Translations under genes and position numbers: made by a program | In this document: positions 1 to 64,000 of the stretch, one piece after another | Layout: each line of letters opens with the position of its first letter | Numbering within the stretch: the first letter of the stretch is position 1 | From: Bacteroidia bacterium | GTDB lineage: Bacteria; Bacteroidota; Bacteroidia; 2-12-FULL-35-15 | Direction of reading: 5' to 3' | DNA length: 64,000 nt | Assembly: GCA_036170475.1 (NCBI GenBank) | Contig: JAVHPE010000095.1 | Coordinates: 36,906-100,905 of the forward strand | Notes under the pieces: generated by a model | Told to the model about the DNA's origin: nothing | Databases searched by the model: none | The model's input: the letters and a program-made list of their open reading frames with translations, nothing else

Positions 1-261
1 ATATACCCCAGTTTCGAGTAGGTAAATTCAAATTCATATCCTAAATTCAAATCAACCGCATATCCACCTTTACTTGGGTCAATTACTTTATAAGGTGCCC
101 CTTTCTTTGTAATAGAGATTTGCGAGTTTTTTAAATCCCCTTCTTTGATCTTTAACTTTAATGTAACGTTTAAGTTCGGAGCAACTTGAGAATATAGTAT
201 AGTTGAAGAAAAAAACAATACTACCAATAAAATAATTTCATTGATATTTTTGGGGACTGCC
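1..261 (-). CDS. Partial CDS for a hypothetical secreted protein. The N-terminus lies near 261 (no in-frame ATG; probable TTG start) and the C-terminus is beyond the window start.
   Basis: Open frame on the minus strand from ~261 to position 1. The translation begins with a hydrophobic signal-like stretch (..EIILLVVLFFSSTILYSQVAPN..). The frame runs off the window. Confidence 0.25.
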
Positions 262-694
262 AATATAATTTTTTTTTTCTTCATTAGGTCGGTACAAAAA
301 TACTGAAAATTTTTCTTAAAATCTAAGACTACACAACCCTGAACAAAAGGGGAAAACAAGCTCTATGTATATCATTCAATATCAGCATTTATATTAATAT
401 ATCAAGGAATGTATTTATATTTTCAGGGCTTTCTTATAAAAAAACTTTGTGAAGTGCACCTTGATATTTGTAGTATAAATTACCAAAAAAAAATTTAAAA
501 GGTGCAGCGCACTGTAACACTATTTAATATTTCGGATACGTTGCACCTAATAAAACAAGGTAAAATTTGCATTCTACACATATTTCGCGGCTATGCGCTT
601 TTTATAAGAAAGTCGTGTTTATATTTTAGCAGGTTAGTACACTGTTGTTAAAAGTTGTAATTTTACCAATAAATAATTTTTATAGTATCATTCG

Positions 695-1480
695 ATGCAA
701 AAACTTTGCCAAGCTGTATGTACACTAACGAAAAAAGTTGGAGCTTTTATAAAAAAGGAAGGAGAAATTTTCTCAGCCGATCGTATCGAAATAAAAGGTA
801 AAAATGATTTTGTTTCATACGTTGATAAAACCTCCGAACAAAAATTAATAGAGGGGTTAAGTTTACTGTTGCCCGAAGCTGGTTTTATTGCTGAAGAAGG
901 AACTTCATCAAAAAAAGGTATTCACTATAATTGGATAATAGATCCCCTTGATGGCACTACAAACTTCATACATGGAATTCCATGTTTCGCAATTAGTATA
1001 GCATTAATGTATAACAATAAAATAGTGCTGGGCGTGGTTTACGAAATAAATCAAGATGAATGTTTTTACGCATGGGAAGGAAGTAAAGCGTATTTGAATG
1101 AAAAGGAAATAAGTGTTTCTGATGCTAAAACATTATCCGATTCATTGCTTGCTACTGGTTTTCCGTATTATGATTATGATCGACAAAATGAATATTTAGA
1201 CTTACTCAAACATTTTATGAAAACCACCCATGGCCTGCGAAGACCAGGTTCTGCCGCAACTGATTTGGCTTATGTCGCGTGTGGTCGTTTTGACGGGTTT
1301 TATGAATACGGACTTCAGCCATGGGATGTGGCTGCCGGAGCATTTATTATACAGCAGGCGGGTGGCAAAGTGACTGATTTTAAAGGAGCTGATAATTATA
1401 TTTTCGGGAAGGAAATTGTAGCAGGGAATAATGCTTGTTTCGATGAGTTTTTAGGTGCAGTAAAAATCTATTTTAAATAG
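695..1480 (+). CDS. Inositol monophosphatase family protein (SuhB-like)
   Basis: 261 aa. Contains the IMPase motifs IDPLDGTTNFIHG and WDVAAGAFIIQQAGG. Confidence 0.85.
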   Translation: MQKLCQAVCTLTKKVGAFIKKEGEIFSADRIEIKGKNDFVSYVDKTSEQKLIEGLSLLLPEAGFIAEEGTSSKKGIHYNWIIDPLDGTTNFIHGIPCFAISIALMYNNKIVLGVVYEINQDECFYAWEGSKAYLNEKEISVSDAKTLSDSLLATGFPYYDYDRQNEYLDLLKHFMKTTHGLRRPGSAATDLAYVACGRFDGFYEYGLQPWDVAAGAFIIQQAGGKVTDFKGADNYIFGKEIVAGNNACFDEFLGAVKIYFK

Positions 1481-1511
1481 GACGCATTAATAGTTAATAT
1501 GAAAAAAAATT

Positions 1512-2015
1512 ATGAGTAAAACCTTAATATTAAACAGCAAACAAATTCAACAAAAAATAAACCGTATTGCCTACGAGATATACGAGAACAATTACGATGA
1601 AAAGGAAATAATTATTGCCGGCATTTCAAAAAATGGTTTTATTCTTGCCAAACGTATTGCGGATGTTTTGCAGCATATTTCGCCAATTAAAACAAAATTG
1701 ATCGAAATTGTTATTGATAAAAAAAATCCACTTTCGAGCGAGATAAAAATTGCATTATCCGATAAAGAATTAGAGAACAAGGTAATTATCCTGGTTGATG
1801 ATGTATTAAACTCCGGCAGAACATTAATTTTTGGTGCGAAACCATTTTTAACCAGTCCTGTTAAACGTCTTACTACAGCTGTTTTGGTAAATCGTGGTCA
1901 CAATCGATATCCGATTAAAGCTGATTTTGTGGGATTATCCCTATCCACCACATTGCAGGAGCATATTACTGTTGAAATTGATAAAAAAGGGAAAGAGGCA
2001 GTATATCTGAATTAA
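1512..2015 (+). CDS. Phosphoribosyltransferase-domain protein (PyrR-like)
   Basis: 167 aa. Carries the PRTase PRPP-binding motif VIILVDDVLNSGRTL. The N-terminus resembles PyrR (QIQQKINRIAYEI...IIAGISKNGFILAKRIA). Confidence 0.7.
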   Translation: MSKTLILNSKQIQQKINRIAYEIYENNYDEKEIIIAGISKNGFILAKRIADVLQHISPIKTKLIEIVIDKKNPLSSEIKIALSDKELENKVIILVDDVLNSGRTLIFGAKPFLTSPVKRLTTAVLVNRGHNRYPIKADFVGLSLSTTLQEHITVEIDKKGKEAVYLN

Positions 2016-2407
2016 TTCAAGCGTTGCGGGACAATCAGTTCAAATTCAGGAATGATAACGTAAAAGCGGGCTTTATCAATTTTCCGTTCCATTAAATAGG
2101 TTCCACTCATTCTACCAATATCGGTAGTAATAGTACAAGCAGATTCATATTCAAAAACCTCCCCTGGTTCCAGCATTGGCTGTTCTCCGGCTACACCATC
2201 CCCATCCACATTGGTAAACTCGTTGCTTGAATCAAAAATATCCCAATGGCGAGAAACTAATTTAACAGCGTAATCGCTTTTATTCTCAATTGTTATAATG
2301 TACATAAAAAGAAAATGACGGTTTTCCGCATTTGAATGCTCCGTGTGAAACTTAGTTTCAACACTTATTTTTATACCGTGCGTTGCTTGTGTGGCTTGCG
2401 TTCCCAT
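2012..2407 (-). CDS. apaG: ApaG (DUF525) protein
   Basis: 131 aa. Aligns along its length to E. coli ApaG (I.V.VE..Y..E.S......F.Y.ITI.N......L..R.W.I......V.G.GVVG.QP.L.PGE.F.Y.S). Confidence 0.85.
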   Translation of the reverse strand: MGTQATQATHGIKISVETKFHTEHSNAENRHFLFMYIITIENKSDYAVKLVSRHWDIFDSSNEFTNVDGDGVAGEQPMLEPGEVFEYESACTITTDIGRMSGTYLMERKIDKARFYVIIPEFELIVPQRLN

Positions 2408-2675
2408 AACATTATATTTTAGTATGTGAAAAATATTACCGAGATAATATTAAACATTACTTTTTCAATTAAACAAGTATTAAGCCAGAAAGTTTAAACC
2501 GAATAATCTGATAACTTTTTACAATTAAATTAAATTCTAATTTTCCTTTATTCTTAATCTACCTGTTAGATGTAAAAGAATAAAAAAAGGTTGCAAATGT
2601 AAAAAAATTTCGGATTTAATTTAAAAAAGTTTCAGGTTCAGTGTCTTAGCCACAAACCTTAAACCAGAAGGATAT

Positions 2676-4040
2676 TTATCTCATGGAATTTAATCGTTTT
2701 ACTCCGATTAACTGGTCGTAAAAAGTGCCTTGTTGGCGGTGATAAACATAAATTGTATAATCGTTTTCGGTTTCGTAGTGCATTCCTTCTATTAACGTTT
2801 CATCGGCAGCCGTCACACCATCTTTCAAAAACGTATATTCATAGTTATAATATCCCTGCTTCAGATACAAAGTGCATTCGTACCCAAATCGCTTTTGGTT
2901 ATAATGCATTAAATTTTCCTGATTACATTTCCATGCATTAAATGCACCAAAAACATATAAGTTACCATCAGTTAACAGGGCATCATATTGAAGAAAAAAA
3001 TGTACGTAACAATAATCAGCCTCCACTTCACTATTATTTCCCTCTTGTACTTTTACCAGAAAATTTCCATTAATATCAGTATAAGTAGTATATCTTTTAA
3101 ATGTTCGTTTTTCATCCGATACTAAATTTACCTGATTTCCTGAGGAATCAATATTTACCTTAGCAATTCGCTCAGACTGATAGCGAATACTTTTAATATC
3201 AAAATACCTGAATTCATTGCCACCTGTAAATACATTGTCTTCATCGAAATCATATACAAGTTCCGCATCTTTTACAAATAAAGGTTTTAAAGTGGTTTTA
3301 GCATTATCCCAACGACTATTTTGTGTTATCACTACATTTAAGTCAGCAAAAGGGTTTGTAATAGTGTAGCCAGTATGGTTAATTGTAAAATCTATTTCCT
3401 GTTTAAAATTTCTATCGGAAATAATGCTTGCAGGAGTAACTTTTGAATCAATCATTATTTTATTTTGAAAAACCATAAAACGCCTTGTAATGACAATATT
3501 ATCAGGATTTCCATCCAGATACACTTTTAAAATATAATTACCGGATTTAGTAATGCGGGTAGTATTATTTGGAAAAACAGCATTATAATGTGTAAACTTT
3601 TGAAGCGTATTAAAAGAATAACGGTAATCGTTAATAGTATTATCCGCGAAGCCGTCAATATATTCAGCAGCAACCAAATCAGAAGGTTCCCAATTGTAAT
3701 TACATAAAATTATAGTATAGGAATAGTTTTTCAAATCAGCATCCAAATCATCAAAACTTAATTTTAATTTTTGTTCCAAATCAAGATTAAGGATAGGTTG
3801 AGATAATTCAAAACTTTCATCATGCAGCAATACTGTTTTAATTGATGGTTTATAAACATAATCATCATAACGGATAGTATTATTTCCATAATAATCGTCT
3901 ACTGTAGTATCTATATTGGATGGGGTATTTAGGGCTTTCCACAAACCGGATTTATTTTTTTTTTGTGCGAAGCAAATTGTATTCAACAATAAAAAAACAA
4001 GTAATAGAAGCGGCAGGCATGTGCATTTTTTGTTTAACAT
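2676..4040 (-). CDS. Secreted hypothetical protein (beta-rich, possibly DUF5103-like)
   Basis: 454 aa with an N-terminal signal peptide (LLLLVFLLLNTICFAQ). No motif I can recognise. Contains an A10 homopolymer in codons 27-30 (QKKNKS). Confidence 0.5.
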   Translation of the reverse strand: MLNKKCTCLPLLLLVFLLLNTICFAQKKNKSGLWKALNTPSNIDTTVDDYYGNNTIRYDDYVYKPSIKTVLLHDESFELSQPILNLDLEQKLKLSFDDLDADLKNYSYTIILCNYNWEPSDLVAAEYIDGFADNTINDYRYSFNTLQKFTHYNAVFPNNTTRITKSGNYILKVYLDGNPDNIVITRRFMVFQNKIMIDSKVTPASIISDRNFKQEIDFTINHTGYTITNPFADLNVVITQNSRWDNAKTTLKPLFVKDAELVYDFDEDNVFTGGNEFRYFDIKSIRYQSERIAKVNIDSSGNQVNLVSDEKRTFKRYTTYTDINGNFLVKVQEGNNSEVEADYCYVHFFLQYDALLTDGNLYVFGAFNAWKCNQENLMHYNQKRFGYECTLYLKQGYYNYEYTFLKDGVTAADETLIEGMHYETENDYTIYVYHRQQGTFYDQLIGVKRLNSMR

Positions 4041-4122
4041 ATCTGTTAATTTGAAAATTTATTAATTTGAAAATTTGAAAATGATCTTATAGAATAATCA
4101 ATTAGCACATTTTCAAATTGGT

Positions 4123-5988
4123 TTAATACGCCAAATATTGTTCATACAAAGTTTGCAAATAGGCTTTAGCCTGAGTCAAAACAGTATCATTTAAGGTTGT
4201 TTGCGTTTTCGGTTGTAATTCCTGCACTTTTTTTGTATTAAACGAATACACAATGTTTTGTTGTGGTGAAATCCAGCCTAAGGCATTTTCATTTGAATAA
4301 TAAGCAAATCCTTTTACATCTTCTCTAAAAACATTTTTGCTCCATACAAAATTGCTGTGAGGTAATTTTAAAGCACCTAAAATGATAGCTGGTATGTCAT
4401 TTTGATTAGTTATTTTATCGAAAACTTTTCCGCGTAAATTATCAACAAGAGCTCCACCGGTTATCATTGCAGCAATTCTGTGACCTTCCGGGAAATCCAA
4501 ATTTCTGTTCATTGGCAGATGATGACCATGATCTGCGACTAAAACAAACAAGGTGTTTTTATACCAGGGTTGTTTTTTTGCTTCAGTAAAATAATTATAT
4601 AAACAATAATCGGTATAATAGGCTGCCTTTTTAAAACGTTCCTGCTCTTCGCCACCATTAAAAGGTGTCTGCATAGTTACTTCAAATGGCTCGTGTGTGC
4701 TCAACGTTAAAACAATTGAAAAGAAAGGTTGCTTTTCATCTTGCAATCCATCGAGTTGTTTTAAAAAAACATATTCGTCATGTGCTCCCCATTTACTGTT
4801 CAATTGGCTTTTATCGAAATTATTTTTATCGATTATTTTTCCGAATTGTGTATTTAAAAGATAGGATTTCATATTTGCAAATTCTATTTCCCCTCCGTAA
4901 TAAAATGACGATTGATAACCTTGTTTCCTTAACTCAATATTCAGTGAGGGCAGCTGTTCGGATTTGCTTGGGGTAGTAATAATTGAATTATTTGGTTGGG
5001 AAGGGAAACCGCTTAATATTGATACCAACCCTTGTTCTGTCCTGAATCCGCTGCTGTACATTTGAGTAAACAACAATCCTTCCTTGCTTAATTCGTCAAA
5101 ATGCGGTGTAACATTATTTTCGCCACCCAACTCTTTTATTATATCAGCTGTCCAACTTTCCAGGACGATAAAGACAATATTAGGTTTTTTGCTTTTTGAT
5201 AGAAGTTGTGTTTTATCGAAAGAAGTCGGGAACAAGTCAGCGGTAATGCTTTTTGCTTTTTTTCTATCCATAAACAGATAGGGATTTTTTTTGTCATTCG
5301 CCTCAGCAAAACTATGTGCTAAAAACCAGATATTATTAGTTGCAATATGATTATTTATTTGCAGGGTAGAATAATAAGCACTACTCTCATTAATAGGTGC
5401 AAGCTGGAAACCACCTCTGTAACCAACAATTAAAAGACCCGGTATTAGTAGTATCTGAATAATTTTTACTTTTTTATTTTCAATGGGATAGGAAAAATTT
5501 GTGATGAATTTGAGATAAAATTTTATTTCAAAATAAATAAAAATACCACAAATACAAAATAAAAGCAAAACCGTCCATACCGAGATAAATGAAAGAATTT
5601 CTTTGGGATATAATAAATAATTAAAAGCTCTTGCGCTTAGTAAAGTTCCCCACTCTCCATACATTTTTAAATTAGCAATACTAAGTATTGACACCATAAC
5701 CATGCAGGTTATATTAAAAATAAGGTTGATGCGATGAATAAATCTATGTTTATAAAACTGCTGAAAAGCCCATAATAAAAAGGGAATAGTAATGGCAGAG
5801 CAGGCGGTAGAAAAATCAAGTGGCAAAGCATAAAAAAAACTTAAAACCGTTTCTGAATGTTGTCCATCTGGAATTTTAATATGATGATAAATAATGAATA
5901 CTACTCTGAAAAAAGCAAAGAGCAACATCCAGAAAATTATGAGTCTGATTAAGTAATGTATTTTTAAAAAAAATATTTTTTTTATCAT
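4123..5988 (-). CDS. LTA synthase / sulfatase-family membrane protein (alkaline phosphatase superfamily)
   Basis: 621 aa. Five or more N-terminal TM helices, then a sulfatase-like domain with LVADHGHH and FIVLESW... motifs. Confidence 0.8.
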   Translation of the reverse strand: MIKKIFFLKIHYLIRLIIFWMLLFAFFRVVFIIYHHIKIPDGQHSETVLSFFYALPLDFSTACSAITIPFLLWAFQQFYKHRFIHRINLIFNITCMVMVSILSIANLKMYGEWGTLLSARAFNYLLYPKEILSFISVWTVLLLFCICGIFIYFEIKFYLKFITNFSYPIENKKVKIIQILLIPGLLIVGYRGGFQLAPINESSAYYSTLQINNHIATNNIWFLAHSFAEANDKKNPYLFMDRKKAKSITADLFPTSFDKTQLLSKSKKPNIVFIVLESWTADIIKELGGENNVTPHFDELSKEGLLFTQMYSSGFRTEQGLVSILSGFPSQPNNSIITTPSKSEQLPSLNIELRKQGYQSSFYYGGEIEFANMKSYLLNTQFGKIIDKNNFDKSQLNSKWGAHDEYVFLKQLDGLQDEKQPFFSIVLTLSTHEPFEVTMQTPFNGGEEQERFKKAAYYTDYCLYNYFTEAKKQPWYKNTLFVLVADHGHHLPMNRNLDFPEGHRIAAMITGGALVDNLRGKVFDKITNQNDIPAIILGALKLPHSNFVWSKNVFREDVKGFAYYSNENALGWISPQQNIVYSFNTKKVQELQPKTQTTLNDTVLTQAKAYLQTLYEQYLAY

Positions 5989-6761
5989 TTAAGATACAGT
6001 TGTCCTGTCCCTTTTTTAGTTTCCTGAACTGTTACAGGATTTCCGTAACAATAAACATCACCAATATAATCGATCAGACATGTTAAATTAATTGTATTAA
6101 CAGTACATATACCGGTAGTGAAAGTATGAATCCTGGTAATATTAGTTTGTAAGTCCTGGCAATTTAAAAATGCAGTGCCTCCAATATCGCAATTGTGTTC
6201 AAATGTATAGCCGGATAAAGTTAAATCGCCTGAGCCATGCATGTGCGAGGTTACTTTTGAGTTATTCACGACTAATTCAATGTTCCCTGAATTTTTTGTT
6301 TGTACGTCAAACATATCAGTAGTAATCGTATTCAACCCTTTAATGTTGCCGGTTCCATTAGAAGTAATAAATTTTATTACCGGCATTTTAATATACACAT
6401 TTAAAGGTTTTTTATAACTACGAGTCCAGTTACAGCGGTTCTTATTTCTAATAAATAAAGTTCCATCCGTTACTACTGTTTCAACAAGTGGAACTATATT
6501 TTCTCCTGCTTCCACTTTTACTTCAAAGGTTGAATCCTGTGAAATAAACACGTTCAAATTATCTTCAACAAAAAACTTGTCAAAACCATTTATTGCGCGT
6601 GTTTCGGTTATAATCGTACCTGTTCTCTTAATACAATCACACCTGTTTTCTTTTTTGCAGGAAGAAACAAGAACAATTAACAAAAATGCTATACTGATTT
6701 TACTGTATTTTATTTTTTTCATTTTGGTACTATTTAAAAAAAAATATTGAAATTCTCCCAA
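5985..6761 (-). CDS. Lipoprotein, DUF2807/GIN-domain (putative auto-transporter adhesin head) family
   Basis: 258 aa. Lipobox LVSSC. Repetitive beta-solenoid-like sequence. Paralogous to the CDS at 41036..41782. Overlaps the upstream gene by 4 nt. Confidence 0.6.
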   Translation of the reverse strand: MGEFQYFFLNSTKMKKIKYSKISIAFLLIVLVSSCKKENRCDCIKRTGTIITETRAINGFDKFFVEDNLNVFISQDSTFEVKVEAGENIVPLVETVVTDGTLFIRNKNRCNWTRSYKKPLNVYIKMPVIKFITSNGTGNIKGLNTITTDMFDVQTKNSGNIELVVNNSKVTSHMHGSGDLTLSGYTFEHNCDIGGTAFLNCQDLQTNITRIHTFTTGICTVNTINLTCLIDYIGDVYCYGNPVTVQETKKGTGQLYLK

Positions 6762-6769
6762 ATAATATA

Positions 6770-6818
6770 CTCAATCTCAATCTCACATCTTATATCTCAT
6801 ATCTCATATCTCATATCT
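6770..6818. repeat. Heptanucleotide tandem repeat (CTCAAT x2 then ATCTCAT x3-4) in the promoter region of the DUF2807 lipoprotein gene
   Basis: Read directly: ctcaatctcaatctcacatcttatatctcatatctcatatctcatatct. Confidence 0.8.
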
Positions 6819-7926
6819 AAAACTGATACCCTAAGCCCCATTCAAAATAATCGGCTTTAGCCCAATGTGTAAGAAGTGTAAAATTTGCGATAAGGTGTTT
6901 TGTAACCAAATATCTTAACCCAACACGATGAAAAAATATTCCATTATAGGCTTGTTTTTTATACACATAAATACCAAAATCAACAGGCAACGAAAGTCTG
7001 TTCATATTAAAAGAATAACTAATTTTTACCCCGGACTGAGCAATATCGGTAATTTTATCCGTGACTATGGAATCATTTGCCCATACTTGTTTGGTAGCAT
7101 TGTTATACGCAATTTCAATACCACCACCTAATTTGTTTTTATAATTTAATGTTCGGTATAAATTTGCCTGAATTCCGTATGCAAAATATTCAGGCCCCCC
7201 TGGATTTTCAAGTTCTTTAATCCCAAAAACACCAATTACAGAAGGTTGCCAAATTTTTTTCGCGGGATAAATCGTATCCTTTTTGTATACGCAATTTTTA
7301 TTACCAAAAGCGTACCCTAAGCCCAAATTAACAGTAGCCATGTTTAAGCCTAAGTTGGGTGTACTCATTGCCGCATTAGAAGCGTGTGTTAAGCCAACAC
7401 CTGCATCCAATCTCCATCCTTTTGAAATCATTATAGCTGAACTCAACCGGAAGTTAACAAAGCCATTAAAATGAGAACCAATGACTCCATTTTGATGATT
7501 TTCGATTCTATCAAAATCCTTCGTTAGGTAGGCCAATCCAACTCCAATCCGAAAATTCAATCGGGCTTTCCGATAAAGTTTATTTAAACGAATATTTGTA
7601 TATGGGTAAAAAGCCTCCAGATTGCCCAGTTGTTGAGGATTCGCCAGATACATGTGCAAAAAGCAAACGCCAATTTCAGGATATTTGTGGATTTGCTGCC
7701 ATGTTTTAGTGCCATCCGTACGAAAAATATAATTTACCTCTGCGCCATAAATATGCCCCTTAATAACATTCGCCATATTATTTCGATGACTAATGATAAA
7801 ACCATAATGCCCTTGTCCGGATAGTAAAAAATCATGTCCCGGCATATTTTGAGCCATTGATGAAGCCGGCAATATCCATATAACTAACACTATTAATATC
7901 CTAAGCAGCTTACTCTGTTTAAACAT
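6817..7926 (-). CDS. Outer-membrane beta-barrel protein, acyloxyacyl hydrolase / PagL-like (lipid A deacylase family)
   Basis: 369 aa with a signal peptide. Contains the GVGLTHASNA (H-x-S-N) motif typical of PagL-family hydrolases. C-terminal aromatic residue (..GLGYQF). Confidence 0.5.
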   Translation of the reverse strand: MFKQSKLLRILIVLVIWILPASSMAQNMPGHDFLLSGQGHYGFIISHRNNMANVIKGHIYGAEVNYIFRTDGTKTWQQIHKYPEIGVCFLHMYLANPQQLGNLEAFYPYTNIRLNKLYRKARLNFRIGVGLAYLTKDFDRIENHQNGVIGSHFNGFVNFRLSSAIMISKGWRLDAGVGLTHASNAAMSTPNLGLNMATVNLGLGYAFGNKNCVYKKDTIYPAKKIWQPSVIGVFGIKELENPGGPEYFAYGIQANLYRTLNYKNKLGGGIEIAYNNATKQVWANDSIVTDKITDIAQSGVKISYSFNMNRLSLPVDFGIYVYKKQAYNGIFFHRVGLRYLVTKHLIANFTLLTHWAKADYFEWGLGYQF

Positions 7927-8100
7927 TTGAAAAATAAAAAATTTTAGTTAGCGAAATTATTAAAATTATTGGTTTAAAAAGCAATTACGCAACTAACGAA
8001 ATTACAAGAATTTACACATCCAAATGAGATAATTAGTAAATTCGGTAGAAAATTTTGCTAAAGTTTGTCAAAGTATATCGAATGTAATTTAAAAAAAACA

Positions 8101-8892
8101 ATGGAAGAAAAATTAAAAGCGTTTGAACGTTTATTAACTATAATGGACGAATTACGTGAAAAGTGTCCCTGGGATAAAAAGCAGACTATTGAAAGTATTC
8201 GGCATTTAACAATTGAAGAAACATACGAACTATCTGATGCCATTATGGAAAAAGATATGTTGAATATAAAAAAAGAATTGGGTGATGTTCTTTTACATAT
8301 TGTTTTTTATTCACGAATCGCTTCTGAAACTAAAAATGGAACAACCACGCTTAACAAAGGTTTCGATATTACGGATGTAATTAATTCACTTTGTGAGAAA
8401 TTAATATTTCGTCATCCGCATATTTTTGGCGATGTAATTGTGGAAAACGAACAGCAGGTAAAAGAAAATTGGGAAAAATTAAAATTGAAGGAAGGTAATA
8501 AATCGGTTTTGGGAGGAGTTCCAGCCTCGTTGCCGGCATTAATTAAAGCGTCACGCATACAGGAAAAAGCCCGTGCTGTTGGTTTTGATTGGGATAAGCC
8601 CGAACAGGTATGGGAAAAGGTGCAGGAAGAAATAGCGGAATTTAAACATGAAATTGATTCAAACATATCGAAAGAAAAAATGGAAGGAGAGTTTGGCGAT
8701 GTACTATTTTCATTGATTAATTACGCACGTTTTATGGATATTAATCCAGAAGATGCATTGGAAAAAACAAATAAAAAATTCATAAAGCGTTTTCAATATT
8801 TGGAGAGCGAAGCTGGTAAATCGGGTAAACAATTAAGTGATATGACCTTGGCTGAAATGGATGTTTATTGGAATAAAGCCAAAGAATTGTAA
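8101..8892 (+). CDS. mazG: Nucleoside triphosphate pyrophosphohydrolase MazG
   Basis: Contains MazG motifs LREKCPWDKKQT, EETYELSDAI and GDVLLHIVFYS. The ORF opens at 8065, but the conserved N-terminus (MEEKLKAF) starts at 8101. Confidence 0.85.
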   Translation: MEEKLKAFERLLTIMDELREKCPWDKKQTIESIRHLTIEETYELSDAIMEKDMLNIKKELGDVLLHIVFYSRIASETKNGTTTLNKGFDITDVINSLCEKLIFRHPHIFGDVIVENEQQVKENWEKLKLKEGNKSVLGGVPASLPALIKASRIQEKARAVGFDWDKPEQVWEKVQEEIAEFKHEIDSNISKEKMEGEFGDVLFSLINYARFMDINPEDALEKTNKKFIKRFQYLESEAGKSGKQLSDMTLAEMDVYWNKAKEL

Positions 8893-8900
8893 AAAAGCAA

Positions 8901-9482
8901 ATGAATTTTTTATCTCACCTATATTTGTCAGGGGATTCAGAAGGAATTATTATTGGCAATTTTATAGCCGATTCTGTAAAAGGCAGTGCTTTCAACCTAT
9001 TCCCACCTGAAATAAAAAAAGGAATACTATTACATCGTAAAATTGATTCTTTTACTGATGCACATCCTATAGTGGAACAGAGCAAACAACGTTTACGTGG
9101 TAAGTATAAGAAATATGCCTGTGTAATTGTGGATATTTATTATGATCACTATTTAGCAGCCAATTGGAAGGCTTATTCCAATGATGAATTGCACCAGTTC
9201 ACACAAAATATTTACACGATTATAAAAAATAATTATTCTTTATTACCAGCTAAATCAGCTCTTTTCACCAAGTACATGTTACAACACAACATACTTTTTG
9301 CATATTCAAAATTAGAAGGTATTGAGAAGGTGCTCTATGGAATGTCCCGCAGAGCATCCTTCCAATCAAATATGGAATATGCTATTAATGATTTAAAAGA
9401 ACATTATTTCTTATTTGAAAATGAATTCAGAACTTTTTTTCCAGACTTACAGCAATTTGTAAAAACCGAAATAAAATTTTGA
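8901..9482 (+). CDS. acpH: Acyl carrier protein phosphodiesterase AcpH
   Basis: 193 aa. The N-terminus MNFLSHLYLS...GNFIADSVKG matches E. coli AcpH (MNFLAHLHLA...GNLLADFVRG). Confidence 0.8.
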   Translation: MNFLSHLYLSGDSEGIIIGNFIADSVKGSAFNLFPPEIKKGILLHRKIDSFTDAHPIVEQSKQRLRGKYKKYACVIVDIYYDHYLAANWKAYSNDELHQFTQNIYTIIKNNYSLLPAKSALFTKYMLQHNILFAYSKLEGIEKVLYGMSRRASFQSNMEYAINDLKEHYFLFENEFRTFFPDLQQFVKTEIKF

Positions 9483-9500
9483 AAAAAATTTTAAAATAAA

Positions 9501-9947
9501 TTATACAGTTGGTGTTTCGTGAATAATAATTTTTTCAATCACATCGCCCTGGTTTATCTGGTCAATAATTGAAAGTCCTTCTACTACCTTACCAAAACAG
9601 GTATGTACTCTGTCCAAATGAGCTGTTTGTGCCCTGCTCATTACAATAAAAAATTGTGAGCCTCCTGTATCCTTACCGGCATGAGCCATTGAAAGCACAC
9701 CTCTGTCATGAAATTGGTTACCTCCTGTTAATTCGCATTTAATTTTATATCCGGGTCCACCGCCGCCATTACCATTTGGACATCCACCTTGCAGAACAAA
9801 TCCAGGAATTACACGATGAAATGTAAGTCCATTATAAAATCCTTTTTTTGCCAGGTCACAAAAATTTTTTACTGTTCCCGGAGCATCTTGTTCGTAAAAC
9901 TCCACTTTCATTGTACCTTTTGCTGTTACTATTTCCGCTGTTTTCAT
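9501..9947 (-). CDS. Peptidyl-prolyl cis-trans isomerase, cyclophilin type
   Basis: Cyclophilin motifs FHRVIPGFVLQGGCP and SMAHAGKDTGGSQFFI. The ORF extends to 10040, but the conserved start is MKTAEIVTAKGTMKVEF. Confidence 0.85.
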   Translation of the reverse strand: MKTAEIVTAKGTMKVEFYEQDAPGTVKNFCDLAKKGFYNGLTFHRVIPGFVLQGGCPNGNGGGGPGYKIKCELTGGNQFHDRGVLSMAHAGKDTGGSQFFIVMSRAQTAHLDRVHTCFGKVVEGLSIIDQINQGDVIEKIIIHETPTV

Positions 9948-10227
9948 TTTTATTGTTTTAAAAATTGTTTGGCAAAGATATACTGAAAGCAGGTAAGTTT
10001 TCATCTCTTTGCAAATAATCATTATAATACATTGTTGCATCCAAAAAATAACTTCAACTATTACGCTATTAACTTTTGAATGTTTATAACATCTGAAAAA
10101 ACACTAAAAATTCAATAAGAAATGCATCATTTTTACAATTTGTAATTATTCCCGATAACCATAGGGGGTTATCGTTAACTTATTTATTGAGGGAAAAGCA
10201 AAAAACAAGTGTTAAAATTTACAAAAG

Positions 10228-10872
10228 ATGAAAACGGGTATCACTTTATTTAGTGTATTTTTAGCGTTAATCTTATTTACTTCGACAGAAGAAATAAATG
10301 ATCAGGACAGGCGAATCTTTAAAATCGTAAAAATAAAAAGCCAAAAATGGATGGCTGAAAACCTGAATGTAAGTTTCTATCGAAATGGAGATTCAATACC
10401 ACAAGTAAAAAGTGGGACTGAATGGTCGAAACTAAAAACAGGCGCCTGGTGTTATTATGCAAATAAATTAGAAAATGGAATTAAGTATGGTAAATTGTAC
10501 AATTGGTATGCGGTAAATGACCCTCGGGGATTAGCGCCTAAAGGTTTTCATATACCATCAGATGATGAATGGGATCAGTTAATCGCTAACCTTGGACAGG
10601 AAGAGGCAGGAGTAAAAATTAAAGCGAAAAGAGGTTGGAAAATAACTGAATATGCGACAAATGAAAGTGGATTTTCAGGTCTGCCGGGTGGTTACAGATA
10701 TAATGTCGGACCCTTTCTTTATGAAGGGAATAATGGATGCTTCTGGAGTGCTACAGGCTCACAAAATAATAAAGCATGGGGGCGCACTTTGAGCCATAGT
10801 GTAAGTGATATGGGTAGAGATGATGGCAGTATGGGCAGTGGCTTGTCAGTTCGTTGCATTTTGGATGAGTAG
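10228..10872 (+). CDS. FISUMP (Fibrobacter succinogenes major paralogous) domain lipoprotein
   Basis: 214 aa with a signal peptide. Has the hallmark motifs KYGKLYNWYAV, GFHIPSDDEW, GLPGGYRY and CFWSAT. Confidence 0.7.
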   Translation: MKTGITLFSVFLALILFTSTEEINDQDRRIFKIVKIKSQKWMAENLNVSFYRNGDSIPQVKSGTEWSKLKTGAWCYYANKLENGIKYGKLYNWYAVNDPRGLAPKGFHIPSDDEWDQLIANLGQEEAGVKIKAKRGWKITEYATNESGFSGLPGGYRYNVGPFLYEGNNGCFWSATGSQNNKAWGRTLSHSVSDMGRDDGSMGSGLSVRCILDE

Positions 10873-10907
10873 ATAGCAATGCAAAAATAATTTCTTAAAA
10901 ATAGCTT

Positions 10908-11342
10908 ATGGATGATTTTATGAAAGCCGCTATTGAACAGGCAAAGGTAGGCAATAGTCAAAATGGAATCCCGATTGGAAGTGTATTGGTAAAGGAAGGG
11001 GAAATCATAGGAGTTGGCCATAATAAACGGATACAGGATAATGATCCGGTAACTCATGCCGAGATTGACTGTTTGCGAAATGCAGGGCGGGTAGGTAATT
11101 ATAAAGACGCTATTTTATATTCCACACTAATGCCTTGTTATTTATGCGCAGGAGCTGTAGTTCAATTTGGGATAAAAAAGGTGTATGCAGGTGAATCCGA
11201 AACATTTCCTGGTGCTAAAGAATTTATGCAGGCTCATGGTGTAGAGGTTATTGATTTGAATCTGGATGAATGTAAAGATATGATGAAGGAGTTTATATCG
11301 AAAAATCAGAAATTGTGGAATGAAGATATTGGGGAATTGTAA
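10908..11342 (+). CDS. Cytosine/nucleoside deaminase (CMP/dCMP deaminase zinc-binding; yeast FCY1-like)
   Basis: 144 aa. Zinc-ligand motifs HAEIDCL and PCYLCAGA. The C-terminus (FISKNQKLWNEDIGEL) closely resembles yeast FCY1 (FIDERPQDWFEDIGE). Confidence 0.85.
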   Translation: MDDFMKAAIEQAKVGNSQNGIPIGSVLVKEGEIIGVGHNKRIQDNDPVTHAEIDCLRNAGRVGNYKDAILYSTLMPCYLCAGAVVQFGIKKVYAGESETFPGAKEFMQAHGVEVIDLNLDECKDMMKEFISKNQKLWNEDIGEL

Positions 11343-11357
11343 ATTCAGATTGCCGTC

Positions 11358-11852
11358 TCAATCAATATATTTCAGCAGTTCTTCCTTGTTCATTACTCCC
11401 TCAGAAAAAATTAAAAGTCTTTTCTTTTTATCATAGATATGTATGGATGGAGTTACACGCGCTATGGTGTATTTATAATATCGCCTGTCTTTATCCCAAA
11501 GAATATTTATTTGAGGGTACATAATAAGGGCATAATCACTATAGAACTTTTTCAATTCGGAAGAATCTGCCCTTGAGATCAGGTAAAATTGAGTGTGAGA
11601 AAAATCATTTATATTTTTTTTAATGATTTCAATTTCTTCTGCACAATATGGGCAGCCCATCTTAATGAAAATAAAAACTGTTTGTTTTTTTTTCTTCAAG
11701 TCAGCCTGAGTAAAAGCATTTCCATCAATTGTATAATATTGGAATGGAGGCATTACTTTAAGAGAATCGTAATTTATTCTCTTCGCTGATTCCTGGGCAG
11801 TCCCATAAATGCTCAATAGTACTGTGATGAATAGGAAAATATTTTTTTTCAT
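11358..11852 (-). CDS. Secreted thioredoxin/glutaredoxin-fold protein (CPYC active site)
   Basis: 164 aa with a signal peptide. Contains a CPYC redox motif. Confidence 0.6.
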   Translation of the reverse strand: MKKNIFLFITVLLSIYGTAQESAKRINYDSLKVMPPFQYYTIDGNAFTQADLKKKKQTVFIFIKMGCPYCAEEIEIIKKNINDFSHTQFYLISRADSSELKKFYSDYALIMYPQINILWDKDRRYYKYTIARVTPSIHIYDKKKRLLIFSEGVMNKEELLKYID

Positions 11853-11902
11853 CTTGCAAATTTAATTGAAATTGAGACCTGTAATTGCGAAATCGAAAAT
11901 TG

Positions 11903-13150
11903 TTACGAGTGTGGAATCAATCCGGCTTTCTCTCGTTTGTTATAATCCTTTATCAGTAAAGTATACAAAAAAACTCCTATCATATACATTCCGGCTGTAA
12001 TCCAGAAAATGTTTACATAATCAACATTTAAATGTCTAAGAATTCCAAAGCCAATGGCACTAAAATATGCTGAACCGGACCAAAGAGCGGAGGTTAAACC
12101 ACTTACCATTTCCCTATTACGTTCTCCAACATATTTCATGGTAATTTCGGATGTCATAGGCGTTGCCAGACTCATTAAGGGTTGTCGTAATAAATAAAAA
12201 AGAGAAGCGACAAAAACGGCGATATTCAAATAACTGTAATATTGAGTAGTAGCCATTATTATCAAAGCAACTATGGCAAATGATTGTGTTGTCGGTATTG
12301 CTTTTTGATAACCGATGCGTTCTTTAATTCGGGGGACATACATTGCAATAACAGTTACCAAAACAGCGGTAATAAAATTGAGAAACGAAAATGTTGAAGT
12401 ACTCATATTATGTACGTTCGAAAAAAACAAACTCATAAAAGGAATAGTAAAACCAGCACCAATAGCAATAATTGCGGTAGGAATGATTGCACGCATTATT
12501 ATTTTCCAATCATAATCTTTTAAGTTGCTACGCTTTTTTGTGATTATGGGAATATATTCATTTTTGTTTATTCGCAAGACAAAATATATACCCAGAAACC
12601 CCAGAGCAGCAATACTAAACAATAAATTTCGTTCGCTGAAAACAATAGGATTTATGCGATTGAAAATGGCAATTATCAAGCTTCCAATAATACTTGCGAT
12701 ACTCCAAGTTGCAAAATTTAAGGTAATAACAAAAGTATGTTGCTCTCTTGGAGAATTGCGCAATATAAAAGGTAAAATAGGTATTTGAATAAAGGTGTAA
12801 GCTATTCCCCATAATAAATGCGATACCAGCAACAGGGCAGTACTATGAAAATTCACACCGATTAATATCAGTATTGCAAATAATGGAGTTGCAATTGAAG
12901 AAATATAAAACATCGGCACTATTTTTCTGCCTTTGATATGCATCCCAAGAAACAAAGCCAGAACAAGCATTCCTAAATATCTATAAGATGTAAAGTGAGC
13001 ATACTCAGCATCACTATAGTGTTCCGCTTTCATATACAAGGGGAGAATAGCGATAAACGTAACATTAATCAACTGGACAAAAAACTCAACAGTAATCAGA
13101 TTGAGCATGGATTTGTCGAGTTTGAAATATTCCTTTATTGTGGAGAGCAT
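11903..13150 (-). CDS. MFS transporter
   Basis: 415 aa. About 12 hydrophobic segments in a 6+6 arrangement. Confidence 0.8.
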   Translation of the reverse strand: MLSTIKEYFKLDKSMLNLITVEFFVQLINVTFIAILPLYMKAEHYSDAEYAHFTSYRYLGMLVLALFLGMHIKGRKIVPMFYISSIATPLFAILILIGVNFHSTALLLVSHLLWGIAYTFIQIPILPFILRNSPREQHTFVITLNFATWSIASIIGSLIIAIFNRINPIVFSERNLLFSIAALGFLGIYFVLRINKNEYIPIITKKRSNLKDYDWKIIMRAIIPTAIIAIGAGFTIPFMSLFFSNVHNMSTSTFSFLNFITAVLVTVIAMYVPRIKERIGYQKAIPTTQSFAIVALIIMATTQYYSYLNIAVFVASLFYLLRQPLMSLATPMTSEITMKYVGERNREMVSGLTSALWSGSAYFSAIGFGILRHLNVDYVNIFWITAGMYMIGVFLYTLLIKDYNKREKAGLIPHS

Positions 13151-13214
13151 TATTTAATACCAGTTGTAAATTTCAGTTATTTATTTTTATAATTGCAGTA
13201 AAGATATTTTTTTT

Positions 13215-13721
13215 ATGAATTACATTCAACAACTTCTCAAAGAACATTCCCGATCTAATACAGATACTATAGCAAAAGCAATTGGAAACAATGCTGTTGA
13301 ATTCAAAAAAATTATTGATATAATTTACCATGAAAAAGCACCTTTACCACAGCGTGCATCGTGGCTATTGTCGACAATAAATAAAAAGCACCCCGAATTA
13401 TTGAACCCTTATATTCCACTGTTTATTGCCAGCATCCAAAAATTCGATACGGATGGCATCAAGAGAAATATGTTTTTAGTATTGGCCTCGCATAACATTC
13501 CTGAAAAACTGCAAGGTAAGTTGGTAAATCTTTGTTTTGATTTACTGCTTTCTTCAGAGGAAACAGTGGCTGTAAAAGTTCACGCCATGCAAGCTATTGC
13601 AAATATTGCCAAAAAACATCCTGAATTAAAAAATGAATTAAAAGCAGCTATTGAAGATCAAATGCCAAAAACTTCTATCGCATTTCATGCAAGGGCAAAG
13701 CATGTATTGAAAGGGTTTTAG
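13215..13721 (+). CDS. Hypothetical helical (HEAT/ARM-like) protein
   Basis: 168 aa and all-helical. No motif recognised. Confidence 0.4.
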   Translation: MNYIQQLLKEHSRSNTDTIAKAIGNNAVEFKKIIDIIYHEKAPLPQRASWLLSTINKKHPELLNPYIPLFIASIQKFDTDGIKRNMFLVLASHNIPEKLQGKLVNLCFDLLLSSEETVAVKVHAMQAIANIAKKHPELKNELKAAIEDQMPKTSIAFHARAKHVLKGF

Positions 13722-13740
13722 GAATTTTTTATTAAATACA

Positions 13741-13774
13741 AAAAAGCTCCAGAAATAATTCAGGAGCTTTTTTA
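13741..13774. terminator. Bidirectional intrinsic terminator between convergent genes
   Basis: aaaaagctccagaaataattcaggagctttttt. Confidence 0.6.
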
Positions 13775-13791
13775 ACAGGAAAAATAAAAAA

Positions 13792-14976
13792 TTATTTCAG
13801 TCCAATTAATTCAACATCGAATGTTAATTCAGCCTTTTCAGGAATCATTGGTGGACGACCTTGTTCGCCATACGCCAAAAAATAAGGGATAATCAGGCGT
13901 AATTTATCACCAACATTCATCAATGCGATACCTTCATCCCAACCTGCAATAACCTGCCCTTTTCCCAATTCGAACTCAAAAGGTTCATTACGTTCAACGG
14001 AAGAATCAAACATTTTTCCATTAGCTAAATAGCCTGAATAATGCACTTCAACTTTTGTTCCGGCAGTAGCTTTTTTGTTGCTGTTGCTTTTAACTATTTC
14101 ATAATATTTTAACCCGGAAGGTGTTGTTTTCATTTCTTTCCCTGTAATATCAAAAAGTGCCGGAGCAATTATCGGCTGAACATCTAAAATTTCTATATCA
14201 AAAATTAAGTCCGAGTTAGGCGGAATAACAGGAGGATGCCCGGATTCACCATACCCTAATCTGGATGGGATATAAAATTTGAATTTATCTCCTTTGTGCA
14301 TTAGTGCAATACCTTCTTCTAAAGCTTTAATAAGTTGATCTGTTCCCATTTTTACTGTAAATGGTTGTCCGCGTTCTACTGAAGAATCAAATGGCAAACC
14401 ATCTTTAAAAAAGCCGCTGTAATGAAGCGTAACTTTTGTTCCCATTGCAGATTTTTCAGCCAACTTATTTTCTTTTATTATCCAATATTTTAATCCGCTG
14501 GTCATTGTAATTGTATCTTTTCCTTTTACATCCCAAGCAAGTGGATTTTCGACTAAATTCACTAATTCAACATCAAAAATAAGTGTTGAATTAGGAGGTA
14601 TTGGACCTGATTGATTATTACCGTAACCTAAGTCGGGACCAAATTTAATTGTTGCTTTATCTCCAACCTGTAGGAGTAGAAATGCTTCGTCCCAGCCTTT
14701 TACCACCTGACCTGTACCCAGTTTAAATGAAAATACTCCACCATGTTTGGAAGAACTATCAAAAACAGAATCATTTGTTAATTTTCCGATATATTTAACC
14801 ATTAATTTATCACCAATTTTGGGCTTCATACCATTTCCCTTTTCGGTAATGGTATATTCCAAACCAGAAGCTGTTTTAATAGTTTTAGGGTTAATTATTT
14901 TCTCGCTTTTTGCTTTTTCCTGCGCATTTACGCTTGTTGCAATAAATGCCAAAAGAATGATTGCAATTTTTTTCAT
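13792..14976 (-). CDS. FKBP-type peptidyl-prolyl isomerase with three tandem FKBP domains, secreted
   Basis: 394 aa with a signal peptide. Three repeats of the FKBP signature (DSS...G.PF.F.LG.GQVI.GWDE....M.VG.K..L.IP..L.YG). Confidence 0.85.
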   Translation of the reverse strand: MKKIAIILLAFIATSVNAQEKAKSEKIINPKTIKTASGLEYTITEKGNGMKPKIGDKLMVKYIGKLTNDSVFDSSSKHGGVFSFKLGTGQVVKGWDEAFLLLQVGDKATIKFGPDLGYGNNQSGPIPPNSTLIFDVELVNLVENPLAWDVKGKDTITMTSGLKYWIIKENKLAEKSAMGTKVTLHYSGFFKDGLPFDSSVERGQPFTVKMGTDQLIKALEEGIALMHKGDKFKFYIPSRLGYGESGHPPVIPPNSDLIFDIEILDVQPIIAPALFDITGKEMKTTPSGLKYYEIVKSNSNKKATAGTKVEVHYSGYLANGKMFDSSVERNEPFEFELGKGQVIAGWDEGIALMNVGDKLRLIIPYFLAYGEQGRPPMIPEKAELTFDVELIGLK

Positions 14977-15082
14977 AGTAAAAAAACTTTAGTATTTAAG
15001 CTAAGATTTCAAAGTGAGATACTAAATTTTATAAGCAATAAAGAGAGTTGCAAATCTATTATCTACAGTTTATTTAGTAATT

Positions 15083-16075
15083 CTATTGAGCAGGTGTAAA
15101 GCTTATTAATTCTACATCAAAAACCAATGTTGAGAAAGGAGGGATTGGTCCTGCACCTTGTTCTCCATATCCAATGGAAGAAGGAATAATTAATTGTCCT
15201 TTTGTACCAATACTCATCAGAGAAATGCCTTCATCCCAACCCGGGATAACTTTTCCTTCTCCCAAAGGAAATTCTATTGGTTGGTAAGGTCTTCTTTGAT
15301 CGAATACCCCTGCTAGTTTTGCAGCAGCTTCATCACTGGTATCAAAAACACTTCCATCTAACAAACGACCTGTATAATTTACTTTTACTTTACTTCCTTT
15401 TGTTGGTTTAGTTCCATTTCCGGGAGTTTTTTCAATATAGTACAAACCACTTAAAGTGGGTTTAACTGTAATTTTATTCTCCTCCAGATATTTAGCTAAT
15501 GTAGATGGTTCATTATTTTTAAGGCTTTCCATCATCGCTTTTTTCTCTTCCATTTTTTTAGTGTTTTCTTTCTCCGCTTCTTCCTTGGAAGTGATTTTTT
15601 CAAGTTTTACAACAAAATTCAACATGCTTTTTTTTTCAATAAAAGCGGGAACTTCTTTAGAACCAAAAGTTTTAAGAAAGAGAGAATCCGCATTAATCAA
15701 AAAGCTGGCACTATCTCCAGCCGACATCATAGATAAAGCATCTTCAAAACTTCCTTTGAATGTGGGTTTAGCCAAGGGGAATTCGATAAAGTCAGTTCCA
15801 TTCGGATTCTGTTTAGAATCAAATAATATTGAATCTTTGTTGGTTTTATACAACAATACTACTTTAACAACGTCGCTCTCTTTAGGTTTAACACCTTTCT
15901 CATTCTGTTTATAAAATTTAACATACAAGCCATTTTCAGTCTTTTTATAACCCGGATAAGAGGATTTTACAGTTTTTCCGGTAGTCGGGTTATTCCCTTT
16001 TAAACCTTTCCCATTTACCTGAGCATTCATCGTAATTGCTGATAATGCTAAAATAAGGATTGCTACTTTTTTCAT
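15083..16075 (-). CDS. FKBP-type peptidyl-prolyl isomerase (FkpA-like, N-terminal domain plus FKBP), secreted
   Basis: 330 aa. C-terminal FKBP domain (GRLLDGSVFDTS...IEFPLGEGKVIPGWDEGISLM). Tandem paralog of the next gene. Confidence 0.85.
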   Translation of the reverse strand: MKKVAILILALSAITMNAQVNGKGLKGNNPTTGKTVKSSYPGYKKTENGLYVKFYKQNEKGVKPKESDVVKVVLLYKTNKDSILFDSKQNPNGTDFIEFPLAKPTFKGSFEDALSMMSAGDSASFLINADSLFLKTFGSKEVPAFIEKKSMLNFVVKLEKITSKEEAEKENTKKMEEKKAMMESLKNNEPSTLAKYLEENKITVKPTLSGLYYIEKTPGNGTKPTKGSKVKVNYTGRLLDGSVFDTSDEAAAKLAGVFDQRRPYQPIEFPLGEGKVIPGWDEGISLMSIGTKGQLIIPSSIGYGEQGAGPIPPFSTLVFDVELISFTPAQ

Positions 16076-16101
16076 ATTGAATAAATTAGTATTGAGTTCC
16101 G

Positions 16102-17049
16102 TTAAAAACTTATTAATTCAACATCAAAAACCAATGGTGAAAAAGGAGGAATAGGACCTGCACCTTGCTCTCCATATCCTATAGAGGAAGGAATAATTAA
16201 TTGCGCTTTTGCGCCTGCACTCATTAAAGAAATACCCTCATCCCAACCTGGAATAACCTGCCCTTGCCCTAAAGGAAAATCAATTGGTGTATAAGTTCTT
16301 TCTTTATTATAGATACCTGCTTGTTTTGCAACTGCTTCATCACTGGTATCAAAAACACTTCCATCCAATAAGCGTCCTGTATAATTTACTTTTACCTTAC
16401 TTCCTTTAGTTGGTTTAGATCCTTTCCCTTTTGTTTTTTCGATATAATATAATCCGCTTGCAGTAGGTTTTGCAGTAATTTTATTAGTTTCTAAATATTT
16501 TGCAAAAGCTTTAGGTTCTTCATTTTTACGAAGTTCGATCATAGCTTTTTGCTCTTCCATTTTCTGACTGCGTTCTTTGTCTGCCACTTCCTTTGGTGTA
16601 ATTTTTTCAAGTTTTACTTCAAAATTTAGCATCGTTCCTTTTTGGATATAAGGAGGAAGAGTTTTAGTTCTGAAAGTTTTCAGATAAACGGAATCAGCAC
16701 TGATCATAAAGCTGGCGCTATCACCAACAGACATCATTGCCAATGCATCTTCGAAACTACCTTTAAATGTTGATTTACCTAAAGGGAACTCAATAAAATT
16801 AGTACCATTCGGGTTCTTGTTTTTTGAATCAAATAAAACAGAATCTTTGCTGTTTTTATATGCCAAAGATAATTTAACAATATCGCCTTCTTTAGGTTTA
16901 ACTCCCTTTGACTCCTGTTTAAAAAACTTAGCATATACACCGGTTTCGGTCTTTTCATAACCGGCGTATGGTGATTTATTACATGCAGTAACTACTAATA
17001 CAGCGCCAATAGCTGCAAACGCGACTTTTTTAGAAAATTGTTTTTTCAT
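16102..17049 (-). CDS. FKBP-type peptidyl-prolyl isomerase (FkpA-like), tandem duplicate of 15083..16075
   Basis: 315 aa. Collinear and highly similar to the upstream paralog along its full length. Confidence 0.85.
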   Translation of the reverse strand: MKKQFSKKVAFAAIGAVLVVTACNKSPYAGYEKTETGVYAKFFKQESKGVKPKEGDIVKLSLAYKNSKDSVLFDSKNKNPNGTNFIEFPLGKSTFKGSFEDALAMMSVGDSASFMISADSVYLKTFRTKTLPPYIQKGTMLNFEVKLEKITPKEVADKERSQKMEEQKAMIELRKNEEPKAFAKYLETNKITAKPTASGLYYIEKTKGKGSKPTKGSKVKVNYTGRLLDGSVFDTSDEAVAKQAGIYNKERTYTPIDFPLGQGQVIPGWDEGISLMSAGAKAQLIIPSSIGYGEQGAGPIPPFSPLVFDVELISF

Positions 17050-17121
17050 TTTATTTTTGTGAATTTTATTTTTGTGACATTTATTACTAATAAATTTTTT
17101 TCAAGGTGCAAATATAGTATA

Positions 17122-17209
17122 GATTTGAGAATTGAGATGTGAGATTTGAGAAAAAACATTCTTTAATATGGAAAGCTATTTCACATTTCCCATCTCATAT
17201 CTCATATCT
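17122..17209. repeat. Inverted arrays of the same heptamer family (ATTTGAG-type on the left, ATCTCAT on the right) flanking a 40-nt spacer, upstream of an FKBP gene
   Basis: gatttgagaattgagatgtgagatttgag ...40 nt... catctcatatctcatatct. Confidence 0.75.
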
Positions 17210-17470
17210 AACATGTATCTATTTGTTATACACAAGGCGTAAGGAAAAAAGGAAAGAACCCTATAATAAACGGACAAAGCAGACAGAAAAGTGCAATTCA
17301 ATCCGACACACCCCGACCACGCAAAAAGAAAATTTTGTTTTTTTTGCCAACGCACTTTTAAAAACAAGTGACTTTCCCCGCACACCGTCACTCATTTCTG
17401 TTAACTTTGTCACAGTCGCATTTCATAGTAAGAAAAAAAAGAAACGCCCTGGTGCCTAACATCACCTAAG

Positions 17471-17633
17471 TTACATGGCCGTTTATAGTAAGTTTCATCA
17501 TTTGAGTTCGCAATGAAAATAGGGCGTGGCAAAAACCTTTCACAGCGGTAGAAATTTTTAACTATTAGTTTTTGCCACTTGTAATTTTATAATTATTTTT
17601 ACGAAAGCGGCAACAGCCGCTTATTTTGCCGTT
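17471..17633 (+). repeat. Dispersed ~150-nt structured repeat, copy A (contains an 11-bp-stem hairpin gtggcaaaaac..gtttttgccac and a terminator-like hairpin aagcggcaacagccgctt + T-run)
   Basis: About 88% identical to 62047-62196. Overlaps the 3' end of the FKBP gene 17565..18524. Confidence 0.8.
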
Positions 17634-18524
17634 ATGTTTTGTTAAATTCAATAATTCTATTTCGTAAATAACAGTTGTGTATGCAGGAACAATATTGGTT
17701 GAAGAGCCTGTTTCGCCATAAGCAAGGCATGAAGGAATAATAAATTTTGTTTTTGCCCCTTCATTCATTAATCTTATTGCTGTGTTAAAACCTTTAATTA
17801 CCTGTCCTTCCTCGCCAAAATTAAATTCCAAAGGTTCCGCGCGTTCATAAGTAGATTCAAATTGCTTTCCATTTAAAAAATAGCCTTTGTAATGTATTTT
17901 TATCATATCTCCACTCTCCACGTAATCACCGGTACCTTGTTTTATTGGCAAATAATACATGCCATTATCCAGACGGTAAAATTGAGTTTGGTTGGTATCC
18001 AGATAAATCTGAAGCTTGCGTGATTCTTCAATATCGCGGTCTTCAATAATTACATGGTATTTTTCCAATTCGTCAATATATTCTTCTCTGGTTAAAATGC
18101 GATTTAATTTTATATCCATTTTAACAGCAGTTCCCCGATTTAAAAAAAGCGGGAGTTCTGTTTTAAAAAATTCTTTAAAGAGAGAATCAGCATTGACAAT
18201 AAAGGATACACTATCTCCTGCATTCATTTTGGTTAAGCCTTCTTCAAAGCTTCCTACAAAGGAGGATCGATTAAAAGGCAAAATAACCATTCCTGTTTCG
18301 TTACAAGAATAGGTGTCAAAAAAAACAGAATCTTTTAATGTTTTATAGGTAATTTTAAGTTGCAAAAAGTTACCGGGGGAAGGTTTACTCTTCCCGTCAC
18401 CAATCGTTTGTAACTTATAATATAGTCCTGAAGCAGTTTGAGTGTAGCCTTTAAAGGGTGAATTATCCCAACATGAACTTAAGATTGAAGAAATAAATAA
18501 GACAACGGTAACCTTGATATTCAT
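17565..18524 (-). CDS. FKBP-type peptidyl-prolyl isomerase with a C-terminal tail derived from a repeat element
   Basis: 319 aa. The FKBP domain ends at ..VIYEIELLN. The last ~25 aa (TKHNGKISGCCRFRKNNYKITSGKN) are encoded by the dispersed repeat at 17471-17633. Confidence 0.75.
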   Translation of the reverse strand: MNIKVTVVLFISSILSSCWDNSPFKGYTQTASGLYYKLQTIGDGKSKPSPGNFLQLKITYKTLKDSVFFDTYSCNETGMVILPFNRSSFVGSFEEGLTKMNAGDSVSFIVNADSLFKEFFKTELPLFLNRGTAVKMDIKLNRILTREEYIDELEKYHVIIEDRDIEESRKLQIYLDTNQTQFYRLDNGMYYLPIKQGTGDYVESGDMIKIHYKGYFLNGKQFESTYERAEPLEFNFGEEGQVIKGFNTAIRLMNEGAKTKFIIPSCLAYGETGSSTNIVPAYTTVIYEIELLNLTKHNGKISGCCRFRKNNYKITSGKN

Positions 18525-18551
18525 AAACTATTTTAGAAATAATTAGGCAAT

Positions 18552-19076
18552 TTAACGAATAGATAATAATTCAATATCATAAACTACAGAAGATTTTGGA
18601 GGTATTTTGCTATCGTCACCCATTAATCCATGCGCTAAATAGGATGGTAAAATAAAAATCGCTTTATCCCCCACATGAAGGAGTTGAATTCCCTCATGCA
18701 AGCCGCTTTCTACATTATCCTGTCCAATCAAAAAAACCTTAGCCCCTGTTGAATCAGATGAATAGCAAAGTGTTCCATCAAGCAGACTTATTTTATAATT
18801 TACTTTAGCATGTTTATCGGGCAAAGCGGGAGCACCCGTTCCTTTTTTTGTTATTATATAACGTAACCCTGTTCCTGTAGTAGTCATTTTCCAGCCACGA
18901 TGGGCAATATATTGATCAATTTCATCACTTTCCTGCCGAACGTACATTTTATTGGCATTAATCAATTTGTCCTGAAATTCTTTGCCTTGTATATTTGTAT
19001 TCTTCGTTGTTTTTTTATGCCCGTCGCTACAGGATTGAAATACAGAAACGAAAAGTAAAAAGCAAAAGAAGCTCAT
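18552..19076 (-). CDS. FKBP-type peptidyl-prolyl isomerase lipoprotein (GldI-like)
   Basis: FKBP signature (LLDGT...GLHEGIQLLHVGDKAIFILPSYLAHG). Lipobox VFQSC after an internal Met. The ORF could extend to 19166. Confidence 0.7.
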   Translation of the reverse strand: MSFFCFLLFVSVFQSCSDGHKKTTKNTNIQGKEFQDKLINANKMYVRQESDEIDQYIAHRGWKMTTTGTGLRYIITKKGTGAPALPDKHAKVNYKISLLDGTLCYSSDSTGAKVFLIGQDNVESGLHEGIQLLHVGDKAIFILPSYLAHGLMGDDSKIPPKSSVVYDIELLSIR

Positions 19077-19162
19077 CTCAAAGCCTCTTACCTTAATCCC
19101 CTCTCCAAAAGAAAAGGAAAATAAAGTGAGTTGGTTCCTGCCAGCTTTAACTTTCCCCTTTT

Positions 19163-20248
19163 TCATTTATCTTTTTCATTTTTAATGCTTAGTTTCCTCT
19201 GTTTATGGGAGGTTGGGATAGACTTCGGCTGGGATGGGCTACTCAGTTCTTTTTTATACTGAGGTAACAATGAAACGAATTTAATAATGGTTTCATCCAA
19301 CGATAAATCACTCATACCTCCCGCAGCGTTTGCATGTCCGCCACCATTAAAATGTTTGCGTGAAAAAAGATTCACATTAAAATTACCTTGCGACCGAAAG
19401 GATGTTTTTATTTCATCATCACGTTCCACAAAAAAGGCGGAAAAACGAATTCCTTCAATGGAAAGAGCATAATTGACAATACCTTCAGTATCTCCCTTTT
19501 TATAATTAAAATGGGTCAATTCATCATTTCGTAAACTAAAAAAAGCTGTTCCATATTCTTTTAAAATAGTCAATTTCTCCGCCAGACAAAAGCCTAATAA
19601 TCTCAGTTTATCTTCAGTATTGTCATCATAAATACGATTATGAATTGCGGCATTTTCTGCTCCCGCTTCAATCAATTCCGCGATTATTTTGTGTGTTTTC
19701 GCGGTAGTGGATGGGAAACGGAAAGAACCGGTATCTGTCATTATTCCAGTATATAAACAATTTGAAATGTTTTTATTAATAACTTTTTTATCATTCATTA
19801 GCTCAATGAAATCAAATACAAGTTCGCAGGTGGAGCATGCTTTTATATTGTGAAGCATGTAATCTGCAAAGTCCTCTGGTTGTAGGTGATGGTCGATGAT
19901 ACATTTTACCCCCTTAGCTTTTTCTACTTCCTCGCCCAATGCATCAATCCGTTTGAGTGAATTAAAATCCAGACAAAAAATAATATTCGCTTTTGCAACG
20001 GCTGTTTTAGCCTCCTTAGTTTTGTCAGAAAAGTTAATTACCTTTTTATTGCCGGGCAGCCAAAAAAGGAAGGAGGGATAATCATTTGGCGTAATAACTG
20101 TTACTTTATGTTTTTTAATGGTTAAATAGTTATATAAACCAAGGGAAGCCCCCATGGCATCACCGTCAGGCGACCAATGTGTAACAATTACTATGTTTTT
20201 AGACTTACTTAAAAGCTCTTTTATTTCTTTAACTTGATTTGCGTTCAA
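19163..20248 (-). CDS. nrnA: DHH-family phosphoesterase, NrnA-like (bifunctional oligoribonuclease / pAp phosphatase)
   Basis: Contains DHH (THWSPDGDAMGASLGL) and DHHA1 (NGGGHANAAGG) motifs. The ORF is open to 20533 (456 aa), but the first ~95 aa are hydrophobic junk. The conserved N-terminus (..NQVKEIKELLSKSKNIVIVTH) suggests a TTG start near 20248. Confidence 0.8.
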   Translation of the reverse strand: MNANQVKEIKELLSKSKNIVIVTHWSPDGDAMGASLGLYNYLTIKKHKVTVITPNDYPSFLFWLPGNKKVINFSDKTKEAKTAVAKANIIFCLDFNSLKRIDALGEEVEKAKGVKCIIDHHLQPEDFADYMLHNIKACSTCELVFDFIELMNDKKVINKNISNCLYTGIMTDTGSFRFPSTTAKTHKIIAELIEAGAENAAIHNRIYDDNTEDKLRLLGFCLAEKLTILKEYGTAFFSLRNDELTHFNYKKGDTEGIVNYALSIEGIRFSAFFVERDDEIKTSFRSQGNFNVNLFSRKHFNGGGHANAAGGMSDLSLDETIIKFVSLLPQYKKELSSPSQPKSIPTSHKQRKLSIKNEKDK

Positions 20249-20542
20249 TTGCAGTTTAGTTTGATTGGTCGGTAAATTTACAATTTTTAACCGGCTTTTG
20301 CATCTTTCATTTGTGGCTAAAATTAATAGATTTTGGATTTCAGTATTGAGTAATAAAATGAAAACAAAAATAATCTTCAAAACCAAGGTCAAGGCGCATA
20401 TATCGCATCTCACTATAATTTTATGAAAAACTAATAAATTTTTTCTAATTTCGTGGACAACAAAATCAGCTAAATTAGTAATTGGCAATAAATACAAGAG
20501 AAAAATAAAATCAAAAAAATCAAAAATTAACACTTAAAAAGA

Positions 20543-20962
20543 ATGGCAACAAACAGAACATTTACAATGGTTAAGCCTGATGCTGTGGCAAATGGATACA
20601 TTGGTGGAATTTTAAAGATGATCAACGATGCCGGTTTCCGGATTGTCGCGATGAAATACACTAAGATTTCAGCTGAAGCTGCCGGTGCATTTTACGAAGT
20701 ACACAAAGAACGTCCTTTTTATGGCGAATTGGTTACCTATATGTCCTCTGGCCCTCTGGTTGCTGTTATTTTGGAAAAAGAAAATGCAATTGTCGATTTC
20801 AGAAAATTAATTGGAGCAACGGATCCTGCAAAAGCGGATGCAGGGACTATTCGTAAAATTTATGCAAAATCAATTTCGGCTAATGCTGTTCATGGATCTG
20901 ATAGTGATGAGAATGCACAGATTGAAGGGGATTTCTTTTTCTCGAAGTTGGAAAGATTTTAA
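20543..20962 (+). CDS. ndk: Nucleoside diphosphate kinase
   Basis: 139 aa. Canonical Ndk sequence ([10 protein letters not shown]...NAVHGSDS). Confidence 0.95.
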
Positions 20963-20988
20963 TTTACAAATAATCGACTCTTCTACAA

Positions 20989-21046
20989 ATTTACGAAACT
21001 GTGTACCTAGTATTTTTACTCAGTTTCGTAAATTCGTTTTTATTTG
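20989..21046. terminator. Hairpin (12-bp stem tttacgaaactg/cagtttcgtaaa) followed by a T-run, between convergent ndk and pheT
   Basis: Read directly. Confidence 0.5.
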
Positions 21047-21057
21047 TTATGCCTAAC

Positions 21058-23547
21058 CTACCTTATCTCCGCTCCTACTTTTTCCTGATATGTTTTTATC
21101 AACTTCTCCATAATTTTTTCAATCTGTTTATCCGTAAGTGTAGCATTTTCATCTTGTAATGTAAAGCTTAATGCGTAGGATTTTTTTTCAGCAGGTAGTT
21201 TATCTCCTTCATATACATCAAACAGATTAACACTTTTCAATAAGTTTTTTTCAGATTGATATGCCAGTTGCTCCAATTGTTCGAACTGAATTGCTTTGTC
21301 AATTAACAAAGCTAAATCTCTTCTGACCTCAGGGAATTTAGGTACTTCGGAATACATCAGACGGGTATTCTTTAAACTTTCCATGATAAAATCCCAGTTA
21401 AAATCGGCATAAAAAACATCCTGTTTAATATCCATTGATTTTAAAACAGATTTAGAAACTGTTCCAAATTCAACCAATGTTTTTTTTCCCCTGTTAAAAC
21501 TTACCCCTTGAGAAAACAAATCCCCCTTGTATTCCGCTAATTTCAGCTCATTAATTCCTAAACGCTCCAAAATAGCTACAACAAAGCCTTTCATCGTATA
21601 AAAATTAACGACATTATTTTTTACATTCCAGCTTTCATCTTGTTTACGACCTGTAATAAATAGGGATAAATGCTTAGTTTCAATGTGCCCGCCTGAACGA
21701 ATGAGTTCGTCCTTTCGGGCAGATTTAGTGGCTTCTCCGTCATTAATAGCTATATAAGTTTTACCAAATTCATAAATTTTTAAATCCGCATTCCTACGGT
21801 TTTGATTATACGCGATAGCCTCTAATCCACTAAATAAAAGAGTTTGACGTAGTGCATTCAAATCCGCACTTAAGGGGTTCATCATTAAAACACTTTGTGT
21901 GGCATTCAATGAATTTAATTTACCGGCATATTCAGCTTTCGTTAAAGACAAACACATCATCTCCGAAAAACCATTATTAGAGAGTAATTCAGAAACAGTA
22001 TTTTGTGTTTTTTCTTTATCAGGTTTTTCAGCATATTGTATGGAAGAATTTAAGGAAGTTGGAATTTCAATATTGTTGTAACCATAAATACGAAGAATTT
22101 CCTCCACAACATCCTGTTCACGCAATACATCCATTTTAAATGTTGGTATCACAAGCAGCAACGCATCATTACCCTGATGCTCAATATCAATACCCAGGGA
22201 GGTAATAATATTTTTAATAATTTCAGTATCTATCTTTTTACCGATCAGGCGTTCGCATTTTTCATAAGAAAAAGGAATTTTAAAATTTTCAATTTTCTTG
22301 GGATAAATATCAATCAGTTCCGATGAAATTTTTCCACCTGCAATTTCTTTAATTAAAAGAGCTGCCCGCTTTAAAGCATAAACAGTAATGTTTGGGTCAG
22401 TTCCCCGCTCAAAGCGGAAGGATGCATCTGTTTTTAAATTATGACGTTTTGATGATTTCCGAATGGATATTGGACTGAAATACGCACTCTCTAGAAAAAT
22501 AGTTGTTGTAGCTGATGTAACACCAGAATCTATTCCACCAAATACACCTGCGATACACATTGGATTTTCGGCATTACAGATCATCAAATCATCCATTGAC
22601 AATTCCCGTTCTACTCCATCCAATGTATTAAATTTAGTTTTATCCGCGATTTTTTTTACGATTACTTTATTCCCTGTTATCCTGCCAGCATCAAATGCGT
22701 GCAAGGGCTGACCTAATTCATGCAAAACATAATTAGTAATATCCACAATATTGTTAATAGGGCGAACACCGATTGCTTTCAGGCGATTTTTTAACCAAAC
22801 AGGGGATTCTACAACTGTTATATCAGAAATTATTAGCCCTGAATAACGAGGACAGGCAATTGAATCTTCAACAATAACTTCAATTTTTGAATCAGTAGAA
22901 TCAATAGCAAAATTATTTACCGGAGGTAATTCTAATTTTGATTTCGGGATTTCAGATTTCAGGTTTATTAGATTTAAAACTGCTGACAAATCACGGGCAA
23001 CACCAACGTGTGAAGCGGCATCAACACGATTAGGAGTCAACCCGATTTCAAACACATAATCTTCTTCTGCCTTAAAATATTCTTTTGCCGGCATTCCAAT
23101 TTTTGCGGCAGCATCAAGTACCATAATCCCTTCATGCGATGTGCCGAGCCCAATTTCATCTTCAGCACAAATCATTCCTTCTGAAAGTTGCCCTCGAATT
23201 TTAGATTTTTTTATTTCAAAGGGTTCTCCAATACTTGGATATAACATTGCCCCAATAGTTGCTATTACCACTTTTTGCCCAACAGCTACATTGCTTGCAC
23301 CACAAACTATGGTTAATAAAGTTCCTGTGCCGATATCAACTGTTGTAATACTCAAACGATCAGCATCCGGATGTTTTACTTTAGTTTTTACTTCTGCAAT
23401 GACTAATCCATCCAAACCTCCTTTAATGGACTCAAATTTTTCAATGCTCTCCACTTCCAGTCCGCAATTGGTTAAGAATGTTCCGGCTTCAACGGCAGAC
23501 AAGTCGGTCTTAATATAATTTTTTAGCCAGTTATATGATATTTTCAT
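21058..23547 (-). CDS. pheT: Phenylalanine--tRNA ligase beta subunit
   Basis: 829 aa. N-terminus MKISYNWLKNYI... with tRNA-binding, B3/B4, B5 and C-terminal FDX-ACB-like regions. Confidence 0.95.
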   Translation of the reverse strand: MKISYNWLKNYIKTDLSAVEAGTFLTNCGLEVESIEKFESIKGGLDGLVIAEVKTKVKHPDADRLSITTVDIGTGTLLTIVCGASNVAVGQKVVIATIGAMLYPSIGEPFEIKKSKIRGQLSEGMICAEDEIGLGTSHEGIMVLDAAAKIGMPAKEYFKAEEDYVFEIGLTPNRVDAASHVGVARDLSAVLNLINLKSEIPKSKLELPPVNNFAIDSTDSKIEVIVEDSIACPRYSGLIISDITVVESPVWLKNRLKAIGVRPINNIVDITNYVLHELGQPLHAFDAGRITGNKVIVKKIADKTKFNTLDGVERELSMDDLMICNAENPMCIAGVFGGIDSGVTSATTTIFLESAYFSPISIRKSSKRHNLKTDASFRFERGTDPNITVYALKRAALLIKEIAGGKISSELIDIYPKKIENFKIPFSYEKCERLIGKKIDTEIIKNIITSLGIDIEHQGNDALLLVIPTFKMDVLREQDVVEEILRIYGYNNIEIPTSLNSSIQYAEKPDKEKTQNTVSELLSNNGFSEMMCLSLTKAEYAGKLNSLNATQSVLMMNPLSADLNALRQTLLFSGLEAIAYNQNRRNADLKIYEFGKTYIAINDGEATKSARKDELIRSGGHIETKHLSLFITGRKQDESWNVKNNVVNFYTMKGFVVAILERLGINELKLAEYKGDLFSQGVSFNRGKKTLVEFGTVSKSVLKSMDIKQDVFYADFNWDFIMESLKNTRLMYSEVPKFPEVRRDLALLIDKAIQFEQLEQLAYQSEKNLLKSVNLFDVYEGDKLPAEKKSYALSFTLQDENATLTDKQIEKIMEKLIKTYQEKVGAEIR

Positions 23548-23752
23548 TTCCTTATTTTTATTGGTTAATCCTCCAACTCAATCTAAAAGTAGTGCTGGAA
23601 TATTTTTTTGAAATACAAATTTAAGAAATCAATTTGATAATCAAGAAAGGAAATAAATATGCCAGGGCAGAGCACATTCTCATGTTAATCATGTTATTGA
23701 GTTAATAAGAATTTACGAAATGTAACGCTTAGAACTCAAGCCATACGACACG

Positions 23753-25813
23753 CTATTTATTTCTCATTAATTGCTCTAATACTTGCTTCGCTTGCAGGTT
23801 AACCGGGTTTTTCTTTAAGACTTGTTTTAATAACTCTTTTGCCTTCTTATAATTCTTTTTATAAATAGATAAGCCGACAACATTCATCAGTAATGGTTCA
23901 TAATCAGGATCAAGCTTTAACGCCCGGCTATAGATTGTTTCTGCTTCTGAACTTTTTCCAAGGAGTAAATTAGCATAACCCCAATTATTGAGTGCCTGCA
24001 CATATTCAGGGTTCTCATTTATTAATGCTAAAAAAATTACAACCGCATCCTGAACCTTATTCTGCGCCAATAATGAAGCCCCTAATTTATTTTTAAATTC
24101 AGCAATATAGGGCGCTAAATCAGTTGCCTTTTTATAAAACTCGTAAGCATCCTGAATTTTACCTGTGTTGGAATACGCATTACCAATACGGTATAACGTC
24201 CACGCATTTGCGTTGTCCCAAGACTTTTTTGTAAGAATGGTATTTAATAGGTTTTCTTTCCCTACCTGATTTACATAAATGATGATTTTAGCAAAATCAT
24301 GCCTGATGAAATAAAGGTGTACCAATATTTCGAAATTTTGATTCACATCATTTGTAGTTTTATCCGATAAATATTTTTTTGCAGAATCAAGGTAGGCAGG
24401 CTTATTGTCGAATTTATCATATTGTTGAATATACGCTTTTGCCATTATTTCAACACTCGGATTTTTTTCATTTACAGCCCCTAAACCAATAAATTCTTTC
24501 TGTTTTTTTGATTTTTCTTTCTTGATCGGTTTTCTGATATAATGATCATGAACTGTAACATGAGGAATATCTATAGACCCGGATTTGGGCATGTGGCATA
24601 TAACACAGTTATCTTTACTCTTATCTCTCAGTTCCTGTTTTTCCGCACATAAAGTTTGGTTCATTTTCCCATGGCAATTTTTACAGGCATTGTTATACAC
24701 TTCCGTACCAGTTGTTTTTACGCTTACATGCGGGTTATGACAGGTAACACAAGTTAAAGAATTTTTATAGGGACGTAAAGAATTGACATCATTTTCCGGT
24801 TTAAAGCTATTTATAAAACATTTGCTTTGCTTTAACCTGTCAGCATGTGAAGCCATTATGAATTCTTCATCAGCATTTTTGTAACGTGGGAGAAAAGTGA
24901 TCATGTAATCCGATAATTTCATTCCGGGCTTAAAATCAAAAAATGATTTCCCATCTTTCAATACCGAATTCCCTTGCAAATGGCATCGTTGACAAACATC
25001 AAATTGCAAATCAATTGGTAATTTACCAGGATTAACAATAGAATAATCAATGTATTTTGATGTATCAATTTTTACCCCCGTTGAACGCTGTTGAATATGA
25101 ATGCCACCGGGACCATGACAACGCTCACAAGTAATACCTTCTGGTAATTTAACAAATTTATTTTCTGAACCCTCCACAAAATCAGGTAATGAATTATGAC
25201 AACTTATACATTCTAAACCAATTTTTCGTGAAAAACGAGTATTAAAGCCATTTTCAAACCCTGGAGGGAAATCCCATTGCCCTTTTTGTGTATAATAAGT
25301 CATTGGCAATTGACATAAATAACCATTTGTGCTGGATATGTGCGAATTGGTATGTTGCCCGGAACCTACAATATAATCAACCTTTTCAATACGTTTATAA
25401 ATGGTATCCCCACCTGAACGAATGTTTTTGTTCATTCGGACAGGCATCCCTTTCAAACGAAACTCCATAATTTTCATGCTATCTCCATCCCAAAAAGGAT
25501 AGTAATAGAAATTCAAATATTTATCATAAATTACCGAGTGTTTATCAAACTTTGCTGAACTTTTTTGTTTACTTGCATAATCAAAACTTTTACCCATTCC
25601 TGTTTGTATGAATGAATCATAAATTTTCTGATGACAAAGTTTACATTGATTCATTCCCACATAATGAGCAGTATCATTGAGATTTAAGTAGTTACCCTTT
25701 AATGATTGAGGATTAGTAATTTTCGATTGGTTTGAATGGTCACAAGAAACTATTGACAGCAGTGCAACTGAAAAAACTGAAAACAAAATAATATTTCGTA
25801 ATTTGAACTTCAT
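23753..25813 (-). CDS. Multiheme cytochrome c (7 CxxCH motifs) with C-terminal TPR repeats, secreted or lipoprotein
   Basis: 686 aa with a signal peptide. Seven CxxCH motifs counted: CKLCH, CISCH, CERCH, CQRCH, CVTCH, CKNCH, CVICH. TPR-like repeats in the C-terminal third. Confidence 0.8.
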   Translation of the reverse strand: MKFKLRNIILFSVFSVALLSIVSCDHSNQSKITNPQSLKGNYLNLNDTAHYVGMNQCKLCHQKIYDSFIQTGMGKSFDYASKQKSSAKFDKHSVIYDKYLNFYYYPFWDGDSMKIMEFRLKGMPVRMNKNIRSGGDTIYKRIEKVDYIVGSGQHTNSHISSTNGYLCQLPMTYYTQKGQWDFPPGFENGFNTRFSRKIGLECISCHNSLPDFVEGSENKFVKLPEGITCERCHGPGGIHIQQRSTGVKIDTSKYIDYSIVNPGKLPIDLQFDVCQRCHLQGNSVLKDGKSFFDFKPGMKLSDYMITFLPRYKNADEEFIMASHADRLKQSKCFINSFKPENDVNSLRPYKNSLTCVTCHNPHVSVKTTGTEVYNNACKNCHGKMNQTLCAEKQELRDKSKDNCVICHMPKSGSIDIPHVTVHDHYIRKPIKKEKSKKQKEFIGLGAVNEKNPSVEIMAKAYIQQYDKFDNKPAYLDSAKKYLSDKTTNDVNQNFEILVHLYFIRHDFAKIIIYVNQVGKENLLNTILTKKSWDNANAWTLYRIGNAYSNTGKIQDAYEFYKKATDLAPYIAEFKNKLGASLLAQNKVQDAVVIFLALINENPEYVQALNNWGYANLLLGKSSEAETIYSRALKLDPDYEPLLMNVVGLSIYKKNYKKAKELLKQVLKKNPVNLQAKQVLEQLMRNK

Positions 25814-27666
25814 AAACTATTCATTTCATTGGAAATAGAAGGCAAATAGAGATCTATAATTCCCATTTTTTTCATCAGAAAAGAGGCATTCATTGTACTG
25901 CAAACTCCCTCTTTTATTTTATAGTCGAAATTTAATTTATCATCGCTGATGGTAATTTCAAAACATAAATTTCTCACATTCTCAGGAAACTGATTATATA
26001 ATTTGGAAAGTTCAACATCATGAGTGGCAATAATTCCGACTCCGTTTAATTTAATAATTTTTTTGATCAGAGCTTCTGAACCTGTATGTTGGTCTTTGGA
26101 ATTAGTACCTTTTAAAATTTCATCCAGTAAGAAAAAAACATTTTCGCCTTTTTCATACTGATGTATCAGCAATTGTAAACGTTTTAATTCCGCATAAAAA
26201 AATGATTCATTTTCCTGCAATGAATCATTCGTTCTTAAACTTGTAAACAATCGTACAGGAGTAAATCTGAATTTTGTTGCACATACCGGTGCACCTATCA
26301 TAGCGAGGATAAGATTAACTCCAATGGTTCTTAAAAAAGTGCTTTTACCAGCCATATTTGCACCCGTCAATAAATCAATTTTCGGTTTCCCTGTAATATG
26401 ATAATTATTTTTAATTAGCCGATTTTCGTTTATTAATGGGTGCCCCACATTCTCTGTTTCAATAACAAATGTATTAGTATCCACTTCAGGAAATGCATAG
26501 GTAGGGTTGTTAGCAGCGTATAAAGCAATACTAATATAGGCATCAAATTCGCCAATATTATCTATCCATTTAAGGAATTTTTCTTTATGATTTGTTTTCC
26601 AATTTTCTACCCTTATCATCATATTGATATCCCAAAGAAAAATTCCATTGAGTAGCAATGCCACAGCTATGTTCATACGGGCATCCAATAAATTCACAAT
26701 TTTTTTTAATTTGCCAATGCTGCCACTTGCCGGTTCCTGATTGTTAGTAAAGCTTGCACTCAAACTGCTTAAATTTTTTGTTTCAAATTTTTCTGACTCC
26801 ACCTTGGAAATTAAGGAAACATATTTATTGATAGAGTCGAATTTCCGGCTTAAGCGATCATGAATACGGTTAATCTTTTTTGTGTTGAGACCAACAATTA
26901 TTAGCTGAAATAAAAATAAAATAGCGAAATAACCTATCGGTAAAAAATTAATAAAATAAAGAATTACCGCTGAAAGAGTGAGAACAGGTAATACCCAACT
27001 AATTATTTTGAAAACAGAGGAAGAAAAAAGTAGAGGTTCCTCCAGCCAATCTTTGATGACATCCTTATCAGCAATGCCTTCTACATTTCCAAAACCAAGT
27101 GCGACAAAGCGCCGGCACCATTCCTGTTTTTTAGAAAGTTCTTTTACTGCCAGCTGTCGTTCAGTGATCTCATCTTTATCTGTAAATGGGTTTGCAAGCC
27201 AGCCCGCAAGCTTCATTCTGCCAGTATAGGTAGAGGTTCTGTTTAGAATCTGAAATATGGATCTTTTTCCGAAAATATCCAGATCAGAAATAAAATTATG
27301 GTGTTTATCAATAAACTCATTTCCTTCATTTAGCTTTTCATAATTGTTATTTAATAAGACAATTTCTATTTCATTTACTTTAATCAGGTTATGCAGAAAT
27401 GTGATTTCTCTTGCAATTTTAATTTCAATTGACAGAAGAATCAGGAAAAGTATAACAGTAATTGGAATAATAATAAATGAAATAATAGGATGATGCCCAA
27501 AGAGATAAAAAAATGCGACTATTGCAACAATAAATATAATCGATCGACTGTAAAATATTAAATTTATCCTGCTTTTTTGAAAAACAATTTGTTTATTAAA
27601 TTCAACATTTTTGTTGTTATATAATTCTATTAATTTAATCATAATTAAATTCAATTTATTATTCAC
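25810..27666 (-). CDS. MutS-family ATPase with N-terminal transmembrane region (MutS domain V protein, no mismatch-binding domain)
   Basis: 618 aa. About 4 TM helices at the N-terminus. MutS ABC ATPase motifs in the C-terminal half (GANMAGKSTFLRTIG, FFLLDEILKGTN). Overlaps the downstream cytochrome gene by 4 nt. Confidence 0.8.
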   Translation of the reverse strand: MNNKLNLIMIKLIELYNNKNVEFNKQIVFQKSRINLIFYSRSIIFIVAIVAFFYLFGHHPIISFIIIPITVILFLILLSIEIKIAREITFLHNLIKVNEIEIVLLNNNYEKLNEGNEFIDKHHNFISDLDIFGKRSIFQILNRTSTYTGRMKLAGWLANPFTDKDEITERQLAVKELSKKQEWCRRFVALGFGNVEGIADKDVIKDWLEEPLLFSSSVFKIISWVLPVLTLSAVILYFINFLPIGYFAILFLFQLIIVGLNTKKINRIHDRLSRKFDSINKYVSLISKVESEKFETKNLSSLSASFTNNQEPASGSIGKLKKIVNLLDARMNIAVALLLNGIFLWDINMMIRVENWKTNHKEKFLKWIDNIGEFDAYISIALYAANNPTYAFPEVDTNTFVIETENVGHPLINENRLIKNNYHITGKPKIDLLTGANMAGKSTFLRTIGVNLILAMIGAPVCATKFRFTPVRLFTSLRTNDSLQENESFFYAELKRLQLLIHQYEKGENVFFLLDEILKGTNSKDQHTGSEALIKKIIKLNGVGIIATHDVELSKLYNQFPENVRNLCFEITISDDKLNFDYKIKEGVCSTMNASFLMKKMGIIDLYLPSISNEMNSL

Positions 27667-27767
27667 ATGCTATACCAGCAAAAGGCATACGAAATTAAGC
27701 AAATTATTAGATTGGAAATTTTATCTTTAGGTTTTGTATATTTGCCTGTACAATTAAATAACTGCTC

Positions 27768-30700
27768 ATGAAATCAAAAACTACTTTGTTCAAAATTTTT
27801 ATTATTTGTTTTTTTGCACTTGTTTTTTCTAAAACAAATGCAAGTACTTTTACAGTGATTAATACTTTGGATGCAGGTTCCGGATCATTGCGTCAGGCAA
27901 TTACTTCCGCAGGAACTAATCCTTATGATGCTGATAATATTATATTTAATATTCCTACATCCGATCCAAATTACAATGCTTCAACGGGTGTTTTTACCAT
28001 ATCTCCTGCATCTTTACTTCCTACTGTTAATAGTATTTCTGTATCTATAGATGGTACAACACAGCCGGGAAATACAAATCCAAATGGTCCTGAAATATGC
28101 ATTAAAAGTACCGCTAATCTGTCCTATGCTTTGTGTTTCCCATTTTCCGGATGTAGTGTAAAAGGCTTGATAATAAATGGATTTCAATATGGTGTTATTC
28201 TTACAAAGTATGGTACTTTTCCAAGTGGGTCTTGTACGGTTGCAAATTGTTATATTGGAGTAAATTACGATGGTAGCGCCGCACTTTCTAATGATATTGG
28301 AATTGTACTATATGGGGATGTTGCAACTAATACAATAAAGGACAATCTTATTTCTGGAAATACTACGGCAGGTATTGGTGTTAGGAAATCAAATGGCAAT
28401 GTTATCCAAGGAAATAAAATAGGGTGTGATAGAACAGGAATGTATGCTATTCCTAATTACTACGGTGTGGCTATTGATTCATCAGCAAATAACACTGTTG
28501 GCGGAAATACAGCGTTACAACGAAATATTATTTCAGGAAATTTATCTGCCGGAGTTGCCATTAATACAAATGTTTCACATGATAATACTGTCAAAGGAAA
28601 TTATATAGGTATCAATATTAATGGTATTGCCAGAACTGATACCATTCCAAATTTCTATGGTATTGCTATCAATGATTCCTACAATAATATTATTGGGGGT
28701 GCTTCGGCAGCGGAAAGAAATATCATTTCTGGTAATAGTGATGGTGGAATTTCCATTTTAGGTCCAAACGCTAAAAACATGACTATCAAAGGAAACTACA
28801 TTGGAACAAATATTTCCGGAACTGATTCTATACCAAACGCGAATGGAATTTTATTAAGCGGAACTTCCGGAAATACCATTGGCGGAAGCAATACAGGTGA
28901 GGGTAATTTAATTTCCGGAAATAAATCAGCAGGAATCGCCTTGGCATATTCAGGAACAAGATTAAATACAATAATTGGAAATTATATCGGAACAGATTTT
29001 CAAGGGACTCAGATATTGAGTAATTATACAGGAATTTATTTAAAGAGCAATGCCAATAAAAACACCATTGGTGGTTCTACTCCGGGTGAACGGAATATTA
29101 TTTCAGGAAATATTGAAATGGCATTATGTATTGAATCGTCTGACAGTAATACGGTAAAAGGAAATTATATTGGTCCTGATGTAACAGGCATGAATGCTTT
29201 AAAATTGTCGAATGATACGCTTGTTCAAGCCAATGGCTTATATTTTAATTCAAATTCAAAATACAATACTGCCGGTGGATACGGTGCAGGAGAAGGAAAT
29301 GTAATTTCCGGAAACAGGATATATGGTCATGATTATTATGGTAACTCTTCCTATAATCCCACTATTGGGAATTATATTGGTGTGGATGCAACCGGTAATA
29401 ACCCAATGCCCAACGCAACAGGTATTTGTATGGATGGGGGTTCTAATCATAATCCTATCATTAATAATGTTCTTTCAGGTAACCGTGCTTACGGAATATT
29501 TATTGTTACCACAGGCACCGATTACAATGTCCTTAACGGAAATAAAATTGGGACTAATGCAGCAGGAACTGATTCAGTACCAAATCAAATTGGCTTAATC
29601 CTTGGGGGAGGAACAAAACACAATACTATTGGGGGAACAACGACAGCAGATAGGAATATTATTTCGGGTAACAGATTTGATGGAATTGAAGTAGCTGATA
29701 CATATACTTCTTTAAATGATATTATAGGAAATTATATCGGGACAGACATCAGCGGAACCCTTGCATTGCCTAATTATAATGGTATTGGTTTCGCAAGTAG
29801 CCCAAGTAAAAATAATATTGAAAATAATGTGATCAGTGGAAATAGCTACTGCGGACTTATTCTTTATGAACAATGCGACAGCAATACTGTTTACAGCAAT
29901 AAGATTGGTGTTTCTATGGATGGAACTACGATTTTGAAAAATAATACCGCGGGAATAGTTATTGCAAAAGGCTCGAAATATAATATAATTGGTGCTTTGA
30001 ACAAAGGGAATATTATCGCAAATCATGATTCCATTGGTATTGCTGTTATTGATACAGGAACAGTGTTCAATACAATTTCCGCAAATCAGATTTATGGTAA
30101 TGGAATAATGGGAATTGATCTTTATCCTTATGGTGTTAATAATAACGATGTTTCAGATAATGATATCGGTTCCAATGAACTGATGAATTACCCTGTGATT
30201 CAAAATGTTTACCTTGATTGGTCAAGCGGAATCGCAACCATTACCGGAACGATGGATTGTGCAACATACAGTGGTCCTGATGGAATTAAAATTGAACTCT
30301 TTAAATCCAACGGAACCAATATGTTTAATCACGGGGATGCGACTGCCTTTCTTGGAGATACAGTAGTAGTAGGTAGTTCCGGAAACTGGAGTTTTAATTG
30401 TACAGGGTTAACTTCAAGTGATATGGTAACTGCTACGGCAACTGATGTTAAAGGGAATACCTCAGAATTTGCACAGAACATAGGTATCACGGTAAGTGTG
30501 AATGAAAATAATTCCGGTAATGAATACTCTGTTTATCCTAATCCAGCAAGTGACCAATTGAAAATTTCATTTTATTCATTGTCTGAAAAGAATGTCGAGA
30601 TTAATCTTTTTTCAATTACAGGAGAACTTGTTAAGATTATTGAGAACAAAAAATTTAGCATAGGTAAAGTTGAATTGAATTATGATATTTCCGAACTTCA

Positions 30701-30782
30701 TCTTAATAAAGGTTTGTATTTCCTTGCTATTACAGAAGAAGGAAGGGCAGTCAAAACGTCTAAAATTATTATTACTAACTAA
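27768..30782 (+). CDS. Right-handed parallel beta-helix repeat protein with CSLREA-like N-terminal motif and T9SS C-terminal sorting domain
   Basis: 1004 aa with a signal peptide. N-terminal GSGSLRQAIT motif. About 20 tandem ~22-aa PbH1-like repeats (GNYIG.D..G.....N..GI). C-terminal SVYPNPASDQLKISF.. T9SS CTD. Confidence 0.8.
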   Translation: MKSKTTLFKIFIICFFALVFSKTNASTFTVINTLDAGSGSLRQAITSAGTNPYDADNIIFNIPTSDPNYNASTGVFTISPASLLPTVNSISVSIDGTTQPGNTNPNGPEICIKSTANLSYALCFPFSGCSVKGLIINGFQYGVILTKYGTFPSGSCTVANCYIGVNYDGSAALSNDIGIVLYGDVATNTIKDNLISGNTTAGIGVRKSNGNVIQGNKIGCDRTGMYAIPNYYGVAIDSSANNTVGGNTALQRNIISGNLSAGVAINTNVSHDNTVKGNYIGININGIARTDTIPNFYGIAINDSYNNIIGGASAAERNIISGNSDGGISILGPNAKNMTIKGNYIGTNISGTDSIPNANGILLSGTSGNTIGGSNTGEGNLISGNKSAGIALAYSGTRLNTIIGNYIGTDFQGTQILSNYTGIYLKSNANKNTIGGSTPGERNIISGNIEMALCIESSDSNTVKGNYIGPDVTGMNALKLSNDTLVQANGLYFNSNSKYNTAGGYGAGEGNVISGNRIYGHDYYGNSSYNPTIGNYIGVDATGNNPMPNATGICMDGGSNHNPIINNVLSGNRAYGIFIVTTGTDYNVLNGNKIGTNAAGTDSVPNQIGLILGGGTKHNTIGGTTTADRNIISGNRFDGIEVADTYTSLNDIIGNYIGTDISGTLALPNYNGIGFASSPSKNNIENNVISGNSYCGLILYEQCDSNTVYSNKIGVSMDGTTILKNNTAGIVIAKGSKYNIIGALNKGNIIANHDSIGIAVIDTGTVFNTISANQIYGNGIMGIDLYPYGVNNNDVSDNDIGSNELMNYPVIQNVYLDWSSGIATITGTMDCATYSGPDGIKIELFKSNGTNMFNHGDATAFLGDTVVVGSSGNWSFNCTGLTSSDMVTATATDVKGNTSEFAQNIGITVSVNENNSGNEYSVYPNPASDQLKISFYSLSEKNVEINLFSITGELVKIIENKKFSIGKVELNYDISELHLNKGLYFLAITEEGRAVKTSKIIITN

Positions 30783-30828
30783 TCAAATCCCGACAGGTTT
30801 TTATAATCTGTCAGGATTAAACACTATT

Positions 30829-32880
30829 ATGACAAACAAATACTCCTTTTCCCTTTTCCTTATTTTAATTGTTGTTAATATTTCAAATGCCACTGTTTAT
30901 ACGGTAACAAATACAAACAATTCAGGAGCCGGTTCATTACGACAAGCAATTACCGATGTGAATATATACCCCGGTACACATACCATTTCATTTAATATTC
31001 CTACTACAGATCCAAATTATATTTCCTCACAAGGGGTATGGAAAATCACTCCAACAGCCACATTGCCAATTATTACGAGGAACAATGTATTGATTGATGG
31101 AACTACACAAACTACTAATCAGGGAGATACGAATCCTCTCGGACCTGAAATATTGATTGATGGTAATAATTTGTACGTTTCTGATTTTGCTTTTCATTTA
31201 TATAATGTTTCCGGGGCAACCATCAAAGGTTTTATCATTGGACGATTTACGGTTGGCATAGAGATTTCAGGCACAAGCCACGACAATATTATTGCAGAGA
31301 ATTATGTTGGTTGCAATTATAATGCTACCGACACTTTGAGTAATACGCATGGCATCGAATTATTGAGTGGTCCATACCACAATACCATTGGGGGATCCTC
31401 CATAAGCGATAGAAATATTTTTTCAGGAAATAATCATGTTGGAATTCGCGTAGTAAATTCTAACAGCAATATTATTAAAGGAAATTATGTTGGGCTCAAC
31501 CGCACTGGTGATGGCGCTGTTAGAAACTTTGATGGGATCAGTATTGAGGGAACATCAAAATACAATTTGATTGGCGGTTATACTTCCGCTGAAAGAAATT
31601 ATGTTTCCGGTAATGATGCCTATGGAATTCCGGTGTTTGGTACAGGGTGCAGTTACAATATTATCGTTGGAAATTATGTGGGGACAGATATTACAGGTAC
31701 CGATTCAATTCCTAACACTTACGGAGTTTTATTTGATGATGGTGCAAGTTATAACCGTCTGGGCGGACAACATGCAGGAGCCGGCAATTTATTGTCGGGC
31801 AATTCCGGTTATGGAGTTTTTCTTTATAATCCGGGAACACAAAAAGATACTGTTATTGGAAATCTTATTGGGACTGATGTTTCGGGTACATTGCCCTTGG
31901 CAAATTCAATTGGTATAGTAATAGACGGACCCTCTTATAAACATTATATCGACAGCAATGTGGTTTCAGCAAATCGCCAAAATGGTATTATTATTCATCT
32001 TAGTGGAAGCGATAGCAATATGGTGGTTAGGAATAAAATCGGAACAGATATTACCGGAACTCAGGCTCTCGGAAATGTATTTGACGGAATCAGAATAGGC
32101 GAAGGTCCACAGCATAATATAATAGGCAAACCGGGCAAAGGTAATATCATTGCCAATAATGGTGGTAATGGAATTACGGTTATGACCCCTGCGGAATTGT
32201 ATAATATTTTTACTGAAAATTCCATTTATAATAATGCAGGACTCGGCATTGACCTTTGGCCAGCGGGACCAACAAGTAATGATATAGGAGATGCGGACAC
32301 AGGACCAAATGATTTGATGAATTTTCCGGTGATTCAGAATTTGAATCTGAATACTTCCAACGGAGTTACAACTATCTCCGGAATTATTGATTATACAGTA
32401 TTTGGCGGAGCAAACGGAATAAAAATAGAATTGTTCAAATCGGATAATGATGCATCAGGCTATGGAGAAGGGAAAGAATTCATTGGCTCCGTTTTAGCTG
32501 ATGCTGCCGGCAATTGGGCATTTAGTTGTTCCTGCCTTACAGGCTCTGATATTGTTACTTCTACTGCTACCGACTTATTGGGGAACACTTCTGAGTTTTC
32601 TTTAAATGGCAGTATTACCGTAGGACTGGATGATATAACGAATGATAATGTGGTGCTATATCCCAATCCTGCCAATTCAGTTTTAACAGTTAAATTTTTA
32701 AACAGTAAGTTTCAAAATACGGATTATAAAATTATAAATATATTTGGAGAGCTTGTTTTGAAAGGAAATTTAAAAGAAAGTGAAAATAATATCGATATAA
32801 ACATCTTATCCAAAGGTATTTATTATTTGCAAATACAAAGTAAAGTTAATGTGGTAATCAGAAAAATTATAAAGGAATAA
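30829..32880 (+). CDS. Right-handed parallel beta-helix repeat protein, paralog of 27768..30782, with T9SS C-terminal sorting domain
   Basis: Same architecture as the upstream paralog: GAGSLRQAIT, PbH1-like repeats and VLYPNPANSVLTVKF CTD. The ORF is open from 30682, but the signal peptide starts at Met 30829. Confidence 0.8.
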   Translation: MTNKYSFSLFLILIVVNISNATVYTVTNTNNSGAGSLRQAITDVNIYPGTHTISFNIPTTDPNYISSQGVWKITPTATLPIITRNNVLIDGTTQTTNQGDTNPLGPEILIDGNNLYVSDFAFHLYNVSGATIKGFIIGRFTVGIEISGTSHDNIIAENYVGCNYNATDTLSNTHGIELLSGPYHNTIGGSSISDRNIFSGNNHVGIRVVNSNSNIIKGNYVGLNRTGDGAVRNFDGISIEGTSKYNLIGGYTSAERNYVSGNDAYGIPVFGTGCSYNIIVGNYVGTDITGTDSIPNTYGVLFDDGASYNRLGGQHAGAGNLLSGNSGYGVFLYNPGTQKDTVIGNLIGTDVSGTLPLANSIGIVIDGPSYKHYIDSNVVSANRQNGIIIHLSGSDSNMVVRNKIGTDITGTQALGNVFDGIRIGEGPQHNIIGKPGKGNIIANNGGNGITVMTPAELYNIFTENSIYNNAGLGIDLWPAGPTSNDIGDADTGPNDLMNFPVIQNLNLNTSNGVTTISGIIDYTVFGGANGIKIELFKSDNDASGYGEGKEFIGSVLADAAGNWAFSCSCLTGSDIVTSTATDLLGNTSEFSLNGSITVGLDDITNDNVVLYPNPANSVLTVKFLNSKFQNTDYKIINIFGELVLKGNLKESENNIDINILSKGIYYLQIQSKVNVVIRKIIKE

Positions 32881-32909
32881 GGGTTCCCCCCTATCAGAAG
32901 AGAATAGTT

Positions 32910-33968
32910 ATGGCAAAAATAAAACAAAACTCATTTTTCAAAAAAACAATAATTGCGTTATTTCTTATTCTGGTAATTGTTGGTGGGATAGGAGGATATT
33001 ATGCCTACAAAACTATTTATCAACCCAATATTAATTCAATTGATAAAAAATCACAAATTATTTATATCCCAACAGGATCAAGCTTTACAGATGTTATGGA
33101 TATTTTAAATGAACATAGTATTTTAAAAAATCAATCAACTTTTGAATTCCTTGCAGAAAAAAAGAAATATAAAAATGCGGTAAAACCTGGTAAATACCGC
33201 ATATTAGCTAATATGAGCAATAATGCATTGATTAATTTATTAAGAGCAGGAATTCAGGAGCCTGTCGAACTGAATTTCAATGGAATAAAAACCACCAATC
33301 AGCTTATTTCCAGACTGTGCCGAAGAATTGAAGCTGATTCGATTTCACTTTATAAAGCAATGAATGATAATGACTTTTTAAGTAAATACGGCTTCAACGC
33401 TGGTAACGTGCAAACTTTATTTATCCCTGATACCTATAAATTTTATTGGAATACTTCTGTAGATGAATTTTTTGAGCGGATGTATAAAGAGTACAAAAAA
33501 ATCTGGACAACTGCACGTAAGAAAAAAGCTATTGAAATTAAGTATTCGCCAACAGAGGTGGCTATATTAGCATCTATTGTTCAGGGAGAGCAGTGTTGCG
33601 ATAATTCAGAAAAGAAAATAATAGCAGGTTTGTATATTAATCGTTTAAAACAAGATAAATTATTACAATCTGATCCTACCGTTATTTTTGCGATTGGGGA
33701 TTTTTCCATTCAACGTGTTTCATTTGAACAAACACATTATGAATCACCTTATAATACTTATCTTAACAAAGGCTTACCTCCAGGTCCCATTGGTTTTGCT
33801 CAGGAATCTTCAATTGATGCCGTTCTCAATTATGATAAAAATAATTACATTTTTATGTGCGCTAAGGAAGACTTATCCGGGAAACATTATTTTTCTACCA
33901 GCTATGAACAGCATTGTGTGTTCGCACAAAAATATCGTGATGCTTTGAATAGTAGAGGAATTCATTGA
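32910..33968 (+). CDS. mltG: Endolytic murein transglycosylase MltG (YceG family)
   Basis: 352 aa with an N-terminal TM anchor. YceG-like domain (..LASIVQGE......II.LYINRL......LQSDPTV.....). Confidence 0.85.
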   Translation: MAKIKQNSFFKKTIIALFLILVIVGGIGGYYAYKTIYQPNINSIDKKSQIIYIPTGSSFTDVMDILNEHSILKNQSTFEFLAEKKKYKNAVKPGKYRILANMSNNALINLLRAGIQEPVELNFNGIKTTNQLISRLCRRIEADSISLYKAMNDNDFLSKYGFNAGNVQTLFIPDTYKFYWNTSVDEFFERMYKEYKKIWTTARKKKAIEIKYSPTEVAILASIVQGEQCCDNSEKKIIAGLYINRLKQDKLLQSDPTVIFAIGDFSIQRVSFEQTHYESPYNTYLNKGLPPGPIGFAQESSIDAVLNYDKNNYIFMCAKEDLSGKHYFSTSYEQHCVFAQKYRDALNSRGIH

Positions 33969-34006
33969 TAGAAAAAAAATCGTAATTTTGTTTAAAATTT
34001 TTAAAA

Positions 34007-34237
34007 ATGAATATTCAGGCAGAAAAATTAGAGTTGATAAAAATGCTTGTAACTATACAAGACTCAGCACTTTTGAAAAAAATCAAAAAACTTTTGGAAA
34101 AAGAGCAAAGTGATGACTTTTTTTGCAATTTGAGTAATGAGCAAATAGCTTCTATAGAGAGAGGGTTAGAGGATGTAAAAAAGGGAAAAACAATTCCACA
34201 TGAAAAAGTAAAGAAGCGTTATTCAAAATGGCTTTAG
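34007..34237 (+). CDS. Type II antitoxin (ParD/RelB-like), partner of the overlapping toxin
   Basis: 76 aa, helical. Overlaps the downstream RelE/ParE-like gene by 10 nt. Confidence 0.55.
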   Translation: MNIQAEKLELIKMLVTIQDSALLKKIKKLLEKEQSDDFFCNLSNEQIASIERGLEDVKKGKTIPHEKVKKRYSKWL

Positions 34238-34524
34238 AAATTATTTGGTCGGAGGAAGCGGATTTTAATTTAGATTCGATAATTAAATATTTGCAAAGTA
34301 ATTGGACTGAAAAAGAATTAAAGAGTTTTTCTGTAAAATTAGAAGAACAATTATCCTTAATATCAGAATTTCCATTACTTTACAAACAATCACAACGTTT
34401 ACATGGCACTCACGAATGTGTTTTGACAAAGCATAATTCATTATTTTATGTAGTTGATAAAAATTCAATTTATATCCTTTCGATTTGGGACAATCGGCAA
34501 AACCCACTAAAACTTAAAAAATAA
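34228..34524 (+). CDS. Type II toxin, RelE/ParE family
   Basis: 98 aa. ParE-like N-terminus (LEIIWSEEADFNLDSIIKYL). Size and operon context fit a TA module. Confidence 0.65.
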   Translation: MALEIIWSEEADFNLDSIIKYLQSNWTEKELKSFSVKLEEQLSLISEFPLLYKQSQRLHGTHECVLTKHNSLFYVVDKNSIYILSIWDNRQNPLKLKK

Positions 34525-34527
34525 TTT

Positions 34528-35934
34528 ATGACAAAAATTAAATTCGGAACAGATGGCTGGAGAGCTATCATAGCAAAAGATTTTACTGTTGACAATGTTG
34601 CACGAGTTACGATTGCAGCAGCTGAATGGGTAAAGAAAAATTTTGATAAACCAACAGTAGTTGTTGGACATGATACCAGGTTTGCAGGTGAGCTATTTGC
34701 AGAAACCACTGCTTTAGTGCTTGCCAATAGTGGTGTCAAGGTATATCTTGCAAAAGATTTTGTATCAACCCCCATGATTTCCTTAGGCGCAAAAAAACTA
34801 GGCACTTCATTAGGAGTTATTATTACTGCATCACATAACCCACCATCCTACAATGGTTATAAATTGAAAGGGGGGTTTGGAGGCCCATTATTGTCGGAGG
34901 ATATTCAACTAATTGAAGATAATATTCCTGCGAAAAACTCTATTGGTCTTGATAAACTTTCGATTGAAGATTTTGTAAAATCCGGGCTGATTGAATATGT
35001 TGATTTAGAAACAATGTATGTTGATCATGTGGAGAAAAACTTTGATATGGATGCCATACGAAATACAAAAATGAATTTCGCTTATGATGCCATGTATGGT
35101 GCCGGACAAAACGTAATGCGCAGGATTTTACCAGACATTACCTTTTTACATTGTGATGAAAATCCCGGGTTTGAGGGGCAGGCTCCGGAACCAATTCATA
35201 AAAACTTACAACCCTTTTCTTCTTTAATTTCTGAGAGCGGTGATATTGATTGCGGCTTAGCAACCGATGGAGATGCTGACAGAATAGGCTTATACAACAG
35301 CAAAGGAGAATTTGTAGATTCACATCATATCATACTTTTATTGATTAACTATTTAGTTAAAGAGAAAAAATTTACCGGGAAAATAGTCAATGCCTTTTCG
35401 GTAACACCACGGGTAAAAAAAATGTGTGAATATTATGGTTTGGAATATCAGGTTGTAAAAATCGGCTTTAAACATATTGCCGGAATTATGATTTCGGAAG
35501 ATGTTTTGCTTGGTGGCGAAGAGAGTGGAGGCATAGCAATTAAAGGTCATATCCCTGAGCGCGATGGTATCTGGATGGGATTAACGATATGGGAATACAT
35601 GGTTAAATCTGGGAAATCATTAGATGATTTAATTCAGGAAGTGTATAAAATTGTTGGTCCATTCAAATTTGAACGCAGTGATATGCACCTGAAAGAAACA
35701 GTAAAAGTGGCAATTGTGGAAAATTGCAAGAACAATAAATACAGCGCTTTCGGACCGTATAAAGTGGATCATGTTGAAACAATAGATGGCTGGAAATATT
35801 TCTTTAAAAATGGAGATTGGTTGATGATACGCGCTTCCGGTACAGAACCTGTATTGCGGAATTATGCGGAATCAGAAACAACTGAAAAAGCTTTTGCTAT
35901 TTTGAAAGCAGCTGAGAAAGCGTTGTTGGGGTAA
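34528..35934 (+). CDS. Phosphohexose mutase (phosphoglucomutase/phosphomannomutase family)
   Basis: 468 aa. Active-site loop TASHNPPSYNGYK and Mg-binding DGDADR. Four-domain PGM/PMM layout. Confidence 0.9.
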   Translation: MTKIKFGTDGWRAIIAKDFTVDNVARVTIAAAEWVKKNFDKPTVVVGHDTRFAGELFAETTALVLANSGVKVYLAKDFVSTPMISLGAKKLGTSLGVIITASHNPPSYNGYKLKGGFGGPLLSEDIQLIEDNIPAKNSIGLDKLSIEDFVKSGLIEYVDLETMYVDHVEKNFDMDAIRNTKMNFAYDAMYGAGQNVMRRILPDITFLHCDENPGFEGQAPEPIHKNLQPFSSLISESGDIDCGLATDGDADRIGLYNSKGEFVDSHHIILLLINYLVKEKKFTGKIVNAFSVTPRVKKMCEYYGLEYQVVKIGFKHIAGIMISEDVLLGGEESGGIAIKGHIPERDGIWMGLTIWEYMVKSGKSLDDLIQEVYKIVGPFKFERSDMHLKETVKVAIVENCKNNKYSAFGPYKVDHVETIDGWKYFFKNGDWLMIRASGTEPVLRNYAESETTEKAFAILKAAEKALLG

Positions 35935-36059
35935 AATAAGTCTCAAAAAAACAACAGAAAAGTAAAATAACCACGGAGACACGGAGAACACAAAGAAGCA
36001 CGGAAGAAAATTATTTGAAACTCTGTGAACTCTGTGTTTCTGTATTAAAAACCGTTCCT

Positions 36060-36584
36060 TTACTCCTTCTCAGTATTTTCAAACTTCACAATATCCGCTG
36101 CAAAGTCCATAAAAAATTTATGAGCGGATGTAAACATAAAACGATTATCAGCTGTCTTTTCAATAATGTTCCTACGATTAAGCGTATTAATGAAGTTCTT
36201 GCGTGAGTCAGCATCCTTTAATTGTTTGTTTGATAAAATTAAATCAATATAGGATGAGTTAGTAAAATAATTTTCGATTTCTTCAATTTCAAATTCACTA
36301 AATTGAATGCGTTCTAAAAAATTTTTTCCATCTCGGTCAAGCTCATAGCTTAAAAGTGCAAAAAATATACAGATATCACGGGACAACATTTCATTGGATT
36401 CATCAGAAACCAGATAAACAAAATCCTGAGTGATTTTTAAATCATAGTTGAATGATGCTTTAAAAAAATAGGTGTACGATTGTTCGTTATCCTTCAGAAC
36501 TGCGTATGTACGCTCTTGTGGTAATATAAATTTACCACTCATTAAATCTTCTACAATTTGGCGATGATGATTAGGAAATTCCAT
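36060..36584 (-). CDS. Hypothetical helical protein, third gene of the SMC-like ATPase operon (size compatible with a MukE/JetB/ScpB-like partner)
   Basis: 174 aa. Overlaps the upstream gene by 14 nt. No motif recognised. Confidence 0.5.
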   Translation of the reverse strand: MEFPNHHRQIVEDLMSGKFILPQERTYAVLKDNEQSYTYFFKASFNYDLKITQDFVYLVSDESNEMLSRDICIFFALLSYELDRDGKNFLERIQFSEFEIEEIENYFTNSSYIDLILSNKQLKDADSRKNFINTLNRRNIIEKTADNRFMFTSAHKFFMDFAADIVKFENTEKE

Positions 36585-37764
36585 GTTTATTGATTGTTAT
36601 TTTAGGAACAGTTACTGTTAAATCGTTAATTTTTATTTTGTCGAATTCAGGCTTTTTACCAAAATCTCGCTCAATATCCTCATCAAAAGCCAACGTGGTA
36701 AGTGCAAAGAATTTTTCAATTTCTACTTTCTTATATTCTTCCTTTAGCGTTTTGTTACACCACTTGAAAAAATCACTTACCGGCAAATTAGATTTTAATT
36801 TATGAGTAAAAAATTCTTTATCAAAAATCCATTTTTCTTCCGTATTAATTTCTTCCTCAAAATAAACTGCAGGATCATTTTTAAATTGTTCAAAAATTTC
36901 TGAAGCGTTAAAGAAAGTATTGTTGGAATAAATATTTGTCCTCTTAGCTTCAAATAATTCAGGTACTTTTTGTTTATAAGGATTTTTCAGGAATGTTATC
37001 CAGCCAGTCAGAATAATTGATTCAGTGCGAATACGTTCTATTAGCGGCAGTAATTCATTGGTTAAAATTTTTGATTGTTTTAATAAATTATCATTCACTT
37101 GAATCAATTGAAAATAAAGTTTTTCAAATAAAACACGTGAATTTTCCTCATCGCAGTTCAAACGATATTTATTTGAAAACTCAGATATATCATATAATTT
37201 ATTAGTAATAGATGTGGTATGATTAATGTCCAGAATTTTGTTGAGTGGAATAATATATTCATCAATCCATCTTGAAGCACGGACAATCTTTTCGCGGTAA
37301 TCAATTTTCTTTACATTGGCTTTTAATTCACGCGTTTCATTCAACAAACTAATGGTATTTTTTTCTACCATCTCATAGAATGCCCTAATTTCATTGGACA
37401 ATTCAATTAAGCGTTGATTTAAAATTACTTTATCCCCTTTTATATTCTCTTTAATTTTACGAAATAATTCAGCGATTGAAACATGATATTTTTCAATTGT
37501 CTCAGGCAACATTGGCTTAAACTCACTTAAAATAAACTCAATCAGGTTATAATAAACAGTCCGTATTTCGTAATTATCATTAACCGCGCTTAATATTTTA
37601 TAGTCGATAAGCTGAGATTTAATATCACTATTGTGTTTAGAAGTAATTTGATTTAACGTTTCGAAAGTAATAACACCGGCTTTCGTTTGTGTTTCATACA
37701 ATTCATTGATAATATCAAAATACTCTAATAAAAAGCGCAGTATGGTTCTTGGTTCAGCTTTCAT
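36571..37764 (-). CDS. Hypothetical helical protein, second gene of the SMC-like ATPase operon (possible kleisin-like partner)
   Basis: 397 aa, all-helical. No motif recognised. Downstream of the ATPase after a 204-nt spacer carrying a palindromic element. Confidence 0.5.
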   Translation of the reverse strand: MKAEPRTILRFLLEYFDIINELYETQTKAGVITFETLNQITSKHNSDIKSQLIDYKILSAVNDNYEIRTVYYNLIEFILSEFKPMLPETIEKYHVSIAELFRKIKENIKGDKVILNQRLIELSNEIRAFYEMVEKNTISLLNETRELKANVKKIDYREKIVRASRWIDEYIIPLNKILDINHTTSITNKLYDISEFSNKYRLNCDEENSRVLFEKLYFQLIQVNDNLLKQSKILTNELLPLIERIRTESIILTGWITFLKNPYKQKVPELFEAKRTNIYSNNTFFNASEIFEQFKNDPAVYFEEEINTEEKWIFDKEFFTHKLKSNLPVSDFFKWCNKTLKEEYKKVEIEKFFALTTLAFDEDIERDFGKKPEFDKIKINDLTVTVPKITINKHGIS

Positions 37765-37803
37765 TTGAAAATTATTTCTTTGTTTAAAATTATAAATAAT
37801 CGT

Positions 37804-37966
37804 CTACCCTGGCAGGGTTTCAAACCCTGTAAGGGCTTATGGTCCAATATAAATTACGATTCCAATTAAATTACATAATTTTATTTTACTCCAAACAGCT
37901 TTGAATTACACTTTTATCCAAATGCCTAAACCCCTGACAGGGTTTGAAACCCTGTCAGGGGATAGT
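37804..37966. mobile_element. MITE-like element: two related perfect palindromes (core CAGGGTTTnAAACCCTG) forming ~30-bp terminal inverted repeats around an AT-rich ~95-nt core. It fills the intergenic gap inside the SMC-like operon.
   Basis: ctaccctggcagggtttcaaaccctgtaaggg ... cccctgacagggtttgaaaccctgtcagggg. Confidence 0.55.
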
Positions 37967-37968
37967 TA

Positions 37969-40656
37969 TTATTTACTTTTTATTGTTTTTGCAATTGGTT
38001 GAACAGCCCCATTTCTTTCAACGACAACAGCATTCTGTTTTTCATTGATATTTACTTTTCCATTTGATGGATAAATAAAATAATATTTATTAAACCCTTC
38101 AACTGCGTCAGGTGCAGCAAAAATAGGTAGGAAATTATGTTCCTTACAAAATTTCACTATCTCCGGACGGTTTTGTTTATCAATGGTTGCAACCTCGTCA
38201 ATAAACAACGCGATTTTATTGTGTTCATCCGCAACAGCTAAGCGATTGATAATGGACATAATCATTACCAAGCGAATCATTCGGTCGGTACCATCTGATT
38301 CAACCTGATTTGCAAGATCTACACGTTTATCGGTTCCTTTAATATGAAGTAATAATTCTATATTAAATAATTCATCAAAACTTACTTTTTTGCCACTGTC
38401 GAGGTAGGTATTTAATACTTTTAAATTTTCGGATTGGTCAAACTCAAAACTCATTTGCCCATTGAACTCCTGAATAGAGGCGATTTTTTTTAACTCGCCA
38501 ATGATGCGATCGTTATCCAACAATTCAATTTTCATTGATTCTATATTGGAGATACGCGTTTGCGAGAGTTTTTCGTTGAATTTTGTATAAACAAATTGTT
38601 TAAACTCTTCATAGCGTTTTAGCAAAGTGTAAGCAGGATTGGCAAATTGTGTTGAAATACTGGATAATAACCCATCGATGCTACGTTCTTTATCAGATAA
38701 ACAGGCTATTTCATCCTCCACAAAGTTTATAAACTGCTCAATGTCAGCGCTGTTATTGCGTAAACGATATTTTAAATTATCAAATATGGCATCTTTTTTT
38801 ACTTTTAATTCAATTCTGTCTTTTTGATGAATTGAAATTTTAGAAAAGATATAATCCAAATTATCATTTGTTTCGTATTCAGTAGGCACCAGATTAATAG
38901 CTTCCACTTCAATTTTTCGAGCTTTCAAATCTCTAACACGAACTTCCAGATTGCGTTTTTCTTCCTGCAATTTGTCAAACATAATTTGTTTTTGAGAAAT
39001 TTCTTTAACCAAGGAACTTAAAAGCTCTTCCAGTTCTTTCTTTTCCAACGTTAATGATCTAACATCATCCGTGATGGAACGAACCTGCTTTTCCAATGCA
39101 GGTTTGCTTTCAATCTGTTTCACTTTTTCTTTAATTAATTCAATTTCACTTAAAATCACTTTCAGTTTTGAATCAATTTTTTCTTTGTCAGCTACCGTTT
39201 TTAATAGCTCTTCCGTTTGTTTTTTCTCTAGCTGTAATCCTTTCAATTCATCTTTCAATTCTTTAACTGATTTGAATTCTTTCAGTGTGATTCCTTTAGT
39301 GATATCAATTTCGCCATCAAAAATCGCCAGTAGTTTTGCTGAAATTTTTTTGATTGGTTTTTTGATTTGTTTACTTGGCAAGCCTGTAACCTGTTCTGAA
39401 AGGACAGAATTAAGCAATTGCTTCACATCTTCGTTATCCGAAATTTTATGAATCAATAAATTGTTGTAATTATCAATTTGATTTTCGAGTGATGCGATTT
39501 GGTAATTTAATTTATCAATTCGCATTTCAAGTTGTTTACTTGATAATTTTTGAATCTCTATGGTAGTAAACCGTGTTTCAATGTCCTTACGATCTTTATC
39601 CAAATTGCGTAATGATTCTTTCAAGAAATCAACCGTTTCAAATTTAAGAATCTCATTCAATGCGGCTTGTTTTTCAACCAACAGATTGGTTTTGTTTTTT
39701 ATTTCGGCATTTTTTTCACCGATATAAGAAGCGTAATTTAATTCCTTAGGTTTTAATATCTCATTAATTTCGTTATGCACCGCGGCAATGTGTCTTCCTC
39801 TTTCGATAGAAGAAATTTCCAATTCAGGAATCGCGGAGGTGTAGGAATAATTAAAAGCGGAAATTAATTCACTAACGATTTTTGTTTTTGAATTATATAC
39901 TTTAACTAATTCGCGAAACTCAAGGAAATCGGTACGTACCGACTTAATACTTTTAATTTCCTCGTTAATACGCAATAAATCAGTAATATCTTTTTTGTTT
40001 TTTTGAGAGAAATTCAAACTTTCATTTTCACGATTATCAGCAATGATCAACGACTCTTTTAGCGTTTTATTTGTAATCAACTTGGAGTTGATTAAATAAC
40101 GATATACTTTTGAAAAATTATTACTCAAACCATCTGCTTTTACGGTATCTTCCAGCCATACCACAGCATTATTCTTTATTCCACGATGGTATACCAGATT
40201 AAAGACATCTGATTTAGTAGCAAATTTGCTATGTGCAATTCCTCTTTCAATAAGTTTTCCGATCACTTCATCAAAATTCAATAAGCGTTGATGTGTACCT
40301 TCGTTTTCAAAGAAATACTCTTCATCGTATTCACTGTCAATTTTATAGTATTCCAATTCGCCATCTGTATTTCTTTTCACAAGAATACAATAGTAGCCCA
40401 GCTTATTTATCTCGAATATTAAAAAACTTTTATTATGAGTAGGAAAGTAGTGATGGATAGTTTCTTTATCCCCTTTGCGTTGCCCGCTGAACGACATTTT
40501 TTGTCCGTCAACAACAAACAAAAAGTTCAAAGCATAAATCAAGGTACTTTTCCCGATGTTATTCGGTCCGACCAATTGCATTGAATCACAATTGTCTAGT
40601 TTCAATTCGGCTTTACCATAGCCTTTCGAGTTGATAAGGGAAATTCTTGTAAGCAT
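37969..40656 (-). CDS. SMC/MukB/JetC-like ABC ATPase (Rad50-type head halves separated by a long coiled coil)
   Basis: 895 aa. The N-terminal head (ISLINSKGYGK...LVGPNNIGKSTLIYALNFLF) carries a Walker A motif. About 400 aa of K/E/L-rich heptad coiled coil. The C-terminal head has Walker B (ALFIDEVATID) and a signature-like ESDGTDRM. Confidence 0.75.
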   Translation of the reverse strand: MLTRISLINSKGYGKAELKLDNCDSMQLVGPNNIGKSTLIYALNFLFVVDGQKMSFSGQRKGDKETIHHYFPTHNKSFLIFEINKLGYYCILVKRNTDGELEYYKIDSEYDEEYFFENEGTHQRLLNFDEVIGKLIERGIAHSKFATKSDVFNLVYHRGIKNNAVVWLEDTVKADGLSNNFSKVYRYLINSKLITNKTLKESLIIADNRENESLNFSQKNKKDITDLLRINEEIKSIKSVRTDFLEFRELVKVYNSKTKIVSELISAFNYSYTSAIPELEISSIERGRHIAAVHNEINEILKPKELNYASYIGEKNAEIKNKTNLLVEKQAALNEILKFETVDFLKESLRNLDKDRKDIETRFTTIEIQKLSSKQLEMRIDKLNYQIASLENQIDNYNNLLIHKISDNEDVKQLLNSVLSEQVTGLPSKQIKKPIKKISAKLLAIFDGEIDITKGITLKEFKSVKELKDELKGLQLEKKQTEELLKTVADKEKIDSKLKVILSEIELIKEKVKQIESKPALEKQVRSITDDVRSLTLEKKELEELLSSLVKEISQKQIMFDKLQEEKRNLEVRVRDLKARKIEVEAINLVPTEYETNDNLDYIFSKISIHQKDRIELKVKKDAIFDNLKYRLRNNSADIEQFINFVEDEIACLSDKERSIDGLLSSISTQFANPAYTLLKRYEEFKQFVYTKFNEKLSQTRISNIESMKIELLDNDRIIGELKKIASIQEFNGQMSFEFDQSENLKVLNTYLDSGKKVSFDELFNIELLLHIKGTDKRVDLANQVESDGTDRMIRLVMIMSIINRLAVADEHNKIALFIDEVATIDKQNRPEIVKFCKEHNFLPIFAAPDAVEGFNKYYFIYPSNGKVNINEKQNAVVVERNGAVQPIAKTIKSK

Positions 40657-40884
40657 CTTTTTTGAGTTTCAAATTTATTAGGGAGTCAAATATAGTGAGA
40701 TGCTTGTTTGGTTTGAAGTGCTGTTTGGAATGTTAATAACAAGTGCTTGAATACTAAATAATTACATTATTTTTTGTTGAAAAATTTAAAATGTTCAGAA
40801 TTAATTCTAACTATCAAAGCAATTTAACCCGTCATCAGGATTTAATAGGTTCTTGAGGTTGCCTCTATTTGCATGAGGGATTGC

Positions 40885-40948
40885 AATGGAAAGCCCGCAG
40901 CGCAGCGAGGACTTGTAATGGAAAGCCCGACCCGCAGCGCAGCGAAGG
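40885..40948. repeat. GC-rich ~27-nt direct repeat x2 (aatggaaagcccg..cgcagcgcagcga(g/a)gg) in the divergent intergenic region
   Basis: Read directly. Stands out against the AT-rich background. Confidence 0.6.
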
Positions 40949-41035
40949 GGCATGCCCAAAAATAATCCTGAATGGTGTAAATTATCTATATTTGTTTATA
41001 AGAAACTGTCAGTAAATTTATTAATATCACTAAAC

Positions 41036-41782
41036 ATGATTTCAAAATTGAGTAAAATAGCAGTGATTGCACTGTTCTTTGCGAGCTGCGATAATATGAC
41101 CATTTCAACCGGTGATGGTTCAAAGAAAATAACCGGTAACGGAAAAACCGTTTCTGAGTTGCGTGAAATAAAATCGTTCAATGCAATTTCAATAGATGGA
41201 GTTTTTAATGTTATTCTGGAGCAGGGAAGTAAAGAAAGTGCAAAAGTAGAAACCGATGAAAATATTTTACCAGTAATTATTACAGTTGTTGAAAACGATA
41301 CATTGAAGGTAAAAATGAAGGATAGCACTTCTGTCCACAAAATGACCAAATTGGATGTGTTTATAACCCTTGTATCAATTTCAAGTATAAAGACTGTTGG
41401 AGTAGGTAGTTTGAAAAGCACAAATACATTGCATTTAAAAGATCTTGATTTGAATTTTGAAGGTGTAGGTGCTACGGAAATAAACCTGGAAGCAGATAAA
41501 TTAACAGTCGAATCAAAAACCGTTGGTGCCTTATTATTATCGGGTCTTGTAAAAGAAACAACAATTAATCATAATGGTGTTGGGATAATACATGCCTTCG
41601 ACTTAAAATCAGAAAAACTAATACTACATACAAGTGGAGTTGGTGCCGCAGAAGTATTTGCATCGCAGGAACTGACGATTGACGCATCAGGCATAGGTGG
41701 CGTAGAATACAAAGGAGGAGCCACTATAAAAGAAATTAAAAATGATGGAATTGGAAAAGTTGTTTGTATGGATTGTAAATAA
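41036..41782 (+). CDS. Lipoprotein, DUF2807/GIN-domain family (paralog of 5985..6761)
   Basis: Lipobox LFFASC. Repetitive G-V-G beta-solenoid-like repeats. The ORF is open from 40952, but the signal peptide starts at Met 41036. Confidence 0.6.
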   Translation: MISKLSKIAVIALFFASCDNMTISTGDGSKKITGNGKTVSELREIKSFNAISIDGVFNVILEQGSKESAKVETDENILPVIITVVENDTLKVKMKDSTSVHKMTKLDVFITLVSISSIKTVGVGSLKSTNTLHLKDLDLNFEGVGATEINLEADKLTVESKTVGALLLSGLVKETTINHNGVGIIHAFDLKSEKLILHTSGVGAAEVFASQELTIDASGIGGVEYKGGATIKEIKNDGIGKVVCMDCK

Positions 41783-41791
41783 AGGAGAGTA

Positions 41792-42589
41792 TTACTTTAG
41801 CTCAACTTTTACCAAATAACTTCCCGCATTTTGCGCATTATAAACTTCTTCATAGATTGAAAGATATAATATTCCAGTATCATTAGAGATTCCTGAATAC
41901 TTTTCTCCTGCTCTTGTCATAACTCCATGTTCAGCAATTTTAAAAACTACATTTCCGTAGGTTGGATACGTGTAATTGTTTGTTGCGGAATCATCCACAG
42001 AAAGGGGAGCATAATCATAGGAAGAAGCGGTTGTAGATGTTCCTCCCACAGTTTTACCATCAGGAGTATATTTTGCACCTGATAAACTTGCAAGGACTAC
42101 TTGTCCATTTGCGGAAATAGAAAGTTTTTGTCCCTTTTTAACCATAATTCCTGTGTTTAACCATCCACCGGCAGTATTGCTACTAATATGTTTTGATCCA
42201 ATAAGTTTAAAAGCTGTTTGTCCGTCCGCAGTATTAAATATCTCTATACTTTCCATCTTTTCACCAGGAATAGTCAAGACACCATATTCTGTTTTTATTT
42301 CCAATGATTTAATATTTGTCTGACCGGCAATATTGTAGGTATAATTAATTTCAACAACATCAACTGTTTTTACGGTTTCTCCATCTTCCTGTTTTACTCC
42401 CATTTTTATACTTGATACATCCTTAACAGGAATATCCAGTTTCCCGTAATCAGTAATCAGATTTATTTTTGATAATGAGGCAGCGCCTAAAACGATATTA
42501 CCATCCTTTAAAATAATACGAAGTTGTACCTGAGAAAACAACAAGGGGGAAAGAAGGATTAAAAATCCGGTTAAACTTTTTCTGAGCAT
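41792..42589 (-). CDS. Secreted hypothetical protein
   Basis: 265 aa with a signal peptide (FLILLSPLLFSQ). An (ATGA)n SSR lies 18-63 nt upstream of its start. Confidence 0.5.
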   Translation of the reverse strand: MLRKSLTGFLILLSPLLFSQVQLRIILKDGNIVLGAASLSKINLITDYGKLDIPVKDVSSIKMGVKQEDGETVKTVDVVEINYTYNIAGQTNIKSLEIKTEYGVLTIPGEKMESIEIFNTADGQTAFKLIGSKHISSNTAGGWLNTGIMVKKGQKLSISANGQVVLASLSGAKYTPDGKTVGGTSTTASSYDYAPLSVDDSATNNYTYPTYGNVVFKIAEHGVMTRAGEKYSGISNDTGILYLSIYEEVYNAQNAGSYLVKVELK

Positions 42590-42606
42590 TAGCTTATGTT
42601 TTATTT

Positions 42607-42652
42607 ATGAATGAATGAATGAATGAATGAATGAATGAATGAATGAATGAAT
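42607..42652. repeat. (ATGA)~11 tetranucleotide microsatellite, 18-63 nt upstream of the start codon of the secreted-protein gene 41792..42589
   Basis: atgaatgaatgaatga... read directly. Confidence 0.9.
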
Positions 42653-42772
42653 AAATAAATGTTTGTTCGAACAAATTAAAACTAAAGAATGAAACCAGTC
42701 ACGCTAAAAATTAAATTCGGTAGTAAAAATATGAATAAGTTATTACCTTGAGAATTTTTTTTCAGACAGACA

Positions 42773-44113
42773 CTATTTATAGTCCACAGTAAAAATATCT
42801 TCAGCATAATGCTTAACTAAAACGGAGCCATCCGCATCCAATTCTTTAAGAGTTACTTGTTTCAATTGGTTAATCAAGTCACGGTTGTATGGAGTTTTTA
42901 CCTTAATATAATTGTCGGTAAAGCCATGCATAAAGCCATCTTTTTTATCCGCTTCGAATAATACTGTATGTGTTTCGCCTAAATGTTGTTCGTAAAAATA
43001 TCTCAGCTTTTTTGCGGAAAGAATACGTAACATTTTATTTCGTTTTTTACGGATAGCGACAGGAACAATATTTTTCAGATGAATGGCATCAGTATTATCT
43101 CTTTCGGAATAGGTAAAAACATGTAAATAAGAAATAGTTAATTCATTCAGGAAGTTATAAGTATCTATAAAATCTTCATCGCTTTCGCCCGGAAAACCAA
43201 CTATGACATCCACACCAATGCAGCACTGAGGCATTAATGTTTTAATTTTTGCAATCCGTTCGGAAAATAATTCACGCAAATAACGTCTGCGCATAGCCTT
43301 TAGCATCTTGTTACTTCCCGATTGTAATGGTATATGAAAATGCGGAACAAATCTTTTTGATTGTGCGACAAATTCAATAATTTCATCTTTCAATAAATTT
43401 GGCTCAATGGAAGAAATCCGGAAACGTTCAATACCTTTCACACTATCTAATTCTTTTACTAAATCAAAAAAAGTTTCTTTTTTATGATTACTTGTTTTAG
43501 ATTCGTTGTTACCAAAATCACCCAGATTAACCCCTGTAAGGACAATCTCTTTCATATTTTGTTTTGCAATATCGTTTGCATTTTTTATCGCGTTTTTAAT
43601 AGTATCGCTGCGACTATTGCCTCTGGCTAATGGAATAGTGCAAAATGAACAATTATAATCGCACCCATCCTGTACTTTCAGAAAAACACGTGTACGGTTA
43701 CCAATAGAGTATGAATCAACAAAAAAATTCGCGTTTTCAATTTCACAGCTATAAATTTCAGCTTTTGTTTTTTTTGTTAAATCATTTAAGTAATTAAGCA
43801 ATTTGAATTTCTCGGAAGCACCCAAAACTAAATCAACGCCATAAATATTAGCGATATCTTCAGGCTTTAATTGGGCGTAACATCCCACTATTACGATGTA
43901 TGCATCAGGAGAAATGCTCAATGCCGACTTTACGATTTGTTTACATTCCTTATCAGCATTGGCAGTAACAGTACATGTATTAATAACATATACATCCGGA
44001 GATTCCTTGAAATCAACCTTAAGGTAACCCTGTTCTTCAAACAAACGTGCAATGGTAGAGGTTTCGGAAAAATTTAACTTACAGCCAAGTGTATAGAAGG
44101 CTACTTTTTTCAT
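42773..44113 (-). CDS. mtaB: tRNA methylthiotransferase, MtaB-like (radical SAM, UPF0004 plus TRAM)
   Basis: 446 aa. The N-terminus MKKVAFYTLGCKLNFSETS resembles B. subtilis MtaB. Radical SAM CDYNCSFCTIP. Confidence 0.8.
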   Translation of the reverse strand: MKKVAFYTLGCKLNFSETSTIARLFEEQGYLKVDFKESPDVYVINTCTVTANADKECKQIVKSALSISPDAYIVIVGCYAQLKPEDIANIYGVDLVLGASEKFKLLNYLNDLTKKTKAEIYSCEIENANFFVDSYSIGNRTRVFLKVQDGCDYNCSFCTIPLARGNSRSDTIKNAIKNANDIAKQNMKEIVLTGVNLGDFGNNESKTSNHKKETFFDLVKELDSVKGIERFRISSIEPNLLKDEIIEFVAQSKRFVPHFHIPLQSGSNKMLKAMRRRYLRELFSERIAKIKTLMPQCCIGVDVIVGFPGESDEDFIDTYNFLNELTISYLHVFTYSERDNTDAIHLKNIVPVAIRKKRNKMLRILSAKKLRYFYEQHLGETHTVLFEADKKDGFMHGFTDNYIKVKTPYNRDLINQLKQVTLKELDADGSVLVKHYAEDIFTVDYK

Positions 44114-44537
44114 AGGGTAACGAAGTTAGTAAATTTCAATGGAACAGGATCGAATCTTGGAGTAAATTTTTAATATAACTCTGTCCGAAATCAAAAAGAA
44201 TATTTTATTCTCTGAATAATTACCATGAAAAACAAAAGTCATACTTTTGATTTTCATGGATAAAATATTTGTCGAACAAAGTGGTAACAATTTAAAAATT
44301 CGTTACAGTTTAGGTCCAATCCCTTAAACTATTTTATTGTTTTTAAAATTAATAAAACTAACAGATTTAGCAAAAATTATAATCTGAAAGGCGCATAAGC
44401 CAGAAAAGGTAGCGGGGGCAGCATTTGCTAGTGCGTGTGCCGATGACCTTTTCTTGAATTTTTTGTTACTTTTTGTTTCAAGACAAAAAGTAAAATGCTT
44501 AAAAGGACTAGGAATTCTATATCTTAGATGAATATAA

Positions 44538-45152
44538 TTAGGTGCAAAGCCCTATTATCAGACTACCTAAATAGTAACAAAAATTCAATAATTCCTCATA
44601 CAATTCTTTTACAGGCAGTCCCATCACATTAAAATAAGAGCCTTCAATTTTCTCAATAGCGATGTATCCAATCCAATCCTGTGCGCCATAAGCACCTGCT
44701 TTATCATAAGGATTAAAATTATTGACATAATATTCAATTTCTTCCTGAGATACTTTTTTAAAATAAACATGGGTTAATGCGTAAAATGTTTTTGTCTTAT
44801 GTTTTGATTTTAAACAAACTCCAGTATATACTTCGTGTTTTTTTCCTGAAAGCATTTTTAGCATACGTACAGCATCCTCATAATTTTTAGGTTTATTGAG
44901 TACTTGATTATCTATCCAAACAATGGTATCTGCGGTAATCACAATGGTATTATCGCTTAGCTCCTTATCAAATGCCTCCGCTTTTTTTCTACATAAATAA
45001 AGAGGAATTTCCTGAGCAATTAAATTTTCAGGGAAACTTTCATCTACCTCTTTAGTGTGTACCTCAAAATTAAAGCCTAATTCTTTCAGCAAATACTGTC
45101 TTCGCGGTGATTTGGAAGCCAGTATTAATTTGTATTTTTTTATATCTTTCAT
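44538..45152 (-). CDS. maf: Maf-like nucleoside triphosphate pyrophosphatase (septum formation protein Maf)
   Basis: 204 aa. Maf N-terminal motif LILASKSPRRQYLLKELG. Confidence 0.85.
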   Translation of the reverse strand: MKDIKKYKLILASKSPRRQYLLKELGFNFEVHTKEVDESFPENLIAQEIPLYLCRKKAEAFDKELSDNTIVITADTIVWIDNQVLNKPKNYEDAVRMLKMLSGKKHEVYTGVCLKSKHKTKTFYALTHVYFKKVSQEEIEYYVNNFNPYDKAGAYGAQDWIGYIAIEKIEGSYFNVMGLPVKELYEELLNFCYYLGSLIIGLCT

Positions 45153-45276
45153 TTTACTACATTAAATTTTAAAACCTCCTCCTAAATCCATTTCCTTAAA
45201 TAATGGAAAACTAGTAATTTTTTTACCAAAGGTAGCACAGATTTAGGTAGATTTTTCTATGGTAATTTGAATTAAA

Positions 45277-45295
45277 TTACTGATTTAATCAGTAA
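45277..45295. promoter_or_regulatory. Perfect 9-1-9 palindrome TTACTGATT-T-AATCAGTAA ~80 nt upstream of bioB (candidate operator)
   Basis: Read directly. Confidence 0.4.
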
Positions 45296-45373
45296 AATAC
45301 TTCTACTCGTATTTCAAACTGCAACAGTAAATCAATAATTATTTTTATATTTGCATTCAATCGAAAAAAAATT

Positions 45374-46345
45374 ATGACAACAGCAAGACATAACTGGACA
45401 GTTACAGAAATACTTGATATATATAATTCGCCTTTACTTGGATTAATTAATCGTGCACAGCAAATTCACCGTGAGTTTAATGATGCTGCTGAAGTTCAAG
45501 TAAGTTCGCTATTGTCAATAAAAACAGGTGGTTGCGTTGAAGATTGCAGTTATTGCTCTCAGGCAGCAAGGTATAATACCGATGTTGAAATACAAAAGTT
45601 AATGGAAGTAAGTCAGGTGTTATTAGCGGCTGACAGGGCAAAAGCAGGTGGCGCATCTCGTATATGTATGGGAGCAGCCTGGCGCGAAGTAAGAGATAAC
45701 AGCGATTTTGACCGGGTGCTGGAAATGGTAAAAGGCGTAAACGAAAAAGGAATAGAAGTGTGCTGCACCTTAGGAATGCTTACTGAAACACAAGCACAAA
45801 AGCTTGCAGATGCCGGGTTATATGCCTATAACCATAATCTGGATACATCAGAGGACAACTATAAAAAAATTATTACTACCCGCAGTTATAATGATCGATT
45901 AGATACAATTAAAAACGTACGTAAAGCTAAAATAACTGTTTGTTCCGGAGGTATTATCGGTTTAGGTGAAACCATTGAAGATCGTGTTAATATGCTGAAA
46001 ACATTATCATCTATGGAAATTCATCCTGAATCAGTTCCAATAAATGCGTTGGTTCCGGTTGCAGGCACTCCAATGGAAAACCAGCCACTTGTTCCTATCT
46101 GGGATATGGTGCGTATGATAGCCACCACACGTATTGTTATGCCTGAAACAGTAGTTCGGCTTTCAGCAGGCCGCACACAAATGAGTTTAGAAGGACAAGC
46201 CTTATGCTTTTTGGCTGGCGCTAATTCAATTTTTGCCGGAGATAAATTATTAACAACCCCTAATCCGGATTTTAATACGGATATGGAAATGTTTAAAACT
46301 TTCGGATTAACTCCAACTAAATCATCTAAACAAATTGAGAGTTAG
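45374..46345 (+). CDS. bioB: Biotin synthase
   Basis: 323 aa. Radical SAM motif [10 protein letters not shown] plus BioB-specific [2Fe-2S] region. Confidence 0.95.
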
Positions 46346-46387
46346 AAAGTTGGAGAGTTGGAGTTTGAAATAGTTGAAATCGCTTAA

Positions 46388-47572
46388 ATGATTCATTCAA
46401 AAAATAAAAAAATAAAAAAAACATCTATTGTTTTTCCCGCTGATAAATTTTTATCCGGTTCTCTTCACAAACGGATAGAACAAAGTTCGTTACGTAAATT
46501 AGTTATTAATAATCAGTTGATTGATTTTTGTAGTAACGACTATTTAGGTTTTGCCAGTAATAAAGAATTAATTGACTTTACCGAACTTGAGATCTCAAAT
46601 CTCAAATCTCAAATCTCAAATCTCTCCGGTTCAACCGGTTCTCGTTTATTAGCGGGCAATTCAGCTTATGCCGAAACATTAGAAAAAAAAACCGCAACAT
46701 TTCACCATGCAGAAGCTGGTTTAATTTATAATTCGGGTTATGATGCAAATGTGGGTTTATTCTCTGCCTTAGGGCAAACAGGGGATACTATCATTTATGA
46801 TGAATTGATACATGCCTCAGTGCATGATGGAATAAGATTATCATCAGCCTCCGCTTTTATGTTCAGGCACAATAACATTTTACATCTGGAAGAACGTCTG
46901 AAAATAGCAAAAGAGATTGTTTACGTTGTTGTTGAAAGCATTTATTCAATGGACGGAGATACGGCATCATTAAAAGAAATTGCTATACTCTGTAAAAAGC
47001 ACAATGCCAATTTAATTGTTGATGAGGCTCATGCAACAGGCATTACACTCAATAATGGCAAAGGAATTGTAAGCCAGTTGAATCTGGAACAGGATATTTT
47101 TGCCCGTATTCATACTTTTGGCAAAGCACTTGGATGCCATGGTGCTATCGTACTTGGAAGCGATTTGCTTCGTAATTTTCTGATCAACTTTTCCCGCTCT
47201 TTTATTTATACTACTGCCTTGCCGGTAAAAAGTCTTGTTGCTGTGAACCAAGCCTATCAATTACTTCAGAAGAGTGAAGACTTGATCAAACAACTTCATG
47301 AACTTATCCGATACTTTAAAAACCATCTTTCAGAAAATCCAAAAGCACAATTAATTGTAAGCAATAGTGCCATACAAAGTATCATTGTTACCGGAAATGA
47401 CAAGGTAAAAAAACTTGCTTCCATATTGCAACAAGGCGGGTATGATGTACGCCCTATTCTTAGTCCGACCGTTCCCAAAGGAAAAGAACGTTTACGTATT
47501 TGTATTCATGCTTTCAATACACAATCGCAAATTCAAGGCTTATGTGATTCTATTAACAAGCACTTTAAATAA
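46388..47572 (+). CDS. bioF: 8-amino-7-oxononanoate synthase
   Basis: 394 aa. Collinear with E. coli BioF (SNDYLGF, PLP-lysine region TFGKALG). Contains an in-frame heptanucleotide repeat at 46592-46624. Confidence 0.9.
   Translation: MIHSKNKKIKKTSIVFPADKFLSGSLHKRIEQSSLRKLVINNQLIDFCSNDYLGFASNKELIDFTELEISNLKSQISNLSGSTGSRLLAGNSAYAETLEKKTATFHHAEAGLIYNSGYDANVGLFSALGQTGDTIIYDELIHASVHDGIRLSSASAFMFRHNNILHLEERLKIAKEIVYVVVESIYSMDGDTASLKEIAILCKKHNANLIVDEAHATGITLNNGKGIVSQLNLEQDIFARIHTFGKALGCHGAIVLGSDLLRNFLINFSRSFIYTTALPVKSLVAVNQAYQLLQKSEDLIKQLHELIRYFKNHLSENPKAQLIVSNSAIQSIIVTGNDKVKKLASILQQGGYDVRPILSPTVPKGKERLRICIHAFNTQSQIQGLCDSINKHFK
46592..46624 (+). repeat. (ATCTCAA)x4 plus partial heptanucleotide repeat in-frame inside bioF
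   Basis: atctcaaatctcaaatctcaaatctcaaatctc, encoding ..EISNLKSQISNL.. Confidence 0.85.
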
Positions 47573-47706
47573 TTATTTGCTTTTGCACACTAATCAATTT
47601 TAACATTGCTATTTAAGCAATTTCCCTCAATAATTTCAAAAAACGAAAAAACATTCCTTATCTTGCGTCTCCAAATTCAACAATATTGAAATATTAAATT
47701 TATACT

Positions 47707-49779
47707 ATGGCCGAATTAGTTCCGATACCGTTTGACCGACTTTTAAAGAGAATTTTCTACGAATATAAAAAGACCGACTCCATCTTTGATTTGTCCTCAA
47801 AAAAGATGTACCAACCGGGAAATGAATTTGATTTATCGGTAAATTTTCTTGGTAAAAATGCTGCAAACCCCGTTGGCCCGGCAGCTGGACCTCATACACA
47901 ACTCGCTCAGAATATTATCCTCGCCTGGCTTGCCGGATCAAGAATACTGGAACTCAAAACCGTTCAGCTCAACGACAGGCTTGAAATTGCAAGACCTTGT
48001 ATAGATATGGCTACCATCGGTTTCAATACCGAATGGTCACAGGAACTTTTACTGGATGAGTCTTTGCATGAATACGTGAAAGCTTCGATGATTATTGAAA
48101 TTCTGAAGCATTGGATGTTTCTTTCCGACAAAACTAAATCGTATACTGCCAAACAATTTGATACTATTTTAGATCTCAGCGTAGGCTATGACCTTGCCGG
48201 GATACAATCAGATAAGATGCGCAACTGGCTGCATTCTATGCGGAATGCAAGTTCTATTATTGAAGAATACAGGAAACAAATTCCATCCGAATTTACAGCT
48301 TACAAAGACCTGTATTTCAATCCTGAAATCAGCGAAACAATAACGCTTTCCACCTTTCATGGAACAAAGCCGGAAGAAATTGAAAGCATCTGCGAATTTC
48401 TTATTTCCGAAATGGATTTTAACGTGGTTGTCAAGATGAATCCTACCATGCTTGGTAAGGAAAAACTCGAGTACCTGTTGCATGAAAAGCTTGGATATAC
48501 ATATATTGAAGTCAATGAAAACGCCTATAAAGCAAACATTGCCTACAATGATGCTGTTGAAATGATAAAAAGATTGCAAGTTAAAGCGGCTAAGTCAGGA
48601 AAAAAATTGGGTGTTAAATTTGGGAACACACTTGAAGTAGTTAATAAAGGTGGTTTTCTGAAAAGCAATTTACAATATTTATCTGGTCAGCCTCTACACA
48701 TCCTACATCTGGCCTTGGTAAATGAATGGAGAAAAACCTTTGGCGCGAATTTCCCGGTCTCTTTTTCAGCAGGCGTTGATGCAAATAATTTTGCTGATTG
48801 TGTATCCATCGGACTTTTGCCGGTTACCACCTGTACCGACCTTTTAAGACCAAAAGGGTATGGACGACTACCGCAATATCTTCAGAATTTAGAAATGAAG
48901 ATGAAAACAAGCGGTTCAAAAAACATTAGAGAATTTATTATTAAATCAGCTAATAATCCCCCCTGCCCCCCTTTTCAAGGGGGATTAACTCAGGATGGAA
49001 GCGCAACTGATGCAATCCCCCTTGAAAAAGCTTGTCCTGAGCCTGTCGAAGGAGGGGGCAGGGGGGATTATTTTGAAAAAGCGGTCATTGCCAATACTTC
49101 TAAACTTCTGAAAAGGAGCATCGAGAATCCTCGCTATCAATCTATCAATAACAGCAAAGCTCCAAGGAAAGTAGGAAGTCACCTGCATCTTTGGGATTGC
49201 CTTAACTGCGATAAATGTATTCCTGTTTGCCCAAATAATGCTAATTTCTTTTTTGATATAGAAGCTGTTGAACTTGACTATTCAAACATTGAAGTGAATG
49301 AGACGGGATGGAAAAAAACAGATGGAGGACATTTTAAAATTGAGAAAAAAAATCAGATTGCAAACTTTGCAGATGCCTGCAACGAGTGCGGCAACTGCGA
49401 TGTATTCTGTCCGGAAGACGGGGGACCTTATATCGAGAAACCGAAATTTTTCGGATCGTTGGAGGCATTCAAACTTAATAAAAATCAAAGCGGATTTTAT
49501 CTTGACTTCAAGCAAAATAAATCTTCATTGACAGGCCGGTTCAAGGACAAGGAATTTGAATTGACTGGGGATTCTATTTTGAACAGGAATGTTTTCAGTT
49601 CAAACACAGCAGCCATTGAAACAAACGCAAGTACACATGAAATATTAAAAGCTTCATTGATCAATTCAAAAACAGGAATGATTGACATGCAATACTACCA
49701 TGCCATGTCAGTCTTGCTGAAAGGAATGTTAAACACAAGCCGTGTACATTTCGTAAACATTGAAGCACACCAATCATAA
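47707..49779 (+). CDS. YgfK-like Fe-S oxidoreductase subunit (putative selenate reductase YgfK family N-terminal region with 2x[4Fe-4S] ferredoxin motifs; lacks the GltD-like flavoprotein domain)
   Basis: 690 aa. The N-terminus is recalled (not aligned) as YgfK-like (..PIPFDRLLKRIFYEY..). Ferredoxin motifs CLNCDKCIPVCP and CNECGNCDVFCP. Carries an in-frame GC-rich palindromic insert at 48951-49074. Confidence 0.55.
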   Translation: MAELVPIPFDRLLKRIFYEYKKTDSIFDLSSKKMYQPGNEFDLSVNFLGKNAANPVGPAAGPHTQLAQNIILAWLAGSRILELKTVQLNDRLEIARPCIDMATIGFNTEWSQELLLDESLHEYVKASMIIEILKHWMFLSDKTKSYTAKQFDTILDLSVGYDLAGIQSDKMRNWLHSMRNASSIIEEYRKQIPSEFTAYKDLYFNPEISETITLSTFHGTKPEEIESICEFLISEMDFNVVVKMNPTMLGKEKLEYLLHEKLGYTYIEVNENAYKANIAYNDAVEMIKRLQVKAAKSGKKLGVKFGNTLEVVNKGGFLKSNLQYLSGQPLHILHLALVNEWRKTFGANFPVSFSAGVDANNFADCVSIGLLPVTTCTDLLRPKGYGRLPQYLQNLEMKMKTSGSKNIREFIIKSANNPPCPPFQGGLTQDGSATDAIPLEKACPEPVEGGGRGDYFEKAVIANTSKLLKRSIENPRYQSINNSKAPRKVGSHLHLWDCLNCDKCIPVCPNNANFFFDIEAVELDYSNIEVNETGWKKTDGGHFKIEKKNQIANFADACNECGNCDVFCPEDGGPYIEKPKFFGSLEAFKLNKNQSGFYLDFKQNKSSLTGRFKDKEFELTGDSILNRNVFSSNTAAIETNASTHEILKASLINSKTGMIDMQYYHAMSVLLKGMLNTSRVHFVNIEAHQS
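48951..49074. repeat. GC-rich nested palindromic element inserted in-frame in the ygfK-like CDS
   Basis: Outer IR aataatcccccctgccccc / gggggcaggggggattatt. Inner IR tttcaagggggatt / aatcccccttgaaa. Confidence 0.75.
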
Positions 49780-49792
49780 CCCATTCCAGCAG

Positions 49793-52405
49793 ATGAGCCA
49801 AACAGAAACCGGACAAAAAGTAAAACTTGATTTTAATCTTAACGGAGAAGCCTTTTCGGGCTTTGTTGACAATGATACATCACTCATGACTGTCCTTCGC
49901 GAGCAGGCAGGACTTACATCTCCTAAAAATGGTTGCGCTCCTCAAGGTTCATGCGGCTGTTGCACTGTCATTGTGGATGGAAAAGCTGTTTCATCCTGCG
50001 TTGTTCCTGCAAAAAGCGCTAATGAAAAAAATGTCCTCACGCTGGAAGGCTTTACTGAAAAAGAAAGGGACGTCTTCGCAAAATCATTTACATTGGCTGG
50101 AGGTCTTCAGTGCGGATTTTGTATTCCCGGAATAGTTGTTCGCACAAAGCATCTTATTAATAAAAATCCGATTCCTAACAGAGAAGAAATTGCCAATGCG
50201 CTAAATAACCATATTTGTCGCTGCACCGGTTTTGTGAAAATTATTGATGCCATTGAATTAGCTGCTCAGGCTTTCAATGGTAAACAAATCCCTGAAGCTG
50301 ATTATTCTGGCAAGATAGGCACAAGCCTGCCGAAAATGGATGGTAAAAAATTTGTCTTGGGCGAGCGTCCTTTTATTGACGATATCACACTCCCTGAAAT
50401 GCAGTATGCAGCTTTTTTATTTTCTCCGCATCCACGTATCAAAGTCAACAAAATCAATACATCTGATGCTGAAAAAATGGTCGGTGTCACGAAGGTAGTC
50501 ACTGCAAAAGATGTTCCGGGACAAATCAATCAGGGCACTATTTATCAGGACTGGCCTACATTTATTGCCGAAGGACAGATTACACACTGCATAAGTGATA
50601 TACTTGCTGGGGTTGTTGCGTCTGATGTTAAGACGGCTCGTAATGCACTTGAAAAAATTATCCTTGATTATGAAATTCTTCCGGGTGTTTTTGATGCGGA
50701 AGAAGCGTTGAAACCGGGTGCTGTTCAGGTTCATGACCATCATGTGAATTTACTCGCAAATTCAATTATCAAAAGAGGGAATGTAGAGGAACAACTTAAA
50801 AATTCAAAATTTGTTGAAACCAGAACCTTTGAAACACAGGTAATTGAACATGCTTTTTTAGAAACTGAAAGTGCGATTGCAAGTAGTAAAGATGGAATTA
50901 TTGAAGTATTAAGCCAGGGACAGGGAATATTTGATGACAGAAAACAAATTGCATCCCTCCTCAATATTAGTGAAGATAAAATCAAAGTTACACTCATCAC
51001 CAACGGCGGTGCTTTTGGAGGTAAAGAAGATTTAAGCGTTCAGGGGCATGTTGCTTTAATGACATTCCTTACCGGGAAGCCAGTGAAGGCTACCTTAAAT
51101 AGGGAAGAAAGTATCCGAATGCATCCAAAGCGTCATGCTATTAAGATGACCTACACTGTTGGCTGCGATGAAAACGGAAAATTAACGGCTGTTAAAGCAC
51201 GGATGATTGGTGATAAAGGTGCTTATGCATCTGTAGGAACAAAAGTGATAGAGCGCGCTGCAGGCCATGCCTGCGGACCTTATAACATACTTCATTCCGA
51301 TGTGGAGGCACTTGCTGTTTATACCAATAACCTCCCTTGTGGCGCCATGCGCGGATTCGGAGCCAATCAGGCGGCCTTCGCAATGGAAGGCATGATGGAT
51401 ATTCTAGCAGAGAAAGTCGGTATTGATGGATGGGAAATGAGATGGAGAAATGCTGTTGACAAAGGTGATACTTTTGTTACAGGTCAGGTTTTTGATAAAG
51501 CGGTAGGCATTAAGAAAACGTTGCTTGCAGTAAAGGACATATATTACTCATCTAAAAATGTTGGGATTGCCTGCGGAATTAAAAATGTGGGTATCGGTAA
51601 TGGTGTGATTGAAAAAGGTCAGGCGATGGTTACCGTTAATCCGGATGAGACCATTACTATCAATACCGGATTTACTGAAATGGGGCAAGGTTTCTGCACC
51701 ATTATGACTCAGTTCTTTTGTGATGTTACAGGTATAGATGCCAGAATTGTAAGGGTAAACATTGATACCACAGAACCAACTCCTTGTGGAATGACCACCG
51801 CATCAAGGGCTACAGTCCTTGGAGGAAGAGCCATGATTAAAGCGGCTCAGGAAATGAAGAAAGATTTGGATAAAGGATTGAACTTAAAAGAACTTAAGGG
51901 TAAAAAATATTTCGGTGAAGTTGTAATTGATTATACAACCTCATTGGAAGCCAAGGCAGAAAAGCCGATCACACACATGTCATTCAGTTTTGCAACCCAG
52001 TTATGTATTTTGGATGATAAGGGAAAATTAAAAAAATATGTTGCTGCACATGATGTAGGCAGGATCATCAACCGAAAAATGATTGAAGGTCAGTTGGAAG
52101 GCGCTATACACATGGGATTAGGCTATGCGCTTACAGAAGAATTAAAATTAAAAGATGGCGTACCTGAATCTTTCAAATTCCGGTCACTTGGTATGTTACG
52201 TGCCAAGGATATGCCGGAAACACAAATACTATTAATTGAAGAAAATGAACCTGAAGGTCCGTTTGGAGCAAAAGGTATTGGCGAAGTCGGGCTTGTTCCA
52301 ACAGCAGGAGCGGTAGCAGGTGCTTTATATAAATTCGATGGCATCAGAAGATATAAGTTGCCGATGAAAGATTCTCCTGCGGCAAGGGCGATCAGTTCAA
52401 AATAA
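49793..52405 (+). CDS. Molybdenum hydroxylase, XdhD/aldehyde oxidoreductase (Mop)-like: two [2Fe-2S] domains fused to a molybdopterin-binding domain, no FAD domain
   Basis: Plant-type [2Fe-2S] CGCCTV, then CGFCIPG and CRCTG, then an ~700 aa Moco-binding domain. The ORF is open from 49760, overlapping the upstream gene. The likely start is MSQTETGQ at 49793. Confidence 0.8.
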   Translation: MSQTETGQKVKLDFNLNGEAFSGFVDNDTSLMTVLREQAGLTSPKNGCAPQGSCGCCTVIVDGKAVSSCVVPAKSANEKNVLTLEGFTEKERDVFAKSFTLAGGLQCGFCIPGIVVRTKHLINKNPIPNREEIANALNNHICRCTGFVKIIDAIELAAQAFNGKQIPEADYSGKIGTSLPKMDGKKFVLGERPFIDDITLPEMQYAAFLFSPHPRIKVNKINTSDAEKMVGVTKVVTAKDVPGQINQGTIYQDWPTFIAEGQITHCISDILAGVVASDVKTARNALEKIILDYEILPGVFDAEEALKPGAVQVHDHHVNLLANSIIKRGNVEEQLKNSKFVETRTFETQVIEHAFLETESAIASSKDGIIEVLSQGQGIFDDRKQIASLLNISEDKIKVTLITNGGAFGGKEDLSVQGHVALMTFLTGKPVKATLNREESIRMHPKRHAIKMTYTVGCDENGKLTAVKARMIGDKGAYASVGTKVIERAAGHACGPYNILHSDVEALAVYTNNLPCGAMRGFGANQAAFAMEGMMDILAEKVGIDGWEMRWRNAVDKGDTFVTGQVFDKAVGIKKTLLAVKDIYYSSKNVGIACGIKNVGIGNGVIEKGQAMVTVNPDETITINTGFTEMGQGFCTIMTQFFCDVTGIDARIVRVNIDTTEPTPCGMTTASRATVLGGRAMIKAAQEMKKDLDKGLNLKELKGKKYFGEVVIDYTTSLEAKAEKPITHMSFSFATQLCILDDKGKLKKYVAAHDVGRIINRKMIEGQLEGAIHMGLGYALTEELKLKDGVPESFKFRSLGMLRAKDMPETQILLIEENEPEGPFGAKGIGEVGLVPTAGAVAGALYKFDGIRRYKLPMKDSPAARAISSK

Positions 52406-52594
52406 GGTATTGTTAATTTAATGGAGTAATACTTAATTTGAAACATATTAAACCTTAGTGTCTTTGAGTCTTTGTGGCTAAAAAATATTGCCACTAAGGC
52501 ACAAAGACACTAAGAAACACAAAGAATACAATAAATAAACAATGGACCTTAATATATCTGACAAATAAAAATAAACCATCAAATAAAAATAAAC

Positions 52595-53794
52595 ATGAGC
52601 ACACTCACACAATCAAAGGCAGAACTGCTGCTAAATTCTCTTGGTAACCTAAAAACAGACATGGTTAACCGTGATTTCCTTTTAACCTGGGAGCGCAAAG
52701 ATGATGAAATAAAAGCTGTACTTGACGTAGCTCAATTAATGAGCGACTTGCATAAGTCAGGCACTTCAATTAAATCTTTTGACACAGGTTTGGCGATTTC
52801 ACTTTTCCGTGATAATTCCACCCGTACACGTTTTAGTTTTGCTTCTGCCGCAAATGCACTGGGATTAGGACTTTCCGAGTTAGATGAAGAAAAATCACAA
52901 ATTGCACATGGCGAAACGGTTCGCGAAACAGCCAATATGATTTCATTCCTTGCAGAAACTATCGGTATCCGTGATGATATGTTTTTGGGTGAAGGCAATA
53001 AATACATGAAGGAATTTGGTAATTCTTTGCAGGAAGGTTATGAAAATGGCATTCTTCATCAACGACCTACTATCGTTAATCTTCAATGTGATATTGACCA
53101 TCCTACACAAGCGCTTTCTGATTTAATGCAATTGAAAAATACGTTCGGATCAGTTGAAAACCTACGTGGGAAAAAGATTGCAATGACATGGGCATATTCA
53201 CCAAGTTATGGTAAACCGCTTTCTGTACCTCAGTCAATTATCGGATTGATGTCACGCTTTGGAATGAATGTTTCACTTGCATATCCCGAAGGTTATGGCT
53301 TGATCCCTGATGTTATTGAACAAGCCAAAAAACAATCGGTACAAAGTGGCGGCAAATTTGAAATTGTAAACAATATGGAAGATGCTTTCAAAGATGCCGA
53401 TATAGTATATCCTAAATCTTGGGCTCCATTTAATGTTATGAAGCGCAGAACGGTATTATTAAACAACAATGATAAACAGGGTCTAAAAGATCTTGAAAAA
53501 GAATGTCTGGCTAATAATGCAAAATTCAAAAACTGGGAGTGTGATGAAAGCAAAATGAAAACGACTAAAAATGGTAAAGCGTTGTATATGCACTGCCTGC
53601 CTGCCGACATTACAGGTGTAAGTTGTGAGCAAGGTGAGGTATCTAAAGATGTATTTGAAAAATACCGTCTTTCCACTTATTCTGAAGCTGGTTACAAACC
53701 ATTTGTTATTGCTGCTATCATATATCTTTCACGTATTCAGAACCCGGTTGAAAAACTCAGGAGTATCGTTGAAAATAATAAAAGAAGGAGTTAA
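52595..53794 (+). CDS. Knotted carbamoyltransferase, YgeW-like (ATCase/OTCase family)
   Basis: 399 aa. Carbamoyl-phosphate binding STRTR motif plus HCLP. Length and N-terminal extension resemble YgeW rather than ArgF/PyrB. Confidence 0.75.
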   Translation: MSTLTQSKAELLLNSLGNLKTDMVNRDFLLTWERKDDEIKAVLDVAQLMSDLHKSGTSIKSFDTGLAISLFRDNSTRTRFSFASAANALGLGLSELDEEKSQIAHGETVRETANMISFLAETIGIRDDMFLGEGNKYMKEFGNSLQEGYENGILHQRPTIVNLQCDIDHPTQALSDLMQLKNTFGSVENLRGKKIAMTWAYSPSYGKPLSVPQSIIGLMSRFGMNVSLAYPEGYGLIPDVIEQAKKQSVQSGGKFEIVNNMEDAFKDADIVYPKSWAPFNVMKRRTVLLNNNDKQGLKDLEKECLANNAKFKNWECDESKMKTTKNGKALYMHCLPADITGVSCEQGEVSKDVFEKYRLSTYSEAGYKPFVIAAIIYLSRIQNPVEKLRSIVENNKRRS

Positions 53795-53930
53795 CAAAGG
53801 AAGTTGAATTGCCTGAACTCTTTATGTTTTAATCTAAACTGTAGATTTACCTTTTCCGAAGTTTCAAACGTTGGAAAAAATTTACTTTAAAATAAAATAC
53901 ATTGGTTTGTTTTTGAATTTGGTATAAAAC

Positions 53931-53968
53931 AAAAAAATCCCACAATTTAAAAATTGTGGGATTTTTTT
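53931..53968. terminator. Bidirectional intrinsic terminator between the ygeW-like gene and the convergent 156-aa gene
   Basis: aaaaaaatcccacaatttaaaaattgtgggattttttt, a perfect 13-bp stem flanked by A and T runs. Confidence 0.8.
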
Positions 53969-53980
53969 AGAATAAATAAA

Positions 53981-54451
53981 CTATAAATTTCTGATCGGGT
54001 TATTGCTTTTTGGTATTTGCATTCCAACTAAAACAGCTACACATCCCCCCTTAGAAGTAGTATCTACAGGTTTTAATTCAATCACTAAGTCCTGAGATGA
54101 ATTAGAGTAAAAATTCCAAAAATCCACACTTTCACCACCGGTAGCACTATTATAAACTTCTGTATTGCTTTCATCAAGTACTCTGAAATTAACTTTCCCG
54201 ACGGATTTTTCAGAACAGATTTGTAATTTATAATACAAGCCTTTATAAAAGCTTAAATGAATTTCTGTTGGTTTCCCATCTTTAATAGTAACATTATTTA
54301 TTTGCCCATTATGGGTATAGGGTAGCAATTTTTGAATTCCTACTTTAACGATGGATCTACATTGAGCAACTCCTAAAGTATTAATTGCAAAAAATAAAAT
54401 AAATATTGCAATTACTGTTCTTATTTTTTTTAGTGATAATTTCATAACCAT
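53981..54451 (-). CDS. Secreted hypothetical protein
   Basis: 156 aa with a signal peptide. Lies 8 nt downstream of the 292-aa lipoprotein gene. Confidence 0.5.
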   Translation of the reverse strand: MVMKLSLKKIRTVIAIFILFFAINTLGVAQCRSIVKVGIQKLLPYTHNGQINNVTIKDGKPTEIHLSFYKGLYYKLQICSEKSVGKVNFRVLDESNTEVYNSATGGESVDFWNFYSNSSQDLVIELKPVDTTSKGGCVAVLVGMQIPKSNNPIRNL

Positions 54452-54459
54452 ATATATAA

Positions 54460-55338
54460 TTAGCTTGTTAATTTATTTCTTAATGTTTCAACTTTTTCAA
54501 GAATTGCTTTTAATTGTTCCTTAGTAACTTCATACGATTTGTTATTGCCCACGCTTGTTACATTTTTATCAGTTGAGGCTACAGCATCATCATGAGCAGG
54601 TTTTAAGGTATCGAAAATTGCCGAAATATCTTTTATATCCACAAGAATACCGGAAATCTCCGGGTCAGAACTAAACTTTTCAAGCATCTTGATTAAGTTT
54701 TTTACTACTTTTTTTTGACTTGCCACTAAGCCAAAAATTTCAGACTTCTGGGTTTTATTCGCCATATTAGTGATAAAATGCATTCCTTCAACCCATCCTC
54801 CGGCTGTAATCAAAATCGAAGTATTATTTCGTTGATTTTCTTTTAAATACATATAGGCGTCAACGCTTGCTTCAGCAACAATTTGCATAATTGAATCTGA
54901 ATTATTGGCGTTTGCTTTTAATCGCTGTGTCATTCTTTGCGCAAAGTCTCCTTCAATACCCAGAGAAGCAGTAAGTTCATTTACATCTTTTAAATAAAAA
55001 TTTATATCTTGATTCTCCTTGTACAATAAACAAAAAGATAAATCAGATGAATAAGTTCCCAAATTGACTGCTTTTGAAAAACTGGAAATATATTTTGAAA
55101 TGTTTTTTGGGGAATTAAGCAACGATTTATCAAAAGCCGCACCTGACATTTTAAGAATGGTAAAAGTTTCTATAGGTGAAGGAATATTATATAACTTACT
55201 ATTCAGCTCAGTATCTAAAACAGTGCTTACTTTAACATAATTCACAGGTATTTCAGTTGGAGTTTTGTCCGGTTCACCACAACTTATTAAAGAAATACAA
55301 GCGGTAAGTAATGAAATTGTTAATATCGGTTTCGTCAT
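54460..55338 (-). CDS. Hypothetical lipoprotein
   Basis: 292 aa. Lipobox LISCG. No motif recognised. Confidence 0.5.
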   Translation of the reverse strand: MTKPILTISLLTACISLISCGEPDKTPTEIPVNYVKVSTVLDTELNSKLYNIPSPIETFTILKMSGAAFDKSLLNSPKNISKYISSFSKAVNLGTYSSDLSFCLLYKENQDINFYLKDVNELTASLGIEGDFAQRMTQRLKANANNSDSIMQIVAEASVDAYMYLKENQRNNTSILITAGGWVEGMHFITNMANKTQKSEIFGLVASQKKVVKNLIKMLEKFSSDPEISGILVDIKDISAIFDTLKPAHDDAVASTDKNVTSVGNNKSYEVTKEQLKAILEKVETLRNKLTS

Positions 55339-55496
55339 TTTTAAAGATGTTTATTAAAAAATATAACCTTTTTTGTTTTCAACAAAATTAATAATATTAT
55401 TAGAATAGTCAAGTATTTTCTTCTTTATTAATTTTTATCAGAAAATTTAATAAAACACATTATTTTTCGTTTTGCGTAATTACTTATCTTTATACA

Positions 55497-57272
55497 ATGC
55501 GATTAAAATTTCTTCTGATTTTTGAGTTATTATTTGTTTTTGTGCTCTGTTTTAAAGTTAGCGTATGTGCTCAGTCTGTTGAAGAAAATAGTAGTCAAAA
55601 CAGTAACTATTTATTGGAAATTATCACTGTAAATGATTTACCTCTTCTCAATAAAATTTCCTATATAAAATCCTTTGTAAAAAAAAATGAACGTGAAAAA
55701 GGACTCGGAAACGTATTGTTTGCTTGCTTTGATAAAGCATATTTAACCGCCCATTATGATAGCTTAATTACTGATTCATTAACCCTGAAAGCATATTTGA
55801 CTTTTGGGTTGCAGTATAAATGGGCTTATTTAAAAAGAGGTAATATTGATGAAGGCATATTAAGTGAAATAGGTTATAGAGAAAAACTATTTAACAATCA
55901 GCCGGTATATTATAAAAGTGTAAAACATATTCAGGAAAAAATAATTACTTATTACGAGAACAATGGTTATCCTTTTGCATCTATAAAGCTTGACAGTATA
56001 GTAATTTCAGGAGAAAATATTTCAGCGCAACTTAAACTTACCAAACATTCGGAAGAAAAAATTGACAGTATCATAGTAAAAGGAACAGCAAAAATTTCAG
56101 CTGTTTATTTATATAATTATCTTGGAATAAAACAGGGTAATTTGTATAACGAAGGTCAATTGAAAAAAGTAAATACACGTATTACGGAAATCCCTTTTGT
56201 CCGCTCTTCAAAGCCAGCAACAATACTGTTTACTAATAATTTTAACAAACTTATTTTATATCTCGAGAAAAAAAATGCCAGCCAGTTTAACGGTATCATT
56301 GGGGTTTTGCCGGATAATAAAACAGGGAAAATAACTTTTACCGGAGATGTTAGTTTAAAATTGCAGAATGGCTTAGGCAGAGGAGAATTAATTGATTTGA
56401 ACTGGCGCAGACTGCAAACACAAACACAGGATTTAAAATTGCGTTTGGTATATCCATTTTTATTACGTTCTCCGTTTGGACTTGACTATAATTTAAAACT
56501 TTATAAAAAAGACACAACATTTTTGGATATAAATCAAAACATTGGTTTTCAGTACATTTTTACAGGTGGAAATTATTTCAAAATTTTCTATAATAATAAA
56601 ACATCTACATTGCTTTCTACAAAGGGGCTAGAATATTCAACAACCTTACCGCTTAATGCGGATATTCAAAATAATATGTATGGTATCGGACTAAAATATG
56701 AAAAATTAGATTATCGTTTAAATCCCCGCAAAGGATTTTCATTTTTGGGTAATGCAAGTGCCGGAACAAAAAATATTAAAAAAAATGCAAAATTAAACCC
56801 TATAGTGTATGATGGGTTGAAATTAAATTCAACACAATACAATGCGGATATAGAAGCAAGTGCGTTTATCCCTATTAAGGATAGAAGTACTGTTAAGATG
56901 GGAATACAATCGGCATTTTTGTATGGAGAAACAATTTTTCAAAATGAATTGTTACGAATTGGAGGACTAAAAACAATACGTGGTTTTGATGAAGAATCCA
57001 TTTACGCATCGGCATTTTCAATATTCACGCTGGAATATCGGTATATTCTGGAACAAAATTCTTATTTGTATGTGTTTGGAGATGGCGCATATTATGAAAA
57101 AAATAATGTGAGTACATTTGTACACGATACTCCAATTGGATTTGGCGCCGGCATTAGCTTTGAAACTAAAGCCGGCATTTTTTCAATCAGCTATGCACTT
57201 GGTAAACAATTCGATAATCCTATTCAGCTTAGAAGCGGTAAAATTCACTTTGGTTTTGTTAATTATTTTTGA
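55497..57272 (+). CDS. Omp85/BamA-family outer-membrane beta-barrel protein (hypothetical)
   Basis: 591 aa with a signal peptide. Alternating beta-strand pattern. C-terminus ..GFVNYF. Confidence 0.5.
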   Translation: MRLKFLLIFELLFVFVLCFKVSVCAQSVEENSSQNSNYLLEIITVNDLPLLNKISYIKSFVKKNEREKGLGNVLFACFDKAYLTAHYDSLITDSLTLKAYLTFGLQYKWAYLKRGNIDEGILSEIGYREKLFNNQPVYYKSVKHIQEKIITYYENNGYPFASIKLDSIVISGENISAQLKLTKHSEEKIDSIIVKGTAKISAVYLYNYLGIKQGNLYNEGQLKKVNTRITEIPFVRSSKPATILFTNNFNKLILYLEKKNASQFNGIIGVLPDNKTGKITFTGDVSLKLQNGLGRGELIDLNWRRLQTQTQDLKLRLVYPFLLRSPFGLDYNLKLYKKDTTFLDINQNIGFQYIFTGGNYFKIFYNNKTSTLLSTKGLEYSTTLPLNADIQNNMYGIGLKYEKLDYRLNPRKGFSFLGNASAGTKNIKKNAKLNPIVYDGLKLNSTQYNADIEASAFIPIKDRSTVKMGIQSAFLYGETIFQNELLRIGGLKTIRGFDEESIYASAFSIFTLEYRYILEQNSYLYVFGDGAYYEKNNVSTFVHDTPIGFGAGISFETKAGIFSISYALGKQFDNPIQLRSGKIHFGFVNYF

Positions 57273-57405
57273 TATACCAACTGCACGTAAGTCATATTGA
57301 GCCTGTCGAAATATGTGCGATGGCTTCTTAACATAATGACTTAGAAAATCTTCTCCCATCCAACCAAATAAATTCTTAAATTAGCCATTCGAAAAAAGAA
57401 TAATT

Positions 57406-58836
57406 ATGGAATTTTTATTTATTGCCTTAGGTTGTATTTTTGGTTTTGTAATTGCATTTCTGTTTTATAAATCAAAACAAAACACAGGTGCTGATACCTC
57501 CCTGTTGGATAGTAAAATTATTGAGCTGGATAAAGATAAACTTGTGCTGCAAACTAATATGGCTAATGCTGAAAAAGAAAATCAACGGCTTACCAATGAA
57601 TTGAAAAGCGTTAAAGTACAATTGTCAGCAGAATTAATTTCAGAACGTGAAAAATATTTAAAGGACATTAATATTGAGAAGGAAAAATTAAGTAAAGCTG
57701 ATAGTCGGCTTGCAAAGGCTGAGCAAGTATTTCAATCACAGGAAGAAAAATTTACCACACTCAAATCAGAGCTCGAAAATGTTCATAAAAAATATACTAC
57801 GGAGTTTGAAAATATCGCGAATAAAATATTAGATGAGAAATCGCAAAAATTTACGGATCAAAATAAAAACAATCTGGAAATTATTTTAAACCCGCTAAAA
57901 GAAAAAATTAAGGATTTTGAAAGCAAGGTGGAGAAAGCTTATAAGACAGAATCGGACGAACGCATCACACTAAAAGCGGAAATAAAAAATTTGATTGATT
58001 TGAATAAACAAGTGAGTGAGGATGCTAATAATCTCGCTAAAGCATTAAAAGGAGATAATAAAAAACAAGGCAACTGGGGCGAAGTTATTTTGGAAAAAGT
58101 GCTGGAACGTTCAGGCTTAGTAAAAGGACAGGAATATTTAACACAATTCAGTACCACCAACAGCGAAGGAAGCCGAATTCAGCCGGATGCTCTGATAAAA
58201 CTTCCGGATGATAAGCATATCATAATTGATGCAAAGGTATCGCTGATAGCATATGAGGCATGTGTGAATGCGGCTACTGATGAAGAAAGAGAGCGCTTCA
58301 CTAAAGATCATCTTTTATCAGTCCGCAATCATGTAAAATTATTAAGCAGTAAAGACTATCAATCCTCTCCTGATATAAATACCCCTGATTTTGTATTGTT
58401 ATTTATACCTATTGAATCATCGTTCAGTATTGCAGTTCAGGCTGATCAGGAACTCTTTAGTTTCGCGTGGGATAAAAAAATAGTAATTGTGAGTCCTTCC
58501 ACATTATTGGCGACATTACGTACCATTGCATCGCTATGGAAACAGGAGCGTCAAACAAAAAATGTGATGGAAATTGCCCGGCAAGGGGGTGAATTATACG
58601 ATAAATTTGTCGGCTTTTTGGAAGATATGCAAAAAATTGAAAAAGGAATTGAATTATCAAGCAAAGCCTATCAGGATGCAATTAATAAGCTAAACACAGG
58701 TAGTGGAAACCTGGTCAGAAGAATTGAAAACATTAAAAAATTAGGTGCAAAAACCAATAAGGAAAAACAAATTCCGGCTAAGTTTTTAGAAAATGACGCG
58801 CCTTCACAATTATTTATGGAAGGTAACGAATCATAA
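57406..58836 (+). CDS. rmuC: DNA recombination protein RmuC
   Basis: 476 aa. N-terminal TM helix, coiled coil and an RmuC domain (GNWGEVILEKVLERSGL...). Confidence 0.9.
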   Translation: MEFLFIALGCIFGFVIAFLFYKSKQNTGADTSLLDSKIIELDKDKLVLQTNMANAEKENQRLTNELKSVKVQLSAELISEREKYLKDINIEKEKLSKADSRLAKAEQVFQSQEEKFTTLKSELENVHKKYTTEFENIANKILDEKSQKFTDQNKNNLEIILNPLKEKIKDFESKVEKAYKTESDERITLKAEIKNLIDLNKQVSEDANNLAKALKGDNKKQGNWGEVILEKVLERSGLVKGQEYLTQFSTTNSEGSRIQPDALIKLPDDKHIIIDAKVSLIAYEACVNAATDEERERFTKDHLLSVRNHVKLLSSKDYQSSPDINTPDFVLLFIPIESSFSIAVQADQELFSFAWDKKIVIVSPSTLLATLRTIASLWKQERQTKNVMEIARQGGELYDKFVGFLEDMQKIEKGIELSSKAYQDAINKLNTGSGNLVRRIENIKKLGAKTNKEKQIPAKFLENDAPSQLFMEGNES

Positions 58837-60101
58837 TGAAAAAAATAATTTCCTGTCTGGCTTTCTGTATTCTTATCGCTTCATGCGGTACACCACGCAA
58901 AACAAGCACTACAAGCCCGAATATAGTTTATAAGCGCGATGCGAATGCTATTCACCCCCAATTTGCGATATTTCATGTAAGCGATACCATTACTGAATTA
59001 CATTTTAAAATCAGCAGCAAAGAACTTTTATACATGCGCCCTGACGGAATTAATTTTTATTCCAATGTATTAATTTCATACCGGTTATTGCCAACGTATG
59101 ACTCTAAAATCATTATTGACAGCGCCTCTGTAAGGTTGGTTGATATGAATAATGATAATTCAGATAAATTTTTAATCGGGAAAATTAACATAAAAGCGGC
59201 AGCGGCACATACCTATTTTTTGCGTATAACCATTACTGATTTGAATAGGAATATAGATGTATTAACTGTTATCGCGATAGAAAAAGATAATGATTTGAAT
59301 CGTCAGAATTTTCTGGTGAAATCCAAAGAAACAGATGCGCCACTATTTCGTAATTATCTAAAAACAGGTGAAGAGATTACTATAAATTATAAAGCGAAAA
59401 TTGGAGTAAACTTGTATGTACGGTATTATACCCGAGATTTTCCACTAGCTTCTCCCCCATTCTCAGTAAGTGATTCAAGACCTTTTCAATATAAACAGGA
59501 TAGCGCATTTACGCTTCAATTGTCAGTTGATGGCAGTTGTAATTTTATCGCACAAAAAAAAGGTTTCTATCATTTTCAGTTAGATACATCAAAACGTATA
59601 GGCTTAACATTATTTAATTTTTCAGACGCTTTTCCAGAGGTAAAAAAAGCGGAGGATATGGTAGCTCCTTTACGCTTTATCACTTCAAAACAAGAATATG
59701 ATGAGTTAAATACAAGTGCCAATAAAAAAGCGGCTATTGAAAAATTTTGGGTAAATAGTACTGGAAATCAAGAAAGGGCGAAAGAAATAATTCGTAAATA
59801 CTACAATCGGGTGCAGGATGAAAATCTATATTTTACTTCCTATTTAGAAGGATGGAAAACGGATAGGGGAATGATTTATCTGATTTTCGGATCTCCCAAT
59901 GTAATCTATAAAACAGCAAATTCTGAAACATGGATTTATGGTGAGGAGAATAATGTAAATTCTCTTTCCTATTCCTTTTCCAAAGTAAATAATCCTTTTA
60001 CAAATAATGATTATACACTCGACCGCTCTGTTGTTTATAAACAATCATGGTACACAGCAGTTGATATTTGGCGACAAGGAAGAACGTATTTGCAGGATTG
60101 A
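58836..60101 (+). CDS. GWxTD domain-containing lipoprotein
   Basis: 421 aa. Lipobox LIASCG. Literal GWKTDRGMIYLIFGSPN motif. Confidence 0.85.
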   Translation: MKKIISCLAFCILIASCGTPRKTSTTSPNIVYKRDANAIHPQFAIFHVSDTITELHFKISSKELLYMRPDGINFYSNVLISYRLLPTYDSKIIIDSASVRLVDMNNDNSDKFLIGKINIKAAAAHTYFLRITITDLNRNIDVLTVIAIEKDNDLNRQNFLVKSKETDAPLFRNYLKTGEEITINYKAKIGVNLYVRYYTRDFPLASPPFSVSDSRPFQYKQDSAFTLQLSVDGSCNFIAQKKGFYHFQLDTSKRIGLTLFNFSDAFPEVKKAEDMVAPLRFITSKQEYDELNTSANKKAAIEKFWVNSTGNQERAKEIIRKYYNRVQDENLYFTSYLEGWKTDRGMIYLIFGSPNVIYKTANSETWIYGEENNVNSLSYSFSKVNNPFTNNDYTLDRSVVYKQSWYTAVDIWRQGRTYLQD

Positions 60102-60192
60102 ACTAATAAAATCAGGATGAATGTTAAATGTTGTATGTTGAATTATTCATTTTATTTACAATTTAACATTTAACATTTAATACAAAATAAAA

Positions 60193-60954
60193 ATGCAAAC
60201 CAAACAACAAAAAAAAGAAGAGGAAAGTTTAATATTTGGACTAAGACCCATTATTGAAGCTATCCGGGCAGGTAAAGAAATTGATAAACTACTCGTTCAA
60301 TCAGGTTTAAAAAGCGAATTATTTTCTGAGTTGATGGGCGTTTTAAAGCAACATAACGTTACGTTTCAATATGTCCCTGTTGAAAAACTGAACCGGCTTA
60401 CCACAAAAAATCATCAGGGTGTTGTAGGATATATTTCCGCAATCACGTATCATAAAATAAAAAATATATTGCCCGCTATTATCTCCAGCGGAAAAGTTCC
60501 TTTATTATTGATTTTAGATCGAATTACTGATGTACGTAATTTTGGTGCGATAGCCCGTACAGCCGAATGTTCTGGTGTTAACGCAATCATAATACCCTCC
60601 CATGGTGCGGCACAAATTAATGCGGATGCGATTAAAACTTCTGCCGGTGCATTACACAAGATTTCGGTATGCAGGGAAGAAAACGTAAAAACTGTAATTG
60701 ACTTTTTAAAAGAATGTGGTGTACAAATTGTTGCCTGTACAGAAAAAACTTCGGATTATTATTTCCAGATTGATTTTACGGTGCCTACCGCCATTATTAT
60801 GGGTTCGGAAGAAGATGGCATTTTAAATGAATACCTCCAAAAGTCAGATGCGAAAGCTAAAATTCCTTTGATGGGAGAAATAGGCTCATTGAATGTATCG
60901 GTTGCCGCCGGTATCATTTTATATGAAGCGGTTAGCCAGAGGTTGGTAAATTGA
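60193..60954 (+). CDS. rlmB: SpoU/TrmH-family RNA 2'-O-methyltransferase (RlmB-like)
   Basis: 253 aa. SPOUT motifs IILDRITDVRNFGAIARTA and IIMGSEEDGI. Confidence 0.85.
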   Translation: MQTKQQKKEEESLIFGLRPIIEAIRAGKEIDKLLVQSGLKSELFSELMGVLKQHNVTFQYVPVEKLNRLTTKNHQGVVGYISAITYHKIKNILPAIISSGKVPLLLILDRITDVRNFGAIARTAECSGVNAIIIPSHGAAQINADAIKTSAGALHKISVCREENVKTVIDFLKECGVQIVACTEKTSDYYFQIDFTVPTAIIMGSEEDGILNEYLQKSDAKAKIPLMGEIGSLNVSVAAGIILYEAVSQRLVN

Positions 60955-61043
60955 ATTATTATCATTCATTCGTAAATGTTCCGCCTTTTGTCTTAAATAC
61001 ACAATTCAAGAAGTATACTTCGGGAAATTAAAATTGAAATACT

Positions 61044-61067
61044 TGCAACAGTCGCTTATTTTGCCGT
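61044..61067 (+). repeat. Partial copy (3' end) of the dispersed repeat
   Basis: gcaacagtcgcttattttgccgtt matches the 3' part of copies A and B. Confidence 0.5.
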
Positions 61068-61161
61068 TGGCGGTAATTGTAAAAAAAACCGCTTCCCGAA
61101 AATGTTTCCATTTATTGCAACTTTTGTTGTATCTTTGTAGGGAAACTTTATATGAAACAAT

Positions 61162-61500
61162 ATGACACCTAAGTTTAATGTTTTGTTTATGGAAGATGTG
61201 CGTGAATTCCTTGCGTGGGTTGACCAAAAATCTAAAGACAAAATTATTTACAATATCGACCGTGCCAAATTGCATAACGACCGAGAGTTATTCAAAAAAT
61301 TGAAAGGCGAAATTTGGGAATTTAGAACCCTTTATAACAAGACCTATTACAGACTCTTTGCTTTTTGGGATAAATCGGACAAATCTGAAACATTAGTTAT
61401 TTCAACTCATGGAATAATTAAAAAAACAGATAAAGTTCCCGAGAAAGAAATTGAAAAAGCGGAATTATTAAGACAAAAATATTTTAAACTTAAAAAATAA
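61162..61500 (+). CDS. Type II toxin, RelE/ParE superfamily (HigB-like / Gp49-like)
   Basis: 112 aa. Toxin-first arrangement, directly followed 5 nt later by an HTH-XRE protein. Confidence 0.65.
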   Translation: MTPKFNVLFMEDVREFLAWVDQKSKDKIIYNIDRAKLHNDRELFKKLKGEIWEFRTLYNKTYYRLFAFWDKSDKSETLVISTHGIIKKTDKVPEKEIEKAELLRQKYFKLKK

Positions 61501-61505
61501 TTATT

Positions 61506-61835
61506 ATGGCAACCGTGAGTAAAATGAAGCTATACACGTTAGAAGACATTAAAGATGAGTTCATCGGGAAACGTGGGACAGTTAAACGTGACCAGTACGA
61601 ACAAGAATTGCAACTTGAAGTATTAGGCGACATGATTAAACAAGTTAGACTTGAACGTAATTTAACACAGGAACAACTTGGAAAATTAATTGGAGTGCAA
61701 AAGGCTCAAATTTCTAAATTGGAGAACAGTGCGACCAATGTCACAATGGAGACTATTTTGCGTGTATTTAATGCTTTAAAAGCTAAAGTAAGTTTTAGGG
61801 TGGAATTAAAAAATCATCAAATTCAAATTGCTTAA
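61506..61835 (+). CDS. HTH XRE-family antitoxin (HigA-like)
   Basis: 109 aa. HTH_3 motif LTQEQLGKLIGVQKAQISKLEN. Confidence 0.7.
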   Translation: MATVSKMKLYTLEDIKDEFIGKRGTVKRDQYEQELQLEVLGDMIKQVRLERNLTQEQLGKLIGVQKAQISKLENSATNVTMETILRVFNALKAKVSFRVELKNHQIQIA

Positions 61836-61840
61836 AGAAA

Positions 61841-62033
61841 CTACGGAGAGTTACGGATATTTACGGACTGTGGCGTAGAAAAAAACGCAACGTAAAGAAC
61901 GGACATTTACGGAGAATAACGGGTATTTGCGAACTGTAACGCAGAAAAATGCAACTCAAAACACGGACATTTACGGAGAATAACGGATATTTACGGACTG
62001 TAACGTGGAAAGAAAAAGAAACAACTAACCGCC
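61841..62033. repeat. Three tandem ~64-nt direct repeats rich in TTACGGA/ACGGA words (iteron-like)
   Basis: The unit tacggagaataacgg(a/g)tattt(a/g)cg(g/a)actgtaacg + an A-rich ~20 nt tail occurs 3 times. Confidence 0.8.
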
Positions 62034-62046
62034 AACATTAAATATG

Positions 62047-62196
62047 CTATATGGCCGTTCATAGTAAGCTTCATCATTTGAGTCCGCAATTGAAATAGGT
62101 CGTGGCAAAAACCTTTCACAGAGGCAGAAATTTTTATCTATTAGTTTTTGCCACTTTTAATTTTACAATTTTTTTTACGAATCGGCAACATCGCTT
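62047..62196 (+). repeat. Dispersed ~150-nt structured repeat, copy B
   Basis: Same element, same orientation. Lies between the 64-nt tandem repeats and the IS3 transposase fragment. Confidence 0.8.
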
Positions 62197-62279
62197 CAGA
62201 CCATAACGGTTAGACCTGTGTTTGCTGACTTGTAGACAATTACGCAGAAAAATAATCCGACCCTTTAAAAGCATTAGAG

Positions 62280-62666
62280 ATGGCAATTAAGTCGCGAAAA
62301 TATACAAATCGAAAACTTATACATCATTCAGACAGAGGTTTGCAGTACTGCGATGGGGATTATATCGCAGTTTTAAAACACAATAAAATTAGTCCTAGTA
62401 TGACCGAAGTATACGACCCATACGAAAACGCAATAGCAGAGCGGGTAAACGGAATACTTAAAGACGAATTCGACATTGGAGAAGGTTTTATAAATCATAT
62501 ACAAGCTGTAAAGGAAATAAAAGAAGCTATAGAAACATATAATTCTTTTCGCCCCCATTTAAGCTGTGAAATGATGACACCTGTTGATGCGCATACATTT
62601 GGTAAGTTTAAAATGAAAAAATGGGGAGGACGAAAGAAGTACAACAAAAAATTAATATACCTTTGA
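62280..62666 (+). pseudogene. IS3-family transposase fragment (C-terminal part of the rve integrase core only)
   Basis: Contains HSDRGLQY...NAIAERVNGILKDE...FRPHLSCEMMTPVDAH, i.e. the DDE-domain C-terminus. The frame closes ~50 nt upstream, so there is no N-terminal half and no orfA. Confidence 0.6.
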
Positions 62667-62995
62667 ATCGTCAAGTTAAACGGAATCAAGCTATGCTGAA
62701 GAGCAACTTGCTAGGGATACACTTGATGAACGACAAAAATGTCAATTCAATGGGGAGTCAATCCGATAACCCATTGATATTTTTAGAGTTCAATATGCTT
62801 AAAAAAACTTACCCAAAGAAAATCTAAGACAATGATAAATTTCATAATTTCTAACTAAAAAAAGTGTCAACCTATTTCAGGACAAGACATTTACAGATTA
62901 TTTTGAAAGAATAATAAAAATGCTTGACGCAATAAGAAATAGAAAGTGATACAATTTCGGTTAAAAAGATATATGATAAATTAAAAAAAAATTAA

Positions 62996-63094
62996 ATGCC
63001 CGAACAACATAATATAGAATACAAACAAAGTTGGCACGAAGACTACCTAAAATGGGTTTGTGGTTTTGCCATGAACTTACTTATGATGAAGTGA
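62996..63094 (+). pseudogene. N-terminal fragment of a divergent-AAA (AlbA_2 / AAA-4) ATP-binding protein
   Basis: The 32-codon ORF MPEQHNIEYKQSWHEDYLKWVCGFA.. matches the conserved N-terminus (E.K.SW.....LK.I.AFAN) of AAA-4 family proteins and then terminates. Confidence 0.35.
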
Positions 63095-63162
63095 AAATTA
63101 TAGATAAAGATTTTGCATTGAGTGAAGCGGAGTATGAGAAATTTAATGTAGTAAAATAAGCA

Positions 63163-64000
63163 ATGGCTAAAAAACAAATACCGGCAAAAGAAGGATTCAA
63201 CGAAATTTTGCTTTACACCACACCCAATGGCAAAGTAAAGGTTGAAATTTATTTGCAAAACGAAACAATATGGCTTACCCAACAAAAAATAGCTGATTTG
63301 TTTGGGGTGCAAAGACCAGCCGTTACTAAACACCTGAAAAATATTTTTGAATCAGGTGAATTAAAGGAAGATTCAGTTAGTTCCATTTTGGAACATACTG
63401 CCTCAGACGAAAAAAAGTATAAGACATTATTTTATAATCTGGATGCTATTATTTCCGTAGGTTATCGTGTCAACAGCAGTCAGGCAACGGCATTCCGTAT
63501 TTGGGCAACAGAAAGATTAAAGGAATACATCATCAAAGGATTTACAATGGATGATGAAAGGCTCAAAAACCCGAACAATATTTTTGGGAAAGATTATTTC
63601 GAAGAGCAATTGGCGCGGATTCGCGATATCCGTTCGAGCGAAAGACGATTCTATCAAAAAATTACAGATATATATTCGCAATGCAGTGCCGATTATATTG
63701 TAAACGAACAAACCACTAAAGATTTTTTTGCAGCAGTTCAAAACAAACTGCATTGGGCAATAACAGGACATACAGCCGCTGAAATAATTGCAGCAAGAGT
63801 TGACGGTTCTAAAGAAAATATGGGTTTAACTACCTGGGAAAATGCGCCAAAAGGAAAAATCAGAAAAACAGATATTGGCGTTGCAAAAAATTATCTTAAC
63901 GAAAAAGAATTAGACGGGTTAAACCGAATAGTAACAATGTATTTGGATTATGCAGAAATTCAAGCGATGAAAGGAATAGTAATGTATATGAAAGACTGGA
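63163..64000 (+). CDS. RhuM-family (virulence-protein RhuM / Fic-associated) protein, 3' end beyond the window
   Basis: Open frame from ATG 63163 to the end of the window (>279 aa). Conserved RhuM motifs (..IWLTQQKIADLFGV....ISVGYRVNS..AT.FRIWAT..L.EY...). Confidence 0.75.
   Translation, partial: MAKKQIPAKEGFNEILLYTTPNGKVKVEIYLQNETIWLTQQKIADLFGVQRPAVTKHLKNIFESGELKEDSVSSILEHTASDEKKYKTLFYNLDAIISVGYRVNSSQATAFRIWATERLKEYIIKGFTMDDERLKNPNNIFGKDYFEEQLARIRDIRSSERRFYQKITDIYSQCSADYIVNEQTTKDFFAAVQNKLHWAITGHTAAEIIAARVDGSKENMGLTTWENAPKGKIRKTDIGVAKNYLNEKELDGLNRIVTMYLDYAEIQAMKGIVMYMKDW

Follow-up and report, generated by a model that had tools for sequence, protein, structure and literature searches.

A dispersed 176-nt repeat of uncultured Bacteroidota with the features of an integron attC site

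Integron attC sites are imperfect palindromes, the bottom strand of which folds into a hairpin and is cut by the integrase in AAC (G|TT on the top strand). A gene cassette opens with TT plus the 3' R-box half, and closes with the remainder of its own attC; the two spacers measure 5 and 6 nt in sites of the attC-aadA7 type. Integrons, CALINs, SALINs and insertion at attG sites are already established. The attC sites of mobile integrons are 57-70 bp long and VCR2 133 bp (PMC5027507), a typical length from which the repeat described here departs. Insertion by the integrase at genomic GWT sites (attG), from which SALINs result, is documented (10.1101/2022.09.11.507474). Salinibacter ruber M1 carries the only complete integron found among Bacteroidetes complete genomes in the IntegronFinder 2.0 survey (10.1101/2022.02.28.482270).

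The repeat is present in two copies, A and B, in the 64,000-nt stretch of DNA analyzed (hereafter the window). Both are very probably attC recombination sites of integron-type gene cassettes. The assignment is made because of the AAC/GTT anatomy, the spacers, the covarying L box, the G:T pairs of the bottom strand, the common orientation of the cassettes, and the exchange of flanks between neighbours. Points that weigh against it are the negative integrase search in the DNA covered, the long core with a branched terminus in place of a plain stem-loop, the loose fit of the flanks to the extended consensus, extrahelical bases that could not be assigned, the size of some segments between sites, and the poor pairing in cassette A. 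The element is filed as the attC-type site of orphan or solitary cassettes, and a complete integron is not claimed. Unusual here are the length, branching and high conservation of the attC family, and a well-documented natural insertion altering a host protein.

Repeat family and fold

As stated in the initial annotation, the two copies are 88% identical and have the same orientation: the repeat finder groups them as one family at this value, and nhmmer retrieves copy A over the full model (E = 3e-52) and copy B with E = 4e-44. The ranges first assigned to them are real, but start 13 nt too far right by the profile of the wider family; the 24-nt partial copy is real too, being the 3' end of a copy, but lies one base away from its first location (see Table 1). 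The 64-kb window holds just these two family copies, 44.6 kb apart. The search for further copies proposed at the outset found at least 66 by BLASTN and nhmmer, 59 in 40 genome loci and 7 in 5 metagenome loci, a number far beyond chance. Identity within the family is 77-95%, and the core measures 173-179 nt, or ~205 nt with the extended R stem. The pattern of the central hairpin, scanned once over ~185,000 species genomes, gave 99 loci, 40 of which hold true copies. The metagenome scan used a pattern made from the element ends only, without the hairpin, and the 5 loci obtained all retain the hairpin; since copies bearing it were also recovered in this way, its conservation is not an artefact of the first search.

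The copies occur in a few assemblies of uncultured Bacteroidota. Most are in the fragmented MAG 'uncultured Bacteroidetes Kiruna_bin-08168' (CAISYK01), often at contig ends; others are in Kiruna_bin-09443, in JAURXZ01, a MAG of Bacteroidia, and in a small number of further assemblies. In several sequencing runs (L107-L110, Logan assemblies SRR254905xx), the contigs of the organism from which the window comes all terminate inside attC copy B or shortly ahead of it; the repeat disrupts short-read assembly, which explains the interruptions at this sequence in assemblies of these organisms. Copy A has no blastn match in plasmid and phage collections, and none was found in a pattern scan of viral contigs. 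No tRNA genes were found, and the idea of a tRNA-linked att site was dropped. Rfam 15 gives no match over the whole window at gathering score, and nothing usable for the locus at E <= 10. A crude scan of the window for attC geometry returned 6 candidates, against 0-5 (mostly 3-5) in shuffled sequences, so no extra sites above expectation.

Other repeats of the window are of different kinds. Two inverted palindromic units of 32 nt (CCCTGNCAGGGTTTCAAACCCTGTNAGGG; 37807-37838 and 37929-37960), 90 nt apart, lie between two minus-strand genes, and may represent terminator- or hairpin-like elements or else a small mobile element. A run of (ATGA)n, ~15 units long (42599-42666), just downstream of the 3' end of gene 41792..42589(-), may be prone to slippage. 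Two adjacent large genes (27768-32880), which encode beta-helix proteins (NosD/Beta_helix) with T9SS C-terminal sorting domains, are the source of the many families of 50-nt direct repeats listed by the repeat finder.

The core of the repeat is bounded by AAC and GTT, both triplets being invariant in 48 of 48 aligned copies, and sequences beyond them vary from copy to copy. Inward from the 5' end, the consensus reads AAC, a 5-nt spacer (ATCAC), CTAAGT, and the stem TGGCCG; the 3' arm reads CGGCCA, ACTTAG, a 6-nt spacer (CTAATC), and GTT. Three internal hairpins form the terminal structure. The central one, GTGGCAAAAAC-(31 nt)-GTTTTTGCCAC, had been noted in both window copies; it is indeed there, and is near-invariant in the family (47-48 of 48 aligned copies per position).

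The long-range stem is recovered both by RNAalifold and by pair counts, with standard pairs in 98.2% of cells. Covariation, named in the initial annotation as a thing to look for, was found: the L-box stem has 14 pairs, 10 of them with compensatory changes; the pairing values were not matched in any of 500 column shuffles, and no slid register came near. The alignment folds better as bottom strand (-63.8 kcal/mol) than as top strand (-52.6 kcal/mol), canonical pairs being 98.2% on the former and 89.8% on the latter, and invariant T.G pairs are valid on the bottom strand only (A.C on the top). A bias towards the bottom strand is also what has been published for attC sites (PMC5027507). Taken alone, copy A has only a modest folding advantage over shuffles (z = -1.9 and -2.5).

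The consensus L box is a clean 6-bp stem to which no bulged base can be assigned; asymmetry resides in the spacers (5 vs. 6 nt) and in a 4x4 internal loop. The R box pairs over ~14-16 bp, position 8 being constantly T.G on the bottom strand. With RYYYAAC/GTTRRRY the flanks agree only loosely: 100% of copies have Y at -1 and R at +1, but the fit is 67-69% at positions -4 to -2, and 58%, 50% and 34% at positions +2, +3 and +4.

A GC-rich, terminator-like stem had been attributed to each full copy. The aagcggc/gccgctt stem followed by tattttg is found in copy A only, copy B having aatcggcaacatcgcttcag, which is unable to form it. Across the family the GC-rich segment pairs long-range with the 5' end of the element, and the stem is therefore not a family-wide terminator.

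Array pattern of the cassettes

All copies are co-oriented in 16 of the 17 contigs containing two or more. Neighbouring ORFs are mostly on the same strand, and copies follow accessory ORFs of their own strand. When adjacent copies are compared, the 7 nt behind GTT of the first are a perfect reverse complement of the 7 nt that precede AAC in its downstream neighbour in 12 of 16 pairs. When flanks are compared all against all, 4% of the pairs match at 7/7, and the two flanks of one copy match each other no better than random. Over 10 nt, the 12 matching pairs agree at 9 positions, the constant mismatch at position 8 being usually T.G on the bottom strand. The predicted cassette start (GTT plus the reverse complement of the left 7 nt) is found upstream of 31 of 53 copies, vs. 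1.8 expected from shuffled probes. The integrase cleaves the AAC triplet of the folded bottom strand, so that R-box sequence lying 3' of GTT moves along with the following cassette (PMC5027507); exchanged flanks between copies n and n+1 are what this predicts, and are the signature of integron cassettes.

Orphan cassette starts adjoin other attC-like sites of ~57, 76 and 127 nt, the 57-nt site being located in L019. Four sequence families, the 176-nt family and three sisters, share the geometry AAC-5 nt-L''...L'-6 nt-GTT. Five co-oriented sites are packed into 3.1 kb of contig L079.

Cassette ORFs encode an HTH_3 antitoxin, ParE toxins, T9SS-secreted, TPR and collagen-like proteins, and many products without Pfam match. 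These contents fit chromosomal integrons, in which toxin-antitoxin is the commonest identifiable cassette function (10.1101/2024.07.02.601686). Some segments between attC sites are 2-5 kb long and contain several genes; whether the 7-kb segment of L005 is a single cassette is uncertain, as it may contain sites that escaped detection.

Tandem arrays of 56-64-nt units with a shared motif, TACGCAGAAAAA, are found inside cassettes, usually between ORF and attC. They occur in the window (61842-62005 and 62196-62257), at L039:1706-2195, and in L102, L095, L019, L031, L070 and L083. The L039 array is made up by 8 units of 60 nt; the window has 2.5 units plus one stray unit, and its units show a ~10-nt sub-period, TACGGA. 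To our knowledge, such arrays are not usual in integron cassettes.

Table 1. Features of the window around the two copies of the repeat, and attC-like sites of the sister families in other loci, named according to the attC reading
Feature	Position	Strand	Description
Cassette A	17226..17631	+	406-bp ORF-less gene cassette (TT...G), inserted in the FKBP 3' end; absent from L100/L101
Left junction GTTAT	17225..17229	+	genomic secondary-site G plus cassette start TTAT...
Start module of cassette A	17226..17367	+	non-coding; 142 nt 92% identical to L005:97-239, behind a family-2 attC-like site
End module of cassette A	17385..17457	+	A-rich tract plus variable R'' flank ...CGCCCTGGTGCCT
attC copy A	17458..17633	+	core AAC...GTT, 176 nt; R'' AAC, spacer ATCAC, L'' CTAAGT, stem TGGCCG
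attC copy A, 3' part	within 17458..17633	+	three-hairpin terminal structure, L' GCTTAT, spacer TTTGCC, R' GTT
Central hairpin	17526..17578	.	inside the variable terminal structure; present in both window copies
FKBP-type isomerase ORF	17565..18524	-	residues 1-298 native; 299-319 (17568-17630) and stop (17565-17567) from the attC A bottom strand
Right junction GTTAT	17631..17635	+	attC R' G plus genomic TTAT...
attC 3' remnant	61045..61068	+	...GCAACAGTCGCTTATTTTGCC GTT; L' GCTTAT, spacer TTTGCC, R' GTT; marks the start of cassette B
Cassette B, toxin-antitoxin	61067..62196	+	start GTT|GGCGGT = reverse complement of ACCGCC|AAC before copy B (6/7)
Gp49/HigB-like gene	61162-61500		cassette B; Pfam
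HTH_3/HigA-like gene	61506-61835		cassette B; Pfam
64-nt tandem repeats	61842-62005		cassette B; upstream of R'' flank and attC copy B
attC copy B	62034..62196	+	3'-truncated: model positions 1-165 of 176; L' and R' missing; ends ...cgctt
One 60-nt repeat unit	62196..62257	+	replaces the end of copy B; 100% over 58 nt to L039:1706-2195 units
IS3-family transposase fragment	62280..62666	+	C-terminal rve domains only (Pfam rve_3, rve, rve_2); upstream in-frame stops
attC-like families of ~127, 76 and 57 nt, part 1	L005:1-99, L039:2230-2351, L079 (3 copies), L061:3862-3981, L031, L030, L102
attC-like families of ~127, 76 and 57 nt, part 2	L008:755-826, L039:355-426; L019 (~6690-6750 locus coordinates)

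The two cassettes of the window

The orthologous loci L100 and L101 have the same gene order as the window and FKBP genes 81% and 88% identical to the window gene. In both the target TTTGTTATG is intact, the empty site reading ...AAAAC ATAAC AATTAG... on the gene strand without the 406 bp. The window has ATAAC (GTTAT on the plus strand) at both insertion junctions, the left one being ...CTATTT GTTAT ACACAAGGCGTAAGG..., the right one ...TTTTGCC GTTAT GTTTTGTTAAATTC.... Excision of the 406-bp insert in silico restores the FKBP end ...ELLNLTKHNK*.

The initial annotation had noted that the FKBP ORF reads into copy A, and this holds, the Pfam FKBP_C domain ending at residue 292 of 319. Its view that the last ~25 codons stem from the element is right as to origin but not as to length: the insertion swaps K-stop for 21 residues (GKISGCCRFRKNNYKITSGKN), two adjacent cysteines among them, read from the attC bottom strand. 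When C-termini are compared, 14 FKBP orthologues all lack the tail, and end ...LTKHNN* or ...LTKYNK*. Exact-protein look-ups found the window FKBP genes not to be on record.

Cassette A would have arrived by recombination between attC and a genomic site (attG), and would now be a solitary cassette, or SALIN. Insertion at GTT within the last FKBP codons is the step by which lysine and stop would have given way to the residues encoded by the attC bottom strand. The target, TTT GTT ATG, fits the GWT preference. The features of a SALIN are all found: a single attC, no integrase or second att site nearby, a genomic GWT, and a junction that is precise when compared with the empty site.

No credible ORF was found in cassette A outside attC. 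The start of the cassette, GTT|ATACACAAGGCGTAAGGAAAAA, also follows an attC in L090. Its end module (~70 nt) is ~80% identical to L005:7078-7149 and L061:7210-7296, each located immediately ahead of its own attC. Since its start and end modules both match L005, cassette A appears to derive from a larger cassette by internal deletion. The start of cassette A (ATACACA) pairs with its own R'' flank (GGTGCCT) at only 4 of 7 positions, and the L box has one mismatch; the cassette may have lost its mobility.

Five tandem genes for FKBP-type isomerases, two of which are 74-82% identical in DNA, occupy the minus strand of the window from 13792 to 19166; the order DHH-FKBP-FKBP-FKBP-FKBP is kept in the relative L100. 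Heptamer microsatellites (ATCTCAT / AAATCTC and complement) are found in intergenic regions at 6766-6833, 17121-17217 and 46585-46624, and the one adjoining FKBP is at the same place in L101.

Cassette B lies downstream of rlmB. The attC remnant at its start is identical to the 3' end of the L008 copy, and flanks match between 61069-61074 and 62028-62033. A HigBA pair 66% identical to that of cassette B resides between two attC sites in L031; exact look-up of HigB returned the same locus only. Copy B closes the HigB/HigA-like cassette, its 3' end having later been lost beside the 60-nt unit and the IS3 fragment. The location of copy B between tandem repeats and an IS3 transposase fragment had been noted correctly. 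The idea that the sequence after copy B is an IS3 inverted repeat was rejected, this sequence being a unit of the 60-nt tandem repeat.

The relatives L115, L116 and L117 do not have cassette B after rlmB; as close relatives carry other genes directly there, the region is a variable spot. Homology with them stops at the rlmB stop codon, and no exact junction can be drawn for an empty site. The IS3 fragment is followed by a gene for a RhuM-family 'virulence' protein (63163-64000, running off the window end; Pfam E = 5e-94), which, along with the toxin-antitoxin cassette, marks the region as a small variable island.

Excision of either window cassette is now improbable, because cassette A pairs poorly, both between start and R'' and in the L box, and cassette B lacks R'. 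The two copies were also considered as attL and attR of one 44-kb element; this was rejected, the copies being only 88% identical, separated by housekeeping genes, and each closing its own small cassette.

Recombinase, alternative readings, and comparison with known systems

When the window was searched by tblastn with IntI1 (an approximate query sequence), together with 99 genome loci and 5 metagenome loci (~650 kb), only matches with E > 1 were obtained; the weak one in L105 sits in a gene neighbourhood of the restriction-modification type. Adjacent intI, attI and Pc, as in a complete integron, were found neither in the window nor in the fetched loci. The window elements are taken as solitary, or orphan, cassettes because there is no IntI-like match in this DNA. 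The recombinase would be an IntI-type integrase, either encoded elsewhere or formerly present.

Integron-like cassettes might instead be moved by a non-canonical recombinase, such as a tyrosine or serine enzyme specific to Bacteroidota or one of Xer type, acting on folded or double-stranded AAC/GTT sites. The result of the IntI search speaks for this, as do the great rarity of complete integrons in Bacteroidetes complete genomes (a single case in the survey 10.1101/2022.02.28.482270) and the unusual length of the attC, with its conserved branched terminal structure. Yet AAC/GTT, the 5/6-nt spacers, the L box, the bottom-strand bias, the crossover and the insertion at a secondary GTT site all fit an IntI substrate, and integrons in Bacteroidota are reported from metagenome-scale surveys (PMC8618304, PMC9668308). 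Moreover, the search covered only short stretches on either side of the repeats, and an intI present once per genome would easily escape it. We consider a non-canonical enzyme unlikely. Taken in a broader form, which also admits a second function for the three-hairpin structure and the GTGGCAAAAAC hairpin, as a binding platform for a lineage-specific accessory protein or an insulator from antisense transcription, the idea has a small chance of being right. If true, it would point to a distinct, convergent or deeply diverged branch of cassette capture, in a phylum nearly devoid of integrons.

The initial annotation had offered a MITE or mobile-element terminus, or a small RNA gene; we retain the terminus of a mobile unit, and neither the MITE nor the RNA gene. 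That the element is primarily a structured RNA (an sRNA, 3'-UTR or terminator module copied around the genome) is in keeping with the significant covariation, the highly conserved hairpins, the A-rich and T-rich tracts beside the closing stem, and the location of copies downstream of co-oriented genes. It is nevertheless very unlikely: G:T(U) pairs favour the strand antisense to the adjacent cassette genes, copy A by itself folds only modestly better than shuffles, and no Rfam family is reached at gathering score (the best, IS128, scores 21 bits vs. a cut-off of 80). Nor does an RNA module predict the complementarity of flanks between copies n and n+1, the shared geometry of the 57-127-nt sisters, or precise insertion bounded by GTT. 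A MITE or other non-autonomous transposon, with GTTAT at both FKBP junctions as target-site duplication, would suit the dispersed, multi-copy repeat and the IS3 fragment adjoining copy B, but is hardly tenable given that the 406-bp insert (start ACACAAGG..., end ...TTTTGCC) has no terminal inverted repeats and carries the repeat at one end only, that co-orientation in 16/17 contigs and tandem cassettes exchanging flanks are not transposon behaviour, that the shared GTTAT is the recombination core of attC itself, and that an unrelated 60-nt unit separates the IS3 fragment from copy B.

The attC reading points to a lineage of Bacteroidia in which large cassette arrays draw on four attC-like families, along with relatives in which single cassettes are scattered. 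The FKBP locus provides a clear natural instance of a cassette inserted outside an integron, by the attG route and with its empty site; it shows that insertions of the attG type can give a housekeeping protein a different end. Annotators should note that the 21-residue FKBP tail, like several small 'ORFs' here, is a by-product of the recombination site.

The VCRs of the sedentary chromosomal integron of V. cholerae are likewise long, species-specific, mutually similar and co-oriented attC sites; they fold on the bottom strand, and separate toxin-antitoxin cassettes and others of mostly unknown function. The sites described here differ in being 176 nt long with a branched three-hairpin terminus, whereas VCRs form one long imperfect stem; the host belongs to the Bacteroidia, the arrays mix in three other attC-like families, and no integrase was located. 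Sites of the attC-aadA7 type (57-70 bp) feature the same order, R'' (..AAC), a ~5-nt spacer, L'', terminus, L', a ~6-nt spacer, and R' (GTT..). The 176-nt family is three times longer, lacks recognisable extrahelical bases, and extends the pairing of the R box to ~14-16 bp. S. ruber M1 indicates that integrons exist in the phylum, although in a different class (it is a Rhodothermia-like halophile). SALINs formed at attG sites (Loot et al., bioRxiv 10.1101/2022.09.11.507474) share with cassette A the single attC, the precise GTT and the crossover expected of IntI; unlike those, cassette A is a natural case that can be compared with its empty site, has no ORF, and has rewritten the C-terminus of a host protein.

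Follow-up and report, generated by a model that had tools for sequence, protein, structure and literature searches.

A three-gene condensin-like block on the minus strand of the window (the whole 64-kb stretch of Bacteroidia DNA analysed here) encodes an 895-aa ATPase, a 397-aa protein and a 174-aa MksE, and holds between its first and second genes a 204-nt segment with two palindromes. What is this segment, and does it control the genes around it? The preliminary description had offered two readings, a miniature inverted-repeat element that has split the operon, or a terminator/attenuator plus operator pair that controls read-through from the ATPase gene into genes 2 and 3. The comparisons reported here argue that the element is probably a REP doublet, similar to a BIME or REPIN, that belongs to a family associated with a REP-associated tyrosine transposase (RAYT) and was inserted in the window's lineage.

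Two inverted palindromes in the sole gap of the block

The features of the region are given below, the names REP copy A and REP copy B anticipating the probable assignment.

37969..40656, minus strand: upstream gene, 895-aa P-loop ATPase, N-terminus weakly matching AAA_29 and AAA_21
37765..37968, minus strand: whole intergenic segment, 204 nt, consisting of 7 nt, REP copy A, the spacer, REP copy B and 42 nt
37931..37961, minus strand: REP copy A, CCCCTGACAGGGTTTgAAACCCTGTCAGGGG, a perfect 15+1+15 palindrome that fits the family consensus CCCTnnCAGGGTTTnAAACCCTGnnAGGG; mRNA strand CCCCTGACAGGGTTTcAAACCCTGTCAGGGG
37836..37930, no strand: spacer between both REPs, 95 nt, 25% GC
37807..37835, minus strand: REP copy B, CCCTGGCAGGGTTTcAAACCCTGTAAGGG, degenerate, in inverted orientation; mRNA strand CCCTTACAGGGTTTgAAACCCTGCCAGGG
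36571..37764, minus strand: downstream gene 2, 397 aa, without a family match
36060..36584, minus strand: downstream gene 3, 174 aa, MksE (PF21980, E = 3.8e-21)

Genes 2 and 3 overlap by 14 nt, so the 204 nt between genes 1 and 2 are the sole gap of the block, as had been noted from the start. Judged by its position, the 895-aa ATPase would be the MksB/JetC-like partner, and the 397-aa protein suits, by size and position, a putative MksF/JetA-like (kleisin) subunit. The latter has hundreds of close homologues in uncultured Bacteroidota, some of which carry a precomputed PF28010 match. Pfam searches with the 397-aa protein and with protein P0052 returned no usable family, and PADLOC on the operon proteins returned weak generic ATPase matches only.

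On the mRNA strand, copy A starts 7 nt past the TAA of the ATPase gene and copy B ends 42 nt ahead of the ATG of the 397-aa gene, distances that replace the 6 nt and 40 nt given previously. Both palindromes had been called perfect, with a common core. Copy A is indeed perfect over its 31 nt; copy B is perfect solely in the 17-nt core that both copies have in common (CAGGGTTTnAAACCCTG), with 2 of 14 arm positions unpaired in the outer stem (86% complementary). The two are inverted copies of each other, with 32-nt arms that are 91% complementary and lie 90 nt apart, so the inverted repeat of about 30 bp and the AT-rich core of about 95 nt that it brackets were both described correctly.

The core occurs more often than chance predicts: with up to 3 mismatches, 0.22 occurrences are expected in 64 kb and 2 are observed, both exact, and the window contains no such copy beyond the doublet. 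One degenerate sister palindrome lies elsewhere in the window, at 30789-30815. The DNA hairpin of copy A has a predicted energy of −17.2 kcal/mol (z = −8.2 versus shuffled sequences) and that of copy B −9.5 kcal/mol (z = −3.5). When the 216-nt segment is folded as RNA in the mRNA sense, the two REPs are predicted to pair with each other in one long hairpin of −71.8 kcal/mol (z = −7.7). An Rfam scan of 37500-38300 with E up to 10 gave a best score of 28 bits against a gathering threshold of 80, all matches having E > 0.05. The spacer (37836-37930) contains short mechanical ORFs only, none of note, and blastn of the spacer and the right flank against the window and all compared loci returned nothing above noise. 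The REP palindrome can be searched for as CCCTNNCAGGGTTTNAAACCCTGNNAGGG and, in its 31-mer form, as CCCCTGACAGGGTTTCAAACCCTGTCAGGGG.

The segment is absent from orthologous junctions

The junction between the ATPase gene and gene 2 was resolved in 19 of 20 close orthologous loci. At five of them (L143-L147), which encode orthologues about 91% identical to the 397-aa protein, 3 nt separate the ATPase stop from the next ATG (TAA GAG ATG), and the junction reads ...AAAAAGTAAATAA GAG ATGAAGGC... where the window has 204 nt. Gaps of 3, 4, 13, 19, 20, 38, 106, 107, 109, 330 and 384 nt occur across the 19 resolved junctions, and the window's REP is present at none of the 19. Furthermore, 540 kb around the orthologous operons of close and more distant relatives contain no copy with up to 3 substitutions, which points to a low copy number in the window's lineage.

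Other, unrelated palindromes are found at the same place. Specifically, the junctions of L142 and L148 contain a doublet of the CCTCCCCgaaGGGGAGG type, also with 90 nt between its arms, which are 26 nt long; in L142, a repeat from a family other than that of the window's REP also lies at the 3′ end of the ATPase gene. The junction of L151 contains a long GTCATTGCGAGGAACGAAGCAATC palindrome, and those of L155, L161 and L159 contain other small palindromic inserts. This junction thus appears to be a place that tolerates small palindromic elements, and the doublet of the window appears to be specific to its lineage. Judged by the aligned junctions, the 204-nt segment represents an insertion in the window's lineage, the state of the junction before insertion being uncertain, as the gap varies among relatives.

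The preliminary description had suggested looking for target-site duplications and for further copies. No target-site duplication was found: the similarity of the flanks AAAAAGTAAATAAT and AAACAAAGAAATAAT is equalled or beaten by 70% of shuffles. This result fits Y1-type chemistry and speaks against a DDE-type MITE.

A dispersed family of hairpin-forming palindromes

Further copies do exist. In a scan of reference genomes, one per species, the pattern CAGGGTTTNAAACCCTGNNAGGG was found in at least 118 stretches of other genomes, against a chance expectation of about 1 (596 Gb × 2 strands / 4^20, by our own arithmetic). Among the matches listed, the carriers are mostly Bacteroidota, together with Ca. 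Brocadia and Moduliflexus. They include Flavobacterium, Polaribacter and Salinimicrobium; many Bacteroidales, Prolixibacteraceae, Marinifilaceae and Lentimicrobiaceae; and at least seven independent Ca. Brocadia/Brocadiaceae assemblies, Moduliflexus and one Balneolaceae MAG. The Barb4 genome has at least eight stretches, one further genome at least four, and several at least three. Viral contigs gave 14 single core matches, about the chance level. A near-identical full palindrome occurs in one viral contig, L023.

The matches listed yielded 126 distinct sequences, in 94-98% of which the left arm reads CCCT, though these positions lie outside the query pattern. Stem pairs 5-35, 10-30 and 11-29 are Watson-Crick in 80%, 82% and 98% of the 126 sequences, compared with 39%, 39% and 47% in shuffles, and each variable stem pair is seen in at least three of the four Watson-Crick types. 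Compensatory change of this kind is what a selected hairpin shows, and operator half-sites have no such requirement. The covariation thus indicates that compensatory changes keep the hairpin intact. Where pair 10-30 departs from Watson-Crick pairing, it is G-T in 12 sequences and A-C in 9, which are one asymmetric variant read from either strand; each inverted doublet holds one G-T and one A-C copy, and so does the doublet of the window.

In addition, a two-base 'nn' signature in the stem is lineage-specific among the matches listed. It is GT/AC in Brocadia; TT/AA, CG/CG, AT/AT or CT/AG in Flavobacteriaceae; and GA/TC or AA/TT in Bacteroidales and the window's relatives. The 5′ guide tetranucleotide GT[AG]G of canonical REPs is missing: neither GTAG nor GTGG occurs at the hairpin's foot, where the flanks are mostly A/T-rich (..TAA|CCCT ... 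AGGG|TTA..).

The copies avoid genes. Among the matches listed, 4 of 111 full palindromes lie within ORFs of at least 150 aa, compared with 76% of random positions, and 47 of 105 copies lie within 30 nt of the 3′ end of a gene. Judged by reading their sequences, the neighbours are unrelated housekeeping genes (aroA-, queE-, bshC- and hisC-like genes, histidine kinases and transporters). A dispersed, extragenic family of hairpin-forming palindromes therefore exists, and its particular palindrome sequence was not found in the literature that we searched.

These observations bear directly on the proposal that the segment is a locus-specific regulator, in which the first hairpin would serve as a terminator or attenuator and the second as an operator for a dimeric DNA-binding protein, together controlling read-through into genes 2 and 3. 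The position is suggestive, just past one stop and shortly before the next start, the hairpins are strong, and palindromes are the typical shape of operators. However, all 19 resolved orthologous junctions lack the element, the five with the 3-nt gap among them; the identical motif lies beside unrelated genes in several phyla; and the stem covariation preserves pairing that operator half-sites do not need. Moreover, the hairpin tails on the operon strand, TTTAGGCATT and TAGACGATTA, contain no T-tract, and the terminator scan flags a hairpin on the antisense strand only. The Bacteroidetes promoter TTG-N17-21-TAnnTTTG is absent from the element, with a relaxed match only, abutting the ATG, and a sigma-70 promoter scan, whose model is not relevant to this phylum, stayed at background level. 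The terminator/attenuator and operator pair thus finds no support, and we consider a locus-specific regulator very unlikely. Incidental effects of the hairpins on read-through or mRNA stability are possible.

The family is linked to a divergent RAYT

When 1,210 ORFs from the listed palindrome loci were clustered all against all, a single protein family proved common to more than five of these loci. Its members are about 200 aa long, lie a median of 52 nt from a palindrome, and were detected by tblastn in 13 of the 118 listed loci. The family carries the HUH and Y1 motifs NHFH and YIHNNP. All 10 aligned members match NCBIfam NF047646, 'REP-associated tyrosine transposase', with a best E of 2.5e-18, the scores lying under the curated equivalog cut-off (56 versus 80 bits for the member shown). 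In a PDB profile search, the sole match of the family was E. coli TnpA_REP (4ER8, E = 4e-6). One of the RAYT-like proteins, at L059, comes from Flavobacterium algicola.

The arrangement of these loci strengthens the link. In at least eight of them (L026, L027, L030, L040, L066, L067, L075 and L088), all in other genomes, the RAYT-like gene is flanked on both sides, at about 10-150 nt, by the same palindromes, as in a REPtron, and the flanking palindromes bear each genome's own signature. In-frame copies of the palindrome also occur inside the RAYT-like gene (L026, L067, L088 and L098), where they translate as ...LTGFENLSG... or ...PDRVLNPVR.... A W(Q) motif is not evident in the alignment of the RAYT-like proteins (A4), and tblastn found no RAYT gene in the 64-kb window.

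The motifs invite comparison with the described subclasses of TnpA_Y1 proteins. Subclass 2.4 has NH[IFV]H and YIxNNP and a length of about 194 aa, occurs in Cyanobacteria, Bacteroidetes and scattered phyla, and has an in-frame REP insertion in tnpA_REP that is reported to be unique to it (Quentin et al. 2018, PMC6006769). Subclass 2.6, from Bacteroidetes, has NH[LIV]H and YIH[QN]NP and 'atypical secondary structures'; atypical REP structures without GT[AG]G are recognised for subclass 2.6 and class 3 (PMC6006769). NHFH and YIHNNP fit the tabulated motifs of both 2.4 and 2.6, and the patchy spread of the family across phyla is like that of 2.4. Unlike canonical 2.4 REPs, the present family is without the 5′ guide tetranucleotide. 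In other genomes, the palindrome family thus appears to be tied to a divergent RAYT that resembles TnpA_Y1 subclass 2.4 or 2.6, and because the GT[AG]G foot is absent we file it as an atypical REP family with a divergent RAYT, without a subclass.

Y1 enzymes are also found in IS200/IS605 elements, and the segment could be a miniature derivative of such an element (PATE), its hairpins being the left and right ends and tnpA and tnpB having been lost. The Y1 chemistry agrees with this, and so do the subterminal hairpins. IS200/IS605 elements and PATEs have a related Y1 HUH enzyme, to which the present hairpins would likewise be presented in single-stranded DNA, and their insertion, too, leaves the target unduplicated. 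However, none of the recurrent neighbours at the 118 listed loci is TnpA_IS200- or TnpB-like, and the linked enzyme matches the RAYT model in a locus layout that is that of a REPtron, with a flanked gene and palindromes that are also dispersed alone. In addition, the two hairpins of the window are inverted, whereas the ends of IS200/IS605 elements are co-oriented on one strand. We therefore regard an origin from IS200/IS605 as only a slight possibility.

Doublets and copy number

The doublet of the window has counterparts. Among the matches listed, inverted pairs about 100-125 nt apart occur in L033, L051, L062 and L086, their asymmetry being that of the window's doublet, though the palindrome elsewhere is mostly single. 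The spacers are unrelated between doublets, even between L051 and L062 of one genome, and the spacer of the window could not be aligned with those of other doublets. With spacers that differ even within one genome, there is no sign that the doublet is copied whole, spacer included, in the way of classical REPINs. Two MAG species have a doublet at the orthologous bshC-queE junction and a third has one copy there, a pattern that resembles the vertical persistence described for REPINs. In a relative whose 397-aa protein is 91% identical, a doublet lies about 20 kb from the operon; the contig concerned was apparently deposited under two accessions, L033 and L145, both of 133,342 nt.

The first reading, a miniature mobile element splitting the operon, is right in essence, though not as a classical MITE. 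A classical MITE would be a deletion derivative of a DDE transposon with terminal inverted repeats and a target-site duplication. The complementary 32-nt arms around an AT-rich core and the empty site in relatives agree with this, as does the fact that in some other genomes the repeated unit runs past the palindrome (L028/L107, L047 and L035). However, the flanks show no duplication beyond what shuffles give, the interior is unique and is not common to copies, each arm is itself a self-complementary hairpin that usually occurs alone, and the sole recurrently linked gene among the matches listed encodes an HUH/Y1 RAYT, not a DDE transposase. An insertion that is absent from the 3-nt junction of relatives and that belongs to a multi-genome repeat family is thus what stands of that reading; a MITE of the type with terminal inverted repeats and target-site duplications is quite unlikely.

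Inverted repeats around a short AT-rich segment are, in addition, the architecture of Bacteroidota invertons, in which the repeats would be recombination sites and an invertase would turn the 95-nt core around. With C as the central base of one copy and G as that of the other, the two are true inverted repeats. However, all 6 of the 6 Logan contigs that span the core have it in the orientation of the window, the core contains no Bacteroidetes promoter motif, neither flanking gene of the operon block is a recombinase by Pfam, and elsewhere the palindrome is mostly single. An inverton is therefore extremely unlikely. Two further candidates were rejected. GTTAGGG and CCCTAAC resemble the core sites of integron attC, which is ruled out by motifs on the inner sides of the pair and units that are too short, and CRISPR is ruled out by the spacing and alternating orientation of the copies.

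The REP doublet assignment leaves two routes by which the segment may have arisen: either REP pairs carry the intervening DNA, or both copies and the spacer came separately. In an extension of the first route, any two inverted REPs may mobilise the DNA between them ('composite' transposition with arbitrary cargo), and the insertion may have been kept because it uncouples expression of the MksB-like ATPase from that of its partners, the kleisin-like subunit and MksE. Composite transposition would explain both the differing spacers and how a 3-nt gap gained two REPs and 95 nt of unrelated AT-rich DNA, seemingly in a single step. We give this combined proposal a small but appreciable chance.

The source genome shows, in 64 kb, one doublet and one degenerate sister copy, and metagenomic assemblies give a hint of more. 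Logan contigs that encode identical proteins come from 9 samples, and 9 of 9 break inside the perfect 31-nt palindrome: the six downstream contigs start at the same base within REP A, and the ends of the three upstream contigs, also within REP A, lie no more than 4 nt apart. By our own reasoning, an odd-centred palindrome alone makes no branch at k = 31, so that a k-mer common to other contexts is the likelier cause. The breaks therefore hint at more palindrome copies in the source population. The exact variant of copy B gave 0 matches in JGI metagenomes, a collection from which the source strain is apparently absent.

Comparison with known palindromic repeats

Taken by its properties, the family is best regarded as a new, atypical REP family, the REP/RAYT kind itself being already known. 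Like REP, BIME and REPIN sequences with their RAYTs, it consists of short, dispersed extragenic palindromes, multi-copy in several other genomes and often in inverted doublets, that flank an HUH/Y1 gene, and its stem has a lineage-specific variant. The elements are 29-31 nt long, within the REP range of 20-40 nt, and form stable folds; the copies of the window are intergenic. The doublet has the geometry of a REPIN, namely two inverted REPs with a short spacer, the whole foldable as one hairpin. Unlike in Pseudomonas REPINs, the spacers are not conserved between copies, a comparison made outside the source genome. The family also differs from REP/RAYT systems in that a W(Q) motif is not evident and in that its copy number looks low in the window's lineage. 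From IS200/IS605 elements it is set apart by inverted rather than co-oriented hairpins, the missing tnpA_IS200/tnpB partner and the REPtron-like gene setting.

Rickettsia palindromic elements and the Correia elements of Neisseria are palindromic, MITE-like repeats that tolerate insertion into coding sequence. In both cases a full-length unit is defined, and Correia elements are flanked by a duplicated TA target. The present family is like these repeats in placing small palindromes between and within genes, sometimes in frame (here in the RAYT ORFs and, with a repeat of another family, at the 3′ end of the L142 ATPase gene). It is unlike them in that the hairpin of about 29 nt alone is conserved.

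Proposed mechanism and effects on the operon

If E. coli TnpA_REP and IS200/IS605 are taken as models, the REP would fold as a single-stranded DNA hairpin, such as may form on the lagging-strand template. This hairpin would then be recognised and cut by a RAYT whose gene lies elsewhere in the genome, as suggested by E. coli TnpA_REP (PMC6006769), and the 3-nt gap behind the ATPase stop would receive two inverted REPs with the DNA between them, either moved or copied. Transcription would still read through both hairpins, because the element has no T-tract terminator and no new promoter, and the tight coupling of gene 1 to genes 2 and 3 would be lost.

E. coli provides a precedent for the effects of such an insertion. 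There, REPs in operon gaps (e.g. malE-malF) act as mRNA stabilisers and translation modulators (refs 27-30 cited within PMC6006769), protecting the upstream mRNA and, when within about 15 nt of a stop codon, lowering translation of the upstream gene (literature cited in PMC6006769). The element of the window is similar in being a stable hairpin just past a stop codon, at 7 nt, within a polycistronic unit. It could thus, like E. coli REPs, shield the upstream mRNA from 3′ exonucleases or disturb translation termination, and the ratio of the ATPase to its partner subunits would shift. Unlike in E. coli, RNA decay and termination in Bacteroidota follow different rules, so any effect on the operon, whether protection of the mRNA 3′ end or lost translational coupling, is proposed here by analogy alone. 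Rather than an evolved regulator, the element is most probably a selfish or neutral insertion that the operon tolerates.

What looked like an operon-internal control element can thus be placed in a recognisable class of DNA, selfish or domesticated. When Bacteroidota MAGs are annotated, CCCTnnCAGGGTTTnAAACCCTGnnAGGG can be masked or labelled rather than called a terminator, an operator or a small RNA. The perfect palindrome also reproducibly breaks short-read assemblies, which is of practical concern for MAG contiguity. To our knowledge, REP/RAYT systems have been studied almost entirely in Proteobacteria. The near-identical core in Flavobacteriia, Bacteroidia, Ca. Brocadia and Moduliflexus, together with the two-base signature and the in-frame copies, offers a compact system for learning how a RAYT reads its hairpin. 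Furthermore, filled and empty sites in relatives whose 397-aa proteins are about 91% identical provide a clean natural case in which to measure the effect of a REP doublet on a coupled operon.

Palindromic inserts at the orthologous junction

Small palindromic elements seem to have landed repeatedly in the gap between the genes for the 895-aa ATPase and the 397-aa protein of the condensin-like (mksE) operon. The orthologous operons nearest to that of the window, L142 and L148 (397-aa proteins 94% and 92% identical), have another kind of palindromic doublet at this junction, of the CCTCCCCgaaGGGGAGG type (9866-10021 in L142; in the gap before 3283 in L148). Its inverted arms are 26 nt long and, like those of the window's doublet, lie 90 nt apart. 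The first CCTCCCCgaaGGGGAGG-type copy in L142 extends over the 3′ terminus of the ATPase gene, resulting in an altered C-terminus of the protein (899 aa). Another orthologous operon, L151, carries at this junction a 330-nt insert (9671-10000) with a long palindrome on CGTCATTGCGAGGAACGAAGCAATC ... GATTGCTTCGTTCCTCGCAATGACG, and further, unrelated hairpin-rich inserts occupy it in L155 and L161 (109 nt) and in L159 (107 nt).

The perfect 31-nt palindrome of the window (37931-37961) is a reproducible assembly break point in Logan contigs. All of the short-read contigs encoding an identical ATPase or 397-aa protein (L001-L009; SRR25490526-548) have an end within it; six of them start at one common base and three stop at most 4 nt apart.

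Related palindromes and longer repeat units

A degenerate sister palindrome, CCCGACAGGTTTTTATAATCTGTCAGG, lies at 30789-30815 of the window, 7 nt past the stop codon of a 1004-aa gene (27768-30782). A related form, (A/T)CCTGACAGGTTTTnAAAACCTGTCAGG(T/A), is found 37 nt past mksE in the orthologous operons L143-L145 (11742-11770), and is also clustered near the genes for REP-associated tyrosine transposases (RAYTs) in L088 and L098.

Palindromes can also enter coding sequence. In-frame copies, translated as ...LTGFENLSG... or ...PDRVLNPVR..., are present in four RAYT ORFs, and the final codons of adjacent ORFs come from palindromes in L026, L024 and L076.

RAYT ORFs with in-frame palindrome copies
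L026, 4687-5292
L067, 5532-6149
L088, 4580-5188
L098, 2091-2729

Some genomes have the palindrome embedded in a longer repeat.

Longer repeat units
L117, 3040-3290: tandem palindrome array of alternating orientation, period ~62 nt
L035, 970-1103: tandem units of 111 nt
L028, 120-394; L107, 7204; L047, 2358-2976: copies with ~15-25 nt of common flank on each side

Occurrence outside Bacteroidota

The matches listed include copies of the window's palindrome in MAGs of Planctomycetota and Moduliflexus, which come from several independent assemblies. Most of the Brocadia and Brocadiaceae copies bear a GT/AC stem signature.

Carriers among the matches listed
Ca. Brocadia/Brocadiaceae: L037, L061, L063, L068, L076, L079, L091, L113, L121
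Moduliflexus: L024, L025, L100, L128

No RAYT-like gene of the A4 protein family was detected in the 8-kb stretches of these loci. A contig classed as viral (L023, IMGVR_UViG_3300048579_000438) contains CCCCCGACAGGGTTTCAAACCCTGTCAGGGG at 1888-1904, one base off the window's perfect copy.

Other features of the window

Window 34007-34524: small pair of genes, with products of 76 aa and 98 aa, between yceG-like and phosphoglucomutase-like genes
Window 53931-53968: perfect hairpin with 18-nt arms, AAAAAAATCCCACAATTT/AAATTGTGGGATTTTTTT, just downstream of a gene ending at 53981

The gene pair is probably a toxin-antitoxin module, because the identical Logan contig L001 has the 98-aa product annotated as a ParE toxin (PF05016). 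The hairpin looks like a bidirectional intrinsic terminator, given the A- and T-runs that flank it on both sides and its position just downstream of a gene, and would thus be an example of the canonical terminator form in this genome.

Follow-up and report, generated by a model that had tools for sequence, protein, structure and literature searches.

A long, perfect tetranucleotide tract upstream of a gene for a predicted secreted LecA-like protein in a groundwater Bacteroidia bacterium

The repeat tract and its neighborhood

We analyzed a 64-kb stretch of DNA from a Bacteroidia bacterium, referred to below as the window, which has a GC content of 34% and whose proteins have their nearest relatives in metagenome-assembled genomes (MAGs) of uncultured Bacteroidia. 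At 42607..42652 the window carries a perfect tetranucleotide tract, which reads as 11 ATGA units followed by AT on the plus strand (46 nt, uninterrupted) and as AT(TCAT)11, or (TTCA)11 in another register, on the minus strand, the strand of the gene that it precedes. The start codon of that gene (41792..42589, minus strand; 265 aa) is an ATG at 42589..42587, in agreement with the closest relatives. The tract occupies -18 to -63 relative to this gene, and sequence, position and strand agree with the description given by the initial annotation, about eleven and a half perfect ATGA units over 46 nt. Unique sequence borders the tract on either side (TCGAACAAACATTTATTT and AAATAAAACATAAGCTAATG), and the order along the gene strand is TCGAACAAACATTTATTT-AT(TCAT)11-AAATAAAACATAAGCTA-ATG. 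Degenerate units adjoin the tract on its promoter-proximal side (42653..42661, minus strand; ATAAATAAA on the plus strand and TTTATTTAT on the gene strand) and are counted in the array called by Tandem Repeats Finder (TRF; 42607..42661, period 4, 13.8 copies, 96% matches, score 96), which exceeds the 11 perfect units because of two adjoining degenerate ATAA units.

The tract is far beyond chance. The 16-mer (ATGA)4 occurs eight times in the window, each time within the tract, compared with 0.01 occurrences expected from dinucleotide-preserving shuffles. No other perfect repeat with a unit of 2–8 nt exceeds 28 nt across the 64 kb, no further (TTCA)n copies were found elsewhere in the window, and a search of Rfam with the tract returned no match. 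In every bacterium where slippage has been measured, it is frequent at tracts in the range that includes 11 perfect tetranucleotide units (for example, De Bolle et al. 2000, cited in PMC11868660), and this tract, with 11 perfect units over 46 nt, is both uninterrupted and of a length at which slipped-strand mispairing is expected to be frequent; that it is so pure itself points to ongoing slippage. Judged by what is established for Haemophilus and Neisseria, the 11 perfect units make the tract a plausible slipped-strand substrate, as had been proposed for it. Outside contingency loci, such perfect 11-unit tetranucleotide tracts are, to our knowledge, extremely rare in the genomes of bacteria.

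The product of the gene downstream has a classical N-terminal signal peptide (MLRKSLTGFLILLSPLLFSQ), an N-terminal beta-rich domain and a C-terminal domain with a predicted PA-IL/LecA-like lectin fold. An AlphaFold (AF2) model built from 80 homologs reached a pLDDT of 86.7, and its nine best PDB matches were all PA-IL/LecA, PllA or EclA (E 1e-4 to 3e-3, target TM 0.68–0.77); an earlier, low-confidence model had given the same LecA-type match. At the level of sequence, no Pfam family scored above threshold for the 265-aa protein, seven of the 27 family members tested against PF07828 matched it weakly (best E 0.013), and profile matches to PllA and EclA were marginal (E 0.74 and 1.4, respectively). 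The family comprises more than 380 well-conserved proteins from Bacteroidota metagenomes. The signal peptide that had been noticed at the outset was thus recovered by prediction, together with a high-confidence LecA-like lectin fold, and we describe the product as secreted and LecA-like in its predicted fold, stopping short of calling it a demonstrated lectin. Signal peptide and modeled fold would place the product among the surface, secreted or modification functions, and it appears to fit the class of genes that carry such tracts.

Upstream of the lectin-like gene, across an intergenic gap of 183 nt, lies mtaB (42773..44113, minus strand), which encodes a MiaB/MtaB-like radical-SAM methylthiotransferase (UPF0004 and Radical_SAM); a Maf gene is the next beyond it. 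Downstream of the lectin-like gene, and convergent with it, is a gene for a DUF2807 'GIN-domain' putative adhesin (40952-41782, plus strand). This gene probably starts near 41036 and not at 40952: Logan calls a protein of 248 aa, and an exact -7 promoter box (TATATTTG, 40987..40994) falls inside the longer ORF. The divergent gap upstream of the DUF2807 gene holds a sub-threshold match to Flavo-1 (RF01705; 40866-40936, plus strand; 34.8 bits, below the gathering score of 42; E 9.6e-5). A three-gene operon on the minus strand (36060-40656) encodes an 895-aa ATPase (N-terminal P-loop, AAA_29), a 397-aa protein without a family and a 174-aa protein with an MksE domain; it looks like an MksBEF/Wadjet-like condensin module, and the PADLOC matches to it were weak (AriA, HEC-01A). 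Elsewhere in the window, a tandem repeat with a period of 64 nt (61842-62005; 2.5 copies, 82% matches) is rich in ACGGA/AACGC motifs.

Promoter candidate and leader

Bacteroidetes promoters combine a -7 box of the form TAnnTTTG with a weak -33 element (PMC6847099), and a variant of the box, TAnnTTGY, is motif SM5 of Flavobacterium psychrophilum (PMC9723704). An exact TAnnTTTG precedes roughly 10 of the 24 genes in the window whose upstream gaps are sizeable, so the canonical box is common here, not universal. Within the 183-nt gap, the only exact match to either form (TAnnTTTG, the sigma-A box, or TAnnTTGY) is TAATTTGT (42671..42678, minus strand), a TAnnTTGY (SM5) match located upstream of the tract. 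We treat it as a candidate and not a mapped promoter, because a random match to one of the two forms would be expected about one time in four in 183 AT-rich bases, as estimated from base composition. A scan of the gap for sigma-70 promoters and terminators on the gene strand returned no site; such a scan is uninformative for a Bacteroidia.

If the TAATTTGT box is taken to occupy -12..-5, transcription is predicted to start near 42666, yielding a leader of 77 nt in which the tract spans +15..+60. The predicted leader would measure 31 nt without the tract. The median leader in the Bacteroidetes phylum is 24–32 nt (PMC9723704), and a tract-less leader within this normal range fits the tract as an insertion. 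Orthologs bear on the same point: one of them (L083) has a TAATTTG-type box (TAATTTGC) about 45 nt from its ATG, and exact TAnnTTTG boxes are found 24–85 nt from the ATG in L005, L015/L114, L085 and L113. These box positions support, by sequence comparison, a promoter upstream of the tract. Co-transcription with mtaB is also possible, with read-through across the tract, because a terminator-like site was not predicted in the gap. The tract is probably transcribed in either case, from the gene's own promoter or by read-through from mtaB.

The 17-nt segment between tract and ATG (42590..42606, minus strand; AAATAAAACATAAGCTA on the gene strand) contains a TAA stop in each of the three frames and nothing like a -7 box. 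Within it, TAAATAAA is an 8-nt inverted copy of TTTATTTA, which lies beyond the other side of the tract. A translational frame switch was rejected on the strength of these stops, one for each frame, and the tract lies outside the ORF, whose called start agrees with the orthologs. A promoter spacer was also rejected, the tract measuring 46 nt compared with the ∼19–21 nt that separate the -33 and -7 elements. The tract does not fall between core promoter elements, a -7 box being absent from the 17 nt downstream of it, and it is not placed like the distal repeat of nadA, since only these 17 nt, without a promoter box, are left before the ATG. The initial annotation had suggested that gain or loss of units would either change the spacing of promoter elements or alter the 5′ UTR, and would thereby switch expression. 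The first of these suggestions is not supported, given both the length of the tract relative to the -33/-7 interval and the location of the sole exact -7 box upstream of it. The 5′ UTR placement is favored by motif prediction and by the orthologs; it would predict graded modulation and not ON/OFF switching, and the start accessibility obtained by folding is nearly flat across unit numbers. With the tract in the leader, slippage would shift leader length by 4 nt and leave reading frame and promoter geometry unaffected.

The predicted 77-nt leader contains a single G, and it folds no more stably than shuffled sequences (z = 0.29). Folding predictions over 0–25 units place the accessibility of the start region at 0.54 to 0.63, and between 10 and 13 units the accessibility around the start (-20..+20) changes by less than 0.02. 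We therefore rejected structural occlusion and a riboswitch-like mechanism, the fold being no better than shuffles and accessibility almost independent of unit number. Initiation in Bacteroidia is known to ignore the Shine–Dalgarno sequence, and it needs low structure and an upstream A-rich context (PMC6847099). A mechanical ORF of 26 aa with a TTG start (42594..42674, minus strand; MFEQTFIYSFIHSFIHSFIHSFINKT) runs across the tract, its stop falling 4 nt short of the ATG. It is probably not a gene, and because its TTG falls within the candidate -7 box, it would be limited to read-through transcripts.

Relatives, independent assemblies and other repeat arrays

A tetranucleotide repeat upstream of the homolog was found at none of the ∼97 loci compared, which came from JGI metagenomes, GTDB genomes, Logan and ENA. 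The nearest relatives among these loci were at 63%–67% identity, and the leaders of relatives at 57%–67% were ordinary. Profile scans of GTDB and JGI yielded 98 loci, whose identity did not exceed 66% and which lacked any tetranucleotide simple sequence repeat (SSR); a scan of GTDB genomes with the single protein found nothing, and the species itself was not found in the JGI and GTDB collections searched. Because the repeat is absent upstream of ∼97 homologous loci with ordinary leaders, the tract appears to have expanded recently and only in this lineage, within a leader that is otherwise ordinary. The only closer relative (P0002; ENA ERZ27297709), at 90% identity, keeps the synteny of mtaB, the lectin-like gene and the DUF2807 gene; its gap to mtaB measures 189 nt, and its start is called 15 nt further upstream.

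Two samples that encode an identical P0007 ortholog (L005 and L010) differ by a 15-nt leader indel (TAATAATTTAAAACA) located ∼20–35 nt upstream of the ATG. The indel lies between imperfect direct repeats and shows that leader length varies naturally in this family even where no SSR is present.

Perfect SSRs (at least four units and at least 16 nt) are scarce in the homologous loci, with two found in 421–428 kb. In a distant homolog (L018; 355 aa, JGI Ga0334722_10273882), arrays of AGAATTC x4.1 and TATTCTT x4.9 occupy positions 79-159, both inside the region coding for the signal peptide and in frame with the only available ATG. From their sequence, these arrays are a candidate translational SSR switch. 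L018 thus links SSRs independently to 5′ ends in this family, with small statistical weight: one of two SSRs falls in ∼3% of the surveyed sequence. Heptamer arrays ∼450–540 nt upstream in three further loci (L036, L039 and L074) were rejected as a family trait, a gene of 96–99 aa intervening.

Several intergenic heptanucleotide arrays are also present in the 64-kb window. A PagL-like gene (6817..7926, minus strand) and the gene for a second DUF2807 'GIN-domain' putative adhesin (5985..6761, minus strand) are separated by a gap that an array of ATATCTC x7.9 on the plus strand fills (6765-6818; minus-strand units GAGATAT/GAGATTG), and here too an SSR immediately precedes a gene for a putative surface protein. 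The gene for an FKBP-type isomerase (16102..17049, minus strand) has an exact -7 box (TATATTTG, 17109..17116) upstream of it, and right at this box end two opposed heptamer arrays in an inverted arrangement (17121-17209; GAGATAT x2.6 and TCTCAAA-like x4.4, minus strand). A perfect 33-nt array, ATCTCAA x4.7 (46592-46624), lies within the ORF of a BioF-like class I/II aminotransferase (46388..47572, plus strand), a housekeeping ORF in which slippage of a 7-nt unit would cause a frameshift, and an array of GAGAGTTG x3.4 is found at the 3′ end of bioB (46337-46363).

The tract is not an artifact of one MAG assembly. The same flanks, with at least seven units entered from both sides, were recovered in independent Logan assemblies of several SRR254905xx runs, and an identical gene with an identical upstream mtaB is present in six of them (SRR25490522, -527, -529, -531, -542 and -548). 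The Logan contigs (k = 31) all end inside the tract, ∼7 units in, because the repeat is longer than k in the k = 31 graph, and so they carry no length information. Exact-protein searches with the lectin-like gene and mtaB, used to look up alleles of other lengths, returned Logan k = 31 contigs only, and the exact count of 11 units is that of the window sequence alone. One contig tail (L014, SRR25490527), anchored in the unique left flank, reads (TTCA)5TTTA in place of further TTCA units near 42630 of the window; this end is probably an error tip, the alternative being an interrupted allele. A neighboring run of the series (SRR25490518) is a groundwater metagenome from PRJNA1001268 (PMC13172421), and judging from their adjacent accession numbers, the tract-bearing runs probably belong to the same project.

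Candidate explanations and known systems

Among known systems, the tract appears most like the 5′ UTR repeat of uspA2 in Moraxella catarrhalis, (AGAT)n, for which 6–23 copies and an expression peak at 18 are reported (Attia & Hansen 2006, as cited in PMC4679880). In both cases the unit is a tetranucleotide and the tract precedes the start codon of an exported or surface protein's gene, downstream of the transcription start, a predicted one in our case; the copy number here (11) is in the range seen there (6–23), and the expected outcome is graded, not ON/OFF. The two differ in unit (AGAU there, UUCA here), in phylogeny (Gammaproteobacteria compared with Bacteroidota) and in lifestyle (a human pathogen compared with a free-living groundwater organism), and the transcription start here is predicted from sequence.

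By this analogy, we tentatively favor a slippage-prone, uspA2-like leader repeat that would give graded expression of the lectin-like gene. Transcription would start near 42666, from the TAATTTGT box, and the mRNA would carry (UUCA)11 at +15..+60 in a leader of ∼77 nt that is nearly G-free and predicted to be unstructured; on an mtaB read-through transcript, the tract would be intercistronic RNA. Slippage during replication would add or remove 4-nt units, changing leader length in a heritable and reversible way, and the amount of lectin-like protein would vary in a graded manner (volume control), not ON/OFF. Conceivable effectors are mRNA stability, the loading of ribosomes or bS1 on the unstructured leader, and a bound factor. 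Graded expression is favored because the tract would sit in the leader, as in the uspA2 5′ UTR. Several points count against this reading: the -7 match has about a one-in-four chance of being random, and the gene might be co-transcribed with mtaB instead; folding shows no structural route for an effect of length; the heptanucleotide arrays of the window suggest that the genome may simply tolerate or generate non-coding SSRs; and contingency tracts of 1–4 nt are typical of host-adapted pathogens, whereas the present organism lives free in groundwater.

Nearly as likely as such a rheostat is a neutral microsatellite, an SSR that was seeded in the AT-rich leader and expanded by slippage, whose length may vary while expression is unaffected and selection is absent. 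The TTTA/TAAA-like units that flank the tract are a possible seed, no effect of unit number is predicted by folding, and the tract is conserved in none of the compared relatives. Other intergenic SSR arrays, in the window and in related Bacteroidia loci, lie upstream of unrelated genes; an ortholog with an identical protein tolerates the 15-nt leader indel between samples (L005 vs. L010); and an intergenic site is where a neutral SSR would survive anyway. Neutrality is harder to reconcile with the rarity that general knowledge assigns to perfect tetranucleotide tracts of 11 units outside contingency loci, with zero interruptions across 44 nt, with a location directly before a gene for a secreted lectin-like protein, and with the independent 5′-end SSRs of a second family member (L018).

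Alternatively, the presence of the repeat could matter and not its variation, with the G-free (UUCA)n acting as a fixed-length landing platform for bS1/30S or as an array for an RNA-binding regulator. The single G and predicted lack of structure of the 77-nt leader would suit this role, as would the dependence of Bacteroidia initiation on low structure and upstream A-rich context in place of Shine–Dalgarno pairing (PMC6847099), and direct repeats near start codons have been proposed as sites for post-transcriptional regulators (PMC4679880). That proposal concerns TAACTGA and other heptamer repeats found upstream of start codons in Beggiatoaceae, cyanobacteria and a few Bacteroidetes (PMC4679880). 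Our tract resembles them as a short forward direct repeat in a leader near the start codon, in a phylum included in their range and in a window that also has heptamer arrays; it differs in being a TTCA tetramer, not TAACTGA, at a single locus and not in a dispersed family. A fixed-length element is nevertheless quite improbable: the orthologs do without any such element, the region of interest for bS1 is -12 to -15, which the tract, with 17 nt between it and the ATG, does not reach, and the one (TTCA)n locus in the window gives no sign of a regulon.

We regard as highly improbable a DNA spacing switch, in which unit number would set a distance or helical phase, either as a hif-like promoter spacer or as a spacer to a nadA-like distal operator. 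This was the suggestion of the initial annotation, and it has a precedent in Neisseria meningitidis, where the (TAAA)n tract of nadA lies upstream of the core promoter between NadR operators and acts in this way (PMC2791445). As at nadA, an AT-rich tetranucleotide repeat stands upstream of an adhesin-type gene, and slippage would alter level and not frame; a step of 4 nt corresponds to ∼137 degrees of helical phase, and the tract, which is flanked by the 8-nt inverted repeat TTTATTTA/TAAATAAA, could have an operator to one side or the other. The geometry, however, is not that of nadA: with 17 nt between tract and ATG and no -7-like box among them, a core promoter cannot fit downstream, a tract of 46–55 nt cannot fit between -33 and -7 elements, and the sigma-70 scan had no match on the gene strand in the gap. 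Scarcely credible is a switch by coupling on the mtaB read-through transcript, in which a change in unit number would shift the frame of the 26-aa TTG ORF, move its stop and alter re-initiation: the ORF exists, the stops after the tract lie at differing distances in the three frames and a terminator-like site after mtaB was not predicted, but the gene's own transcript would lack the TTG, which falls within the candidate -7 box, chance alone is expected to produce stop codons where sequence is AT-rich, and the ORF is a mechanical reading frame.

The tetranucleotide loci of Haemophilus influenzae (lic1 with CAAT, mod with AGCC/AGTC; De Bolle et al. 2000, cited in PMC11868660) lie inside ORFs and act by frameshift, ON/OFF. 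Our tract shares with them a perfect tetranucleotide repeat long enough for high slippage rates, and differs in that three-frame stops separate it from the ATG. In Bacteroidota, phase variation has been documented essentially through invertases, as for the invertible promoters of Bacteroides (PMC11868660). The likeness there is one of phylum and of variable expression of surface or secreted functions; those systems invert DNA between inverted repeats, whereas the present locus has neither an invertase nor an invertible segment.

We conclude that this microsatellite is real, unusual in its length and purity, and plausibly placed for a regulatory role. Should it be neutral, it would amount to no more than a long repeat of a rare kind at which assemblies recurrently break. 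The fullest version of the favored reading, in which this groundwater Bacteroidia would use slippage in the leader as a heritable rheostat for a LecA-like lectin and the family would be a recurrent contingency target, as L018 may hint, is unlikely. Were it true, contingency regulation by SSRs would reach into environmental Bacteroidota, carrying a known principle modestly further, to a new phylum and lifestyle, and the locus would be a second, phylogenetically remote case of the rare tuning of expression by a tetranucleotide in the 5′ UTR. It would also offer a natural series of leader lengths for studying the influence of leader length and composition on initiation in a phylum without Shine–Dalgarno pairing, and it would point to the members of a conserved, uncharacterized family of secreted LecA-like lectins as ecologically variable surface factors.

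Follow-up and report, generated by a model that had tools for sequence, protein, structure and literature searches.

REPs of the classical kind are species-specific. In yeast mitochondria, the mobile GC clusters are short GC-rich palindromes in an AT-rich genome; they can sit in-frame in protein genes and typically have AG/TAG-flanked target duplications. The SDR elements of heterocystous cyanobacteria, said to have been described by Elhai et al. in 2008, are reportedly 21-27 nt long, nested, and seamlessly present or absent between related genomes. They reportedly occur only rarely within coding sequence and are restricted to one cyanobacterial group.

In the superfamilies of REPs, one end carries a GTAG or CGTC tetranucleotide that is left unpaired, and REPs that lie in-frame within genes are on record (PMC3733652). 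In the REPIN model, singlets decay from doublets (PMC3116915). The RPEs are palindromes found in-frame in unrelated protein genes, where they are tolerated as an extra surface peptide (PMC10969869). They are single units of about 100-150 bp with a conserved peptide, and some of them end in CGTC (PMC3733652). Template-switch mutations leave an exact reverse-complement copy tens of nucleotides away, with a perfect stem and an unchanged loop (PMC8794818, PMC5453318).

The locus described here lies in the gene for a YgfK-like Fe-S oxidoreductase, within a stretch of 64,000 nucleotides that was analysed as a whole (the window). The gene contains 90 added nucleotides, which appear to be three separate seamless insertions (33, 33 and 24 nt) from two unrelated repeat families. 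They probably represent a REP-like pile-up of in-frame repeats, in which three miniature repeats were inserted seamlessly into a disordered, variable linker (Table 1).

Table 1. Features of the insert, its host gene and the window, in window coordinates. L001 and L002 are related sequences.
Feature	Position	Strand	Remarks
Host gene	47707..49779	+	690 aa; resembles the N-terminal part of YgfK; 4Fe-4S dicluster motifs
Outer inverted repeat	48952-48970 / 49054-49072		19 nt; 100 % complementary
Left copy of unit U (TAATCCCCCCTGCCCCCCTTTTCAAGGGGGATT)	48954..48986	+	encodes N417-L427; from DNA alignment with L002 and L001 and from protein alignments
Inner inverted repeat	48972-48993 / 49007-49028		22 nt; 86 % complementary; contains a 14-nt perfect core
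Native spacer codons TQDGSATDA	48987..49013	+	27 nt; in the same place in L001 and L002
Right copy of U, first part (AATCCCCCTTGAAAA)	49014..49028	-	identical to L001 4275-4289; orientation opposite to the left copy
Nested module H (AGCTTGTCCTGAGCCTGTCGAAGG)	49029..49052	+	24 nt; encodes ACPEPVEG; within the loop of the right U copy
Right copy of U, second part (AGGGGGCAGGGGGGATTA)	49053..49070	-	15 + 18 = 33 nt; matches the L001 33-mer
Intergenic relative of module H	57292..57316	+	CATATT-GAGCCTGTCGA-AATATG hairpin; exact 13-mer TTCGACAGGCTCA

The palindrome was noticed in a first-pass annotation, which described outer and inner inverted repeats of 19 and 14 nt in a GC-rich stretch that is translated in-frame without breaking the ORF. 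All of these features are present. The outer 19-mer, with up to three mismatches, occurs at only two sites in the 64 kb, where 0.01 are expected and none of 100 shuffles reaches two. Local GC is 0.50-0.52 in 100-nt windows, compared with 0.339 for the whole window, which is raised for this genome and not extreme. The region is translated as NNPPCPPFQGGLTQDGSATDAIPLEKACPEPVEGGGRGDYF.

The inner and outer repeats are not nested arms of a single element; they mark either end of a 33-nt unit, called U, that is present in two inverted copies. The annotation had suggested folding the RNA. Positions 48945-49080 fold with -72.5 kcal/mol on both strands (z = -7.4 and -6.9), far more stably than shuffles, none of which equals this value in 200 trials. 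This strong fold comes from pairing between both copies of U, not from one unit. The fold of a single U is weak, at -7 to -8 kcal/mol for DNA with z near -2. Module H alone has no significant structure. The stem is followed by a T-rich tract, ATTATTTTG. An intrinsic terminator was considered and rejected, since the consensus scan does not flag the region. Against Rfam, the region gives sub-threshold microRNA-like hairpin matches alone, and the window as a whole gives none.

Related genes preserve other states of this site. The closer relative L002 has an empty site, and L001 has an uninterrupted right copy of U alone, after GATGC. The left copy has no counterpart in any other orthologue; reverse-complemented, it matches the L001 insertion at 33 of 33 positions. 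The right copy differs by one G>A at 49053, adjoining module H. This module interrupts neither the L001 copy nor the left copy. At 49036-49052 it contains a cross-phylum 17-mer, CCTGAGCCTGTCGAAGG. U starts with TAAT and finishes with GATT, with neither GTAG nor CGTC at either end. Alignment of the DNA with the empty-site L002 and the one-copy L001 reveals no target-site duplication at either junction.

The first-pass annotation had interpreted the palindrome as a single nested element of about 120 nt, comparable to the RPEs, and had proposed an alignment of orthologues as a check. The extra sequence is indeed missing from the closest orthologues, but the central 27 nt are native codons and not part of an insert. 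They are kept as TQDG[KS]ATDA among close orthologues. A mobile element of the RPE type, inserted in-frame as one unit, would agree with the strong GC-rich palindrome, the reading frame and the missing sequence in orthologues. It is nevertheless extremely improbable, given the native codons in the empty site, the one-copy intermediate in L001 and the origin of the parts from two unrelated families; three insertions take its place. What remains of the likeness to RPEs is that the DNA is in-frame, palindromic, drawn from repeat families and probably mobile. The annotation had also proposed a search for further copies. The 124-nt whole is found nowhere else in window, metagenome and protein searches, while the families of its parts are widespread.

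U itself appears to be a derivative, shorter by 10 nt, of a widespread 43-nt perfect hairpin, AATCCCCCCTGCCCCCC-TTTnnnAAA-GGGGGGCAGGGGGGATT. Hairpins of about 43 nt, in which the stem is conserved and the loop varies, occur at 52 metagenome loci. The hairpin folds with -26 kcal/mol (z = -6.9), and the bases bordering the copies are variable, usually A...T. The family is mainly extragenic, as long open frames hold 5 of 41 copies compared with 491 of 820 random positions. It is also found in-frame in three unrelated genes, coding for an Ig-like/T9SS protein, an MMPL transporter and an ABC-F ATPase. Seven loci with the hairpin gave no match in Rfam. Further copies of U were found neither in the rest of the 64-kb window nor in viral contigs, and the exact 33-mer is absent from the metagenome matches.

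The 17-mer of module H is present in at least 120 viral contigs with 36-73 % GC, where it is single, tandem or inverted. In tandem arrays the natural unit length of this family is 21-24 nt. L001 contains, at 1038-1075, a unit homologous to the intergenic hairpin of the window. In viral contigs the stem reaches one or two covarying pairs past CCT/AGG and no further. A general motif with the conserved loop GAGCCTGTCGA and variable stems was rejected. The most promising additional case, an 8-bp stem in ORF 32910-33968, is native MltG coding sequence (IQEPVELNF) conserved in all orthologues and is a coincidence. A loose hairpin pattern scan of genome contigs returned mostly generic terminator hairpins from all phyla. 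A systematic link between the two repeat families was also rejected: it was seen at 3 of 134 sites, and no 11-mer was present in the 294 kb surrounding the 43-nt hairpins.

Neither family has an Rfam entry, and their literal sequences were not found in the literature searched. An exhaustive protein search for the insert peptide returned two tandem-repeat translations and nothing else. Both families probably often give rise to spurious ORFs and to odd low-complexity loops in protein predictions.

The insert is missing from 118 of 120 orthologues, including the closest one. In the gene tree, the window protein groups with the empty-site protein P0002 (93.5 % bootstrap), and the U-bearing P0003 lies outside this group. 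Judged by this tree, the distribution of U conflicts with the descent of the gene. Lineages whose genes have 82.4 % identity carry the same U; for orthologous copies under drift, the chance of this would be 0.824^33, or about 0.002. The identity of U across diverged lineages and its patchy distribution suggest recent or recurrent seamless insertion. Recombination was rejected as the cause of the patchy distribution, as a table of informative sites contains no tract larger than U.

Palindromes are known to cause chimeric or fold-back read products, and two Logan contigs end at 48955, exactly at the outer edge of the left U copy. The contigs upstream of this break are too short to reach the host gene. 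An artefact of assembly or sequencing in the MAG is nonetheless barely conceivable. Two Logan assemblies of the same strain, from different runs (L296 and L299), reproduce the composite base for base, the one-copy state is found at the same site in an unrelated ENA assembly, and the reading frame is kept.

The host protein matches TIGR03315 with E = 5e-122, yet stays under the curated cut-off, and the match breaks at residue 401. Fer4 Pfam families are matched as well, and a gene for a selenium-dependent xanthine dehydrogenase follows. Orthologues mostly have 660 aa, and those with names come from Ignavibacteriae/Bacteroidota MAGs. In the predicted structure, residues 418-452 lie between the helices at 407-414 and 454-473; they lack secondary structure, and their pLDDT is about 30. 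The surface loop that the annotation had envisaged is supported, and the insert peptide is low-complexity and predicted to be disordered. According to this model, the 90-nt insert occupies a disordered, naturally variable loop of the oxidoreductase. The 30 added residues appear to extend a loop whose length also differs among other orthologues, since the protein alignment places other long inserts there in P0104, P0111, P0114 and P0116. In P0029, a further orthologue, the other variable loop of the protein holds a different GC-rich hairpin of 39 nt in-frame.

The data show three steps in the pile-up. U lies after GATGC, at 49014, where its length of 33 nt keeps the frame; L001 carries this state alone. 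A second, inverted copy lies 27 nt upstream. Pairing of the two copies across the nine native codons restores the long arms of the parent hairpin. Within the loop of the right copy there is a 24-nt module from the unrelated CCTGAGCCTGTCGAAGG family. Each of the three lengths is a multiple of three and free of stop codons, and the host gene therefore survives.

The units may be non-autonomous selfish DNA without a host function at this locus. A HUH/Y1-type enzyme (RAYT, IS200/IS605) with a seamless cut-and-paste mechanism could have mobilised them in trans, acting on single-stranded hairpins. The second copy of U would then be such an insertion beside the first, as in head-to-head REP dimers. 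A Y1_Tnp gene located 2.7 kb downstream in L001 speaks for such mobility, although U does not flank it.

Several observations run against parts of this model. Two insertions of a rare unit at most 27 nt apart are an odd coincidence if transposition is random, and dispersal of U in this genome is not seen within the 64-kb window. A hairpin-recognising enzyme would meet only the weak fold of a single U and no significant fold of H. Mobilisation of the RAYT/REP type would be expected to go with the GTAG/CGTC heads that the units lack, and tblastn found neither a Y1 transposase nor a RAYT in the window.

Another model for the left copy is a template switch. The process starts with the right copy alone inserted. 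Folding back on itself so that the 27 native nucleotides form a loop, the nascent strand copies the 33-mer in inverted orientation and returns. A second transposition is then not needed. With the interruption of the right copy disregarded, the left copy is its exact reverse complement at a distance of 27 nt, U is otherwise not found, and the creation of hairpins de novo by this route is documented (PMC8794818, PMC5453318). Moreover, the palindrome runs 2 nt (AA/TT) past the unit on both sides, as microhomology in the return switch would give. There are also two synonymous ACA>ACT changes specific to the window in the spacer (48990 and 49008), which extend the inner stem by 4 bp (TCAG/CTGA), as in quasi-palindrome correction. 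However, the copied tract must begin and end within 1-2 nt of both ends of an existing 33-nt insertion, for which there is no reason. The adjoining 3 nt on the inner side (AAC and TGC) are non-complementary, which means that the tract did not simply run on. The right copy, its identity across diverged lineages and the nested 24-mer are left unexplained. A template switch is possible, if somewhat doubtful.

A selected element would account for some of the same features. At the level of the mRNA or DNA, it could pause translation between the TIM-barrel-like and Fe-S domains, stabilise the mRNA or mark a site for its processing, or act as an intragenic attenuator; alternatively, the peptide loop itself could be functional. 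The fold is very stable on both strands, its stem is longer through the two synonymous substitutions, diverged lineages share a perfectly conserved 33-mer, and a T-rich tract follows. Selection for function is still quite improbable, as nearly all orthologues lack the insert, Rfam and the terminator scan are negative, the peptide is predicted to be disordered and low-complexity, and the parts are generic repeat modules that mostly lie between genes.

If the pile-up of repeats is the correct reading, a conspicuous "nested palindrome" can be assembled stepwise around host codons, and an inverted doublet can form from a singlet in place. The locus is an unusually small case of repeats surviving within a working gene. 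In-frame palindromic repeats in Rickettsia genes and scattered intragenic REPs were known before; for units of only 24-33 nt, this locus adds a clear progression from the empty site through one copy to two inverted copies with a nested second family. The variants that persist in genes would be frame-preserving lengths of an otherwise extragenic 43-nt hairpin.

A broader proposal, which we consider unlikely, is that U and H belong to one class of ultra-small mobile elements (24-43 nt) with seamless insertion and excision, active across many bacterial phyla. Lineages with 18 % divergence would then have been hit independently at the same codon boundary, or would have lost the insert from it cleanly. 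This would imply site-selective, homing-like behaviour, and new machinery acting on units too small for the usual transposon ends. The doublet formed in situ from a singlet would show the birth of REPIN-like doublets.

Among known systems, the GC clusters of yeast belong to a eukaryotic organelle and have no relationship to U or H in sequence or lineage. MITEs have terminal inverted repeats and a target-site duplication and are usually 50-500 bp long, while this locus has no duplication and units of 24-33 nt. Template-switch mutations resemble the left copy of U, an exact inverted copy 27 nt away with 2 nt of AA/TT microhomology. They differ in that the ends of the copied tract are here the ends of an existing, discrete 33-nt unit, and they leave the first copy and the nested module unexplained.

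The SDR elements, as described, share the 24-nt size class, the nesting of mini-repeats and the seamless presence or absence. In contrast to them, module H is found on contigs spanning 36-73 % GC, and the insertions lie in coding sequence. The RPEs share the in-frame insertion that preserves the ORF, and members of the 43-nt family are in-frame in three other unrelated genes. The units here, however, measure 33 and 24 nt and have no relation to RPEs in sequence, the 124-nt palindrome is composite and encloses host codons, and the host is an Ignavibacteriae/Bacteroidota-like organism.

The REPs are similar in being short (20-40 nt), imperfect palindromes, and the 43-nt parent family is multi-copy and mainly extragenic. 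REP stem-loops have a stem of 5-13 bp and a loop of 2-20 nt and are repeated many times, mainly between genes; the 43-nt family agrees with this as a perfect hairpin at 52 loci, with 36 of 41 copies outside long ORFs, at the level of the family across metagenomes rather than within this genome. As in transposition by HUH/Y1 enzymes, there is no target-site duplication. On the other hand, the GTAG/CGTC head is lacking here and a RAYT is lacking in the window, and, unlike the species-specific classical REPs, the 43-nt family keeps its stem in many unrelated metagenomes. Like REP dimers, the locus contains an inverted pair of units able to fold into one larger hairpin. A REPIN replicates, inserts and excises as an inverted doublet together with its spacer; here the doublet did not move as a unit, since its spacer is native coding sequence and the singlet state exists in L001. 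A doublet arising from a singlet is the opposite of the decay from doublet to singlet in the REPIN model.

The palindromic feature at 48951-49074 is real. The sequence that the first-pass annotation quoted for it was found unchanged on re-reading the window, and a repeat search recovers both of its inverted repeats (see table); the 14-nt perfect core quoted earlier lies inside the longer inner repeat. Allowing up to three mismatches, the outer 19-mer has two sites in the window, both in this feature (0.01 expected; no shuffle gives two). RNA folding of 136 nt around the palindrome yields -72.5 kcal/mol on either strand (z about -7, equalled by no shuffle). GC reaches 0.50-0.52 here against 0.339 window-wide, and ORF 47707-49779 stays open throughout.

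The anatomy was derived from a protein alignment of orthologues and a DNA alignment of the window with two related contigs, L001 and L002. L002 (protein P0002, 660 aa) has an empty site, ...AAATCAGATAA|AACACAGGATGGAAAGGCAACAGATGC|CTTTGAAAAAGC. L001 (P0003, 671 aa) carries a single 33-nt insertion, AATCCCCCTTGAAAAGGGGGGCAGGGGGGATTA, following GATGC. Given this empty site, this single copy of the unit (here U) and the native spacer between the two U copies of the window, the extra 90 nt are three insertions of 33, 33 and 24 nt (the last a nested module, H), each divisible by three. The alignments demonstrate stepwise, seamless and frame-preserving insertions of two repeat families. The earlier proposal of one nested palindrome of about 120 nt was thus right in spirit and wrong in anatomy: the insert is extra relative to orthologues and in-frame, but the central 27 nt of the palindrome are native, and its 124 nt taken together do not form a repeat unit. 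The DNA alignment reveals no target-site duplication at the insertions.

Coordinates of the inverted repeats, inserted units and a comparable insert (window positions unless a contig is named)
Feature	Position	Length	Description
Outer inverted repeat	48952-48970 / 49054-49072	19 nt	100 % complementary
Inner inverted repeat	48972-48993 / 49007-49028	22 nt	86 % complementary
Left U copy	48954-48986	33 nt	exact reverse complement of the L001 33-mer
Spacer	48987-49013	27 nt	TQDGSATDA; native host codons between the U copies
Right U copy	49014-49070		same 33-mer as L001, interrupted after TTGAAAA by 24 nt
Nested module H	49029-49052	24 nt	AGCTTGTCCTGAGCCTGTCGAAGG; within the right U copy
P0029 hairpin insert	L295 2425-2470	39 nt	…GTCACGCGCAC CATGCGCGTGCC…; peptide CGPDVPPVSHAHHARAPI

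The outer repeat consists of the outer ends of the two U copies, and the inner repeat of their inner ends. As DNA, a lone U reaches no more than -7 to -8 kcal/mol (z about -2), a weak fold; folding H alone gives no significant structure. The strong fold arises from pairing of the two inverted U copies.

A neighbour-joining tree of the host proteins over 659 ungapped columns joins the window protein to the empty-site P0002 (93.5 % bootstrap) and leaves the one-copy P0003 outside. In 150-nt sliding windows of DNA, L002 is nearer the window sequence than L001 nearly throughout, with three ties; around the insertion site the identities are 0.87-0.95 and 0.76-0.83, respectively. A recombination tract was rejected, as the sites common to the window and L001 form none larger than U. 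The U 33-mer is identical in the two although gene identity is 82.4 % (0.824^33 is about 0.002). From the tree, the identity profile and the unchanged 33-mer, the right U copy therefore represents either an independent insertion at the same bond, a precise loss in the P0002 lineage, or constraint at the nucleotide level. The left copy and H are specific to the window's lineage. Synonymous changes found in the window alone, at 48990 and 49008, lengthen the inner stem by 4 bp.

The U and H units are probably selfish, non-autonomous DNA, mobilised in trans. Single-strand transposition of the HUH/Y1 kind (RAYT, IS200/IS605-type) fits the insertions best, because of the missing target duplication, the hairpin nature of the units and the clean pattern of presence and absence. 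A Y1_Tnp gene of L001, described below, is in keeping with it. Against it, the window has no such gene, U and H have no GTAG/CGTC heads (PMC3733652), and a lone U is a weak hairpin. A serious rival for the left copy is that fold-back template switching copied it from the right one (PMC8794818, PMC5453318). The left copy is exactly the inverse of the right, with a 27-nt loop between them and 2-nt AA/TT microhomology, but the copied tract must then coincide with a pre-existing U to 1-2 nt at either end. Independent assemblies rule out an artefact. Two independent Logan contigs of the same strain, L296 and L299, from its read sets SRR25490518-48, begin exactly at window 48955, the outer edge of the left U copy, where there is no repeat of at least 31 nt; the break could reflect reduced coverage at the hairpin, or the insertion could be polymorphic in the population, present in some members and absent from others.

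The host protein resembles the N-terminal part of TIGR03315 (YgfK), scoring below the curated cut-off with a match that breaks at residue 401, and has 4Fe-4S dicluster motifs. It has about 7,000 homologues, of which those with names are Ignavibacteriae/Bacteroidota MAGs; most close homologues have 660 aa, against 690 in the window. In an AlphaFold2 model (mean pLDDT 71), the loop at residues 418-452 has a pLDDT of about 30 and lacks secondary structure; helices 407-414 and 454-473 flank it. Among 120 orthologues the variable places are two, this loop and another near residue 145, and long inserts of unrelated sequence occur in the former in several distant orthologues. The insertions are thus shown to sit in a permissive loop. 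A selected RNA or peptide function of the insert is unlikely, since 118 of the 120 lack it. A different, GC-rich hairpin sits in-frame in the second variable loop (about residue 143) of P0029 and also of P0045; in-frame mini-hairpins therefore recur in this gene family.

The next gene encodes a selenium-dependent xanthine dehydrogenase. Its ORF (881 aa, listed TTG start) overlaps the end of the host gene by 20 nt (49760-49779). Since it is called at 870 aa in L001, L002 and L296, starting 11-14 nt past the host stop, the window's gene probably begins at the downstream ATG. In L001, a Y1_Tnp gene (IS200/IS605/RAYT-type; 7660-8016) begins 120 nt past the xanthine dehydrogenase gene, 2.7 kb downstream, and is preceded by small hairpins, CCACGACCTTCAGGTCGTGG and GGCTTTAGCC. 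Neither the window nor L002 has it at the syntenic position, and the whole window has no Y1 transposase.

A metagenome scan for relatives of U, with the long arm fixed and the loop left free, gave 52 loci, nearly all a perfect hairpin of about 43 nt, AATCCCCCCTGCCCCCC-TTTnnnAAA-GGGGGGCAGGGGGGATT. It has a conserved stem and a variable loop and comes from contigs of 36-64 % GC; folding gives -26 kcal/mol (z = -6.9). Its arms are exactly the outer repeat in the window, and U is this hairpin less 10 nt, a frame-preserving change from 43 to 33 nt. The exact U 33-mer is found nowhere else in the window, in viral contigs or among the matches of the scan. The family is mainly extragenic, with 5 of 41 copies in long open frames versus 60 % of random positions. 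In-frame copies occur in an MMPL transporter, an ABC-F ATPase and a 2,357-aa Ig-like/T9SS protein (L244 3540-3620). In the last, a partial extra arm precedes the hairpin (GGGAAATCCCCCCGA-AATCCCCCC…), and the total insert is therefore frame-preserving, a further case of in-gene length adjustment. In several unrelated metagenome contigs (L277 8215-8305; also L293, L289, L246, L278, L272 and L260) the hairpin is embedded in longer conserved sequence, AATTGATTnGGAAACTnGCCTCTGA-[hairpin]-TCTGGGnnCGGGCGTGGCCnTAAGC, which suggests that it belongs to a larger composite element or to an unrecognised RNA. Rfam has no match for H or for the U/43-nt family, whether searched with the palindrome, the whole window or the hairpin-bearing loci with their larger context.

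At least 120 viral contigs, with 36-73 % GC, carry the 17-mer CCTGAGCCTGTCGAAGG of H, singly, in tandem (21-nt period; two adjacent copies 24 nt apart) or as inverted pairs. Covariation of the H stem reaches only 1-2 bp past CCT/AGG. Intergenic relatives lie at window 57283-57322 (H-related copy 57292-57316) and L001 1038-1096. This unit of about 40 nt, GCACATATTTCGACAGGCTCAATATG..CGTGC, contains H's TTCGACAGGCTCA core and is conserved between both; in L001 an inverted second core comes after the first, making a hairpin pair. Systematic co-occurrence of the 43-nt/U and H families was not borne out.

Two other places in the window were noted. At 40875-40962, upstream of ORF 40952-41782, an intergenic, GC-rich (up to 68 %) pair of direct repeats of about 32 nt, TTG[CT]AATGGAAAGCCCG(ACC)CGCAGCGCAGCGA[GA]GG, has no Rfam match; a related motif, GAAGCGGAAAGCCCGCCCC, lies at L001 1318-1340. 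These represent another small dispersed GC-rich repeat family of this lineage. The perfect 7-8-bp stem around GAGCCTGTCGA at 33250-33278 is not a repeat hairpin. It is native, conserved MltG/YceG coding sequence (IQEPVELNF), a warning for motif-based repeat calling.

The unit size and nesting seen here are reminiscent of cyanobacterial SDR elements, of 21-27 nt. As literal sequences, the U and H motifs have no match in the literature searched. RPEs are in-frame palindromic repeats (PMC10969869), to which the first-pass annotation likened the feature. It works like them and yet is not an RPE: its units are 24-33 nt, their sequences are unrelated, and the whole is no unit. The feature also has a likeness to REPs, among them reported intragenic ones (PMC3733652), and to REP dimers joined head-to-head, but its units lack the defining head tetranucleotide. 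REPINs as a rule move as a doublet together with the spacer (PMC3116915), which this feature contradicts. REP-like repeats tolerated in-frame are a known kind, of which the window's case is a variant.
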